In this document: piece by piece, positions 1-64,000 of the stretch
Layout: every line of letters starts with the position of its first letter
How positions within the stretch are numbered: the stretch's first letter is position 1
Source: Monocercomonoides exilis PA203
Lineage: Eukaryota; Protista; Preaxostyla
Direction: 5' to 3'
Assembly (NCBI GenBank): GCA_001643675.2
Contig: LSRY02000030.1
Location: 1,116,001 to 1,180,000, forward strand
DNA: 64,000 bases
Notes under the pieces: generated by a model
Database searches by the model: none
Told to the model about the DNA's origin: nothing
What the model saw: only the letters and a program-made list of their open reading frames with translations
Made by a program: the position numbers and the translations under genes

Positions 1-1563
1 CGCATGATGTGAAAAGAGGAAGAAAGCTTCTCAGAACTCTGTAGCATCACATCATCTGCGTCATCCACATTCAACATCTTCATCCAGTTGCATCAGGCTT
101 CGAAGAAGAACGTAATTAGCAACGCTCATGCATTCCTCATGTGTTCTATTTTTGTTGCTCTGCACAGCTGATATGTTAAAAGTGATGAACCACATCGTCA
201 AAAGCGCTTAAGTTTTCAGATGATTCAGAGAACATTTATCACAGGCCTGTGAAATTTGCCAACTGCAATGGAAATACAAGGAGTTGACCGGCTTTAGTGC
301 TAAGAAACCTATTCAAATGAAGACAAAGAGACAACGAACAAGAAGCTGAATGAAGCAAGATAAGCGGATGAGGTCGATGAGATAGGCTGTATCAGGTTTA
401 TTTGGAACAGCAACAGAAAATGAGTCATTACTGGCTGATGAAGGAAAAGGGCAGGGAAGAGATGAAAGGCACGAGCAGCGGAGGCAATGACAGGAATGGA
501 AAAGGCGAAGACGAAGACGAAGGCGAAGAAAAGAAGAGAAAAGAAAGAATTCAGTTTATTGAGTTATTGTGAACTTTGGAGGAAAGCTGCGGATTAGTGA
601 AGGCCCACTGTCGTTTGATTGAAGGAAAGCTATTTGAGATATGACAGGCACGCATAATTATTGAAAGGTCATTTCACAATTGGCAGGGCAGTAACTCGAG
701 GAAGTCCAATATAAGGAGATTTGAAGAGGAAAGAGAGAAGAAGCACCAGACAATTGAAATAAAGAACAGATTTGATACGTTCACAAAAAAACATTAAAGA
801 GAGCTCCCCCCCAAAAAAGTGTGTTGTTGATTTAGCAGCAGTTGATGGTATTTTCTGACTTCATCCAAATATCGATTTCCCATTTAAAGAGAATACAAAC
901 TACTATTTTTAACACGTTTCACAAGATCATTCAGATGAACTTTTTTTTCAGAATTACACGATATTTGCAGAATGACATTTATCGATATACTTCTCCAACA
1001 GATTCCTCCATCTCCACTGCCTTCTCCGCATTACCTGCAAGTGCAGGAGACAGGAAAAAAGGAAAAAGCAGGAAAAAAAATATCTCATTCATTTTATTCA
1101 GTCTGTTTATTTTCATCTTTTGTTTCAACTTTTTCGTTTCATTCTGCCTCATTTTCACGCTCTTACTCACATGTTCATACTTTATCTATCTTTATTTCAA
1201 TGATTGTGATTTTTCTTTTCATCTTCATTCTATTTCGACAAGAAAGACAGTATGCAACTCAGATGAATTGGCTTTCTGTCTCTTTCAGGCAATGAATGGA
1301 ATGGAAGTGAAGGGCATTGAAACAAAAAATTTGTTGAACAACAAAAAAAGATTTCTGTGTAAAAGAGAAAGAAGAAAGAGAAAGAAAGAGGGAGAGAGAA
1401 TTCAATTATGATAGAATTGCTTTATATGAGAATTTGATGTAAAAAAAAAAAAAAATAAATAAAATAATAAAAATTTTTCAATTATTTTCTTTATCATTAT
1501 GTGAAATGAATAAAAATGAAAAAGATAGTTTTTGAGATACAAAATAATGTGAGTTTCTTTTTC

Positions 1564-2900
1564 TTAAACATTCACAAAATAATCAGAAATATTCAATGAC
1601 AATCTAAAATGATCATATTTGAAGCTAATTGAAATTACTCCATGAAAGCTTGCAACGATATCTTCGTATCCTTCTTCTTCCATCCTTTCAAATATCTTCC
1701 TTTTTGCTGTTTTTCTTTTCATTTCTTCCATTTCATCTTTATTCTTTTCTTTCAATCTTTCTGAAATATTCGAAAAGAAAAACAAATATTCTCTCGTCAT
1801 AGTGTGATTTAATGTTTGCTGTTGAAGTTCTTCCAAAACAGCAACAACAGCTCCACCTTTCAGTAAGGCATCAATCTTCACAGCTCTGTTTTTCGCTGAA
1901 ATTCTCAATAAATTAATGCACCAGTTGTTAATCCTCTCATTATTCTCCTTTGCTGCCCGATAAATCTGAACAATACAACCAACGAGCATGGTAAATTCTT
2001 CATTCTTCGAAAGACAATTGCGAAAATAAAACTCTAATGTTTTGAACCATCTTAATAAAATAATCTCTTCTTTCTCAATTTTATCTCCCTTTTCCTCTTC
2101 TGTTCTCTTCCAATCCACACACTTTGAAAGCTCATCCAATTCTCTTTCAGCCTCTTTCACAAAATGCAGTTCATTCGATATCTCTTCTTCCAAACTTTTG
2201 TCATCGAGCAATCGTTTTTTCAAAAACTGCCAAGCTGACTGATAAGCAAGTCGGGTGAGGTTGTGATGCTCCTGATGATATTCGATGATCGTTTTGATCT
2301 CATTCAAATACAATTTTTGTTCAATTTTCTAATTAAAAATATAAAAAATATGCAAAAATATCAAAATGAAAAATATCAAAAAGGAAACATTATTGTTCAA
2401 ACATTAAATTCATCAAAGCAACTTAATGCCAATAAAGCCATTTCCACTTCTTTCTGAATCTCCTCGTTTTCCTCTTTCCTCATTGCAACTTTCAGGAGAC
2501 AGGGTACACAAATTGAAATAATTTCTGGCGAGTGGAGATAATTAAGTGAAATATAGCATTCGCAAAGATCAATCAGTAGCTTTTCGTTTCTTTTTTCTTC
2601 TTCCTTCATCTCTTCTTCATTAATCATCTTCTCAAATCTTTCGTTTAACGAAGATTCTTCAAATTCATCAAAAAATACTAATTTCAGCACTTTGCAACAT
2701 CCAACATGCTTCAACAGCAAGCTTGCATTTTCCATTGACATTTTCTTTTCTCCAATCATTTTTTCTATTTTGTTGAACATTTCTTCGTTGAAAATTGATT
2801 CAAGTTCATTATTATTCAGTTCCTCAATAACTTCAATGATTTCTTCAATTTTCCGTTTCTGTACTGCTTCAGTGAATTGTTCCAACTGCGAAAATTTCTC
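1564..2900 (-). CDS. Lineage-expanded acidic helical (ARM-like?) hypothetical protein, copy 1; at least two exons, intron 2329-2402; 5' end uncertain (about 2900-3000)
   Basis: ORFs 2397-2885 and 1564-2313 join in frame through a 74-nt GTTTGA...TAG intron (DEFN|KIEQKLYLNEIK). Clear paralog of 59862-61320, sharing LLIDLCECYISL, QKEVEMALLA, HNLTRL.Q SAW, MEEEGYED and SLNISDYF.NV. Confidence 0.8.
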
Positions 2901-3179
2901 TAAAAAAATTGAAAAATCAAAAGAGAAAAAAGAAGCATTTATTTTTTAAATCAACTATTTCTTCTAACATTTTGCAAACCCAGAAACATTTGTTCATATG
3001 AATGTGATTGTGTAACTTCAAAATGAGTCCAAAACTATAAAAAATACATTTTCTGAATGTTCGAAGATTTTTCAAAACAAAAAATAAAAATACTCTTGCC
3101 AAAATGCCCTTTAAAAAATAACTCAAAAATCTCCTGAGCATCAGCCTTTGTCTTTTGCCTCAAAACAAGCAAATCGTTG

Positions 3180-4380
3180 AATTAAAAAAATATCTTTTTG
3201 AATAAATAAATAAGGGTGGCAAACCTTTAATTACATAAGAAATGATATTTGATAGATGTTTTGCTGCAGCCAGAGTATGTTTGAGCTGGTTAGGTCTTCG
3301 GCTGCATATGCACACATGCGAGTTATAGCACTGCAGAAGAACAGGGATTTTGTTAATAGATGGAGGAGCGAGTGGCTGTTTTCCAATATTGTTTGCGAAA
3401 AATGAATTGGTGGAAGATATTGCATGTAATTTGAACTTGGTTATATATTGCAAATCATATGGTGCGACATCGGCTTCAATATTTTGAATGAAAAATAACT
3501 CAAACAAGATGCAGAAAAAGCGAGGAGAATCTCAGAAAGATTAATTTGAACCGCTTGTTCATTTTGAAGGGAAAGCAGTGCACTTGACATATCATTTGAG
3601 CAGGATTTGTTTTGTGAGATTTTTTTTTGGGAATTTGGTTTCGTGGAAAAGGAAAGGGAATTGAGGGTTGGACGATGGAGGAAACGAGTTGAGCAAAACA
3701 CTCAGCAGGCCTCAACAACAATCTCGTTTGCCTTTTGAACGAAGCAAGTTGGAAAGCTATCAGCGAAGAGTTGAAGTTGAATTGAGCTTTGAAAAGGAGT
3801 TAATTTGGAGAATATCAATTTTCACTCGACTTCATAATCCGTTTCACAATGAATTCTGTGAGTTCAATGACGTAATGTATCAGCCATTTGTTATCCAGTT
3901 GCCTGTTTTTTTTGAAGGAAGAGAGACAATTTTGGAGAACAAGAAAGCCAGCTGGGCTGATAATTACCAATCCATTGGAGATGGGAAAATATTTCAAGAC
4001 CAAAAAAATGGTTTGATTTTTTTATTTCATTCATTTTTCTTTAAAGGTGTTCTTTGAATGAATACAGATTGGTCATGAACAGGAATGCCATTGAAAGAGA
4101 AGCCTTCTTTTCATTTCGCGAAAGAACCATAAGTTTTGGGATTATCCCTGTTTGGATTGCATTCAATGATGATATTCGTGACTTTTGCCATCTGTTTTGT
4201 ATGATGCATAGCCTGACAATGCTTAACATGAGTTTGCAAGAAAGAGAAAAGCAGTTTATTTGGCTTATTTTGAGAGTGTTTGGCAGAAGCGACTCTTTTG
4301 TCAGAGCACATGAGCTGGATGGTCATTCGCATTCAGAACACATTCAGTTTTATCTATCGCCCAACGCGACTTGGAAAAGT
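3180..4380 (+). mobile_element. Possible highly decayed DIRS-like retroelement remnant (RT/RNase H/MT region)
   Basis: GC-richer segment broken by stops. Fragments LGLRLHMHTCEL, ELIWRISIF, CISHLLSSCLFFLKEERQFW and AIEREAFFSFRERTISFGIIP loosely resemble DIRS RT, RNase H and methyltransferase segments in the expected order. Weak, by eye only. Confidence 0.25.
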
Positions 4381-5608
4381 TGACATCTTCTATTTTTCTT
4401 CACCTTCTTCTTCACCTTCGCTATCATTCTCAACAGTCTCACTTCAACAAAAGATGTTCATTGCCAGAATCGACACATCAATCACATAATCAAAAAATTC
4501 TTCATTTTCTTCTTCTTCTTCTTCTTCTTCTTCATTTCCTTCATCTTCTTCTGCGATTTATCCTTTCACACCAAGTGTGCCATCTTCAACTTCGTCATTG
4601 TCTTCTTCTTCACCTTCTTCTTTGTTTCTTGATCTCATTTCACTTAAAGTTGGATCAATGCATCAACAGTCTGTTTCATTTGCACAGTTCAATCTGCATA
4701 ACGGAAAAATTGAACCAAAAGTTGCTACAATCACATTTCTTCTTGTCGATGTCCATTCGCCAAATACGCCTTCATTTCATGTTTCATTCGCAATATAGGA
4801 AATGAAAAGCCATCTGTACAAAATCTGTCTTTTCATTCAAATCGACTTCTTCTTCAACATCTTCTTCGATGAACAACAGCAATATTTATATTTCCTTTTC
4901 ATTCAAATTCCCATTGAATTCATCGACTGGCCTCATCTTTCATTCCCATTCAGAAAGACAAAAGAAATATTTATTCTCTACAAAATATCAGCTGAAATTA
5001 TATGTCAACGGAAGCGATTCTCCACAAAGCAAAGAAAGGTCTGCACGTTATCAACAACTGAGTCAATTCTGGCTTTTTCATTTGGAAGCTGAAGCATTTG
5101 AAGTGAAAAGGAAAGGACAATGAGGCAATTTTTTTTATGAAATGGATGGATTCCAATAATAGCGTTCGGTAGATTTCGCATCTACGAAACTGGAGAAAAT
5201 TGTTGGAAATGAAATGAAGAGGAAAAGCGATTTTGAGGAAAAGGCTTATTTGAATTACAGTTCTATGAGGGAGTTGAGTTTATCAGTTACGGACAAGTTG
5301 AAATGGAAAAGTTGAGGGGAATATAATCAGAAGAAAATCACATGAAATGATTGAAAAAATGATATTTGAAGAGAAGAAATAGATGATTCCTTTAAGCAGA
5401 GAGTATTATTTTCATTAGATGAAAAGGAGAAAATAGATGAAGAAATATCGAAGAAATAATTATATTTGAGCTAACATTTAGGATTTTGAAAAAAATAAGT
5501 GATGATATATTCTTTAGTCGAAAGTGATATGAAAAAAGGAGTTTTCTGTGATATGGAAAATGACAAATTTGGAAAATGAAGGAAAGGAAAGAAAGAAAGA
5601 AAAATAAT

Positions 5609-6022
5609 ATCATTTCCAGTGATTTTTGTGTCAACAGCGCTGAAGGTGAGTGTTTGAAGAGAAACAAATGTTGAGGTGAGGAGGGTGAGGGAGGCGTCTT
5701 AGAAGAGGGAAATGAAGCCGGTGAGGGCATATTCGATGGTAGCACATGGGGTCTGTTGGGGTCTGCCACAGACATCAGAATTAGTTCCATTGCTGGCAAC
5801 GATTTTGTTCTGAGCGATGAGGGGGAGCCAGCCATTGTATTCAGCATTATCAGCTGTTCCTTGATTCCACACTCTTTGTGTTGGGGTTGTTGAGCCACAA
5901 TTCTCGAATGGGGATTGGGCTATAGAACTGCCATTGAAGAACACGTCATTCCCTCTTCCATTTTTGGCCGTGTTGCTGTCGAAGAAGCAGATCGAACTTG
6001 GCAAGATTACGTTCATCCACAA
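5609..6022 (-). pseudogene. Fragment of a Cys-rich beta-helix surface-protein family member with an in-frame stop
   Basis: FFDSNTAKNGRGNDVFF...SPFENCGSTT...VASNGTNSDVCGRPQQTPCATIEYAL matches the module-boundary motif of the giant protein at 6358. The frame continues past TAA 5699-5701 as DASLTLLTSTFVSLQTLTFSAVDTKITGND. No start or signal peptide; flanks are AT-rich. Confidence 0.7.
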
Positions 6023-6357
6023 AAATATTGATGCACTTCTCAGTGCATCCCTTCAATTTTAATAATGCTGTTAATTCAAGGTTTTTTTCAAATCTTTCAA
6101 TTTTTTCCAAGAAGTATTTTTCATTATAATCAATCAATATTATTTTTCGAACAAAAAAGTCTTATTCAATTTTCAAAATACTATCGACTGAAACAAATAA
6201 AAAAGAAAAATTCAGAAATGTTTTAATGACGATTCCAAATGAAAATGAAATGTCCATTTCTTAGAAATTTTCATAAGAAAAAATTTTTTTCACCCATTAT
6301 ATAAATAGTCAAAATCACAAAAATTAAATAATCTTTTTTTATTGAGCCAGAGTGAGA

Positions 6358-9300
6358 ATGCTGACAAAATTGTGGATGTTTGCGTTATACGCATTCTGTC
6401 ATTATATGAATCTTGTTACAACTAAAGAAGACTCAAAGTTGATAAGAGAAAACATGAAAGAAGAAGAAATGATTAATGTGGATAAAAATATGCTTCAGAT
6501 AAACAAAAATCCTTCAAATGATGATTTTATTAATTATGAAGAAGATGGTGGAAGACTGATGGAAAAAATGAAGAGAAGTGAAATTGACGGAAAAGATTTT
6601 ATCAAAGATGAAATAAAAAGCAAAGAAGAATATGGAAGAGAAATTGGAATTTTGAAGAAAGCTGATATTTGTCAATTCAGTGAAATTGAGGGTTGCTTGG
6701 AATGCTTCAATTCATCAGTCATGGAAATGGGCTTGGTTTTGAGAGAAAAAGGAACAAAAAGAATACTCATTGCGAAAAAAGGAAGCATTGTTTCGATGAA
6801 AAAGTGCATTATTTTTGTTGGGCAGAATTCTCCTCCGATAGAACTGGAAGGGAGTTTTGGTTCATTTGTGAACATTTCAATTCAGCCAAATGTTGAAGGT
6901 TTGAATATATTTCCTCCTCTTTTCACTTCTGAACAAATCAGAAGTTGCATTTCGAAATCTTCCATTATTTCGTTGAGTGAATCTCATTTCTCGTCTTTTT
7001 GTGTGTCATCTGCCCCATTCCTCTCGTCGCCTTCCATTTCACTCATATCCCTCTATCAACTGACATTTTTCAACATTTCAACAGCATCTTCGGATTGTTT
7101 ATCTCCAACCACTTCCTTAAATCAAACATCAACCCAAACCTCATGTTTGATGAGCAGCTGCTCATTCTCATCAGTTTGCGATGTGTATGATGGAGGGATT
7201 GTTCCCTCTCTGAACAATCCCTTGGCCTCTTTGACAGCCTCAAACACCTCGTTTGTTGGATGTTGTCGGACAAGAAATGTGAAATGTGAAGGAACTTCGG
7301 AGGTTCCGTTGAAATCAGATAGACAAAACGAAACATTCAATGGAGCGAATTCATTCATTTGGTGCGAATGGAATGGATCAAAAACACCTGGGGAAAATGG
7401 AACAATTACGGACGGAATTTCAAGTGGTGGAGCAATTTATATGTTTAATCTTGCCAAAGGAGCCCTTTTTGTTTCTTGTTGTTCATTCAACAACTGTTAT
7501 GCTCATTGGGATGGTGGAGCAATTGCATGTTCAAATATATCGTCAGTGAATATTGAAAACAATTTATTCAACTCATGCACTGCGCAGACTTGGGCCGGAG
7601 GAGGAATATGCCTTTACTCGATTTCTGCATGTTCTCAAATTAGTAAATGCGTCTTTTTTTATTGCAAGGGTGACAGTTTCGGAGGAGGATTAAGATTGGA
7701 TATTTTTAAAGGTTCAGCATCAAGTTGCATTGGAGTGGAAAATGTGGAAGGTGAAAGTTCATGTGTGTTTGACTGCAAATTCAGTTTTTGCTCACTAAAA
7801 GGTACAAATGGAGGAGGAATGTTCTGTCGAACTGCTCCTGATTCATTCGAAATGAGGAATATTCAATTCATTTTTTGCTCTGCATTAAAGGAAGGTGGAG
7901 GTCTGAGTTTTGATCCAAATAATCAATCAGCATCAAATGACACAAATTTTTGTTATTTCCTTGTTTTCGTTGAATGTGTTTGCTTTGATGATCCGCCATA
8001 CGGTCATGATGTGATGTTCAGTGATCGATATGATCATTACATGGTTTCAGGAAATCCGTTCTTTGAATGCTACACAACAAACACAGATGACCAGAGAGTG
8101 TGCTACGGATTTAATTTCTCGAATCCGGAGAGATGGACGCATGACCAAACATTAAAAAAGGATTGGCTGAAGTGTAAGACGATTTATGTTTCTGTGAATG
8201 GAAATGACTCATATGAGCTCTGTGGGGAGAATGAAACGTATTCATGTCTGACTGTGAAGAAGGCCTTTGAGATGTGCGAGATACAAACAAGCTTAACAAT
8301 CACTCCTACCGAAGGGAATCACACAAGGGATGCAGAAACAATTGAGATTGGATCAAAGATGATTTTTGTAAAGGGCAGAGGATGTGAGGCAAGTGTGATT
8401 GGAACAAAATCCCTTTCATCAGCAGGTCCTCTGTTCAGTGTGTCAACAGGTCATCTGGGAATGAGCCGTTTGAAGGTTGATCATAACTCAAATGCAGAAA
8501 TTTCACAGAGTGTGGTTGTGGTATCTGAAATGAGTGGGTCACTCTCATTGGAGGATGTTGTGATCACCACGAGCAATATTGGAGAATATGTGATATCTTC
8601 TTCAGTGTTTGTGGTGCCACTATCACAGCTATCGATGGTTGATGTGGAGATCAAGAATATGAATGTCTCAAAATCATTGTTCTCTGAACCTGTTTTATCT
8701 TCTTCTTCCTCCTCCTCATCTGCCCTGTTTTTGACAGCTACAACATCTGGAGATAGCGTGCTGGCGAATGTGAAAGTGAAGAATGTGAAGGTGACGAAAG
8801 GAGATGGAGTGGTTGTGGCAAAGAGTGTGAAGGAAGGAGAGACATTTGTTGTTCAGAATGTGACAGTCGAGGATTGTGAGTGCGAGAATGGCAGTGGAGG
8901 AGGGATCAAGGTTGAGTTGGAAACAGATTCAAGCAAGTTGCGGGTTGAAACATCAACAACAATCAAGAGATGCACAAGTGGCAAATATGGAGGAGGGATG
9001 ATGCTTCATCTGGCTGACAACTCGATTGACTTCTCGATTGTGTCAGTTGACTTTTCAGGGTGTTCTGCCTCATTGGGAGGGAATTATGTGTTTGTGAATG
9101 GGAGCGATTCAGCGAGCTGGGGAATAACAAGAGAAAAGCTGGATGTCCAGCGTGACAATTCAAAATACAATGAGCTTGTGGGATATGATCGGAGTGACAC
9201 AACAATGGGGCTGTTCCCACTGAATGTGTATTTGGATTCATATCCAGATGCAGCACATGTGGGGAAGGGGAAGGATGGGCTGGGTGGATACAACTCGTGG

Positions 9301-12300
9301 TTCTGTGGGTTTGACTATTATCCGTGTGCCACCATCACGCATGCAGCGCAGGTGAGATATCCCGACACAAACAAGAAGATTGAATTGGATTCAGGATATG
9401 AGCTTGCTGAAGAGGTTGGAATGACAGATGGCAATGAATGGGAGATTTCATGTGCAACAAAAGGGATGGAGGTTGGGGTGAAAGCACCAGAGAATTTTGA
9501 GTCATCTTGTCTGATTGAGGTTCTGAGCAAATGTTCAGTGAGAAACATCAAGTTCTGCATTCCATCTGCTCTATCTGGTGCATCATCATCATCTCTGATT
9601 TCATCCAATTCCACACTCCTCACACTCACTGACTGTTCTGTTGTTTGTTCATCAGAGAATTCCATTGGATATTGTTTTGTGAATGTGATTGGGGGAAAAG
9701 TGAAAGTGGAGGGATTGGTGATCAGAGAGACCTTGAGATTTGGAGAACATTCGCTGATTGAGTTTGGCGAAGGGGTGGAATCAGTTGTGTTTTGTGGATG
9801 TGAGGTGAACAACATTGAGAAGAGAAGTGGAGATGGAGGATGGGTGAGTGGAGTGGTTGGGGCAGAAGGGGATGAGGGGAAGAATGGGATAATTGTGATT
9901 GAGTCGTGTGTTGTGAAGGGGTGCAGGTGTGCTGGTGGAAGAGGAGGAGGGATGAGTGTTGTTGTGAAGGGGGAAGGGAGTGTTGTTTTGAATGGGAGTT
10001 GTGTGATTGATGGGTGTGAGGCGAAGGGTTCAGTGGAGAGTTCAGATGGGAGAAGTGAAGGGAGAGGAGGAGGGATGATGATTGTGATGGAGAGCAGGGA
10101 TGGTTCAATGAAAATGGAATCTGGAGGAGAGGGTTTGTTTGTGTTTGGAGAGGATAACAAAGCTTCATATGGGAAGGATGTGTTTGTTGAATGTGGTGGA
10201 GGAGTGTTGTTGGAGTCAAAAGTGAATGGGAGCTCATTTTCATTTTTTGATTCAAGTGCGATTCCATCGGATGTGTTGAAGTTGTGTGGGAGTGAGGATG
10301 AGAGAGAAGGGGAAGTGATTCCGCTGTTTGTGTATTTTCAATCATATAGAACGAAGTTGACTGTTGATGGGAGAGGAGAGAGGGCACTGGATCACAATCA
10401 TTGTGGGTTTGAGGAGTTTGGGTGTTTGACGATTGACTATTGTGTTGGGAAGAGAGCGAGCATCAATGTGAATGAGATTGAAGTTATCTCAGAATCATGG
10501 ATAAAGAATGAGATGAAAGTGGCATCGTTTGAGTTGAGTCTTTCTGGGAAAGAAGAAGGGATGAGGGTGGTTGTGAGGGATGAAGGATCGATAAATCAAA
10601 ACAACCTTATTGAGTGCACAAAATCATTTGAGATGAGACATTTGTCATTTATGCTGAATGAAGAGATGAATGGGAAGAGAAGTGGATTCATCCACTCTTC
10701 ATCATCTACCATCACAATAACCAGCTGTTCAGTCTTATTTGGAAATGATGAAATGATTGGATACAACGTGATATGTATTGAGGGAGGATGGTTGGTTGTG
10801 AATGGGTTTGTGATGGAAGGGGGAGTGAGAATGAGTGGGAAATCGCCAATTGTTATTTCAAATGGAGCTGAATTGGAGATGAATCACAGTCGAATGAGTG
10901 GAGTGGAAGTTGTTGGTGGAATTGGAGGAGGAGGAGGATGTTTGAATGTGGAGATGGGTGTGAATGGGATTGTGAATATTGATGGATGCAATTTGTCATC
11001 GGTGTGTTCAGGGGGGAGTGGGATGAAAGGGGGAGGGATGAAGATATCAGTGGGGAAGGGAGGGAGGTTGGAAATGAAAGGAGTGAAATATTCTTTGTGT
11101 GAAGTGCCAAGAGAGGATGTTGGGGATGGAGGGAGAGGAATGGGAGGAGGGATGTTTGTGAAGCTGGCAGATGAGATGGGAACATTTGTGATGGAAGGGA
11201 TGGCATTTGAGGGATGTGATGGGTGGAAAGGAAAGAATGTGTTTGTTTCGGGATGGGATCTGAGAGAGATTGTGAACAAGGAGCACCTGAAATGGGAAAT
11301 AAAGGAAGAGGAGTTGGGATCGTTGGATGAGTTGTGTGGATGGGAGAGGAAGTCAACAGGAGAGGAGGGATATGTGATTCCACTGGTTGTGTATTTGTGG
11401 AGGAACTGGAGTGGGGATGGGTATGTTTCTCGAGAGAAAGGAGGAGACTTCAGTGGGTGTGGGTATTCAGAAGCACCATGCTCATCGATTGACCATTTGA
11501 TATCACTTCGATATCCGACACTTGATGAAGGTGAATCCCACATCAGCATCGTGGGATCAGGGTTGCTGAGCCATTCCATTTCATTTTCATCTTCATTTTC
11601 TTCATCTTCATCATCAATTTCAGAGTCACCAAAAGTGGTGATTGAAGGGACAAAGAAAGGAACAAGTGTGACAATCAGTGATGAAGAAGAGAATGTTTCA
11701 AAAGATTCAATGATTTCATCGAATGTGAGTCTGTCATTTGTGAATGTGTCATTCACCAAGCCAGCCACCGCAACCCATCATGAAGTGTTGATTGAATCCT
11801 CTGGAGCAAACACATTATTGTCAGTTTCAGATTGTTCATTTGGCCCAGGGAGGGGAGTGGCAGAAAGTTTTGGATATTGTGTGATGAGGGTGGATGGGGG
11901 GAGTGTTGTGATTGAAAAGTGTTCGTTGAGTTTGATTTCAGAGTTGAAAGGGTTGATTGCGTTCAGCCTAAGTGCAGCTGATGTTACTGTTCAGAATGTG
12001 AACATCTCATTTGCTGATTTGACAGAAAGAAGCCTGATTTCGATGATGGAAGAGGAAAACCAGATGAATGGAGAAAAGAAGGTGTTTTCAAATGGAAACA
12101 AACCAGTTTTGAGGGTTGTTGGATGTTCATTTGCGAACATCACAAATGAAGGGATTCGAGCGAGTGTTGTTGATGTGGGATCATTTGAGAGTGGAGTGGA
12201 GTGTGTGGTGGATGAGTGTTCGATGTCGAGTTGCAAGAGTGGCTTGAGCAGAGAAGGAGGGGGAATGAAAGTGGTGCTGAAGAGTGGGGAGTCAGTGTTG

Positions 12301-15300
12301 AAAGTGAATGGGAGCTCGTTTTCGATGTGCAAGTGCTCGAGTGAGACAGGTTGTGGAGGAGGGCTGTTTATTGATGGATCTGACCCACATGCGAATTATG
12401 GAAATGAGAGTCAGATTCCACCTCTGAATTTCAAGATTGTGAACATCCTGTTTGTGATGAATGAGGCACATGTGGGGAAAGACGTGTTTGTCAGATGCCA
12501 CTCGATTGAGCACCAGATCAACGAAACACTGTTTGCACTGAACTACAGCCAGGAGTCACTGAACTCGAACAACTCGATCTGTGGGAGGGATGCTTGGAGC
12601 GAGGGAGATGTTGATCTGATTCCGCTGATCACATTCTATTATTCGGCACAGGTGTTTGTGAGTGGGAGAGGGAGTGATGGGAGGGGATGTGGATCACAGA
12701 GCAACCCTTGTTCCAGCATCAACTGTGGGGTTGAGCACATTCAGGAAGGAGTAATGAATGGGATTCTGATTGATGGAGAAGGGTTTGTGAGGAAGGAGTG
12801 TGTGATTGGGGATCTGGTTGTGAACTCATTGAAAAAGACACAGGGGGTTGTTCGATTGAACTGCAAGATTGAGAAATCAGCAGAGAAGGATTGTGTGATG
12901 GAGTTTGTGAATGAATGTCCAGTGGAGAGGTGCTCATTCCAGTTTGAAGATGGATTTGAGTCAACTCACAATTATATCATGAAAGTGAAGAACGGGTCAA
13001 TGGAGATCCAAAAATGCGAGTTCTTCTCTTCTTCTGATGAACTGAAGTTGAACAGTTCTGTTGTGAGTGTGGAAAGTGGAGAGCTGAAGATATTTGATTC
13101 AACATTCAGGGATATTCATTCAACAAGATCAATTCTTTCATTATGTGAGGAATCGAATGTGACAATTGATGAGACAACAATTTTGAATATCGAATGTGAG
13201 GGAGATGTTGTGAGTGTTGGAGGGAAAGCGAGAGTGGAGATGAAAGAGATTGGAGTTGAGAATGTGACTCTGTTGTTGGAGGGGTGTGTGATTGGGATGG
13301 AAGAAGCTGAGCAAGAGGTGAGTGTGCTGAACAGCTCATTTGGAAAGTGTGAGAATTCGGCTGATAAGCGAAGGATGATGCAGATCAGGAATTCCAAGAA
13401 TGTGAGTATTGAGATATGTGTGTTTGATGGAGAGAAAGAAATTGAGTTTATCAATGAAGAAAACAATAGAAAAGAAGGATTATGCAAATGGAATGGGTCA
13501 TTGGTTGATGTTGAGAAGAGCAATGTGGAGATGAGGGAAACAACGATTATGAAGAGCAAGGCAGGTGGGTTGTGTGTGAGTGGAGGAAGTGTGAAGATTG
13601 AGAAGGGAGAGTTTGAGAACAACAACCCATCGATTGAGGGATATCCATCAGCTCGAAGGAATGTGATTTGTGAAGGGAATGGGGAGTTGAATGTTGTGAG
13701 TGTGAAAGGGGGAGATGGGTTGAAAGATAACTCATCATTGTGGATATTGGATGAGGGATGCGAATTGGGAGGGATAGCAACTGAAAGAGGATCATCATTT
13801 TTCATCCCTGTTTTGGAAGAGGTGAAGAACATAACACAGCCAAATGGGAATGTGGAGTTGATGATTCATGGAAAGCTGCTTCTGCCATGCGATTTGTTGG
13901 TGAAGATGAGCATGAAAAATGGAGATGAAGAGGAGATTGTGAGAAAGGGGATTGAAGAAGGAGGGTTTGTGTCAGAGAATGAGATTCACTCGGTTATTTC
14001 ATGTTCGGAATGGGAGAAAGTGAGAGAAGAGACAGAAGTGAGTGTGTGCGTTGCGTTTGGAAAAGCTGATTCACTTTCATCAACAGATTCGGTTATTGTG
14101 AAGAACAGGAGTGAAAGTGTTGGAAAAGGAGATGAAAAACTTGTTGAAGGAGAGAAAGAAAGAAAATCACATTTGTTGTTGATTGTTATTATCATGGCAG
14201 TTATTCTATTAATTGTTTTGATTGTTTCTGTGATATTTATTGTTCGATGGAAGAAGGTGAAGAATGAAGCAGAAGATTTGAGAGAGATAGTTAATGACAC
14301 AGTGAGGAAGGATCCGAAGGTATTTGAGATGGTGACGATGGAGATGTCTCCAGAAGAGCAGTGGAGAAGAGCAGAGAAGGAAGCAGAGAAGAAGAATGAA
14401 GAGAGAATGAAGAAGAGAATGAATGGAAAGGAGATGGTTCATTCAGAGTCATCTGAGCATCTTCTATCTGAGAGTGGATCAACTGAATACATACTGGGAA
14501 AAGACTCAGATAAGATCCCTCAATGGATGCTGGAGAAAGTGGATGAGAAAGAGGAAGAAGAAGAGACAAGAAAGCGAACTCCTTCACCATCTGTCTCATC
14601 AACTTCAACCACTGATTCAGATTCCACTTTTATCCGACCAGAGAGTCTGTGCCCAACCACCTCATCGATGTCGAATCTGGTGGATGCAATGGCCTGCTCA
14701 TCCCCTCATGAGAAGCTGATTGTGGATTTGAGAGATTCATTGTTCATGTTGCTTCATGGGATGAATAAGACAAAGGAGATGGCAATTGGCTCACTGAAGG
14801 AAAGAGAGCAGACAGCTGCACAGATCCTGTTCTGGGTGGCCAATCTGGCACTCCATTCATTTGACGAGATGGAAAATGGATTATCTTCTCTTTCCACTCT
14901 GAGTCCTCACATTGTGTTATTTTCGGAACACATGGTCATCTGCATTGTCATGCACTCCGACTTCTCTTCTGACGATGATTCAGACTCATCATCCTTCTCA
15001 TCATCAACAGTTGTAACTTCTGCCAGTGACAGTGATGATGATAGTGACTCCCTTCCCTCATCGGCATTTGAGGATGATGAATACAACAGGAAGGAGTGCC
15101 TAAGGTGGAAGGCGCCTGAGCTGCTGATCAACAAGAAGATGGGAGCAACGAAGGAGTCAGTTGTGTTCTCGATTGGGATGATGTTGTGGGAGTGTTTGAC
15201 TCTGGAAATCCCGTTTGGGGAGTATGAAGGAGAGGTGGCAGGGCAGAAGATTGTGAATGGGGAGAGGCCAGACATTGTAGCAATAAGTGGAAGCAGCTTT

Positions 15301-15495
15301 TCAGAGGTGTGGAAGCAGTGTGTTGGGATGGAGGCGTCAAACAGGCCTTCACTTGTCTGGCTGAAAAGAGAGTTTTTCAAACATTTTCCGAAAGATGCAG
15401 TCATCATGACCATGTCAGATGCCATTTACGATGAAGGAGATGATGAGCCTGAGAGTGCTGTTGAAGACGCCAGTGTGACATGGATTTCATATTGA
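6358..15495 (+). CDS. Giant single-pass receptor-like protein: signal peptide, Cys/Gly-rich beta-helix-like repeat modules, one TM helix (about 14173-14244), C-terminal kinase-like (TKL-type pseudokinase) C-lobe
   Basis: Uninterrupted 9.1-kb ORF with first ATG at 6358 and hydrophobic N-terminus. Recurrent GGAI/GGGM and CxFxxC motifs; five CG-x(4-6)-C-x-[TS][IV] motifs; TM LLLIVIIMAVILLIVLIVSVIFIV-RWKK; kinase motifs RWKAPELL, VFSIGMMLWE, IPF, RPD, RPSL. Confidence 0.9.
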   Translation: MLTKLWMFALYAFCHYMNLVTTKEDSKLIRENMKEEEMINVDKNMLQINKNPSNDDFINYEEDGGRLMEKMKRSEIDGKDFIKDEIKSKEEYGREIGILKKADICQFSEIEGCLECFNSSVMEMGLVLREKGTKRILIAKKGSIVSMKKCIIFVGQNSPPIELEGSFGSFVNISIQPNVEGLNIFPPLFTSEQIRSCISKSSIISLSESHFSSFCVSSAPFLSSPSISLISLYQLTFFNISTASSDCLSPTTSLNQTSTQTSCLMSSCSFSSVCDVYDGGIVPSLNNPLASLTASNTSFVGCCRTRNVKCEGTSEVPLKSDRQNETFNGANSFIWCEWNGSKTPGENGTITDGISSGGAIYMFNLAKGALFVSCCSFNNCYAHWDGGAIACSNISSVNIENNLFNSCTAQTWAGGGICLYSISACSQISKCVFFYCKGDSFGGGLRLDIFKGSASSCIGVENVEGESSCVFDCKFSFCSLKGTNGGGMFCRTAPDSFEMRNIQFIFCSALKEGGGLSFDPNNQSASNDTNFCYFLVFVECVCFDDPPYGHDVMFSDRYDHYMVSGNPFFECYTTNTDDQRVCYGFNFSNPERWTHDQTLKKDWLKCKTIYVSVNGNDSYELCGENETYSCLTVKKAFEMCEIQTSLTITPTEGNHTRDAETIEIGSKMIFVKGRGCEASVIGTKSLSSAGPLFSVSTGHLGMSRLKVDHNSNAEISQSVVVVSEMSGSLSLEDVVITTSNIGEYVISSSVFVVPLSQLSMVDVEIKNMNVSKSLFSEPVLSSSSSSSSALFLTATTSGDSVLANVKVKNVKVTKGDGVVVAKSVKEGETFVVQNVTVEDCECENGSGGGIKVELETDSSKLRVETSTTIKRCTSGKYGGGMMLHLADNSIDFSIVSVDFSGCSASLGGNYVFVNGSDSASWGITREKLDVQRDNSKYNELVGYDRSDTTMGLFPLNVYLDSYPDAAHVGKGKDGLGGYNSWFCGFDYYPCATITHAAQVRYPDTNKKIELDSGYELAEEVGMTDGNEWEISCATKGMEVGVKAPENFESSCLIEVLSKCSVRNIKFCIPSALSGASSSSLISSNSTLLTLTDCSVVCSSENSIGYCFVNVIGGKVKVEGLVIRETLRFGEHSLIEFGEGVESVVFCGCEVNNIEKRSGDGGWVSGVVGAEGDEGKNGIIVIESCVVKGCRCAGGRGGGMSVVVKGEGSVVLNGSCVIDGCEAKGSVESSDGRSEGRGGGMMIVMESRDGSMKMESGGEGLFVFGEDNKASYGKDVFVECGGGVLLESKVNGSSFSFFDSSAIPSDVLKLCGSEDEREGEVIPLFVYFQSYRTKLTVDGRGERALDHNHCGFEEFGCLTIDYCVGKRASINVNEIEVISESWIKNEMKVASFELSLSGKEEGMRVVVRDEGSINQNNLIECTKSFEMRHLSFMLNEEMNGKRSGFIHSSSSTITITSCSVLFGNDEMIGYNVICIEGGWLVVNGFVMEGGVRMSGKSPIVISNGAELEMNHSRMSGVEVVGGIGGGGGCLNVEMGVNGIVNIDGCNLSSVCSGGSGMKGGGMKISVGKGGRLEMKGVKYSLCEVPREDVGDGGRGMGGGMFVKLADEMGTFVMEGMAFEGCDGWKGKNVFVSGWDLREIVNKEHLKWEIKEEELGSLDELCGWERKSTGEEGYVIPLVVYLWRNWSGDGYVSREKGGDFSGCGYSEAPCSSIDHLISLRYPTLDEGESHISIVGSGLLSHSISFSSSFSSSSSSISESPKVVIEGTKKGTSVTISDEEENVSKDSMISSNVSLSFVNVSFTKPATATHHEVLIESSGANTLLSVSDCSFGPGRGVAESFGYCVMRVDGGSVVIEKCSLSLISELKGLIAFSLSAADVTVQNVNISFADLTERSLISMMEEENQMNGEKKVFSNGNKPVLRVVGCSFANITNEGIRASVVDVGSFESGVECVVDECSMSSCKSGLSREGGGMKVVLKSGESVLKVNGSSFSMCKCSSETGCGGGLFIDGSDPHANYGNESQIPPLNFKIVNILFVMNEAHVGKDVFVRCHSIEHQINETLFALNYSQESLNSNNSICGRDAWSEGDVDLIPLITFYYSAQVFVSGRGSDGRGCGSQSNPCSSINCGVEHIQEGVMNGILIDGEGFVRKECVIGDLVVNSLKKTQGVVRLNCKIEKSAEKDCVMEFVNECPVERCSFQFEDGFESTHNYIMKVKNGSMEIQKCEFFSSSDELKLNSSVVSVESGELKIFDSTFRDIHSTRSILSLCEESNVTIDETTILNIECEGDVVSVGGKARVEMKEIGVENVTLLLEGCVIGMEEAEQEVSVLNSSFGKCENSADKRRMMQIRNSKNVSIEICVFDGEKEIEFINEENNRKEGLCKWNGSLVDVEKSNVEMRETTIMKSKAGGLCVSGGSVKIEKGEFENNNPSIEGYPSARRNVICEGNGELNVVSVKGGDGLKDNSSLWILDEGCELGGIATERGSSFFIPVLEEVKNITQPNGNVELMIHGKLLLPCDLLVKMSMKNGDEEEIVRKGIEEGGFVSENEIHSVISCSEWEKVREETEVSVCVAFGKADSLSSTDSVIVKNRSESVGKGDEKLVEGEKERKSHLLLIVIIMAVILLIVLIVSVIFIVRWKKVKNEAEDLREIVNDTVRKDPKVFEMVTMEMSPEEQWRRAEKEAEKKNEERMKKRMNGKEMVHSESSEHLLSESGSTEYILGKDSDKIPQWMLEKVDEKEEEEETRKRTPSPSVSSTSTTDSDSTFIRPESLCPTTSSMSNLVDAMACSSPHEKLIVDLRDSLFMLLHGMNKTKEMAIGSLKEREQTAAQILFWVANLALHSFDEMENGLSSLSTLSPHIVLFSEHMVICIVMHSDFSSDDDSDSSSFSSSTVVTSASDSDDDSDSLPSSAFEDDEYNRKECLRWKAPELLINKKMGATKESVVFSIGMMLWECLTLEIPFGEYEGEVAGQKIVNGERPDIVAISGSSFSEVWKQCVGMEASNRPSLVWLKREFFKHFPKDAVIMTMSDAIYDEGDDEPESAVEDASVTWISY

Positions 15496-15775
15496 TGTTA
15501 AGATGGGTCAACTTTTTTCAAATTCAAAAGCACAGGGTTAAAAAAGAGATGAATTGAGCAAACACAAATCCAATAATTCAAATCGAAAATCCAAAAACAT
15601 CTGAAATCAAAACAACAGGATTTTGAAAGGGAGAGAATTTGACAGCTTCGTTCAGAGATTATGAATTTGTTTTTAATATTATTCACAAACAGTATTTTGG
15701 ATTTATTGTTGTTGGGGTTGAATAGCCTCAACAAGAAGAGTTTGTTTTCGTTTGTATTGAAAGTTTTCTTTTGAT
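15496..15775 (+). repeat. 3' flank shared with the inverted paralog at about 53520-53800
   Basis: Near-identical reverse-complement sequence (e.g. aattgagcaaacacaaatccaataattcaaat, aacaggattttgaaagggagagaattt). Confidence 0.85.
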
Positions 15776-16664
15776 GAAATTTGAAGCCATTTTTGTTGGT
15801 TGTGAATTTCTTGATTATTATGAAATTGAGGAAAGTTGTTTGTTGGAGATGTGATAAGAGAGATATGAATGACAATCTTTCTTGTGGTATTTGGATAGTC
15901 TTTTTCTTTTTGGGTAAAGTCAGTCAATAGAAAATTTTTCATTTTTTCCTTTCTTATTTTGAATATCTTTTATTTTTTGTAACTGATTAGCGTTGGAGAA
16001 ATTCTCCTCTTTTGAACTGATTTCATGATGAAAATCTGAGTTCTTAAAGTGATTGAATTCGAAGGAGGTGAAAGCTGTTGCTTTGTTGTGTAAAAGAGAA
16101 TTTTGTAATTTTTTGTGTGTGTATGATGCTTTGAATCACTCTCACGTTTTGGAAAAATCTTTTTATTGTTTATTCCCTTTTTTATTGAAATTTTATGTTT
16201 TTGAAAATGTTTGTGATTTTGAAAAAGAGTTTTCAGTTTGTTGAAATTTGTTTTTCGTTCGATAGATACTCAGTTTATCTCAATTTGTAATTCAATTGAA
16301 AGATTTTGAGTTTTTTTATCAAATCAACACCTTTTGAATTTCCTTTTATTTTCACAATTTTCGAATCATTTGTTGTTATTCATTTCTTTTTTATTTTAAT
16401 TTAGAAATGAGCATTCTCATTTTATTGGTTTGGGGCTGTGAAATGTGTTCTTATTTTGAAAGAGAATTAGATTTTTTATTGATATTATCTGTTATCTTCT
16501 CATTTGGAGAATCATTCTTCTTATTTGAATATTTTTGTTTTGAAAATAACACTAATTTTCATTCAAAATAGCAAATCAGACAAACAAAATCATCATGCTG
16601 TTCAATGAAAAAAATGCTTAGTCGAAACAAGATTCAATCACGATGTAAATAGACACATTTATAA

Positions 16665-16716
16665 TAGTCACAAAAAGCTATCCAAAAGCAAATGTGATTA
16701 TTTCCGGTTTTGACTG
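16665..16716 (+). mobile_element. Degenerate right end of the same MITE family as 28496-28945
   Basis: tagtcacaaaaagc...atgtgattatttccggttttgactg-TA aligns with tagtcacaaaaagt...atgtgattatatccggtttagactg-TA at 28895-28947. Confidence 0.7.
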
Positions 16717-16748
16717 TATTTCTTATTTTCACAGCAGATATAGTGTGA

Positions 16749-17739
16749 TTTTTTTATCCGGACATATTTTTCATCCTGACATTTTTTTTCATTTGCGTGT
16801 CTCATTAAATAAAAACAAAAAATAGAAAAATCATATTATACCAGGTTTGCAAACCAATTTAATGTTCATACAAAAAATATTTTTTTTGTCAATTTTTGTT
16901 TTTGATGAAGATCTTGGGAATTTTAAATATATTTTTGATCATTTTGTTTGCTCGTTTTAACCGACTCTCTTTTTCTGTCAGTTTTTAGCTACTGGGCCAT
17001 AAACCATACAATATGAAGTTTTATTATTCCAATTATTTTATGTTTTTTCTTATTTTTTCACGAGTTTTTCGCATTTCATTGTTTTTGAAGATAATTACAA
17101 AAATCTGAAAATAATGAGTCGAATTTTATTAATTCTTTCAATGAAAATACCAAAATATTATGAAAATAATATTAAAATACATTGCAAATCGAAATTATTT
17201 GTCAAATTTTATTAAATCAAGAACAAAACGAGCAATTTTGTCATAATGATAAATCTATTTGTAATGTTAAAACAGCAATATTTAATAAAAATTTCACGTG
17301 GTGTATATATACTGCAAGTGGTTATCATTTCATGTACCTCACTAAAAACATTTAATAAATATTGTGAAGCTCATTATTTTCAGATTTTTGAAGTTATCTT
17401 CAAAAACAATGAAATGCGAAAAACTCGTGAAAAAATAAGAAAAAACATAAAATAATTGGAATAATAAAACTTCATATTGTATGGTTTATGGCCCAGTAGC
17501 TAAAAACTGACAGAAAAAGAGAGTCGGTTAAAACGAGCAAACAAAATGATCAAAAATATATTTAAAATTCCCAAGATCTTCATCAAAAACAAAAATTGAC
17601 AAAAAAAATTTTTTTTGTATGAACATTAAATTGGTTTGCAAACCTGGTATAATATGATTTTTCTATTTTTTGTTTTTATTTAATGAGACACGCAAATGAA
17701 AAAAAATGTCAGGATGAAAAATATGTATGGATAAAAAAA
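16749..17739. mobile_element. Foldback-type element / long inverted repeat: 370-bp arms (16749-17118, 17370-17739) with a 251-bp spacer
   Basis: The arms are reverse complements with only a few mismatches (e.g. gctactgggccataaaccataca / tgtatggtttatggcccagtagc). Non-coding; no obvious TSD. Confidence 0.85.
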
Positions 17740-18443
17740 CTGAACAGTTTGCATAATTATTTTTTTTGAAAAACATTCAGTATTTCATAGTTGTGAGCAA
17801 AAGTTTCTTTATTTCTGCGGAACTCTTTTTTTATTGGAACTATATCTGAAGTGACAAGAAAAATAACAGAAGTGACAATCAATTAATTTGCATTCTTTTT
17901 AAACGTTTTCAACATTTTAATGATTGCAATAAAGATACTTCAAATAGTTATGTGAAATATACCAACACTTGTGCTAAAACAAGCTTCCTTGAGATTATCT
18001 TTTGAAATACCCTTTAATATTGATATGTGTGAAAGCTTTTTGCATTTGAATACCACCTGAAACTTTTATTTGTTCAATATTTTCAGTTGTGATTGAAAAA
18101 TTTCGAATCTCAAAAGGATCTTTTAATTTTTTATTTTCCTAAAAAAATTCTGTTTTTCCACGGAATGATTTCCGCACTTTGATATTTTAAACTAATAAAT
18201 TTGAAATAATGACAATCACTTATATCATAAAATTAAGTGAATTCTGATGTTCCGGTTAAGGAACCATTTGCCCATATTTGATAACACAAAATGAACTGAG
18301 GCTTTCAATTTTTGATATCATATACCATTCAATTCGCTTTTATATATCTTGTCAAAAACTTCTCAGAGAGTATTTTTCGAAATATTTTTCTAATTCATAA
18401 CACTTCTCAAAATTTAATAAAAAAACTAACATTTGGGCAAAAT

Positions 18444-21400
18444 CTAGGTAGATTGCAGTTGTGCCTTTAGAATGTATCCAGGTACGCGCTGTGAAGTGTT
18501 TGAAAAATGAGAAGCTGACTTGAAACTTTTACATGTTCTCTGATGAGGTGTTCGATTATCTCCTTGATGCAAAGGCGAATAAGGAGGACTTGAAGAAGTG
18601 ACTGGTTTGCGAGAAATACGCACCGAATTGCGAGGAAGTTTGTTGGAAGAGAAAGGAGAAGAATGAAATGATGAAGATTTCTGTTGAGAACGTTGCTTTT
18701 GAGAAGAATTTGAAAGCTTGTGCTGAGACTGGGGTGAGGGGAACAGATGAGGATATTGTTGCTGAAGACGAGTCAGTGGCAGCTGAGGTGGATATCCAAC
18801 AGTCAGAGGATCAGGAATTGTGACATGGCGTGAAGAAGGAGAAGGAGAAGGAGAAGAAGGAAGTGAAAGCTTTGAAGGGAGTTGACTTTGCTGTGATGAG
18901 GAAACAACAGGTGTTTCAGTTGGGTTCAAAGAAGACATCTGTGAAGAAGGAGAAGGAGAAGGAGAAGGAGAAAGCGAATGTGTGGGCGGAGGAAGAAGTT
19001 GAGAAGGAGTGCTTGAGAGTGCATTGGAAGCAGAAGCAGCTGTTTGAAATGGAGCTGAGCCGACTTGCTGAGGAAGAAACTGTGAGGGAGTGGAAAGTGT
19101 CTCACAGTTGACAGGAGAGATGAAAGAAGGATCTGACACCGCAGATGAAGTGAGCGAGAGAGAGAAATCAGACGGTGTTGCTTGCAAGTTCTGAGAACGA
19201 TACGGTGTTGACTGCATCGGATGATAAAGTGGCGTGCTTTGCGACTGGACTGAATGAAAATCGGATGTTTGCGAGATTCGCTCAGCAGCTTGTTGGAAAT
19301 GTGATGACGGTGTTGATGGGATCAATGAAGAAGAAACAGAAGATGCGGATGGTGGTGGAGGTGGAGGTGTTGGTAGTGAAGATGATGAAAGAGATGGAAG
19401 CGAAGAAGAAGAAGAAGAAGATGATGATGATGATGTAACAGACGTACTGATTGATGGTAATGATGAAGAAGGCGATGAAAGAAGTTCAACAGAAGTTTGC
19501 TGAACTTTGGCTGGAGAATAAGATTGATTGTGAAGTGATGAAGTGTTGTGCTTTCGCTGATGAGTGTCAGATGTGTGTGGAGTGTCTGAAATGGAAGACT
19601 GCTTCTGAATCAAAGCGGCAGCTGAAGAAGATGACGAAGACGAAGACGAAGATGAAACAGACAAAGACTGCAAAGATGAAACAACAGAATTCGCATCTTC
19701 TTTACTCTTTCGTTCTGCTGCGGTTGCATCCTTTGTATTCGCCTTTTCCGTTTGCGTTTTTGCACTTTTCGTTGCCTTTTTTGTTCTTCTTCGTTTTCCG
19801 GGCTCTGATGCTTGCTTCTTCTCTTTCCTCTTTTTCTCTTTCTTTAATTCTCTGTTCTTCACTGCCTTCCCACTATCATTGCATTCCTTTGTCGTTTTTC
19901 CTCCTTCTGATCCAACAGAAGCAGACGACGACAAAGAAACAGACAAGTCAGGCAAAGATGCTGCATCGCTCTCGCTTTCTTCAGATTTAATGGACAGATT
20001 TGACGATGAAACCTTCAGAAGTGATGGCGAGGAAGATGGAGAGGAGGAGGAAGAAGAAGATGTTGATGCAGATAAAGAAGAAGATGATCCAGCTGAACTA
20101 CAATCTGATGAATGCTCATGTGAATGTGACGTCAAAGTGCTTGAGGAATCATCGTCTGTTGCATCTTCTTTCAGTAGTGCCAGCTCTGATAGAGATGTCG
20201 ATGATGAAAGCGAGAAAAATGTTGTTTCCTCTTCATTTTTGTCCTCTCTTGAAGCTCCTCTTTCATTTTGTGTCCTTTTGCTGTTGTGCGACACAAAATC
20301 TGCCTTTCTTTCTGGATGGCGATGGCGAATTCTGTGGCTATTTTTGCGGTGATGATGAATATGACGATGTCTGTGTTGATTCTTCTCATCTCGCAAAGTC
20401 AAAGATTTCCCTTCCTGTTTGTAGTTTTTGCCTTCTTCGATAACAAGTTGATCCTTCATGCTCCTTTTAGATTTTGATAGATCGTCTTCTGTTTTGTATT
20501 CTGCCATTTCTTTGATGGAAGTTGCTTTTGTTGGAGATGCGCTCACTTTCAGTCTTCGCTCATCTGCCTCAGAGATCAGCGGATTCCGCTTCGATTTTTT
20601 TCCTTTGCCTTCAGAAAACTCATTCTTTTGTGAAATGTCAAGTTTTGTGCTTTGGTCTGCTGTTTGCACTGAATGTGGGCTTTCTTGGTTGATCTGATGC
20701 AACACGGCTGGTGGTGACTGATGAGAATCAGAAGTTGGCTGAATGTGATTTTGAGTGTTTGACTGTTGTGCCAATGACAAGCGGTGTTGAAGTAATTGTA
20801 TCTCCTAATTCATCAAACAGCAAATAATCAACAAAAAAGCAATCATTCAGCAAGTTTATGTTAACAATAAAAAAATGAAAAGAAAAAGAAAAGAAAAGAA
20901 AAAAAAGATTTATTATCCTCTCCATCAATTCCACACTTTTTCTTTTTCTTTCAGCTTCTGTTGGAGATTAGCAACATGCTCATTGGCCAAACTGAAAATA
21001 CTATCGTGGCTTGCTTTCAGATCATTTGCATCTCTGATTAGAATCTCTTTTTCTTCAATCAACTCCTTAGTCCGTTTTGTTGAAGCTTCGAACTTTATCA
21101 ACAATTGCTCGTACTTGGCTTTTTCATTCTCTTCCAATTCCCTTTCGCGCTTCATTGCCTCTTCAACAAGTTTCTTTTTCTTTTCTTTGTATTCTTCTTC
21201 CTTTTTGTGCAATGTCAGTTCAAAAATCCGAGTCTTTTCTTGTTCTTTGGAAATGTAATCAGCTTCATTTCTTTTCAATTGTTCGATTAAATGTTTGTTT
21301 TCATTCTCTTTCTTATCAACTTCCTGTTCTAGTGAGCGAACCTTTAATGTTTCATCATTTAGTTGCTGGTGGAGAAGATTTAATTGTTGAAAATTCTTAT

Positions 21401-21981
21401 TCATCATTGTTTCAATCTGAACTTTTTGCTCTTCTTTCAAATCTTCGATTTCTGCTTGGTGACGAACAAGAATTTGCTCTTGTTTTAACTCCATTTCCTT
21501 TGCTCTTTGATCAAACTTGAATTGCGCAAGTTTCAATTCCTCTTTGTGATGAATAATTTGTTTTTCCAATTCTGCAACAGTAACATTCGCAGCTCTATTA
21601 ATAACTTCTTCCTTTTCTTTCTTGTATTGTTCAATCTGCATTTCATAATCACTTATTTTTCTATTTGCTTCCTTAAAGTTGTATTTGAAGAAAATTTTAA
21701 AAAATGAAATTCAAGAAGTTTAAAAATTTTTGAGGTAATACTTCTAAATCCTGGCGCTGTTTATGTATTGTTATTTCAGCATCTTCCATTGACGCTTCCA
21801 AATTTTTTATTTTTTCCTTGTATTCCAATAAAGTTTGTTTAAAATTATCTTCAATTGTTAAAGGTAAATTCACTGGATTTTGTGGGCCTAATGAATTTTC
21901 TGATTTATTTAAATCATATTGAGCAATTTGTTGTTTCAAAGATTTCAGCCAATCATCGGCTAAAAAATCTTCAGTTATCAT
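18444..21981 (-). CDS. Coiled-coil protein with a long Ser/Pro-rich low-complexity C-terminus; 3 exons (introns 21672-21741 and 20805-20936)
   Basis: Three minus-strand ORFs join in frame through GTATTA...AAG and GTGTGG...TAG introns (QDLE|EANRK; KEKEK|EIQLLQHRLSL). The N-terminal third is E/K/Q-rich with heptad character. Confidence 0.8.
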
Positions 21982-22117
21982 GAATTCAAATAACGTGCAA
22001 GATCAAAATATAAAAATATCTCAATCTCAATTCTAAATATGAAAAATAGGTCAGAATTCGAATAAATATTTTAATAAATTATCCAAATTTGATTGTGGTT
22101 CTTTAATCGTGCAGATT

Positions 22118-24474
22118 TCAATCAAAAGTCAGATCATTTTTTAATTCTGATTCTTCAACGCCAAGAGTTCGGCTCAAGGAAGTTCTGCTTTCTGGAGAGT
22201 TGTTTGTTGCATTGCGAATTGTCCAAATTGCTAATTCTCTTGAAAATGGGTTGATGTCATCGTGGTTGGACAGAGCAAGGAGAAGAGGAAATGGATGAAG
22301 CAAGGCCATTTTCATTGAAGAGCAGGTGAGAAATCTATGAAGAGGATAATATGACTCAGAAGAAGAAGAAGTAAATGATGATGATGATGATGATGATTGC
22401 AAAGATAACGACGAAGAGTTGAAGAGTTTGTTGTATTCGTCGATAAGAGCAGCACTTTCAGCTGTGCTCAGAGCAGAAGAGCAGCACATATTCCCCACAA
22501 TCTTCAGCAAAAGACTTCGATAGCCCAAAAGAAGCAGCGGGGGAACACTCTCTTCCTCCTTCTCTTCTTCTTCTGATGCAACTGATGAAAGGGCTTTTCC
22601 TCTTTTTTCTTTCACGTTCTCTTCTCTGAAGAACGGTGGCTCTTTTTCATCAAACAAACCAAAATCGCACTTTTTGGGATTTTTCTCTTTCTCCTTCATT
22701 TCCTTCTCGTCTTTTTCGCTTTTTCCTGTTTGCTTCTTCACAAATCCAAGCTGCGGCCAGCAGTCCTCCTTTTTTGGAAAGATTTCTGTGTTTTGCAGCG
22801 GCTGAGGCGGTTCTGAGACAACAAGAATGTTCAAATCATCTTCTTTCTCTCTCTCTTTTTCGCTGCCTTTTTGTCTGTCTTTCTCCTCTTTGATCGTCGC
22901 CACCCTCTCCTTTTCCTTCCCAACCCACTCGCTCCACTGCTGCACTGCCAATGGAGCAATTCCAACAGCTTCTGGCTCCATCTTGTCAATCAGCTGCTGC
23001 TTCTTCGCTTTTGCTGCCTCGTCTTCAATCGGCTCTGCAGACGGCGTCAGCTCCTCTTCCCCTTTTTGCAGCTGAGCTTCCAACTTTTCCACTTTTGCCT
23101 GCTTTTCTGGCCTTGTGACTGACCCGTGGGACGGAGGGAAAAGAGTGAAGGAGCGATAGAGAAGCTGCAGAATGTGGACATCCAAATTGCTCAGCGCCAT
23201 TTCGTGAAGAGGATCAAACGTGTTCGCTTCAGATTGACCTGCTTTTGAAGATTTCGCGATATTCTCCTTTTCACTTTGGGGAAATTCTTTTCTGATGTTT
23301 TCCTTTTCCTTCTTTTCTGGCTCAGCTGCACATGAAAGTGAATAAGTTATCGATAAGAGCATTGCCAATAGAGACACTTCATAAATGTCCATTCCTTTCT
23401 TTTCGCCTGCTGATATCATCATCGTCAGGCTTGCAAACAAATGCAATCTGTCTTCGCGCTTTGGAAACATTGAAACAATTGACTCAAGAGATTCTTCACC
23501 ATCTTCTTCTTCTTCTTCTTCTTCTCTTGTATCATCATTTTTTGAAACTTTATTGATTTCTTCTTTTTTCAGATCCAGCTTTTCGGAAGGGCAAGCATTA
23601 TCTTTTGTATCGCTTTCGATGTTTCTGCCATTGTATACGCTCATCGCTTCAATTATTGTCATAATCGGATAAATGGCTTGAATTAGATGTTCATCTGCAT
23701 CTACAGTTTGATTATAATAAGCAGTCAAAGATTGAAAAACTATACCAAGAAGCAATGATTCTTCACAAAGTAATCGAAGAAGAGAAACAGTGAAAGAAAG
23801 GCACTGTTCAGCAGAATTTTTCGAAATGCCTTCGGAAAACTGTAATTTTGATGCAGAATAATCACGCATCTCTCTTTCAAAAGAAAGGCAATTTGAGCAC
23901 AACTTTCCCAAAACAAACAGTCCATTCTGGGTAAATGACATAAAAATCTGCTTATTCTTTGTCTTTATTGAATTAAAAAGAGAAAGGGCAACACATAAGC
24001 TCCGAGTCTGGTTAGTGTCTGATATTATTCTGGCAAATGTTTCAGGAAAGAAAGCAGACCAAGCCATTTCCAAATATCCTCCTCCCTTGCTGAATAAATT
24101 AGTTATTGCTTGTGCAAATGTAGACAAAATGTTTGAGTTTGTTTTATAAAACCTTTGCTCGTCAAATCTACATTTTTGTGAAAAATGATCCACAAAAAAT
24201 GAAATGCGCCTTAAAAATGTTTGGTCTCTAAATTACATAATCAAATAATGACATGAAAATCCGAATGATGATTATTATGAGCAAACAAAAGAGTGATTGG
24301 CATTTCTTCATAAAGAGCATATGCATTTCTCAGTTTAATAGATGCTTTTAAAAGTAAATCATTTTCATCTTCTTTTGTCAAAATATCATCTTCTTTTAAT
24401 AATCGTTTATCAGGCTCAAGTACCAATGACTTACTCACAATTATACAAAATTCTTTTACACTTTTTTCATTCAT
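22118..24474 (-). CDS. Ataxin-10-like ARM-repeat protein; intron 24228-24286
   Basis: The C-terminal LLLKIVGNMC...LSNHDDINPFSRELAIWTIRNATNNSPE matches the ataxin-10/Ctr86 signature D-x-x-NP-x-x-RE-W/L-A-x-x-x-IRN. The upstream ORF joins via a 59-nt GTTTGC...TAG intron; ATG at 24474. Confidence 0.7.
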
Positions 24475-24666
24475 TGAAAATATTCTGGGAATAGTTCCTT
24501 TTTTCTGTTTGCTTTTTTTAAATTCATCATTTATTTTTATTTTCAATAATATTCAAAATTATTATGATTATTCTCTCTTTCAATATTTTTTGTTAAGGGT
24601 ATTTATTCTTAAATGTTTTATTGCTCTTATTTTAGTTCATCAAAAAATTCTTTTCCGATTAAAAAA
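24475..24666. promoter_or_regulatory. Putative compact bidirectional promoter between the ataxin-10-like and amylase genes
   Basis: About 190 bp of AT-rich spacer between divergent ATGs; inferred from geometry only. Confidence 0.4.
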
Positions 24667-26574
24667 ATGTTGAATTCTTCAAAAAAGTCAGTTACCAAAA
24701 TTTTATCAATAATTACTGCTGTTTGTTTGACAGTAATTGCCATTGTTGCGCCCTTGATTGTTTTGCACTCTCCTTTGGTTAGGAGACATGCTTCGTTTCA
24801 GCAATCGTCAAAGGACTTACCTGGTTGTGAAATTCATCCTTTTTTGTCATGCCACGAAATGGAAGGAGAGATGGACGAAAAATGGAAAGATAATTTATGG
24901 AACACACCACCAAGAAACCACTCAAGATGGTCAGGCGGATTCCAAGATATGAGTGTTTTACAAGGTTATCCACAACTGCAATACAACGCTGATCATACTG
25001 AGTGCACAGTCACAATTTACACAAAAACGAAAAATCCAATGCTTCTGTATTATTATTTTGACGGTCAAATTCAATCAAGTCCTTCAAAGAAATACGATAC
25101 ATCATACAAGCGCCCATTGAAAGTTATTGTTACTGCAAGATCTGGAGAAAAATTGGAGTTAGACGAGATTGATTTCTTGTGGAACGTCCAACCTTTAAGA
25201 CCAAGAAAAGGTGATTATCGAAATGGTCAAAAAGGAGCAATTGTCGAATTATTTGGATGGCCAGATGAAGACATTGCGAAAGAATGCCAGTTTATTGCGG
25301 AAGCTGGATATCTTGGAGTTAAATTATTCCCTCACCAAGAGCAAATAATGTCATTGCAACCATTTGAATTTGAAATGAATCCTTGGTTCTTTATGTATCA
25401 ACCTGTATCTTATCGTCTTGAAGGAAGAATGGGATCTCGCGCAAATTTGAGAAACACCATCAACAAATGTCGTTCATTTGGATTGAGAGTTTATGCAGAT
25501 GCTGTTGTTAATCACATGGCAGGAGCAGGAAATGATATGTCCATGCATCGTAATCCAGGAGCAGGTTGCAATTATTGGTATCCAAAGAATTCATCTGCAC
25601 AGAACGGAGATATGTCTCCTTTCTACACTCATTCATACACATATGAAATTAATGATTATAATGGTCGGCCAAACAATGCCTTGGAGTTTCCTGCTGTGCC
25701 GTATGGTCCAATGGACTTTCACTGCGAGAAGGCGTTGAATCGCTGGACCGATCCAAATAATCTGAACACGGGATGGCTCGTGGGTCTTTCAGATCTTAAT
25801 ACCGGAACCGATTATGTCAGACAACGAATTGCCGATTTCTTTGTTGATCTTATTTCAATTGGATTTAGTGGTTTCCGTATTGATGCAGCCAAGCATATTC
25901 ATCCAAAGGATTTGGCAGCAATTTTTGCGAAATTCAAGGCACGCCTCGGAGGAAATATTACAGAAGATTGGATCACTTGGCTGGAAGTTCTGACAGGAGG
26001 AGAATCATGGCTCCTTGTTAGAGACTCTGAGTATTCATACACAACTGGACTGACAAGAGAAATGAAGGCTGTTGGACTTAGCGATGAAGATATTGATAAA
26101 GTGAAGATTTGGTGGAGTGGATATCCTGTTGAACCAAACAACGATGAAGGAACCCTCAGCAGATGGAGAAAAGTTATACAAAATGACGATCATGATCAGC
26201 AAAGCGATGGCTCATCATCGAGATCTTTGAATGACAAAGGATGTGTTCTAGTGAAAGGGAATGGATGCACCCCTGACAAGCATCGCTATTATGAAGTGAA
26301 ACTGTTTGAAGATCCTTATGAAATCAATGATAATGATAATGAATATCCCATTAGAATGGTTCTTTCATCGTATTACTTTGATGGGCGCATAACTTCAGTT
26401 CCAGATGGGAAGTCTGATTGTAGATTATGCAAAGTGACATGCGATGGTTGTAGAACAAGAAGATATGCTCGTGCTTATAATCCAAATGCAAAAGCATATG
26501 AAGGAACTGACTATACTCGTGTACACAGAGATGCTGCAATTATCAATGCAATGAGAAAATGGATGCATATTTAA
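24667..26574 (+). CDS. GH13 alpha-amylase (animal/actinobacterial-like catalytic barrel) with N-terminal signal anchor
   Basis: Conserved GH13 regions: PWFFMYQPVSY, DAVVNH, LVGLSDLN, GFRIDAAKH (nucleophile Asp), WLEV (acid/base Glu), DDHD, VLSSY. Hydrophobic ILSIITAVCLTVIAIVAPLIVL near the N-terminus. The start may be 24613 or 24667. Confidence 0.9.
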   Translation: MLNSSKKSVTKILSIITAVCLTVIAIVAPLIVLHSPLVRRHASFQQSSKDLPGCEIHPFLSCHEMEGEMDEKWKDNLWNTPPRNHSRWSGGFQDMSVLQGYPQLQYNADHTECTVTIYTKTKNPMLLYYYFDGQIQSSPSKKYDTSYKRPLKVIVTARSGEKLELDEIDFLWNVQPLRPRKGDYRNGQKGAIVELFGWPDEDIAKECQFIAEAGYLGVKLFPHQEQIMSLQPFEFEMNPWFFMYQPVSYRLEGRMGSRANLRNTINKCRSFGLRVYADAVVNHMAGAGNDMSMHRNPGAGCNYWYPKNSSAQNGDMSPFYTHSYTYEINDYNGRPNNALEFPAVPYGPMDFHCEKALNRWTDPNNLNTGWLVGLSDLNTGTDYVRQRIADFFVDLISIGFSGFRIDAAKHIHPKDLAAIFAKFKARLGGNITEDWITWLEVLTGGESWLLVRDSEYSYTTGLTREMKAVGLSDEDIDKVKIWWSGYPVEPNNDEGTLSRWRKVIQNDDHDQQSDGSSSRSLNDKGCVLVKGNGCTPDKHRYYEVKLFEDPYEINDNDNEYPIRMVLSSYYFDGRITSVPDGKSDCRLCKVTCDGCRTRRYARAYNPNAKAYEGTDYTRVHRDAAIINAMRKWMHI

Positions 26575-26980
26575 ATATATTTATTATTAAATAGATAATG
26601 AATTTTTTATAATTTTGTTCTGATATCAAATATTTTTTTAATTTTAGTTGTGAAGTTTTAAGTTAGCTAATAATTTTTGCTGTTTGTTTTAGTGTTTTCT
26701 TCATTTTCTGTTGCAATCCCATGTAAGTTTTAACTATTTTTTTTCTTTAAGAAGTAAAGTTCACCCTTATGTAAATAGAATAACCTTTTCTTCTTACGAA
26801 TGATTTTTTCTTTTTATTCAAAATAAAAAGTTTATCGAAAATTCTTAAAAATTAGATTTTTTTTTGAAAAAGAATTGTCTTATTACAAAGATTGTTTATT
26901 CAAGAGAAGATTAATTGACTTTCTCTAAATTAGAATTCCATATTATTCTCTTTCTTCACTTTTTTCTTTTTCTTTCTTTC

Positions 26981-27025
<45 letters not shown>

Positions 27026-28206
27026 AATTATTGGCAACCTGTTTTTTTGTTGTTAATTTGTTGGAGAAAATTTTTGAAAACAAAACTTATTTCGGTGTGT
27101 TGATTCTTTGATTCTTTCATATGGATGATTATTTTAAAAGTTAAATTTTTTATCTACCAAAATATTCGGTTTTAAAATTTGTGATGAATATTCACAAATG
27201 AACTCTGAAAAGTGAGAGATCTATTTTGTGACGCCTCTAATATTTTTTCAAATCAAACTTTGTCTTTTTAAACGATAGATAAACATTCAAATATTGAAAG
27301 AAAATTATTAAGCAAATGATAATGAATTTTCATTATAACAAACACACCAAAAAAAGTTATGTTTTCAAAAATAATCACCCATATCTGTGGAGAGGAAAAA
27401 AATTTTTTTGTAAGAAAAGTGAATCACAATTGTTTTGAAAGACAACTAAAGAGATGATCTCATGACAAAGTTGTTTTCAATTGAAACTGTTTCTTATCAG
27501 TGTCAATTAATCCATATTCATTGTCTATTTTTTTTAAAAAAAATGGGGCAAAATATTTTTCTTCAGGCATTTTCATTGAAAAATTATGCACTTTAAATTG
27601 AATTTTGTGATTCAGAAAAACACAATAAATATCAGTTCATTTTTTGACATTCGAAAAATGTTGGAAAACAATATGTTTTGATTTCTCCGATGCCTGTTTA
27701 CGGATGTGAAAATCAAATTTATTTCAAAATCTGATAAAGTTATATAATGTTTGAGAGATGCAGTTTTTTTATGCTTTGTGCATAAAAAGCTTGAAAGCCC
27801 ATATTTTCCCCCATATTTCGATTGTGAAGATTTGTTTTGAATATTGATCCTTTATGACAATGTTAATCGTTCAAGTTTTTTTTAAAAAAATGAATGATGA
27901 AAATTGATATCAAACATATTCTGAAAGAATTTTATGTTCGATTAATTCCCTTTAGTTTGATAAACGTATACGAAGAAGTGACTTCCCTATTTCTTGTTGA
28001 TTTTATTGTCAGTTAATCTCACTTTTAACCCATGAAAACTGTTGTTTTGATTTTTAATTTAGACAAAATCTTTTTGTTTCAGAGATATATTTATTTGTCT
28101 ATAAACACCCAGAAAAAAGAAATGATTTCAAAAATAAATCAAATATTGAGATTCAAATAGTTATTTTCCCCTGTTTAACTATTCGAATAATTGAATAATA
28201 ATATAA

Positions 28207-28360
28207 TAAACAAAGCAAGCAAACAAGTGAACAAACAAACAAACAAACACGCTAGCAAATAATTAATCAATAAAAAATGAGAGAAAGAGAAAGAAAGAGA
28301 GAGAGAGAGAAGGAAAGAGAAAGAAAGAGAAAGAAAAAGAGAAAGAGAAAGAGAAAGAGA
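28207..28360. repeat. Compound microsatellite: (AAAC)n followed by (GA/AAAGAG)n
   Basis: Read directly from the sequence. Confidence 0.8.
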
Positions 28361-28495
28361 TAAAAGTGTATTTTTGAATGCAGAATTTATAAGAGAATAT
28401 TATTCTTTATTATATCTTTCAAAATGACAAACATTTACGACTCAGATTCAAAAAAAATCAGTTCTCAATTTTCAGTTCATTTTTTCACTCAATTA

Positions 28496-28945
28496 CAGTC
28501 TAATCCGGATATAATCACGTCGAATATAATCACATTCGAATATCGTCACATTTTTCGATGCACCGACATTTTTTGCTTGTTTTTCATTCATTTTTCATCG
28601 CATATAATCACAGGGATGAAAATATATAATCACATTTTTAATTATAATGGGTGACTTTTTCAATGAAAAATCGATTTTTTGATCAAAATTTTCAAAATTT
28701 CGCTTTTTCAAAAATGTGCTCAAAAAAGTCAAAAAAATGTGTATTCATGATATAAATTGATCAAGCTAGTGAAAAAAGTGTATTTGTGTTGAATTTCCAA
28801 AAATAAAAAATTCGACCCAAAATTCATTATTTCAAAAATTGATTTTTATTTTTTTCTGTGTTGAGCATCATCGTATATAATCACAATCGGATATAGTCAC
28901 AAAAAGTTGTGCAAAAACCGATGTGATTATATCCGGTTTAGACTG
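28496..28945. mobile_element. 450-bp MITE of the Tc1/mariner-pogo type, TA target duplication, 27-bp TIRs
   Basis: TA|cagtctaatccggatataatcacgtcg ... cgatgtgattatatccggtttagactg|TA (2 mismatches). CAGT termini; several internal copies of atataatcac. Confidence 0.85.
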
Positions 28946-29358
28946 TATTTGCAAACAAGTTGGATGTCTAATTAACTGAATTCTTTTGACGAATGCGTGT
29001 AAAGTTTTCTTATTTGATACAAAGAAATTAAATTTTTATTGCAAAAAAATTCATTCACATATCAGATTTACTGCATTTTCTTTTCTGAAACTTATTCTAA
29101 TTATGACCATTGAATGATAAAAATAAAAAAAAAAAGATTTAAAAAATAATAAATGAAAGAGCAATTTTTAATTTGAAATTGATACAATTAATTATATAAA
29201 TGAATTATTTTTCTCGAAATTGAATTATTTTTTAGTTTACAAAATTTCAAAAAAACAAAAAATTTAACGTAAAGAAGCAAATAATAAAATGATTAATGAA
29301 AAAATTTGAAAAATTATAACAAAAAATTTTTTTATTTTTTATTTTTTATTTTGATGTT

Positions 29359-31962
29359 CTAATTCTTATTTGAAGAAACAGGTGCGAGCGTTACATTAAA
29401 AGAGCTTCCGCGAAGAGAAGAAAGCGAGAAAGTCATCGGCTGAGTCAAAGGATTTGCCTTCTTTTTACGAAATGTGTTTGAAGATCTGTTGAAAGACGAT
29501 GAACAATCATAATGATGAGAAGAATGTCCAGGAGGATGCACAGAACTTGTTTCAATTTGATGCAATTGAGAAGAATCAGTTGAGGAGCAGGGATTTTGAA
29601 TAGAGGAAAAACAGCTGTTGAAATCAGTCTGTTCAGAGCATGGAACAAAAGACGATGCAAATGGAAATCCAGGAGGAGGGCAAGAAAGTGGAGCATTGTC
29701 AAATTGAAATGGATCAGAATTATAAAAGTTAAACGATGGACATTCTGACTGCAAAGAAGCAGATGATGAAAAGGATGCATCAGGATAGGATTGAAATTGG
29801 GAAGGTTGACTAATTTCAGCTGAGGAGCAGTCAGCAGGAAAAAGAGATATGTCCTCTGATTCCCAAAAATTAGTTGAAAAATCATTTGAATGAAGCAGTT
29901 GCAAAGAAAATGTAGGTTCAAAAAATTGTGAATGGACAGTTTCTTCCTTTGGAGAAGACAAATATGTGTTTTGAGCAGATAGACGATCAGATGATGGCTG
30001 CAATGCAGAATGTGGAATGTCTAATATTTGATGCCCTTCAATGGCAGGCAGAGTTTGGCATTCATCTGATTCGACGAGTGGTTGAGGGAAGCAATTGATG
30101 TTTGTACCGACAAAAGGGAATGACGAAGGAGCGATGAAAGAAGAAAGATCAGATTCAAACATCATCTCATTCGAATCAAAAGATGTAGAAAAAAAATTAG
30201 GAGGAAGAGGAAGAGGAGGAGGAGTTGATAATGATGAAGGGCAAAAGCATTTATCTTTCAGCTCTTGTTTCAAGTTCTTCAGCAACCTTTTCTTTTTCTT
30301 CTCTTCTCTTATTGTCTCATAATAATTGAATTTTTCTTTTTCTGAAAATTCCTTCCTCTTCTCACTTTCCACAAGCTTTCTCTCTTTCTTTTTGATTTTT
30401 TCCTGAAGTCTTTCAATTTCACCAGTTCTGTCTTCCGCTTCTTCTTCTTCTTCTCCTCCTTCTCTTCTTCCTTCTCCCTCCAAACGCCTCAGTATCTCCT
30501 TCATTTCTTCCAACGTCGCCTTCTTTCTTTTGCGGTGTGCCCATTCCTCTTCTTTCTTCTCCGCTTTCTCAACCAATCGTCTGCGCTCCGCTTCCCAAAG
30601 CATCTTTTCCTCTGCGCTGAAGAAAGAGAATTTATCTACCCATTTCCCGTAAAGTCTGAAGAACTTCTTCGCTTCCTTCAGCTGATCCCGCGTCAAACGT
30701 ATTCTCTGCTTCAGAAGAGCAGAATCTGAACTTTGAATGTCTTGAGTGACCTGCGCGTGATAATCAATGTCATTAATTGTATCACATCCTTCGTCAATCT
30801 CTTCATTGTCATTCATGTGCTCCTCTTCCATCATTTGCATTTGAGTGAGCTTTGTCAAAAACTCTTCGTCTTCTCTTCGCCATTTGACAGCCATTGCAAT
30901 CTGCCCTCTCATCGAATAGTCAGATTCTCTTCTTCCGTCTCTCTCGACTTCCACGTCAATCGCCAGTTTCGCACGATCCTTTTCGGTGGGCTCCCAATCG
31001 CATATCATTTGAATGAAGTCTGCTTCTTCTTCATCTTCAGCAACATCCTCTTTCTTTTCTTGTTTCTTCATTATATCATCTTCCGAATCAGCAAAAGAAG
31101 TAAAATACGATGCAGAATTTCCGATGCTTATTGTATTCTTTTCTGAAAAAATTGGGATATTTTCGAATTTGTCTTCAAAATCTCCAAGAGATGAATGTCT
31201 AAGAATGCAGTCATCCTTATTTGACATCTGACTAAACTTTGGCTCTCTTGAATCATTCACATGCAAATTTTTCTTTGACAACTCATTTGAAACTTTCTTT
31301 TTCATCTCCGAAAAGAAATTAAATCCTAAAATTGTATCAGTATCGTTTGAATCTGGTTTATTCATCCTCTCTTTATGATCAACAAATGAACAGACTTTTT
31401 GATTATGCAGCATAGACTCTTCACTTTCTTGTTCTTTGGAGTTAACAACTTCCGTATCTAATTTTATGAGTTGCAACTGATTCGTAGACTCGAATTCTGT
31501 TGCCTTTTTATAATTGGAATGCGAATTAAGCTTTGCTTGACCATGAGAAGAAAATGGCAGATCAGATTTTTCACTCGAAAAAGTCTTACAAATTAATTCA
31601 TTTTCAGATTCTGTACAAACGCCACAATTTTGTGATTTGCTTAAAAGTGATTTGTGCGATAAAGTTGTTGGTAAGATTAATGTATTGCATGAAGAATGAT
31701 TGTCAATATTTCCATCCTTTTTGACTGGCTCAATATGATGAATGTGATCGTTTTGCACTTCCTTTTCAAAATAAAATGGCAAAGACTGCCGAGATGTTAA
31801 TTCTTTGTACAAACCCTGAGATGATTGATAAAACGAGCTTGACAAAAAAGATGAAGAAACATTAACATTTCCAGAACTTGAATATGCACTTCTGCGTAAA
31901 CAACTTGAAATCATTGCGTAATTCTTATTGCTGCACTGCTCAATGATGAATATATTCCTCAA
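29359..31962 (-). CDS. Hypothetical protein with a central charged coiled-coil and Ser/Pro/Phe-rich tails
   Basis: 867-aa ORF in AT-rich surroundings; no recognisable domain; start codon uncertain. Divergent from the gene at 32175, about 210 bp away. Confidence 0.75.
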   Translation of the reverse strand: MRNIFIIEQCSNKNYAMISSCLRRSAYSSSGNVNVSSSFLSSSFYQSSQGLYKELTSRQSLPFYFEKEVQNDHIHHIEPVKKDGNIDNHSSCNTLILPTTLSHKSLLSKSQNCGVCTESENELICKTFSSEKSDLPFSSHGQAKLNSHSNYKKATEFESTNQLQLIKLDTEVVNSKEQESEESMLHNQKVCSFVDHKERMNKPDSNDTDTILGFNFFSEMKKKVSNELSKKNLHVNDSREPKFSQMSNKDDCILRHSSLGDFEDKFENIPIFSEKNTISIGNSASYFTSFADSEDDIMKKQEKKEDVAEDEEEADFIQMICDWEPTEKDRAKLAIDVEVERDGRRESDYSMRGQIAMAVKWRREDEEFLTKLTQMQMMEEEHMNDNEEIDEGCDTINDIDYHAQVTQDIQSSDSALLKQRIRLTRDQLKEAKKFFRLYGKWVDKFSFFSAEEKMLWEAERRRLVEKAEKKEEEWAHRKRKKATLEEMKEILRRLEGEGRREGGEEEEEAEDRTGEIERLQEKIKKKERKLVESEKRKEFSEKEKFNYYETIREEKKKKRLLKNLKQELKDKCFCPSSLSTPPPLPLPPNFFSTSFDSNEMMFESDLSSFIAPSSFPFVGTNINCFPQPLVESDECQTLPAIEGHQILDIPHSALQPSSDRLSAQNTYLSSPKEETVHSQFFEPTFSLQLLHSNDFSTNFWESEDISLFPADCSSAEISQPSQFQSYPDASFSSSASLQSECPSFNFYNSDPFQFDNAPLSCPPPGFPFASSFVPCSEQTDFNSCFSSIQNPCSSTDSSQLHQIETSSVHPPGHSSHHYDCSSSFNRSSNTFRKKKANPLTQPMTFSLSSLRGSSFNVTLAPVSSNKN

Positions 31963-32174
31963 AAATCTATTTATTGATATGCTTTTCAGGATAAAGTGCA
32001 GTTGCGATTTAAGTTTGAAACTTCACCTCAATTTTGCTTGTAACAAATATAATCTTCTATTGAAGTTTCAAAAAATTTCCTTTTTAAAAAGTCAAGAAAC
32101 GATAATTGAGTTAAAATATTAAGAATTGTTTCAAATAATTTTATTATACATTATATGATCATTTAATAAAACTG

Positions 32175-35100
32175 ATGGATCAAGTGGACGAAGAACAGAG
32201 GTCTGTTAGTCGTTCAACAACAAGCTCTGCATCTACCAGAGGAACAGTCTCTGTTGTGAGATTTAGTGGATTTGATCAATGGTTTGGATTTATTTTGTAA
32301 ATGCCTCTCAGATTTTATTTTCTTTTTGTGAAGGATATATTCAAGTTTTTATCCTTTTCACAGGGTATGCTTTTAGCATTTTTTATTATTCGTTAAAAAC
32401 TTTTATTTTATAGGAAAAAAGGGCAGATAATGCCTTTCAAATATTGACAATTATTGTAATTGCACTTCAACTTGTAGGCATTTCTTTTCGAACTAATTTC
32501 TGGCCTATTTTTGGAGATGCAAGAATGTACTGCCATGACTTTTTTGCGTATGCTATTATTTTGTTTGTATCAACAAAATAAACACTTTTTCAATCAAAAA
32601 AATAGTTATCTTGATTTTTCTATATGTTGGAGTAGCGAAACATTTCATCTTGTTATGTTCATTCTCGTTACTGTACCATTTGTTATTACCATAATCGGCT
32701 ATGGAATAATTACTTTGATATCAAAAAAAGAAGGATTGATTGCTCAATGGTTCTGCAGATTAATTTATTTATTCGCCAATCTCGAAACAACAATTTTTTA
32801 CATCCCTACAATCAACGTTTATTTTGGTCAATATTCGTGTTTATTTGGTGATGATGCATTGACATGCAACGATGCATCTCACATTACGCTATTAATTTTT
32901 TCAAGTCTTTTTGGAGTTATTTTTGTCTCATTCGGTATTTTCTTTCGAACGTTTATGTTTGACTATGCATTAAACACAAAGAATTATTTTGCAACAATCA
33001 CTGGGATGGTGTATCTTCTGGCACAGGTGATGATTACCATCATGTCTATCAGCACGTCAGTTATCCACACGATTACTCAGAAGATCCCCGCTGTTAATTC
33101 AGCGATATGTGTTTTCTGCATATTCATATTTGAGGCGTACGTGTATGTGTGGCAGCCCTACTTCAAGCCGATGGGCAATGCGCTCTACATGTCCATCATG
33201 GGCGTGGCAATGGTGGTGTTTCTCTTCTCCTTTGTGGTTGATGCCGTGTTTGGGGAGATCACACTGAATACAACAGTCAGCCAGCTGAACGGCGGCATCG
33301 GAGCGATGGTTGGCGTGTGGGTTGCGCTTGTTGTTCTGATGGTTGCTGTTGGGCTGCTGCTATTCTGGCTGACAATGCGGAAGAGCAAGAACGAGTGGGC
33401 GATGAGAGAAGGAGAAGCCATCCCGATTCTGCACGGAAAGACAGACGACTTTACTGTTCTGTCAGACACCAACATGAAGATGTACGAGAAGAAGACAGCA
33501 GCATTGGCACTTGCAGGCATCGGAGGAGGAGGAGGAGGAGGAGGAGGAGGAGGAGGAGGAGGAGTAAGTGCTGGAGGAGGAGGAATAGCTGGCACGACTG
33601 GAATGGCAGGCGCATTCACAGCACTTTATTCATCTCCTCGTAATGTGCCCAGAAAAGGAGAGAAAAGCGGAGAGAAAGCAAACACCACCTTTGACGTGCC
33701 TTTGTCCTCGACGGCACTCCAATCGCAGTTAAAAAAGCTGCCTCTGACGATTTCAGTTGGCAGTCAGCATTCTTCCTATCCAAATGAACAGGCAAACACT
33801 CACCCACTCGCAGAGGCAGGCGAATGCGATGGCAATTCAGACACGCCTCTTCAGTCGTCCTTCCGCCGCACAAGTTCTGCCTTCCACCTCTCTTCCTTTG
33901 AGCCCCCTGTCACTCCAATGCCGCCCATCGCCCCGCTCCCTCTCGCAACGCCTTCGTCTGTCATTTCTGCCCCTTTCGCGGCCTCAAACACGCTTTCTGC
34001 TCGTTCTGCTTCTCCTCCCATTCAGCCATTCAACACAACTGCAACGGCAGCCTCAGCTCTTCCATCGGCTTCTTCTCCTTCTGCTTCATCATCATCATCA
34101 TCATCATCGTCGTCGTCGTCTTCTTCTTCTTCTTCTGTCATTTCAGCCATTTCGCCTGGTTTCCAACGATCCATCAACTCTTCTGTTTCATCACAGCCAT
34201 CTTCCTCTCTTTCCACATCAATCACTGCACCATTGAATACATCATCATCATCATCTTCTTCTTCCTCTTCCTCTTCCTCTTCTTCCCTCAATCATTCTTC
34301 ATTTCCCCCACAAATCTCTTCGGTACAAACAAAACAGACTCAACTTTCCTCTCCAAAAGTGCCTCTTTCTCCTCAACAGCAACAGCAGCCAAATGAGCAG
34401 AAAATAAAAAATTCCAATTCGCAGTCGAAACTGAGGCAGACATCGAACAAGATGAACATCACAGCCAGCCCACGCAATGCAATAAAGCAGAATGAACATC
34501 CAACACAAACACAAAATGGAATGACAAACATGCCAAATGCATCTGGAGTGTCTGGTGTGTCTAACATAACCACATCTCAACTGTCCCACAGATATCCCCC
34601 TTCTTCCTCGTATGTTCAAGGGATACGCACACAAAACCAACCTGGTCTGACTCCGCGTTCAGGCGAAGTTCTGCCTGCCTCTTCGACCACAACAGCTGCT
34701 GGCGTCTCTGTTAACTCTTCTTTGATGGCCTCCTCTTCTCCTTTGAATGCGCAGAGGACATTCACACCACGTGTGCCCAATCCGCTCACACCTTCAATCA
34801 CTTGCCCTACTCCTTCATACGGCCAGCCTGCTTTTCCTTTTTCTGCTTCTTCTTCCTCATCGTCATCTTCCTCCTCCTCTTCTCCTTCGTCTCTACCTCT
34901 CCCATCTGGTGCTGATTCAATCTCTCATTTCTCTTCCACATTCGACCAGCAATCTTCTTCACACCCAAAAAAGTGCACATCTCCTTCTCTCTTCCCCAAA
35001 TCCCGCTCTCCTCTCCCACCTCGCCAGCTGCCCCGCTACATCACCTCCTCTCAAGTGGAACACTCCCTCCGCTTTTTGTCATGCAGACACCTCGCAAAGA

Positions 35101-38100
35101 ACAGAGAAGTGCTCGCCTTTGCAGAGAAGCTCATCCGCCACGGCACAAAAAGATTTCCAGACTCGACCGACCTCTGGCTGATAGCAGCGCTTGTTCATCA
35201 CTACTTCACAGGGAACACATACAAATGTGCAGACAACCTGCGGAGTGCCAGGCAGTGCATCCCATACATTGTGCAGAGGTGGGTGGTGTATTCGATGATG
35301 CAGGATTTGGAGAGGAGAGGGATGGACGGCGCTGCCAATGCCACCACAACCACATCCAGCTCCACCGGAAGGGTGTACGGGGTGAGTGGGAGTGGGAGTG
35401 GGAGTGGAGGGAGTGGGCTGTGGAACTCGCTGGCGAGCTCGCGGAGTCACCACGCGTCGACTGATGATCTGGCGCATCTGGCAGGGATAAGCGAGGAAGG
35501 ATCGTCACTCGACGGGGGTGGGATGTCGATGCAGGCGTCTGTCTCTCTGAAGATGTCACTGGCGAATGCACACAAACACTACGAGATCTCAAAGGCCTTT
35601 CTGAAGCAGACGTACCAGCTGTGTCTGAAGGAGGTGTTCGACCTCAACCGCGTCATGCGCTTTCTCGACAAGGCAATCAAATACGAGCTGCTTGCACACA
35701 ACGAGCTGACTAAATTGCTAGCCACTCATCCTGACTCCACTCAGGTGCTGAGGACACTGGGGGTGCTTTTGAGGGACATCGATAGAGACGACGAAACAGC
35801 ACAGGCGCTGTTCATTCAGGCGAATCAGTTGGAAGAGGAGACTTTGTTTGGGAACACGGAAACAAACTCATTTGATATGCAGTCATTGCACAGTGAGATA
35901 CATGGAGGAGTTGGAGGAATAGGTGGAGGGATGGGAGGTGGAGGAGGAGGGAATGGGAAGAATGACTATTCAAGAGTGTCGCAGCAGTCGCAAGGGGCAG
36001 GGCAGAAGGGAGGGCAGCAGAATGCGGTGGATTCAAGGGCAAATGTGCTGCTGCTGAAGAAGAAGGCAGAAAAGAGAAAGAATAAACACAAAAAACATGG
36101 GGCGAAGAGAGCAGATGGGATGAGTACGATTTTGGAGAACGACAGTCTCAACAAGAAAGTGCTAGCACATTTTCTGCAGCTTCTGATAGCGATGATGCTG
36201 ATCATGCTGCTGGCGTGGACGCTGACGTTTGTGATGTGCATTGAGCGTTTCACTCAATCTTCGCTCACTCTGAACTTCGTGGCGTGTGCAGGAGACTTAA
36301 CATCCTTTATGAACATTGCGTATCTGAACTATCGCTACTACCTCCTCATCGACAACCCTCTGATCGACAAGAGCGGAGTGAAGTTTGTTCCTTCTGTCGA
36401 TTTGATCTGCAAAAGACTGCAATATTTCCAGAAGCTGATCTGCTCGCGGCTGGAGGAGATGTACGGACTGACTACAAACCAGAACGAGTTCGAAGCTTTG
36501 GAGCTTTCAACAGCAAATGTCATCTTCTGGCTGGACGATGGCTCTGTCCCGGCAGGTGAGCTGCCTGTTCGGTGGATGCTGCCGATCAGCTCGATGGAGC
36601 TGTTGACGTCGCTTCTGAACATCATCAACGACCAGTGGATCTTCCACGACCTGGCTGACCCCTACTACCCGAGCAACTGTCTCTATGTCTCCTCCAATCT
36701 GCCCATTCTGATGACAGAGCAGCTGAAGTCTGTTGCGCTGCTGGGCTCAGCAAATGCACGGAACACGACGACACTGCTGAAGACGATCAATATTGTGGCT
36801 GGGCTGAGTGTGACACTGCTGACAGGGCTAGTGGCGACTATGCAATATGTGGTGACGATCAAGAGGCTGAAGAAATCGCGAAGAGAAGTGTTTCTGTCGT
36901 TTGTGACGGCATCGAAGAAGTCCATTGCGAAAGTGAAGAAGCGGCTGGATGATGCAGACAGAGACCAGCTGGACACAGAAACAACATTCTCTTCGCTGAC
37001 AGGCACAAACACAAACACAAACACAAACACGAACACGAACACCCACCACTCAACTGAAGTGACGTCGATGCATGAGAAGTCAGACTCCGGACTGCATGCA
37101 CAGAGACACATGCAGCGAAAGCTGAGGAACGGTGTTGTGGACACGAGTGCCAATCCAGTGGAGTTTGTGAGTGTGAGTGGCAGCGACGAGACAGAGGCAC
37201 TTTTCGATGGAGAAGACGGTAGAGACGGGAGAGAAGATGGAAGAGACGAAGGAAACAGCACAGAAAGCGAGGCTGAAATGGGCTTTGGGTCATATCGCTC
37301 ACAATCGCAGACAATGTCACAGACACTCAGCCAACCTCTTTCGACGAATTCGCGTGGGGCACTTGGAAAGTACAATAACAGTGACAATAATATCAATAAC
37401 AACAACAACAATAACAATATGAATGATCACAGTTCATCGCATCTGACAGACAATTCACAGAATTGTGCTTTGGACAAGTCAGAAACATTGACAGCAGGTG
37501 AGATGATGTCGCCAACATCAGAAGGATATCTGCAGATGGGAGTGTATGAAGAGCGAGGGCTGGCTGGAGAGGAGGAAGAGGAGGAGAAGAAGATGCAGTC
37601 GCCATTGGCATTTCCTGGCTTTGAGGAAGAGATACTGATGAAGAGAGGGCGAAAGGGAAGCAAAGGAGTGCATGCGAATGGAGGAAGATACTCTGCTTCT
37701 GGTGATGATATTGATGCTGATGGAGATATTGATAGGCAGATGGGACAAGATGGAAGAATGAAACAAGGTGGATATTCCTATCAGCACAGCGATGGACAGC
37801 AGAAGGGGAAGATTGAAGGAGATTTGAGTGAAGAAGAGAAAAGAAGATGGTTGACGATGCGGTCAGAGATGAACGAGGAGATGTTGGGAGGAGAAAGAAG
37901 TGAGATGGGGAATGGTTATGAGAGAGAAAGAGAAAGAGAAGAGGAAGATGAGCAGAAGATGGAGAAGATGGAGCTGTGTTTGATGAGAGAGAATGATGAG
38001 TATGAAATGTCGATTGCAAACAGCCAGAAAAGAATGTGCAAAATGGAATTTGACAGAGCTGTCAAAATGAATGAGAAATTGAGGCAGATGCTGCTGGCAG

Positions 38101-41100
38101 AGGAGGAAGAGGAAAAAGCGATGGAAGAAAACGACCCGATTCGACTTTTGAGAAAAGGGCAGAAAGAACAACAACAAAGACAGATGAGACAAGAACAGCA
38201 AATGGAAGAGGAAAGAACGAAAATGGCATGGATGAATGAGGAAGAGAGAGAAGAAGAGAAAGGAGAAAGAGAGGAGGAGGAGGAAGAAGAAGAAGAAGAG
38301 AAGCCAATTCTGTTGTTTGACGATGAAAGCGAATGGGGAGCAGAAGAAGCAGTTGATGCCATGGCCCATCTGAATGAGACAAATCCCTTCAAATATCTTC
38401 TCTCGCCTCATCTTCTGCCCTCCCTCAACACTTCTTCTGATGCAACTTCTGCAGTCAACACAAAAACACTCACAAATGTTCGCTCTTTTCATCGCAATCA
38501 TTCTGTCACCACAGACTCATACAGCGAGCCCCTGCAGAAGGCAGAGAAAGAAGAGAAGATGATCCACCCGTCTGCCTCTGCCACTGTCATATCGACGTCT
38601 TCTGCTGTTCCCAATGAGCTGAACAGGAATGAAGAGAGGGAAGAGGATGTTTTGGTGGCATTTCCACATGTTTCGAATGGAAATGTGGATGAGACAGAAC
38701 AAAAGAAGAAGGAAGGAGAAGGAGAAGGAGAAGGAGAAAAAGAAGGAGAAAAAGAAGGAGACGAAGTGAGAAGGGTGGCAGAAGAAGAGAATGGAATGAA
38801 TGTGTTGGATGATAAGGAAGTGCGTGCAACGACAGCGAAAGGGAAGAAGAAGAAGAAAAAGAAGAAGAAGAAGAAGAAGGCGACAGAAGAGTCAGGGAAA
38901 TCAGATATGCCTCCAGTGACACCTGCAACGTTGGTGTCTTATTTCTCTGAAAAATCATTTGATGAAAAGAAATCGGAGCAAGAGAATAGAGAAGAAGGGG
39001 AAAGAGAAGGGGAAAGGGGAAGAAAAGGGGAGGAAGAAGGAGAAGGAGAGAAAGAAAGGATAAAAGAACTGAAAGACGAAAGTGAACAAAAGATGAAGAA
39101 AAAGAAGAATGCAAAACAAAATGCAACAGAAAAAATGCCAAATGAAATTGCACTTTCACCTTCTGAAAGCACAAAACAAGAAGGCAAAGAAGAAGGAGAA
39201 GAAGGAGAAGGAAGGAGGAGAAGGAAAGAAGAAACACCGAAAGCCAATTCGGATGAGAAAAGAGCGACAGAAAATGAGGAAAGTTCGAGTAAAGACAGCT
39301 TAAAACAGCTGAGTGACAGAACAGCAGCGTCACACTCAGAACATTCAGATGAGAAGAGAAAGAAGAGAGAGAAGAAGGAAGAAAAGAAGGAGGGGAAAGA
39401 AAGAAAGAGGAGGAGAAGAAGAAGTATTGAAGGAAAAGAGAAAGAGAAAGAGAAAGAAAGAGAAGAAGGAGATGATAACGATGATGATGAAGTGAATGAA
39501 GAGGCAGAAAAATCAAAAGAAAGAAGACGAAAGAGCAAAAGAAGAAGAAGAAGCGAATCGAAAAGAAGAGAAGATAAAAGCAAAAGAAGCAGAAAAAGCG
39601 AAAAATCGCCAAAAAGAAGGAGAAGAGAAGAGAATGAAAGCGAAGCAAAAGAAGAGAGAAAAGAAGAAGCAGAATCGAAAACAGAAGAAGAAGAAGAAGA
39701 AGAGAAACAAAAAGAGAAGAAGAAGAAAGAGAAGAAAGAGAAGAGGAAGAGTCAGTCGAAGAAAAGAACAAACCGAAGGCAGAATGAAGATGTTTCAAAG
39801 GCAGAGAAAGAAGAAAGACACCATCGAAGCCAAAGGAATAGAAAGAGAAGACATTCCAAACAGAACACACATTCTGACAGAAGGTCAGATGAAACATCAC
39901 ATTCTGCTAATTCCTCTTCTATTTCTCGTTCTTCACGCTCTCCTTCTCCTTCTTCTTCTGTTTCTCATTCATCTTATCGCTCGTCCTCCTCCTCTTTTTC
40001 TCGTTCATCCTCCTCTTCCTCTTCTTCTTTGTCTCATTCTCTTCGTCATCCTTCCTCCACCTGCCCCTCTCCCACCTCGTCTGCCTCACACAGAAATGAG
40101 ACATCAACAGACACAGAGCATATGCAGCCACTCTCATTCAACTCACTCGCCTTCAATCCTTCTCAGCTCGACCCACAAGTGCAGCTCCAGATGCAGATGC
40201 AGATGATGATGATGATGCAATACCAACAGAACGGAATGAACGGAATGAACGGCTCTCCTTTTGTTCCCCCACTCCCAGGTGCAAACATCGCTGCTGCCTC
40301 TGCCTCTGCCCCAAACACCTCTCTCCCTTCCTTCCGAACAGCCAGCGGGAGCATCCAGCCAATCGTCCGCTCTTTCTCAGCAACAGAACAGGACATTCTG
40401 AACAAACAGCGCCAATCAGCAGACACACAAGCAGCAGGCGTGCCTGTCCCGCCTTCCTCTTCTCTTTACTCCAACTACTCCACTTACACTGCCCCTCCCT
40501 CCTCTTTCATCCCCCCACAAGGCTCAAACACAGCCAACGGTGTCTATTTTGCATCGTCTGTGCCATCAACACCAGGAAGATTTGGAATATTCCCGCCGTT
40601 TATGCCAATACCCAGCACTTCCAATACAAACATGGCATCTCTCTCACCCGAAGAGAAGAAGATGATGCTTTCACAAATGTCATCATCATCATCTTCTTCA
40701 ACAACTTCTTCTTCGTCTTCTTCTTCTTCCACCCCACATAATCTCCAACTGCAGAACATCCAAAGCATTCAGAATGCTCCTTCCTCTGCCTCCTTCTCGT
40801 CTCCCCTCCTTTCTCCACACAGAACAGCCTCTCTGTCTCCTCAGATTGCACCGCCGGCGATGTTCCCTTCGCCCCGTGTGCCGTTGGGCACCCTCTCTCA
40901 TCCGATGGAGAAGTCGAAGTCTTGTCTTGCTGAAAGACAGCCGAGTCCGCTTCAGCAAGGCACAACAGCCAATCAGTCGTCGCTCATCACTTCTGCCTCT
41001 TCTTCTGCTTCCTCCACGGCATATTCTTCGTCTTCTGCTGGCTCCTCTTCCTCTCTCATTCACCAGCAGGGAGACAGCAACGAGAATGCAGTGGCGAAGA

Positions 41101-42752
41101 AGGCAGCGTATTTGGAGGAGGCTGAAAAGGCAGCGAAGGAGAAAGCAGAAGAGGAGAAAGAGGAGATGAAGGAGAAGATTGACAAGATGACCTCTTTCAT
41201 TCCATTCAGCTTTTATGTGCGTGTGGTGCTTGGGGTGGGCATAGTGTTTATTCTGTCTGCTGTCTATTATGCCTTCTCCACATTTGCAGTGGACGATGTC
41301 ATCAGCTCAAACGATGCTGTGTTCATGTCTGACTATCGTGCTGTGCTGATGGCGCAGATGGCATCAATCGCCATTTCTGTTGCCACTCCTTCCATTCTGT
41401 CTTATGAGAAGAGCGGGTTCAACGTGTCTTCGTCGACCAATCCTGTCTGGAGTGATCTGTCGCACATGTCCCACGATGTGCAGAAGATGCAGATGATCCT
41501 GTCGAAGCTGGTGACATTCTTCATCGGCGTCAACAGAAAAGTGAATGAAGGCGGAAATGCTTTTGCAGATGGCACAAAACTGACAGGCGACGAAGCACTC
41601 GACGCCTTCAGCACAACGCGCACTGTGAAAGAAGGCTCACCTTTTGTGTCTCTTTTGTATGGCACACAAACATGTCTGTGCGACAATCCAGAGGAATGCA
41701 GCATAAAAGACAGGTTGTATGGCATGGAAGGAACATACGCTGGACTGGAAGGGCTGATTGAGACAGCACTCTCACACATCATTGTCCTCTCAAACATCAC
41801 AATTCTCCCTAATTCTGCTGCAAACGATGCAAATTCTGACATTTCTGATGCCAATTCGCAGGAGAACTACCACACGACAGCAATGCGAGTGACGTTGAAT
41901 GCATCTGAAATCCAGTTCATCAACACAGGTGTCAACTTCGACATTTACGGAGGGCTGGACAAGTTCAACACGCAGATTGTGGAGATGCAGTCAGCCGCCC
42001 TTGTTCGCTACCGGACAATTCTCATTGTGCTCTTCATCATCGGCATCGTTGGCCTGTCTATTGGGGCATTCGTGTGTCTCTTCCCGACAAAGCCGCTGCT
42101 GGCAGACGTTGCCATCCACACGCTGAAGATCGAAGAACTTGACCCGAACAACGACTCCAGCAACGACGGGGTGATTGAGTGGAGCGAGCAGCACACGGCA
42201 GACCTGCCCCGCTTCGACAATGCGCATCAGAATGTGCTGGTGCTGGCGAGAGAACTGGCACAGGCAGCAGAGGAAGTGAGTGACTTGCACTTGGAAGGCT
42301 CAGAGGCGCGGCTGAAGATTGCATCAGCGCTGTCACCGCTGCTGATTGGGTTTATGTCAGTTCTGAATGACGAGGAAGGGCTGATGGCGAGGCTGAGAGT
42401 GATTGGGCGGCACGTGAAGATGCACCAGACAGAACACGTGGCAGTGCTGAAGGGGTTGCTGGAGGCTATTCATCAGATGGCGCTGGGGAAAGGGTCAGTG
42501 ACAGCTGTGCTGGAGCAGATCAACATGTGGGTGACGGAGCATGTGGCGCAGATGGACAAGGAGCTGGCGACGCTCATTTCAGGAAAGATGGAGAGCGAAG
42601 AGATAGACGGAGAGGTGGATCTGAAGGCAGGGCATATTCCAAGGTCGTATTTGGAGTATCTGGACTCAGACAATGCGAGCATGCAGGAGAAGACAGATCT
42701 GCACAAGCTGCATAGCCTGCTGCACATCAAGCAGCATTGGGAAGGATTGTAA
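32175..42752 (+). CDS. Giant multi-pass membrane protein, TmcB/TmcC-like (N-terminal TM bundle, TPR-like region, two TM-flanked loop domains) with a C-terminal hemerythrin-like domain; introns 32282-32333, 32365-32413, 32548-32605
   Basis: Three small 5' exons splice in frame (MDQVDEE...FDQW|IYSSFYPFHR|EKRAD...HDFFA|YLDFS). About 8 hydrophobic helices before 33370. TPR-like segments GTKRFPDSTDLWL and HPDSTQVLRTLGVLLRDIDRDDETAQALF. TM pairs at about 36160/36800 and 41210/42030. Hemerythrin pattern at 42171-42580. Confidence 0.85.
33522..33563 (+). repeat. (GGA)14 coding microsatellite, poly-Gly
   Basis: Perfect trinucleotide repeat inside the CDS. Confidence 0.9.
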
Positions 42753-43924
42753 GAAAGAAGAGGAATTAGAGGAAAATGATAAAGACAAAGAACAATATTA
42801 GCCAATGAAGGAATATCTTTGTGAAATCATTATGTTCTGTTGATTTGAAGTTGAAATTATCAGATTTTAAAGTTTCAATGAATGTGATAACTGAACAGTT
42901 TCTCACTCAAAATATTTCATCTGCATATGAATGGCAATGAATAGATTGATAAGCGTTTCTGTGTAAAGTGTTTTGTGGACGCTGTTCGGTTGATCTGACA
43001 TCATCATTTCCTTTCATCGCTTCGTTTCTGCATTTAATCTTTATGAGCATATTTTTTTTTCCAAAGTAAGAGTGAGCATTCTTTCTTCATTCTGTCAATC
43101 GAACCCTCTTCTTCAACTTGTTCCATTCTTTCCATTTGAAACTTCTATATTCCTTCTTGTGAGCAAAAGAGTGGATGTTTCATATTCCTTTTTAAGAGAT
43201 GCTTTTGAGATGATTACACGAAATTTCTGTATGTCTTCTTAACACAATGTTTACATTGTGTGAATATCATCAATCCTGTGTATATGTTCCTTATGCCAAA
43301 AATAATTATTAAATATTTATTTATTTTCTAATTAGTTTTTGATTGCTTTATTTCAAGTTGGTTTCGATTAATTTTCTTTCTTTTTTGTATGTGATTTTGC
43401 TATTAGAAAATATGTACTCAAACAAATTGATATGTTTTTATAACACCTTCTTCAATCATCGCTGCATTTAATTCATTTCACAGTTAATATTTATGTTTTT
43501 GCTATGTTTTTCTTTTTCTTAATTTCTTTTTCTTTTTGAATGACTTGCTGCTCTTTCAATAATGTATTTTTTAAAGAGCATCTGTTAGTACAATACAAAT
43601 ATTTTTCTTTTTCGTAACTTTTGGAAAATATTTGTTTTATAACATAAATGTTCATTTATTATTGTTTATAAAGTGAAAAGATGTTAAAGAATCCTTTCTT
43701 TGATTATGATTTTCAACAGAATGTCATTTAGAGTTTAATCATGTATTCAATTCTTATCTTCATGTTATTTCATTATTGCATCTTTTCAATTATTTGAAAT
43801 GACATTCATTATTTATAATTATAATTATTTGAGCGAAGAGTCGCAAATTTTCCATAAATCAAATACATTTTATAAATTTTTATCTTTTATATAGCCCATA
43901 ATAACAATTTTTGGACTCTTTCAA

Positions 43925-46900
43925 ATGTCTTTTTTGAATAACAAAGAGGAATTTGAAAAGTCATTGTTTGAGTTTCATGAAAAAAGAGGAACAAAGATTG
44001 CAAGAGTTCCTGTTATGTCACGAATACAACTTGATCTATTTCGACTTTTTCAAGTTGTTCAGAAAAATGGAGGTTACGATGAAGTGAGTGTGAAACGTCT
44101 TTGGAAAAAGGTAAATAGAGAAATAGATATTCCTATAATAGGGTCAAGCCCTTATATTATTCGTAAGCATTACAAACAAATTCTTTATCCATTTGAAAGG
44201 GTGAAAATACATTTTCTTCCAGATGACTTGTCCATTGGACTTGATCAAGGAATACCTGAAATTCCATCTACATCTCCGAATCCTCAACCAACATTCACAC
44301 TGGATTCTGATGTTATGGATGACTCTCATTTGAATAAGATATTGACAAGTTTTCTTCCTCGCCCTCGAAAGACATTTAGTTTCTTTAGAATTCCTGCAAT
44401 GCAATCATCCACAAACGTTAAGAAAAAAATTGCTTCATTTGCGTTTGAAACAGGAGAAGAAAAAGATCTTGTTTGCAAATATTAATATAGTTTTTATTTA
44501 ACATTTTTAATAACACATTTTTTGTAACTAGGAATGTTTATTTCGCACAATTAGATCTTCTTCTAGAAATGCTGTCGATGGAAGTTTAACGCATTTGAAC
44601 GATTTTGGTGCTGTGCTATCATTGTTATGGTCTTCAATGGCAATGAACATTGAATCTATTTCATATCAACATTGGGAGGATTTCCGCGTAAGATGGATCG
44701 ATTGGAAAGAGAAATATGTTTATTCAATGAAAAATGAGGAGAAAGAAAAATTTCAAATTCCAATAAAAGTGATACATCTCAATGATCAACTCAATCAGTC
44801 AATTGAATCGTTATGCCGTTCATCAAAATGCACCATTATTGAAGAAAAAGACGGATCTGCTTTGAAAGACCAAAGCTATTTGGCAACTGCAAAATATTCA
44901 ACGAAAGCATTTAATGAACTGTCTGATCTTGTTACACAAAAGATAAACCTTATATGTGAATTTTACAAGAAACTGATTCAAAATTCTGAGAAAACTTTGA
45001 ACTCTTTTCGATTAAAAGCAGAAGAAAAAAACTTTTTATACGAAAAATCAAAAGAAGACTTCTTCCAAAATATGCTCAATAACAAATACATCAGCGATGC
45101 AATAGAAAGCGATCTGTCTTTGTTTCATTTCGCATCAACTTCCTGCGAAGAGATGCTTTTAACTGATGTTTTGAATCAAGAGGAATTTGGCAGTTTAGCA
45201 GCAGAAACAAAGAAAACGAAAAAAATGCGCGCTTTCAATGAAATTGATCAGCATAAAGAAGAATTCAAATCCTCAAAAGATGAAAAATTTGAAAATAAAG
45301 ACGATGATATGCCAGTAAAAGATGAAGAAAGAAGTAAACGGAAAGGAAAAATAGAAGAAATGAACTGCGAGAAAGAAGATGCAACTGAACAATTATCTCC
45401 ACCATTTTTGGTCTTTTTTGATGCGTGCTCAAGTTTATTCCCTTCGTCACTTCCTTTGATTGCTGACACAAACACAGGCGAACTCTCAATAATGCCATCT
45501 TCTAATGCTCAATCATCAAATATATATTCTTCTTCTTCTTCTTCCCACATTTCATCTGCTTTGCATATTCCGCAAGATTTTGTTCCTGGAATGCGTCATT
45601 CTCCTTCTGAACTAACTCAGAACGTCTTATCCAATCAATTGTCTTCTCAGCAATTCAATGAGTATCCTTCAACACACACCCAATGCGTTTCAAATAGCCG
45701 TTCTGCTGAAGTTCTCTTTGAGAATTCATCTGCTTTTGCTTCTGTTAATCTGCCTCTGCTATCTTCTCCGCACAAATCCGAGTACGAAAAAATTATGCCA
45801 TTTATCGAGCCATTTGGGAAATTGATAGACAAACACAGAGAAATGTTGGATTCGAAGAAGAAAGCACTAAAAGAAAAGGAAATGAAAACAGCAAAGAACG
45901 ATCAGATAAAAGAAGAAGCAGTTAACAACAAAAAAATCGGAAAAAAGATGAAAGAAAGAAGCGATCAGAAAAAGACACCAAAAAGAAGGGACTTATCTCC
46001 GTTGCCTCAATCACTTGCAACATCTTCTCCATTCGAACAGCCATCTTCATCTTCCCTTTCATCCCCTTTTCAATCAACTTCGTCGCCTCTATCGCAGAAT
46101 TCCAACCATTCACCAGATAAGCTTTCCACCTCAAAACAGACTCATTCAACAGTTCATTCTGAGACGCAGCTGTGTCAACAGGGAAATCTGAAGCCAGCAG
46201 ACGAGTCAAGTCCCACAAAAGCGGAATCTTCTGAACTGAAAGTGCGCATTCATCTGAATATTCGCCGTCCTCCTCTGAATAAAAATGCACAATCTGCCGA
46301 ACAGTCGCAATTTTCCACTTCAACAGCATCATCAGATGGTTTTGCTCCCTCTCCTTCAACTCCTCCCTCTCCATTTCCTTCTCTTTCAACTTCTTGCTCG
46401 TCACCTCCTCCTCTTCCTCTTCCACTTCAACCTCTTGAAACTGAAACCACTTCAATCTCAGCTTCTTTTTCTCCTTCGCTTTCACCTTCGCCTTCAACTT
46501 CGCCTTCGACTTCTTCTTCTTCATTCACTTCATCTTCGTCTTCGTCTCAGATTGCAAGTTCTAAGCAAAGCAGTGTTGCTGTTAAGCAATCAAGTTCTGA
46601 TTCATGTTCTTCTTCTTCAAAATGTTCAATAATTCCTGATAATCCAATTAACACTGATAATTCTGATATTTCGAGCAATGCTAACAACATGTCTTCAATT
46701 TCATTCTTCAAACACCCTGCTATGGATACAGATAAAAGCCCTATTTATTTTCAGTTGCGTTTCAACTTTCAAAACTCAAACAATTCCATCACAAGTTCAA
46801 ATTTGCTTTGTCTTGATTCTTTAGAGGAAAGAAAAAAATGGATGCAGAAAAGAAAATTGCTCTTTTCTTCGTATTTATCACCTTCGCGTTATATTTCTTG

Positions 46901-49367
46901 TTTTCCTCGTAACATTTCATTTTCTCTTCCTTCAAATGAACTTTCTTCTTCTATTTCTTCTGTTTCTTCATCTGATTTGTTCACATCAAATTCTGAGTGT
47001 CTTTCGCCTATTGAGCTGCTTTTTTCGATGGCAATGTTTGGCTCTCAATGCAAATGTGCAAAGTCAACCATCCAACGCACTTTCATCGATTCCTCATCTC
47101 ATTCACAGCAGTTTGATATCACTTCTATTTTGGGTGTGAACAGCTATTCCGATCCGGTGGAAGCATCTGATGGTTTTTCCTCTGATCCTTCTCGTGTTTA
47201 CACAACATGCACTGAAAGTGTCCCCAATACAAAGTGTATTTGCTGTCGTTCTCTGCTTTGTTTGAGCAATCAGTGCTGTGAGGCAATGATCGATGCGTTG
47301 GAGCTGCTCCACAAGGAGGAAGAGGAAGAAGTCGAGAGGCGTTTGGAAAAGTTCAATTGGCTTTTGGAGCTCGCACCGTTTCGAGTGTCTTCAGAAGATG
47401 AGAGCATATTCACTGAAGAAAGATACCAAGAAGCGGAAAAGGAGAAAGAGAAAGAAGATAAGATGCGAAAGAATGAGGCGCCTGTTAGATTTGCCAACGA
47501 TAAAGAAAATGAAGTCTTTTCTGCAAAAGAAAAGGTTGATTCAGCCGAACACGAGTGGTGTTGGAAAGATGCGCTGAACGAGACACAGCTAAGTGCGTTT
47601 GCAAAGGATGGATTGAATAACGTCGCAAGGATTAATGGAATTGAGCTGAATGAAGACAAAGACGAGCTGATCGACTGGAAGAACGAAAAAGAAGATAAAC
47701 TAACTGAAAACCAAGAGATTGATAAAGAATGTGTTCTGATTGAAGAACAAGGCGTCCAGCTACAGCAAATACCGGAATTGTTAAAGAATGTTAAAGATAC
47801 AAAATATCAGTCAAATACGCTGAAGCGCGCTCTCTCGTATCTTTATATTCCAGACAAATACGACAAGCACGAAGAAGCAAAGTTGCAGGATCAAAGTGAA
47901 AAAACAAAGTTCAAATCATTTCGTGATTATGTGCTTTCTTTTGTATCTGAAGGATCATTCCTCGATTGCACAGAATTTTCTCGTATGCAGTCTGTTATTG
48001 CACATCACCCAGCAGTTGCACAAACAGTCATTCCTTTGTTTGTGTCTCTGCTTTGGATAGAAAGTGCATTCCATCATCTTGGCCCGATTATATCTTCATT
48101 TTCATCTTTCCCACACATTTCACAGATTGCCACTTCATCAATAGATCAGATGCTTTTTCTTTCTGCAAAGACTCAGCATCCTCATCCTCATTTCTCTTTC
48201 CCAATTCAACATCCACTACTCACTTCACTGCTTCACTTGCTCTATCTACTCTCTATTCCTTCTCCTTCACGCACACCAAATCATCCGTTTGCTCGATCAA
48301 ACGATCATTTTTGCTTTCCATCTCTTATTCAACTATCACTTTTACCACAAGCTATTTCTCGAGCTTTTGTTGATACATTGATTGATATTGTAAATCACGA
48401 AATTTATTTCAGAAAATTAAAAAGCTCAAAGTTTCAACATATTCATGATTCCTCAAGCTGCGGCAAAGGCACTGCAGATGAAGTGGAAGCTGCTTCACTT
48501 ATTCCAAGTATCTCTATTGAAGACGCGTTCACTTCTTGTTATCATTCGTTAATTGCAGAAACACTTCTTCTTCATTTTGACAAGGAAGCTTCAAATGATT
48601 GTCTGAGGTCGGCTGAGCTTCCATCTTCTTCATTGTGCACATCATTCACGATAACTTCATTTTCAAACGACTGCAATACTACGCCATGCCATTTCAATCG
48701 TACTGGTGAATTATTCATTTCTGTTCTCACCATTCTTGCATCTATCTCTGAGAGTTCGAATAATGCATCTTTATTTGTTAGCGATCAATTTTGGAACAAT
48801 ACAAAATTTGATGAAACGGCAATGCCATCATATTTTTTGTCTTCTTCATTTGAAAACGATATAAAGACAAAGAAACCATCTTTTCGTTTCTTTTGCTTTA
48901 TAGCTTCATTGGTTCTGCTTATTTTGGAAAGTGATGTTGGCGAAGAGTTTTTGTTGGGTCTTATTTGCCTTGAAAATTCACTAAATGCGCTTGTATCTTT
49001 TCTAAATTCTGAATCGTCTGATGAAATGAATAATTCAACATGTCGTAAAATGCAGCTCTTGTTACCACTTCTATCAGTTATTTCTGTTTCCGTACTCGAC
49101 AGTTTCATTTCTTTACTTTTTGGAAGGATTAAAAAAGAGCTTATTCAACAAAAAAGGATAAGGCGATGGGATATAAAAAGAATTGAGATATCTGCTTTGC
49201 ATGTGTGCAGCAATTTACTAATTTTGATTCCAATGCTTCGACCTGCTCTGAGAAGAAATAAGAATGTTGTTGATTTTTTGTTTGATGAATGGAAAGATTC
49301 TTCAAAGAATAAAGGTAAATGTGTTGTTCGCTGCGTTCAAATGATTTTTTCTAAGCCCAATTTTTGA
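43925..49367 (+). CDS. ARID/BRIGHT-domain protein (possible SWI/SNF-RSC Swi1/ARID1/ARID2-like subunit); intron 44471-44531
   Basis: The N-terminal EFEKSLFEFHEKRGT...P...LDLFRLFQVVQKNGGYDEV...WKKV...IRKHYKQILYPFE is a classic ARID domain. It joins the 1590-aa ORF in frame via a 61-nt GTTTGC...TAG intron; the C-terminus is helical and Leu-rich. Confidence 0.85.
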
Positions 49368-49393
49368 TTGCGAAATATTGGGGATTGCAATTT

Positions 49394-49427
<34 letters not shown>

Positions 49428-49808
49428 TCATTTTTTGCAGTTTTTCTTTGATATCTTTGATAAATGATTTCTCAGGCTTTGCAAATTTTTGAAATTTTTC
49501 TAACGTTCCACTTTGTTACGACCATTTTAATGAAGAAATTTAAAATTTGAAAAATTTTGAATTTGTGTTTATTATTGATGTTGAGTTAAAGAATGATTTT
49601 TAAATTGGAAAATCTTTTTTTATCGAAGTTTTTGAATTTTTTGTGTTGAAGAGTCATTAAAGTGTCAACAATTTAAAATATAAAAGTTCAAAGATTGAGA
49701 ATAATGGAGACCATTGTCTTAGGAATTTTTTATTCTTAATTATGCACCAAAAATTATTCTTCATCAAAAATCTTTTGACCAATGCCAAAAATAGGGTTAT
49801 TGCACAAT

Positions 49809-50022
49809 ATATGGCTGTTCCTTTTTGAAATCATTCTTTCGTTCGTGTTTTGATCAAAAAATCTATTTCAATGGGATTGAGAAAAAAAGAACTTCAACGG
49901 TTAATGGACACATCACATGATAACATTTCTTAGAAATTGTTTTTTTAAAAAAAATCCCATTGAGACTAAAATTTTGATCAAAACTCGAACGAAAGAATGA
50001 TTTCAAAAAGGATCAGCCATAT
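49809..50022. mobile_element. 214-bp hairpin MITE with ~70-bp inverted arms (49809-49878, 49953-50022)
   Basis: atatggctgttcctttttgaaatcattctttcgttcg.../...cgaacgaaagaatgatttcaaaaaggatcagccatat. The terminal ATAT (or TA) could be the TSD. Confidence 0.75.
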
Positions 50023-51069
50023 GATGGTGAACAAAATTAAGTACAGATGATCGCATCATTATCGCAAATTGTTTCATAATGTTATTTTATTTTTCTTAAG
50101 TGGTGAAACTTTTTTTTGAATGAATCTAAATATTATTTCCCTCTCAATAATGGATTGAACAATTATTTTGACATCAATGATATTCAACAATTAAATCAAT
50201 AAACAGTTAAAAAATATAAATTTGACTAGCAAACACTCCAATATGCTTTGAATTGATTCGATTTATCTTGTACCCAATTAGAATAGAAGTTTTTTGATAA
50301 GGGAAATAAAATTTTTTGTTTTTAAGATAAAAAAAAAATATTTGTAACAGAATTCTTCCCCCACAAGTTGATTTGGGAAAAAACAAAAACTTTTAGACTA
50401 TGGTTTTCAAAATTAAGTGTTTCTTTTTGAAACCCGAGAAAAATACAATTGGTTTCATTTAAAATAGACCAGGATTCTAGAACTGGACTTGAAAGAGTGT
50501 ATTCTTCTTTCCGCAATTTCCGCGAGCAATCAAAAGGTGAAAACTTTGTACGAAACACGTTATCATCACATCTTCAATGAAGGAAAATGTTGTTCCAGAT
50601 CGTATTTTGTTCATTAGCCTATAATTGTTGCACATCGTCTCGAAAACATTTGAAGCAAAGTTGATAGTTCGAAAATCTTCATATTCTCAGAAAGCTTCCC
50701 AAAATCAATAAAATGAAAAACAATTCATATAAGCTGTGAAAATTTTAACGATTTTTGTTTATTTAATTATTTTTCATATCATTTACGTTTTTGTTTTTAT
50801 TTTTAATTTTTTTTGTTTTTTTGTTTTTTTATTTTTATTTTTATTTTATTTTATTTTTTTATTATGAATAATTGAATAATAAAAATTTGTGAAGAATTCC
50901 GATTAATTTTTTTTTCATCTCAATAAAAAGCACACTATTTCTCAAAAAAAGGCAAATAATAAGTTTATAAATTCAGCAAATTTTGGAAAGTGAGTTGAAT
51001 GCAGTATTCACTCTCTTCTTTCAAAATCAAAAAGAAAAAAATTATTATTTTTGTTTATTGAACTTATTG

Positions 51070-52554
51070 TCATGGACAAAACCCGGGAAAGGGACAAAAT
51101 TCTGGAATGTCTATTGTTAAACTCAAAAAAGAAATAGTGAGTGGATGAAATTGTTATTGAAAATAGCTGTCATTTTCCTATTTCTCTTAAATTTTTCGAT
51201 GCTATCTTTTTTTGAAAATATGAAATTTCAGAATTAATTAAAAATATTGTTAGGATCACAAAGTCATTATGTTTGCTTTTTCTTGCAACATGTTTTTCTT
51301 TTCCTTCTTCATCGGAACTTTCAAAAGTTTTCGCAACAGCAAAGTTTCTTTTAATGAAATCAAAAGTTAAAAAAATTTACATTTTTCTTTCAAGAAAAGA
51401 TATTTTTCTCAAAAAAAATTATTTTTTCTGTTATGGTCTCTCCATCTTAGCTATATCGGCATATCTCTTCATTGAAGAAGGGAAGAGATCAATAGCATAA
51501 TAAAAGGCTATATTTATTCAATATCGAGGAACAAGAAGAAACTCATAACTGTGACAAATCTCTTTTGCCTTCAACAGAAAAAATAAATATCTAAGACATT
51601 GTTTGAATTGTTTGACTTATATTCAAATATTATCTTTGAACTTTTAACACCTAATGTTATCAGTCCGAGAATGAGATGACACGAAAAAATCGAAATGAAG
51701 ATGACAACAGCGAAATAACGAAAAACAACGAAAAATTAGCCTTACAGTTTAAAAAATGAATTCATGCTTTTCAAATGGAAAAACCGAAATCGATAGACAT
51801 TGAAAGGCTCTTTGCATCCTCGACAAAGATTGCAACATGGTTTTCATATTTGTTGGTCAAAATAAAAACTAAAAAAAATCAGTTCAGATCGAATGTTGAA
51901 ATATGATGAAACTGAAATATGTAATTGAAAATCCAATGATAATTACGTCTTTACACAATCATATCAAAATAAATACCAATTTTTTATTCACAATAACACC
52001 ATCACAAGGCGACAAAAATATTTTGAGTGTTTGCTGAGGCCTCTCAATCAATAAAGTGATGCAATGGCCTTGAAAAACAGTCTTCAAAGATCAGATTTCT
52101 TTTTGGTTTCGTTATATAGAAAATTATAATCAATGGAAAATGGTAGATAATTGAAAAGATCAATGAAAAAATAATGTGGATTATCAACAATGAAAACAAA
52201 TTTCAGAAACAAATAGGGGAAAACAATAAGATTTCTGCTTAAAGTATCTATCCTTTTCATTCAATTTTGTTTTGCAATTAATAGCAAGAATTTTTTCAAC
52301 AGTTTGTTCAATGATTTTCACAGTGTCTCACGTCAGCCAATATTTTTGTTCAATCAGGATTTTGAATGTTCATTAGTTGCCACAATTAAGAAAAACTTAT
52401 TAAAAAAACATTGGTTGAGCGTTTGTTTTCAAATAAATATTTTATTTTTGTCAATTCTTTTTTATGATATCAAAAAGTTAAATTAATTAATAAAAAACAA
52501 CTCAATTAATAATGCATTCCCGGGCTTTGTCCCTTTCCCTGGTCTTGTCCATGA
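51070..52554 (+). mobile_element. Decayed, internally deleted hAT-like DNA transposon with ~40-bp TIRs
   Basis: TIRs tcatggacaaaacccgggaaagggacaaaattctggaatg / cattcccgggctttgtccctttccctggtcttgtccatga. An internal stop-broken frame at 51781 reads KPKSIDIERLFASSTKIAT, like the hAT dimerisation motif P-x-S-x-x-x-ERLFS. TSD not recognisable. Confidence 0.65.
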
Positions 52555-53800
52555 TGATGTTTGTTATTTTGCACAAAGTTTAATTTCAATTTCACTGAAA
52601 ATTTTTACACTTTAAAATTGTAGAAAATTACGACACAAACATATCAAAAAGTATTTTTGAAAAAAGCAAAAAATTGAATATCATTTGTATTTTGTTTATG
52701 ATACAAATACTATCTGAAGATTATTTCGATACCATTTTAAATTTTTTTTTGACTTTTCATGAAAGTATTTCTTCTTTTAATATATTTTTTTGTTCATTTG
52801 CGTTTGATAAAAATTAAGTGAAATATTATAATTGTTTTGAATTGATTCAAATCATTGCAGTGTATCAGATAAATATTGAGCAACAATAAATGAATTGCAG
52901 CCATCATGCGAAATTTGTCCTATTAAAAGCTTTTCCCCTTTCGATTTGTTTTTTTAAAAAAATAATCATATAAAGAGTTTATTCTCAAAATTGATATTTA
53001 TAATAATATTTTCAAAGAAATTGTGACATACAAGGCTATATTTTTGCACTTATGAAATATTCAACGATTTGAGCCAAACATTTTCTCAATCATATCTTTG
53101 AGAAGTCTTTCATTCCCATTCATAATAATAATAAAAAAATCGAAAAAAAATACAATAAATAATGTGGTGGAACAAAATTCATAATGCAAAAAATTTTGTC
53201 CCATTAAAATTTATTTCACAATTTTTTGAAATTATTTATGAAAGGAATTGATATTTTAAATGAAATCCCGATACTTCTCGAACATCATTGTTTTTTTTGA
53301 CGCAAGAATCAAATTCGGTATTTTGAATCGTAAGCAATTCAAGTCACTTCTCTGAAGTTATTTTAAGAGATGAAAATTTTCGTTCCAAACAAAGAAAAAG
53401 AATTATTAAGCCATCACTGGATAACGTTATTGAATAAAGAAGATCTTTTCAAAACAAGTTTTCTCATGTAAGTGAAGATAAATATTCACACACTTTTGAA
53501 TAATGCTTCAGATTTCAAAAAAAAAAGAAAACTTTCAATATGATCGAATACTTTTTCTTCTTGTTGAGGATGTTCAACCCCAACAATAATAAATCCAAAA
53601 TACTGTTTGTGAACAACATAAATAATAAATTCATAATCTCTGAACGAAACTGCCAAATTCTCTCCCTTTCAAAATCCTGTTGTTTTGATTTCATATGTTT
53701 TATGATTTTCAATTTGAATTATTGGATTTGTGTTTGCTCAATTCATCTCTTTTTTTAACCCTGTGCATTTGAATTTGAAAAAAATTGGCCCATCTTAATA

Positions 53801-56800
53801 TCAATATGAAATCCATGTCACACTGGTGTCTTCAACAGCACTCCCAGGCTCATCATCTCCTTCATAGTCGATGGCATCTGACACGGTCATGATGACTGCA
53901 TCTTTCGGAAAATGTTTGAAAAACTCTCTTTTCAGCCAGACAAGCGAAGGCCTGTTTGATGCCTCCACCCCAACACACTGCTTCAACACTTCTGTAAAAC
54001 TGCTTCCACTTATTGCTGCGATATCAGGTCTCTCCCCATTCACAATCTTCTGCCCTGCCACATCTGCCTCATAATCTCCAAATGGAATTTGAAGGGTCAG
54101 GCACTCCCACAGCATCATCCCAATCGAGAATGCCACAGATTCCTTTGTTGCCCCCATCTTCTTGTTGATCAGCAGCTCTGGTGCCATCCACCTCAGGCAC
54201 TCTTTTCTGTTGTATTCATCATCTTCAAAGGCAGACGAGGGCAGAGAATCATCATCATTGTCACTGGCAGATGTCACAACAGTTGATGAAGAGATGGATG
54301 ATGTGTCTGAACTATCATCAGATGAGAAGTCAGAGCGCATCACGATGCAGATCACCATGTGCTCAGAAAATAGTACTATATGAGGGCTCAGAGTGGAAAG
54401 AGAAGATAATCCATTTTCCATCTCATCAAACGAGTGGAGTGCCAGATTGGCCACCCAGAACAGGATCTGTGCAGCTGTTTGCTCCCTCTCCTGCAAAGTG
54501 CCAATTGCCATCTCCTTTGTTTTATTCTTTCCATGAAGCAACATGAACAGCGAATCCCTCAAATCCACAATCAGCTTCTCATGAGGAGACGAACAGGGTA
54601 TTGCATCCACCAGATTAGACATGGACGATGTGGTTGGGCACAGATCTTCTCTTCGAACAAACGTTGAGTCTGAATCAGTTGTTGAAGTGGATGAGATGGA
54701 TGGTGATGGTGTTCTCTTTCTTGTTTCCTCTTCTTCTTTCTCATCCACTTTCTCCAGCATCCATTGAGGAATCTTGTCTGAATCTCTCCCCAAAATGTAT
54801 TCAGTACAGCTACACTCACTCAACAAATACTCAGATGACTCTGAATGTCCCAAGCTTTTCTCATACACCCTCTTTTTTATCATCTCTTCATTTTTCTTCT
54901 CTGCCTCCCTCTCTGCTCTCCTCCACTGCTCCTCTGGAGATATCTCCATCGTCACCATCTCAAATGCCTTTGGATCCTTCCTCACTGTGTCATTTACAAT
55001 CTCTCTCAAATCTTTCGCTTCATTCTTTGCCTTTCTCCACCGAACGGCTATAACAACAGCAACAATCAGAACAATCAAAAACAAAACAACAAATATCAGA
55101 CAAAAAACAGCCCATGATGATTTCCCTTCTTTCCCTCCTTCAACAATCCTTTCATCTCCTTTTCCAACACTTTCACTCCTGTTCTTCAGTATATATGGCT
55201 CTGTTGATGAAGGAGAATCTGCTTTCCCAAACACAATCCACACACTCACTACTGTCTCTTCTCTCACTTTCTCCAGTTCTGAACATGTAATAAATGTGTG
55301 AATCTCATTCTCTGACACAAACCCTTCTTCTTCAATCTCCTTTCTCACTATCTCCTCTTCATCCCCATTTTTCATGCTCATCTTCACTGACAAATCACAT
55401 GGCAGTAACAACTTTCCCACAATCATCAACTCCACATCCCCATTTGGCTGAGAAATATTCTTCACCTCTTCCAAAACAGGGATGAAAAATGATGATCCTC
55501 TTTCAGCTGCTATCCCTCCCAATTCGCATCCTTCATCCAATATCCACAACGATGTGTTTGGCAACAAACCATCTCCCCCTTTCACACTCACAACATTCAA
55601 TTCCCCATTCCCTTCACAAATCACATTCCTTCGAGCTGATGGATATCCCTCAATCGATGGGTTGTTGTTCTCAAACATTCCATTTTCAATCTTCACACTC
55701 CCTCCACTCACCCACAATCCACCTCCCTTGCTATTTCTGATTGTTGTTTCCCTCATCTCCACATTGCTCTTCTCAACATCAACCAATGACCCATTCCATT
55801 TACATAATCCCTCTTTTCTATTGTTTTCTTCATTGACAATTTCATCTTCTTTTTCTCCATCAAACACACATATCTCAACCCTCACATCCTTGGAATTTTT
55901 GATCTGCATCATGCTTCCCTTATCAACCGAATTCACACACTTTCCGAATGAGCTGTTCAGCACACTCACATCTTGCTCAGCATCATCCATCCCAATCACA
56001 CACCCCTCCAACAGCAATGTCACATTCTCAACTCCCATCTCTTTCATCTCCACTTTCGCTTTCCCTCCAACACTCACAACATCCCCCTCGCAATTGATAT
56101 TCGATATTCTTGTTTCAACAATTGTCACATTCGATTCTTCATGGAATGAAAGCACCGACATTGTTGAACGAATATCTCTGAATGCCGAATCAAATATCTT
56201 CAGCTCTCCACTTTCCACACTCACAATCGAACTGTTCAATTTCATGAACTCAACTGTTCTTGAAAAAGAGAAGAATTTGCATTCTTGTATTTTCGTCATT
56301 CCATTCTTCACTTTCATGAGATACCTGTGAGCTGACTCAAATCCATCTTCAAGCTGGAATGAGCACCTCTCCACTGAACATTCATTCACAAACTCCATCA
56401 CACAATCCTTCTCACCTGATTTCTCAATCTTGCAGTTCAACCGAACAATCCCCTGTGTCTTTTTCAATGAATTCACAACCAGATCTCCAATCACACACTC
56501 CTTCCTCACAAACCCTTCTCCATCAATCAGAATCGCATTCATCACCCCTTCCTCGATGTGCTCAACCCCACAGTCGATGCTCACACACGGATTGCTCTGT
56601 GCACCACATCCCCTCCCATCACTCCCTCTCCCACTCACAAACACCTGTGCCGAATAATAGAATGTGATCAGCGAATTCAGATCAACATCTCTCTCGCTCC
56701 AAACATCCCTCCCACAGATGGAGTTGTTTGAGTTCAATGACTCCTGGATGTAGTTCAGTGTGAACAGTGTTTCGTTGATCTGTCGAGCAAACGAGTAACA

Positions 56801-57304
56801 CTTGATGAATATGTCTTTCCCTGCAAATGCCTCGTTCAGCCTGAACAAGATATTCACAATCTTGAAATTCAGAGATGGAATCTGACTTTCATCACCATAA
56901 TTCGCATGTGGGTCAGATCCATCAATAAACAGCCCTCCTCCACACCCTGTCTCACTCGAGCACTTGCATATCGAAAACGTGCTCCCATTCACTTTCAACA
57001 CCGACTCCCCACTCTTCAGCACCACTCTCATTCCTCCACCTTCATCACTCAAACCACTCTTGCAACTCGACATCGAACACTCATCCACCACACACTCCAC
57101 TCCATCCTCAAATGACCCCACATCAACAACACTCGCTCCAATCCTTTCATTCGTGATGTTCGCAAATGAACACCCAACAACCCTCAGAACAGGTCTGTTC
57201 CCATTTAAAAATACCTTCTTTTCCCTATTCATCTGACTTTCCTCTTCCATCATCGATATCAGACTTCTCTCTGTCACATCAGCAAATGAAACGTTCACAT
57301 TCTG
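53801..57304 (-). pseudogene. 5'-truncated paralog of the 6358-15495 receptor pseudokinase (last modules, TM, kinase-like lobe); ORF intact over 3.5 kb
   Basis: Colinear with 11990-15495 and has the same C-terminus (SVTWISY). Similarity stops abruptly at ttcagaatgtg (57304); no signal peptide or ATG at the junction. Confidence 0.75.
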
Positions 57305-59861
57305 AAAAGTTCCATTAGTTGAAATTGTACTGATAATGTTACAATAAAACAGTTTGCTTCGCTGTTTTCAAATAGAAGAAACTCAATAATATATTTTTTT
57401 TGTCCATTTTAAATGAAGAAATAAGTTTTGTTTGGCTGAAAAGTTTCAGAATCACCTGATATTGCAAATTTTTTCAATAAAAATTTCTGATTTGGAGTTG
57501 AAAGACAGAAGAGATTGAATAATGCTTCTGCTTTAATTTGGTATCAAAGTGGGATAGTTCAGCATAGCATTGTTTATGTTTTCCCTTTGAAAGATGAGAC
57601 ATCCACAGAAATACTTTCAACATCACAAGTTTAACAACAAAATCATCTTTTTCATTTTGAAACACAAGAATTCTGCAATATGATAAAAATGAGCCATTTT
57701 TGCTTTGTCATTGAAATCATAATTTTTTTTTAGAGAAAAAATTTTTTCTCTGTTAAGCTTTATATACATGAAATTTCTTTCTTTTCGCCTTTGTCTTTGT
57801 GCAAAGCAGCATGTTCAATGTGACTCTCAATCATTCAACTCAACACATCATTTTAATAACTTTTCATTCATCATCGATATTGAAATCTGAACATGCCATT
57901 CTTCTTTTAATTATTCTCCTTTTTTCATAACATTTTAATTTTTTTAACATTCGAATCATTTATTCCTTCAATTTGAACAATGCAACATTCACTTCCGATT
58001 AATGTTTTATTGTGAAAGAAATACTGATTTTCATTCATTTGACACAACATTGTCACAAGCCGCGCCATCAGAGAAAGATTTTTCATATCGTCTTTCACTT
58101 TTTTCGCTTCTTTCACATTTGCTCCCAATTACAGTTTTTTGACAATTTCTTTTAGCTTCGTCTTCTTTTTTTTTATATTCGGAATGAGCAAAAATTGAGT
58201 GAATCTGCACAAAGTCCATTCCTTTTGAGCATTGCTCTAAAAGACATCGCTTTTGGAGATTATTTTTTGGAAAACGTTTCTGACATTCACATCAACACAG
58301 ATGAATGAAACAAGGAGAAGATGACAAAAGAATAAAATAGTTACGCAGAGAAGACAAGAAAGTCAGTCCAACCGAAAAGAGAGACAAGTCACTTTCACAG
58401 AAATGGATTTGGCACTTTCTTTTCAATGAGTGTATTTTTGGAGAATTATTATCATGTTCTGACAGAACAACTATTTTATTCACAATTCAATTTGTGGGAT
58501 GCTTGAAGCAGAAGGCGTTCATTGAATATCACATGGTGTTTATATATTCAAAATCTTCATCTTCATCTTCTTCGGCAATTCAATAAACTCTCCCACTCAC
58601 TGATTTATTCTTCAACATTTCATCCTTCTGTCAATTCTGCTGCTGATTTCTTTTTCAATGTTTCTCTCTCTTGAAGCTCATCTCTTTCGTCCAAAATCAT
58701 CTTTGTTCATCTTTTTCATTACCATTTTACAAAAACACGTTTTGTTTCAAATTCTTCACAGCAAACTGTCAACAAACATTAGATACTCCACAACTGATAT
58801 TTCTTCGTTCTTCTTGTTCTTTTATTATCATCATCAAGGAAATCATGAGAGTTTCACACAGAATTTCTTCTTCTTCTTCTTCACCTTCTTTTTCTGCATT
58901 TTGAATGTTTATAAAAACAGAAATATTGGAGAACTAATGGGAAAAGGCAAACGAAGACTTTTTCTTTGAATGCATCAACTATTTGCATCAATGTTATGGA
59001 TTCATTCGCAACGTTTTTTCAATTCATTTTCATCAACCCAAAAGAAAAGTTTAATATATGAAGGAATGCGTTGCATTTGTATTGGTATTGAGAAAAAAGC
59101 AGGTTTGAAAGAATGGATTTTTGGATTATTTCATGAGTCATTAGTGATGCATGGGAAATTACAGAAAGAAAAAGGAAGAAAAAGAGAAAGAAATGAAATT
59201 TGACTGAGATATTGAAGAATTGCATTTTGAGGTGATATGAATGTAACGAGTGTCCTTATTCAAGAAGAGGAGATAAAAGGAATGAAGAGAAAAGCAAAGG
59301 GGTACAATGGGGAAGAAAAGAATAAAGAGATATGAAAAACTGCACAAAAAATGAGAAGAATGAGAAGATCAATTAATCATGAATAACTTCATCAGTCATT
59401 CCCATTCCGAATTGGAGCATTGGATTGGCTTCTTTTTTAGCCATTCTTGCTGCTAATTTAGGTTCTCTGAAGTTGGTATCTGCATTCTTCAACAATCATT
59501 TCTTTATTGATACTCTTGTTTTCTTCTCAAGAATTTTCATTTCATTTCTTCTTCTTCTCGAATTCATCGAGAATGCGATGAGAAAGAGAAAAATCAGAGT
59601 AATCCGAAAATTTCAAGAGGAAATAACTGAACAATTGAATTTTCATGAAAAAATGAATCTATTTGAAGAAGATTGAAGACTGATATTCAATGACCATTAT
59701 TGATGGGGAAAAAAAAAATGGATTTTGTGAATATTTATTATTTGAAAAAGGCGATAAAACATTTATAAAAATTCTTCAATCTTTTTTTTTTGTAATTTTG
59801 TGAAATGATGAAAATTGAAAATATTGTTTTTGAGTCACAGAACAAAATGAAACGAATTTGG

Positions 59862-61320
59862 CTAAACGTTATCAAAATAATCCGAAATATTCAACGATAA
59901 TGCATCATGATATTTTTCGTTAAGAAAATCAAATATATTATAAAAGCTGGTGATGGCATCTTCATATCCTTCTTCTTCCATCTTTTCAAGCACTTTCCTT
60001 TTCATCTCTTTTCTTTTCTCTTCTTCCGTTTCATCGTCTGAGTTTCCTTTCAACCTTTCTGAAATCTTCAAAAAGAATTTCAAACAAATACATACAGTGA
60101 AGTTTTCATTTGTTGTTTGCTGAATCTCCTTCAAAATAGAATCAATAGCCCCACTCTCCAACAAATCATCAATTTCAACTGCTCTGTTTCTCACTGCATT
60201 TCCCAATGAACAAACGCATTCTTTACCAATTTCTCTGTAATTATCCTTTGCTGCTCGATACACTTGCACAATGCTTTCAATAATCACAAAAAATTTTTCA
60301 TTTTGCAATCGACAGTAGAAAAGGAAAGTCCCCAACGTTCGGAGCCATCTCATCAATACGAATTCTTCTTTCGCTTCTTTTCCTTTTTCCTCTCCCTTTT
60401 TTCTCTCCCAATCAATATTTCTTGTCAGCTCTTCCAATTCTATTGTTGCCTCTCTCGCAAAATGAAGTTCATTCAAAATCTCTCCCTTCAAGCTTCTGTC
60501 GAACCATTGATGGTTTATAAGGAATTCCCAAGCAGATTGAAAAGATAATCGAGTAAGATTGTGTTGTTTCTGATGATATTTGATGATTTCTTTGATTTCG
60601 TTCAGGAAAAGTTTATAATCCATTTTCTATTCAAAAAAGAAGAAGAAGATAATAAAACACTATCTATAATGAAAAAGAAATGCTAACACCAAATAAGCCA
60701 AAGTTGCTAATCGCTAACAAAGCCATTTCCACTTCTTTTTGTGCTTTCTCGTCTTCCTCCTTGTTCGATGCAACTTTCAGAAGATTTGGAATACAAATTG
60801 ATATTAACTCCGTCTGGAATTTTGAACACAGTGAAATATAACATTCGCAAAGATCAATCAAAAGTTTTTCGTTCATTTCCCCTTTTTTCTTTTGATCTTC
60901 TTCAATTATCATCTGTCCGAATCTTTTATTCAGCGAAGATGTTTCAAAGCCGTCGATCCAAATTCTTTTTAGCACTTTGCAATATCCAATGTGCTTCAAT
61001 AACTCAAATGCAACTCCCATTGATATTTTCTTTTCTTCAATCATTTTACCAGTTTTATTGAACATTATAACCGTGAAAACTGATTTGAATTCTTCTTCAC
61101 ACATATGATTTATTAGTCCATTCATTTCTTCAATTTTATGTTTGCGCCCGGAGTCAGTGCTATCCTCCAATTTATGTATCAATTCTGAAAAAAAAATGTT
61201 GAAAGAAATCAAATTTTCAACAATTCAAATGCAACATTGAAACAAACCACTGAGTTTTTTTGTTACACTCCTCGTCTGCTTTTCGAAAAATATTGCATTC
61301 AGAAAATAATATATTTTCAT
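59862..61320 (-). CDS. Lineage-expanded acidic helical hypothetical protein, copy 2; introns 61185-61247 and 60627-60687
   Basis: Exons splice in frame (MKIYYF...KKLS-E|LIHKLED; GLFG|KMDYKLFLNEIK). Paralog of 1564-2900 with the same intron position. Confidence 0.8.
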
Positions 61321-61749
61321 ATTGGCATTGAATTCGCATATGTTTGTATAGATGAAATTGGAGAATAATTAAATTTCAAAATTGTCATAAAAATATGAGC
61401 GTTCACACTGTCATTCTATTCATTTGCATTTTTTGTTGGTTATTAAAAGATTAAAAAGGTTTTGCCAATTTGCTTTATTTGTTATGGATTCTTTGATCAA
61501 AAAGTTATCTTCGAAATGAAATATTTATTCATGGATCGAGAATGAGAGTGAACATTTTCTATTGAATTTGAAATATTATTTCATATGAAAAGAGCTGGAA
61601 ATGGTGAGATGCAATAATTAGGAATTCTGTCTGATAATTTTTGAAAATTTGATGAGATAGAAAATATATCATGTTATTTTTTGAATAATGGCATCTGTAT
61701 GAGGGCACTTTATATTGTTCAATTGGTGGCGAAGATATTTCCATCTGTA

Positions 61750-62950
61750 ATCACTCCAAAGCCCTGGAATATGACAGATTATTTAAATGGGAACTCATCG
61801 CTTTGGGATGGGAAATGTTGAAAAGAGGGTGCAATTCATTGTATTTCCGATTGCAGATGGGATGGTGAAGAAAGCGATTGGAAAATGGATGATGGGCGGA
61901 TGTGTGGTAGAAGCGCCAGCTTCTTCGTAACAATCATGCTTCATCTGTTGCCATGTGCGGCAAAAAGGAAATGTTGAACAAGCATCACTCAGAGGATGGA
62001 GGCTCTGCCTCCTCAGGGAGTGGTCATTGCAGCATCTGTGTGGGCTCTTCCGAGACTGGCTGAGGAATGAGACGTTGGCTGAATCTTAAAAAATTCTAAT
62101 TACTGGTTTGGACAAATGCTTCAGAATTATAGCATCTTGGATGAGGGCGGATGTGTGCGATGTGAACACACACACGTGAAATAAACGAATGCATTTGAGA
62201 GATCAGAAGGGAGATGTTTTTGAGATGATAGCGATGTGTGTGGATGTAAAGAGTTTTGTGGGAACAGTTGGGAGAATTGGATGAATGGAAAGATATGAGT
62301 CGAGAGAGGGAGTTCGAAGGAACTATTTTCGTAATCGTTGACTGCTTTCTCGAAAGCGCGATGAAGGCTTTGCCATTTGGTTGCTTGCTGATCATTTCAC
62401 ACTCAGCTGACTGCGCCATGCCAACAACGGTCCAATTAGCAGGAGCAAACAGACCACACTTCTCCCACTTTCGGATACTGAATGCCTTCAACATTTGGAA
62501 CATCAAGGACTTTGCGAATACCCATCATCGACACACACACTGATTTCGATAAAGTGCTTCAGCGAGACAAGCGAACAGCTTTGCTATTTCATGCTCTTAA
62601 GCAAGCTAGCATTTCGAAAGCTGAAACGAGAATAGAAAATGCAGTTGAACCACAGCTTGTTTTTGTGGACCAGGAAAAGAAATGTTTGTTTCATTCGCTC
62701 TTTTTCTTCTTGCCTGAACGACCATTGACCTCACCTTGTTTGCATTTATTGTTCTTGATCCAAGAGATGAAATTCCATTCATATGAATTTGCTTTTTTTC
62801 TTTCAAGTTGTTTTCTTCTTCGATGCATTCTTCAATGGAAAATAAAGTTTCGCAATTTTTTTCCAAGCAAATCCATCAGATCCAAAGGCAAGCCTTATTC
62901 TCTTTTTAAGATTTTGATTACCAAAACGAATATTATTTGTTTGTGAATAT
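61750..62950 (+). mobile_element. Probable decayed DIRS-like (tyrosine-recombinase retrotransposon) remnant: methyltransferase-like then recombinase-like segments
   Basis: Frameshifted fragments FIVFPIADGMVKKAIGKW...VVEAPASS*QSC (cf. DIRS MT FPP..li.k.l.K...APxWxxQxW), FNIWNIKDF / LQRDKRTALLF, and LRCIL...KPYSLFKILITK (cf. recombinase [HY]SxR box). By eye only. Confidence 0.4.
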
Positions 62951-63203
62951 TTTTTTTGAATGATTTCAAAGCGTTTATTTATTTATTTGCTTATGCATTG
63001 CAGAGATTTCTTATCTTTTGTAATAATTGATATCCAGTTTTGTTGCAAAAAATAGAAAATAAAATTGAATAACGAAATGGCAAAAATTAGCTTTTTAACT
63101 GTAGAAATTGTGAAATGATATTATATGAAAAGATTTGTTCAAATAAAGCATTCAATAAAAATAAGTAAATTAATTTTTGTTATTATTTCTTAATTATTGC
63201 ATC

Positions 63204-63205
<2 letters not shown>

Positions 63206-63255
<50 letters not shown>

Positions 63256-63269
63256 AAAAAAAAAAAAAA
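63206..63269. repeat. Long poly(A) tract (A47-TC-A15)
   Basis: Read directly from the sequence. Confidence 0.9.
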
Positions 63270-63295
63270 TCATTCAACAGTCTAATTAATACACA

Positions 63296-63590
63296 TTAAC
63301 ACCCTTCTTCTTCTCTCTCTTTCTCCTCGTATCTATCAGGGGACTCATCTGCCTGCAGCAGCATCTCCATTCTCTCAATGTTTGTCTTGTCCAGCCGGAT
63401 GCTATTCAACATCGACGGAATGCCATTCAGCGATGCCCTGAGTGATTCAATGATTCGGATGGAAGGAAAGGAAGAAGGTGCATTCAAAGGCAGATGCTGC
63501 CAGAAACGCAGGTGAACAAGGACGATGAGGGCGAGTGTCTTCACAAGCGACTGGAGGATGTCCCCGATGGTGTTGAAGAGGACCTGAAGA
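63296..63590 (-). other. Short GC-rich exon-like or gene fragment of unknown identity
   Basis: GC-rich island with an 82-aa ORF, preceded on the minus strand by a pyrimidine tract ending in CAG (about 63584). No recognisable product. Confidence 0.3.
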
Positions 63591-64000
63591 GAGAGAAAGA
63601 AAAGAAAGAAAGAAAGAAAGTATTAGTTGTGGAATATTTTTAATTACAAACATTTATATGTTAGATAAATTGATTATTAATATTAAAAATAAAAAATAAA
63701 TCAAAAAATTGAAAAAGAAAAGAAAGAAAAAGAAGAAATTTTCATCAAAAATGCATTAATAAATGAGGCAATACCCATTTTTCAATAAGCTCATATTGTT
63801 GCCTCTCTGATTGAAGCAGTCTATCTTTGATAATTTCTTCCAAGCCATTTATTTTTATAGAATGAAATCAAAAGAATATATGTGAAACACAAAAAGAGAA
63901 AAAAAAATTGAAAACATTAAATTATCATTGCTGAAAATGTTTGAGTAATTTTTAAATATTTTTATGATTTCCTTCTTTCTAATTTTTATAAAACAATGCA

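Follow-up and report, generated by a model that had tools for sequence, protein, structure and literature searches.

A giant TmcB-type membrane protein of Monocercomonoides exilis with a C-terminal hemerythrin domain of the DcrH type

Introduction

To our knowledge, the sensing of oxygen, iron and redox state in anaerobic protists without mitochondria is largely unknown. Hemerythrin domains are employed as O2, redox or iron switches in proteins such as DcrH, Bhr-DGC and FBXL5, and the locus described here raises the question of what such a domain does at the end of a giant membrane protein of Monocercomonoides exilis, a protist without a mitochondrion. The 2019 genome paper of this species places hemerythrin among laterally transferred (LGT-derived) oxygen-stress genes by analogy with Campylobacter, names it once and leaves the giant-receptor architecture undescribed (PMC6759080). 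A prediction made from the DNA itself had instead read the locus as a membrane-anchored sensor, and we evaluate both views below.

Gene structure and transcription

Within the window, the whole stretch of 64,000 nucleotides that was analysed, positions 32175-42752 of the forward strand hold one gene, comprised of two short 5' exons and a 10.1-kb exon that together encode about 3464 aa. The original prediction had drawn an uninterrupted reading frame over this span. The span and the single gene stand, but the frame that opens at the plausible ATG at 32175 is interrupted by stops at 32298, 32391 and beyond, so that two short introns are needed to join it to the long open frame. Both introns are predicted from GT-AG sites and the N-termini of paralogues.

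32175-32296 (+): exon 1, starting with ATG; cytosolic Ser/Thr/Arg-rich N-terminus, ending in the motif RF-x-x-x-D-x-W-F
32297-32421 (+): predicted intron 1, 125 nt; donor GTAAAT at 32297, acceptor tentative
32422-32547 (+): exon 2; TM1 and the first outside loop
32548-32605 (+): predicted intron 2, 58 nt, GTATGC...ATAG
32606-42752 (+): exon 3, 10.1 kb, defined by the open frame; stop TAA at 42750-42752

The motif at the end of exon 1 is conserved in L029, a paralogue, and at the N-terminus of P0152 (a protein from public sequencing-run contigs), P0119 and P0120, and intron 1 is the sole GT-AG pair that preserves both this motif and an in-frame junction to exon 2. The frame-2 peptide of exon 2 is homologous to the upstream exon of L029 and to residues about 50-95 of P0152; removal of intron 2 then connects it to a conserved Y-L-D-F-S motif, with the same junction in P0152, P0119 and P0120.

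The open frame at 32478-42752 comprises 3424 codons (3413 aa counted from the TTG at 32511) and contains no in-frame stop, versus 146 and 117 in the other two forward frames, which argues that it is coding rather than open by chance. RNA-library contigs tile 34600-43323 with zero mismatches, cover 34600-40599 at even depth with no mismatches and no introns, and include a single contig that spans 39718-43323. The gene is apparently transcribed and present in RNA libraries; the contigs come from metatranscriptome libraries, in which DNA carry-over is possible.

Public protein sets hold two C-terminal fragments of 546 and 876 aa, both from run assemblies, and the full-length protein was not found among them. 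These fragments, together with the fact that composition alone can keep low-complexity DNA open, would fit a pair of genes, one TmcB-like for the N-terminal part and another for TM-loop-TM-hemerythrin, joined by an open low-complexity stretch. We consider this highly improbable. The long second linker (36861-41211) is open only in the coding frame, with 0 stops versus 47 and 72 in the other two forward frames; RNA-library contigs cross it at the same even depth as both flanks and break only at repeats; the two fragments begin at contig ends, at repeats; and every full family member carries both halves in the same order within one ORF.

Protein architecture and topology

The product is very probably a 12-pass protein of the TmcB/TmcC-TPR family with two outside loops and a cytosolic hemerythrin tail. 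Its parts are as follows.

32432-33371 (+): N-terminal bundle of eight TM helices, N-in and C-in, from hydropathy and K/R distribution
33381-35042 (+): linker 1, about 555 aa, Ser/Pro/Thr-rich low complexity (S 24%, P 10%)
35043-35840 (+): cytosolic TPR_TmcB region, interrupted by a Gly/Ser-rich insertion
36180-36860 (+): TM9, loop 1 (183 aa, 5 Cys) and TM10, from hydropathy and 6 K/R after TM10
36861-41222 (+): linker 2, about 1450 aa of low complexity, Glu/Lys/Arg-rich and then Ser-rich
41223-42074 (+): TM11, loop-2 ectodomain (246 aa) and TM12; helical stalk with head insert
41673-41699 (+): invariant Cys pair of the loop-2 head insert, which also has an invariant D-x3-D within 41583-41609
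42210-42575 (+): hemerythrin domain, cytosolic, ligand pattern H-V-E-H-H-H-D
42576-42749 (+): C-terminal tail with the motif P-x-S-x4-L-D-S-D-x3-M at 42636-42671, common to closer paralogues

All the features originally listed are present where they had been placed. For the expected eight or so N-terminal TM helices, hydropathy places six at ORF aa 45-63, 127-145, 160-185, 195-213, 229-247 and 267-285, to which a weaker conserved helix at aa 84-105 and one in exon 2 are added. The bundle is collinear with family members; a Pfam search of it gave no match, and its atlas neighbours are uncharacterised eukaryotic proteins. The anticipated TPR-like region matches PF25474 (TPR_TmcB) at 35514-35840 with E 5.8e-8 and 32.5-33.1 bits versus a cut-off of 27, and in a genome scan the same region, at C26:1151511-1151840, scores 35.5 bits. 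The region also forms BLAST blocks with family members and has 17 invariant columns in alignment A3.

Two further TM pairs enclose the two loops, as foreseen, at ORF aa 1224-1242 / 1426-1450 (loop of 183 aa) and 2905-2923 / 3170-3188 (loop of 246 aa). The first pair with its loop has a homologous block in paralogues; loop 1 shows no Pfam match and no profile similarity to loop 2. The long disordered linkers are likewise present, at about 0.55 and 1.45 kaa and with low-complexity composition (Ser at 24-25%, or Glu at 24% together with Lys at 17%). Linker 1 contains short tandem repeats and linker 2 tandem repeats, and their counterparts in the typical paralogue P0152 span about 130 and 370 aa, respectively. 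Five homologous blocks follow the same order as in family members of 1.7-2.0 kaa.

By TM parity (8+4) and the positive-inside rule, with K/R clusters following TM8 and TM10, the terminal hemerythrin is predicted to lie on the same membrane side as the TPR region and linkers, in agreement with the cytosolic position proposed for it. The predicted cytosolic parts are thus the N-terminus, the TPR region, both linkers and the hemerythrin, while the two loops face outside (or the lumen); the invariant Cys pair of loop 2 fits that location. Across all pieces of the protein, Pfam detected neither PAS nor a cyclase (Guanylate_cyc, PF00211) nor any further enzymatic domain, consistent with the predicted lack of enzymatic output, and no HAMP or MCP signalling domain.

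An expanded oxymonad family

The prediction had further set the hemerythrin here against the PAS and/or class III cyclase domains that it took to be common in protist TmcB-like proteins. Within this genome, hemerythrin in that place is no special trait of the gene: about 58 TmcB-type genes of M. exilis end in a hemerythrin domain (about 58 related tails by family profile search), this gene being the largest, and the genome has at least 69 TPR_TmcB loci. None of the family members in this genome carries PAS or a cyclase; PAS_9 has no match anywhere in the genome, and its four cyclase loci are nowhere near TmcB loci. Each of the 13 Pfam-level hemerythrin matches in the genome belongs to this single family of membrane proteins, where it forms the cytosolic terminus, or to a truncated copy of a member. 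Hence, the published hemerythrin of M. exilis is probably one of these genes, and probably not a small soluble stress protein.

The proposed search of other oxymonads for the same architecture found the family in Blattamonas and Streblomastix too. Blattamonas P0087 and P0119 (UniRef name TmcB/TmcC TPR domain-containing) share four or five BLAST blocks each in the same order, and Streblomastix P0032, identified by name, has the same UniRef name. A 2021 survey reported the TmcB family as absent from metamonads except Carpediemonas; contrary to that survey, TmcB-type proteins are abundant in oxymonads.

The hemerythrin domain and its metal site

As originally suggested, the domain at the end of the protein has a genuine hemerythrin fold, of the kind known from bacterial DcrH. 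It matches PF01814 at E 4.8e-8 (34 bits versus a cut-off of 25.3; profile positions 5-126 of 127), scores 35.2 bits in the genome scan, and the family profile aligns over its full length with DcrH-Hr at E 7.9e-15. AlphaFold models this tail as a four-helix bundle (helices 53-78, 83-114, 119-144 and 150-176; pLDDT about 85) that Foldseek superimposes on DcrH-Hr at TM 0.82-0.84 (2awc: TM 0.84, rmsd 2.5 Å) and on McHr at TM 0.80.

Seven canonical ligands define the hemerythrin site: a His in helix A, His-x3-Glu in helix B, His-x3-His in helix C and His-x4-Asp in helix D. Six of these seven required residues are present (His 42225, Glu 42372, His 42423, His 42435, His 42540 and Asp 42555), and alignment ligand tables place a Val at the helix-B His (42360-42362), as do the RNA-derived P0151 and P0005. 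The predicted ligand motif was accordingly correct for the six residues where it put them and omitted the helix-B His; the proposed di-iron site keeps six ligands and is incomplete at this Val. What remains is all three His of the six-coordinate iron, both bridging carboxylates and, at the O2-binding iron, one His out of two. The substituted position corresponds to DcrH His59 (as counted along the profile alignment), a ligand of the O2-binding Fe2. With Val here, it is doubtful that O2 is bound reversibly as it is in DcrH. A role as reversible O2 carrier is unlikely, and from its ligand set the tail is more likely to be a metal or redox module than an oxygen carrier.

The tail falls within a 13-member clade (support 0.994) in which no member has His at helix B; the helix-A His is kept in 8/8 aligned members, the other five of the 13 being unaligned there. 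A search for a clade-specific His or carboxylate that might compensate found none. Intact seven-ligand paralogues also occur in the genome (for example G000:C35:289455-290093, C50, C25 twice, C47 and C11). They share with this gene the architecture, the block order and the motif after the hemerythrin, but are 1750-2650 aa long versus 3424 open-frame codons here, read H-H-E-H-H-H-D rather than H-V-E-H-H-H-D, and are 22-24% identical in the tail. The post-hemerythrin motif is kept in 7 of the 9 sequences of alignment A1, and the helices of this C-terminal segment are predicted at lower confidence.

Could the tail be a degenerate, metal-free bundle, now a structural, dimerisation or docking module for which hemerythrin ancestry is irrelevant? 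The ligand lost here, the modest Pfam score of 34 bits and the commonest family pattern, R-V-E-H-H-H-D (17/59), in which both Fe2 His are lost, would suit such a module, and the Fe2 positions are mostly Arg (29/59) and Val (22/59). Yet across 56 tails of the genome, with paralogue identity of 20-35% and a median top-residue frequency per column of 0.39, the two bridging carboxylates reach 1.00 (Glu) and 0.96 (Asp), and the three His of Fe1 reach 0.95-0.96. Conservation of five ligand columns at 95-100% versus a median of 39% is hard to explain without bound metal, and we regard a metal-free bundle as unlikely.

The same pattern bears on a membrane-anchored hemerythrin for oxygen-stress protection that binds or detoxifies O2 near sensitive enzymes. 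Its listing among oxygen-stress genes in the genome paper, and the confinement of all Pfam-level hits to this family or truncated copies, speak for such a function. Most family members, including this gene, nevertheless lack one or both His of the O2 iron, and a receptor-like 12-TM scaffold of 1.7-3.5 kaa that also bears ectodomains would be a strange support for a scavenger; this explanation is very unlikely.

The loop-2 ectodomain

Loop 2 (AlphaFold pLDDT 86.3) may fold like bacterial four-helix-bundle sensor ectodomains, although the resemblance is suggestive only. The top ten VIA-align matches are all bacterial four-helix-bundle sensor domains (Z 9.8-12.6, rmsd 2.5-4.3), with PilJ at Z 12.6, McpN at 11.9 and NarQ at 11.2; since Z of 11-12.6 lies within the range that helical bundles reach by arrangement alone, we read the match as resemblance and not membership. 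Loop 2 has no Pfam sequence-profile match; residues G120, D133, D137, C161, C169 and G184 are invariant in alignment A2. Like the periplasmic ligand-binding domains of bacterial chemoreceptors and sensor kinases such as PilJ (8wdf), McpN (6gcv), NarQ (5iji) and Tsr (2d4u), loop 2 sits between two TM helices that extend into the first and the last helix of the predicted bundle. Identity between these domains and loop 2 is only 4-8%, and the head insert with its invariant Cys pair is extra here. The last helix of loop 2 runs through TM12, and the hemerythrin starts about 45 residues later.

If the fold is sensor-like, the hemerythrin may equally well be a second input or a cytosolic modulator instead of the primary sensor. 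A speculative extension, to which we give little credence, is that oxymonads, which lack mitochondria, have evolved their own set of about 58 two-input receptors, each coupling an outside four-helix ligand-binding ectodomain of bacterial-sensor type to an inside hemerythrin-derived metal/redox module through one TM helix. The second metal position would then be graded into classes (intact di-iron, one-His-short and Arg/Val half-site), and this gene would represent the one-His-short class, its giant scaffold recruiting partners through 2 kaa of disordered linker.

A candidate iron- or redox-responsive receptor

Overall, the explanation we favour, while holding it tentatively, is a single receptor-like gene with a cytosolic iron/redox-responsive hemerythrin tail. 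The tail would still bind metal, at least at an Fe1-type site and possibly at an altered di-iron site, with a second metal position that would be open and easily oxidised. It would act as a cytosolic module responsive to iron or redox state (possibly O2 or NO), and TM12 with the juxtamembrane helix would link its folding or oxidation state to the membrane and ectodomain portion. Alternatively, its state may alter recruitment by the cytosolic scaffold of TPR region, linkers and conserved tail motif. By analogy with known hemerythrin switches such a sensor mechanism is possible, if rather doubtful, given the missing ligand with no clade-specific compensating residue and the absence of a recognisable output domain.

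A metal-dependent stability switch, for which FBXL5 is the precedent, is a different way to use the same site: with iron and a suitable redox state the bundle would be folded and the receptor stable, whereas loss of iron would unfold the tail and lead to removal of the protein. Instead of transmitting a signal, the family would adjust the levels of about 58 membrane proteins according to iron or oxygen status. Family-wide retention of Fe1 and bridging ligands with relaxed O2-site ligands fits this, as do the lack of an output domain and the position of the tail as the last folded unit, followed only by the motif of closer paralogues. Since no degron or ubiquitin-ligase link is known, and the short juxtamembrane stretch to TM12 fits conformational coupling at least as well, we judge it quite improbable.

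The favoured iron/redox-responsive tail is a testable sensing candidate on two grounds, namely the strong conservation of one metal site with systematic loss of the O2-site His, and the confinement of hemerythrin matches described above. For bioinorganic comparison, the family also provides a natural series of site variants with seven, six or five ligands, in which this gene stands for the six-ligand class and has the largest scaffold.

Comparison with known systems

Among solved structures, the tail is closest by both profile and fold to DcrH of Desulfovibrio vulgaris (PDB 2avk/2awc), whose hemerythrin is likewise the C-terminal cytosolic domain of a transmembrane sensor, a methyl-accepting chemotaxis protein. 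DcrH differs in its complete set of seven ligands and its MCP signalling domain; here the His59 equivalent is Val, and HAMP and MCP are absent; the carrier, unlike DcrH, is a eukaryotic 12-TM TmcB-type protein.

FBXL5 and plant BTS/HRZ are eukaryotic hemerythrin folds with non-canonical ligand sets that serve as regulatory iron/oxygen sensors. They act as soluble parts of E3 ligases and carry F-box or RING domains, of which this protein has none. By sequence profile this hemerythrin is closest to bacterial DcrH-type hemerythrins; the contrast with FBXL5 is one of domain content and setting.

Finally, TmcB/TmcC of Dictyostelium and this protein are both multi-pass membrane proteins with a cytosolic TPR region, a likeness drawn from the PF25474 profile. 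We know of no hemerythrin tail in the Dictyostelium proteins. In Dictyostelium, tmcB is reported to function in cAMP signalling in the course of macrocyst (sexual) development (cited in PMC8516963 and PMC12750705). Unlike Dictyostelium TmcB/TmcC, the oxymonad family is expanded.

Gene model and RNA-contig support

The gene has an open frame from 32478 to a TAA at 42750-42752 on the forward strand. Over these 10.2 kb the coding frame contains no stop codon, compared with 146 and 117 in the other two forward frames, and within the 4.35 kb of low-complexity sequence encoding linker 2 it again contains none versus 47 and 72; the openness is specific to the coding frame throughout. The ATG at 32175, taken as the start in the original prediction, shares the frame of the long ORF, but in-frame stops intervene. 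Two upstream coding pieces are conserved in a paralogue (L029, contig G000:C43) and in the N-termini of the family proteins P0152, P0119 (Blattamonas) and P0120. The resulting 5' structure is as follows:

32175-32296, +, exon 1, ending in the family motif RF-x3-D-x-WF
32297-32421, +, intron 1 (125 nt), tentative; the sole GT-AG solution with the conserved motif in frame
32422-32547, +, exon 2, encoding the first transmembrane (TM) helix in a frame different from exon 1
32548-32605, +, intron 2 (58 nt), whose removal restores the family motif Y-L-D-F-S

Judged from the sequence, placement of intron 2 appears unambiguous and that of intron 1 is tentative. Other solutions for intron 1 were rejected: a donor at 32297 with an acceptor at 32413 reads into a stop, a 28-nt micro-exon (32364-32391) also meets a stop, and pairing the 32413 acceptor with a donor at 32256, although the splice sites look better, would remove the conserved RF-x3-D-x-WF motif. 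The predicted protein is 3464 aa long; searches and folds were run exon by exon, and the joined (spliced) model is a prediction.

The 3' part of the gene is complete in four metatranscriptomic runs of one study. Contigs from these runs tile 34600-40599 with no mismatches, no gaps and no credible intron, at even depth (14.5, 17.8, 15.6, 15.6, 12.9, 7.6, 16 and 18.8 in the example X1), and breaks between them fall only at simple repeats; this support consists of contigs, which alone cannot prove transcription. One of them (L031, ERR12411572) spans 39718-43323, about 570 nt beyond the stop, with no poly(A) tail at 43323, and does not itself prove the transcript end. Apparent read "joints" were rejected as introns and are taken as repeat cross-matches, their sides being 18-22 nt within Glu/Lys- or Ser-coding repeats. 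Public protein collections seem to contain this gene solely as C-terminal fragments, of 546 and 876 aa (P0005 and P0151, from run assemblies), and two public protein searches returned no full-length protein of about 3400 aa.

The downstream neighbor (43925-44482, +) encodes an ARID/BRIGHT DNA-binding domain (E 4.5e-23) and perhaps continues into the following 1590-aa ORF (44595-49367, +), in which Pfam found no match. Pfam likewise found none in the divergent upstream 867-aa ORF (29359-31962, -). Elsewhere in the window, about 7 kb (8001-15000) at 40-44% GC has very strong GC skew (0.28-0.55), which is suggestive of a further long coding region that is purine-rich and of low complexity.

Domain architecture and topology

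The gene is real, and the parts list of the original prediction is mostly right. By hydropathy, the first 290 residues of the long exon hold seven TM helices, one of them weak but conserved, which together with the helix in exon 2 make eight N-terminal TM helices. Two further TM pairs follow, at ORF residues 1224-1242/1426-1450 (enclosing the 183 residues of loop 1) and 2905-2923/3170-3188 (enclosing the 246 residues of loop 2). Lys/Arg clusters follow TM2, TM8 (4/15) and TM10 (6/15), and the Cys-containing loops lie on the side opposite these clusters. Because of this opposition we infer an N-in, C-in topology, in which the TPR region, both linkers and the tail would be cytosolic and loops 1 and 2 outside.

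Pfam matched TPR_TmcB (PF25474; 33 bits, cut-off 27) and Hemerythrin (PF01814; 34 bits, cut-off 25.3) and no other family when the protein was scanned in pieces. Scanned whole, it matched none; since the pieces did match, this is probably an effect of low-complexity bias correction. The anticipated lack of PAS and cyclase domains holds for the protein, and none adjoins any TmcB locus in the genome. Five collinear blocks align with P0152, a typical family member of 1956 aa, and almost all of the roughly 1500 extra residues lie in the two linkers and a TPR-region insertion. Linker 1 (555 aa) is S/P/T-rich, linker 2 (1450 aa) is E/K/R-rich and then S-rich, and both hold short trinucleotide-type repeats.

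Loop 2 and its resemblance to bacterial sensor domains

The module formed by TM11, loop 2 and TM12 varies strikingly little in length across the family (272-278 aa in 18 of 23 members) and is 302 aa here, with invariant residues G120, D133, D137, C161, C169 and G184 (columns of the family alignment A2). In the AlphaFold model (pLDDT 86) both TM helices run on as long stalk helices of a bundle that carries a small head insert. Foldseek found no convincing match to this model in the PDB. In an exhaustive structural comparison with VIA-align, the top ten were all periplasmic four-helix-bundle sensor domains from bacterial chemoreceptors and histidine kinases, among them PilJ (Z 12.6), McpN (11.9), Vc1313 (11.8), NarQ with its TM helices (11.2) and PcaY, with Tsr ranked 17th; helical bundles can reach such Z by arrangement alone, and we describe the modeled relationship as a resemblance. 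No similarity was found between loop 1 and the loop-2 profile, and hence no sign of internal duplication.

The head insert (41583-41699) contains the family-invariant D-x3-D (D133, D137) and Cys-x7-Cys (C161, C169). These residues would fit a disulfide and perhaps an outward-facing site for a cation or ligand.

The hemerythrin tail

The predicted hemerythrin fold is borne out by Pfam, profile search, AlphaFold and Foldseek alike. Against PDB sequences, phmmer with the tail alone gave no match, and a family profile was required: a profile of nine in-genome tails found DcrH-Hr of Desulfovibrio vulgaris over its whole length (E 7.9e-15) and, second, Methylococcus bacteriohemerythrin (E about 1e-11). 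AlphaFold models a four-helix bundle (core pLDDT about 85), for which Foldseek ranks DcrH-Hr top (TM 0.84, rmsd 2.5 Å) and bacteriohemerythrin next. Column alignment places the ligand positions as follows:

42225, +, His at the helix-A ligand position
42360, +, Val, not His, at the first helix-B ligand position
42372, +, Glu at the second helix-B ligand position
42423 and 42435, +, His and His, ligands 4 and 5
42540 and 42555, +, His and Asp, ligands 6 and 7

The five-coordinate iron that binds O2 (Fe2) is coordinated in classical hemerythrin by the histidines of helices A and B. The proposed di-iron ligand set therefore stands in part: the predicted site would keep the six-coordinate iron (Fe1), both bridges and one Fe2 histidine, but the helix-B His is replaced by Val. 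The same Val occurs in P0005 and P0151, ORFs called on independent Illumina RNA-run contigs, and is therefore no assembly error. Beyond the domain, a motif P-x-S-x4-L-D-S-D-x3-M-K/Q-E (42636-42671) is kept in seven of nine aligned tails, this one included, and may serve as a signal for docking or sorting.

A large family with several ligand classes

The genome searched was the Monocercomonoides exilis PA203 ONT assembly (82,301,135 bases in 101 contigs; PMC8767320), in which the window is G000:C26:1116001-1180000. It contains 13 Pfam-level hemerythrin matches. For 11 of these a TPR_TmcB match precedes the hemerythrin by 3-5 kb on the same strand, in 10 cases with both matches in the same long ORF; the other two are truncated duplicates on contig C47. 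At least 69 TPR_TmcB loci exceed the cut-off. A family profile gave 63 matches at about 58 loci, nearly all at the ends of ORFs of 1600-2650 aa, and the present ORF, at 3424 codons, is the longest among these profile loci.

Ligand classes among 59 hemerythrin tails (positions in the order helix A, B, B, C, C, D, D)
R-V-E-H-H-H-D: 17 loci
H-H-E-H-H-H-D (intact): 8 loci, two being truncated copies
H-V-E-H-H-H-D (gene under study): 4 loci
R-Q-E-H-H-H-D: 4 loci
Other patterns or partly aligned tails: 26 loci

Across 56 tails, median column conservation is 0.39, compared with 1.00 for the bridging Glu, 0.95-0.96 for the Fe1 histidines and 0.96 for the bridging Asp. FastTree places the gene under study in a 13-member clade (support 0.994) whose helix-B position is never His (V, C, S, T, A, G, M or N), while the helix-A His is kept in all eight members aligned there, the other five being unaligned at helix A. 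The one-His-short state thus characterizes a subfamily rather than this gene alone.

Two TPR_TmcB loci, G000:C58:1652584-1652940 (-) and G000:C16:1084710-1084988 (-), lie in longer open frames (3496 and 3804 aa), and the family profile found no hemerythrin tail at either; the tail may be missing or be encoded by a separate exon. On contig C47, L003 (G000:C47:217535-220870) and L004 (G000:C47:469558-472893) are near-identical to the 3' end of the TmcB-hemerythrin gene L002 (G000:C47:117630-120965), and each includes the neighboring Cys-rich (zf-HIT-like) gene. In one the frame is shortened to 522 aa; in the other it is 208 aa long and has a TAG. Both resemble products of segmental duplication, with truncated receptor tails left behind.

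Functional interpretation

Function is inferred here from the demonstrated architecture. Because five ligands are strongly conserved across very divergent paralogues, the pattern argues that the tail binds metal. The missing helix-B His speaks against reversible O2 binding of the classical kind and in favor of a site that is more open, more oxidizable or single-metal. The hemerythrin domain starts about 45 residues past TM12, which itself continues from the sensor-like ectodomain. This arrangement suggests conformational coupling across the membrane, from ectodomain through TM12 to tail, where the tail, in the cytosol, would serve as a second input or a modulator. By analogy, the tail might be a stability switch like that of FBXL5, a variant reading that we consider unlikely. 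That the protein would sense O2, NO or iron, as the original prediction proposed, is a reasonable hypothesis.

Relationship to known systems

The same family is present in Blattamonas nauphoetae, where NCBI names several members "putative hemerythrin" (1441-3353 aa), and in Streblomastix strix. A protein search with the TPR region of P0152 gave two matches only, both oxymonad; in a search with the N-terminal piece, low-complexity words swamped the result, and region 33-290 of the whole-protein query had no match among proteins of 1877-5972 aa. We found no description of this large oxymonad family in the literature searched. Among its members with a detected hemerythrin tail, the gene under study is the largest, and it falls in the one-His-short class.

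The 2019 M. exilis genome paper treats hemerythrin as an LGT-derived oxygen-stress protein, and makes no mention of a membrane-protein context (PMC6759080); the literature searched held no other mention of oxymonad hemerythrin. Finally, a 2021 paper reported tmcB-family homologues in Carpediemonas and their absence from all other sampled metamonads (PMC8516963), an absence contradicted by the TPR_TmcB loci of M. exilis.
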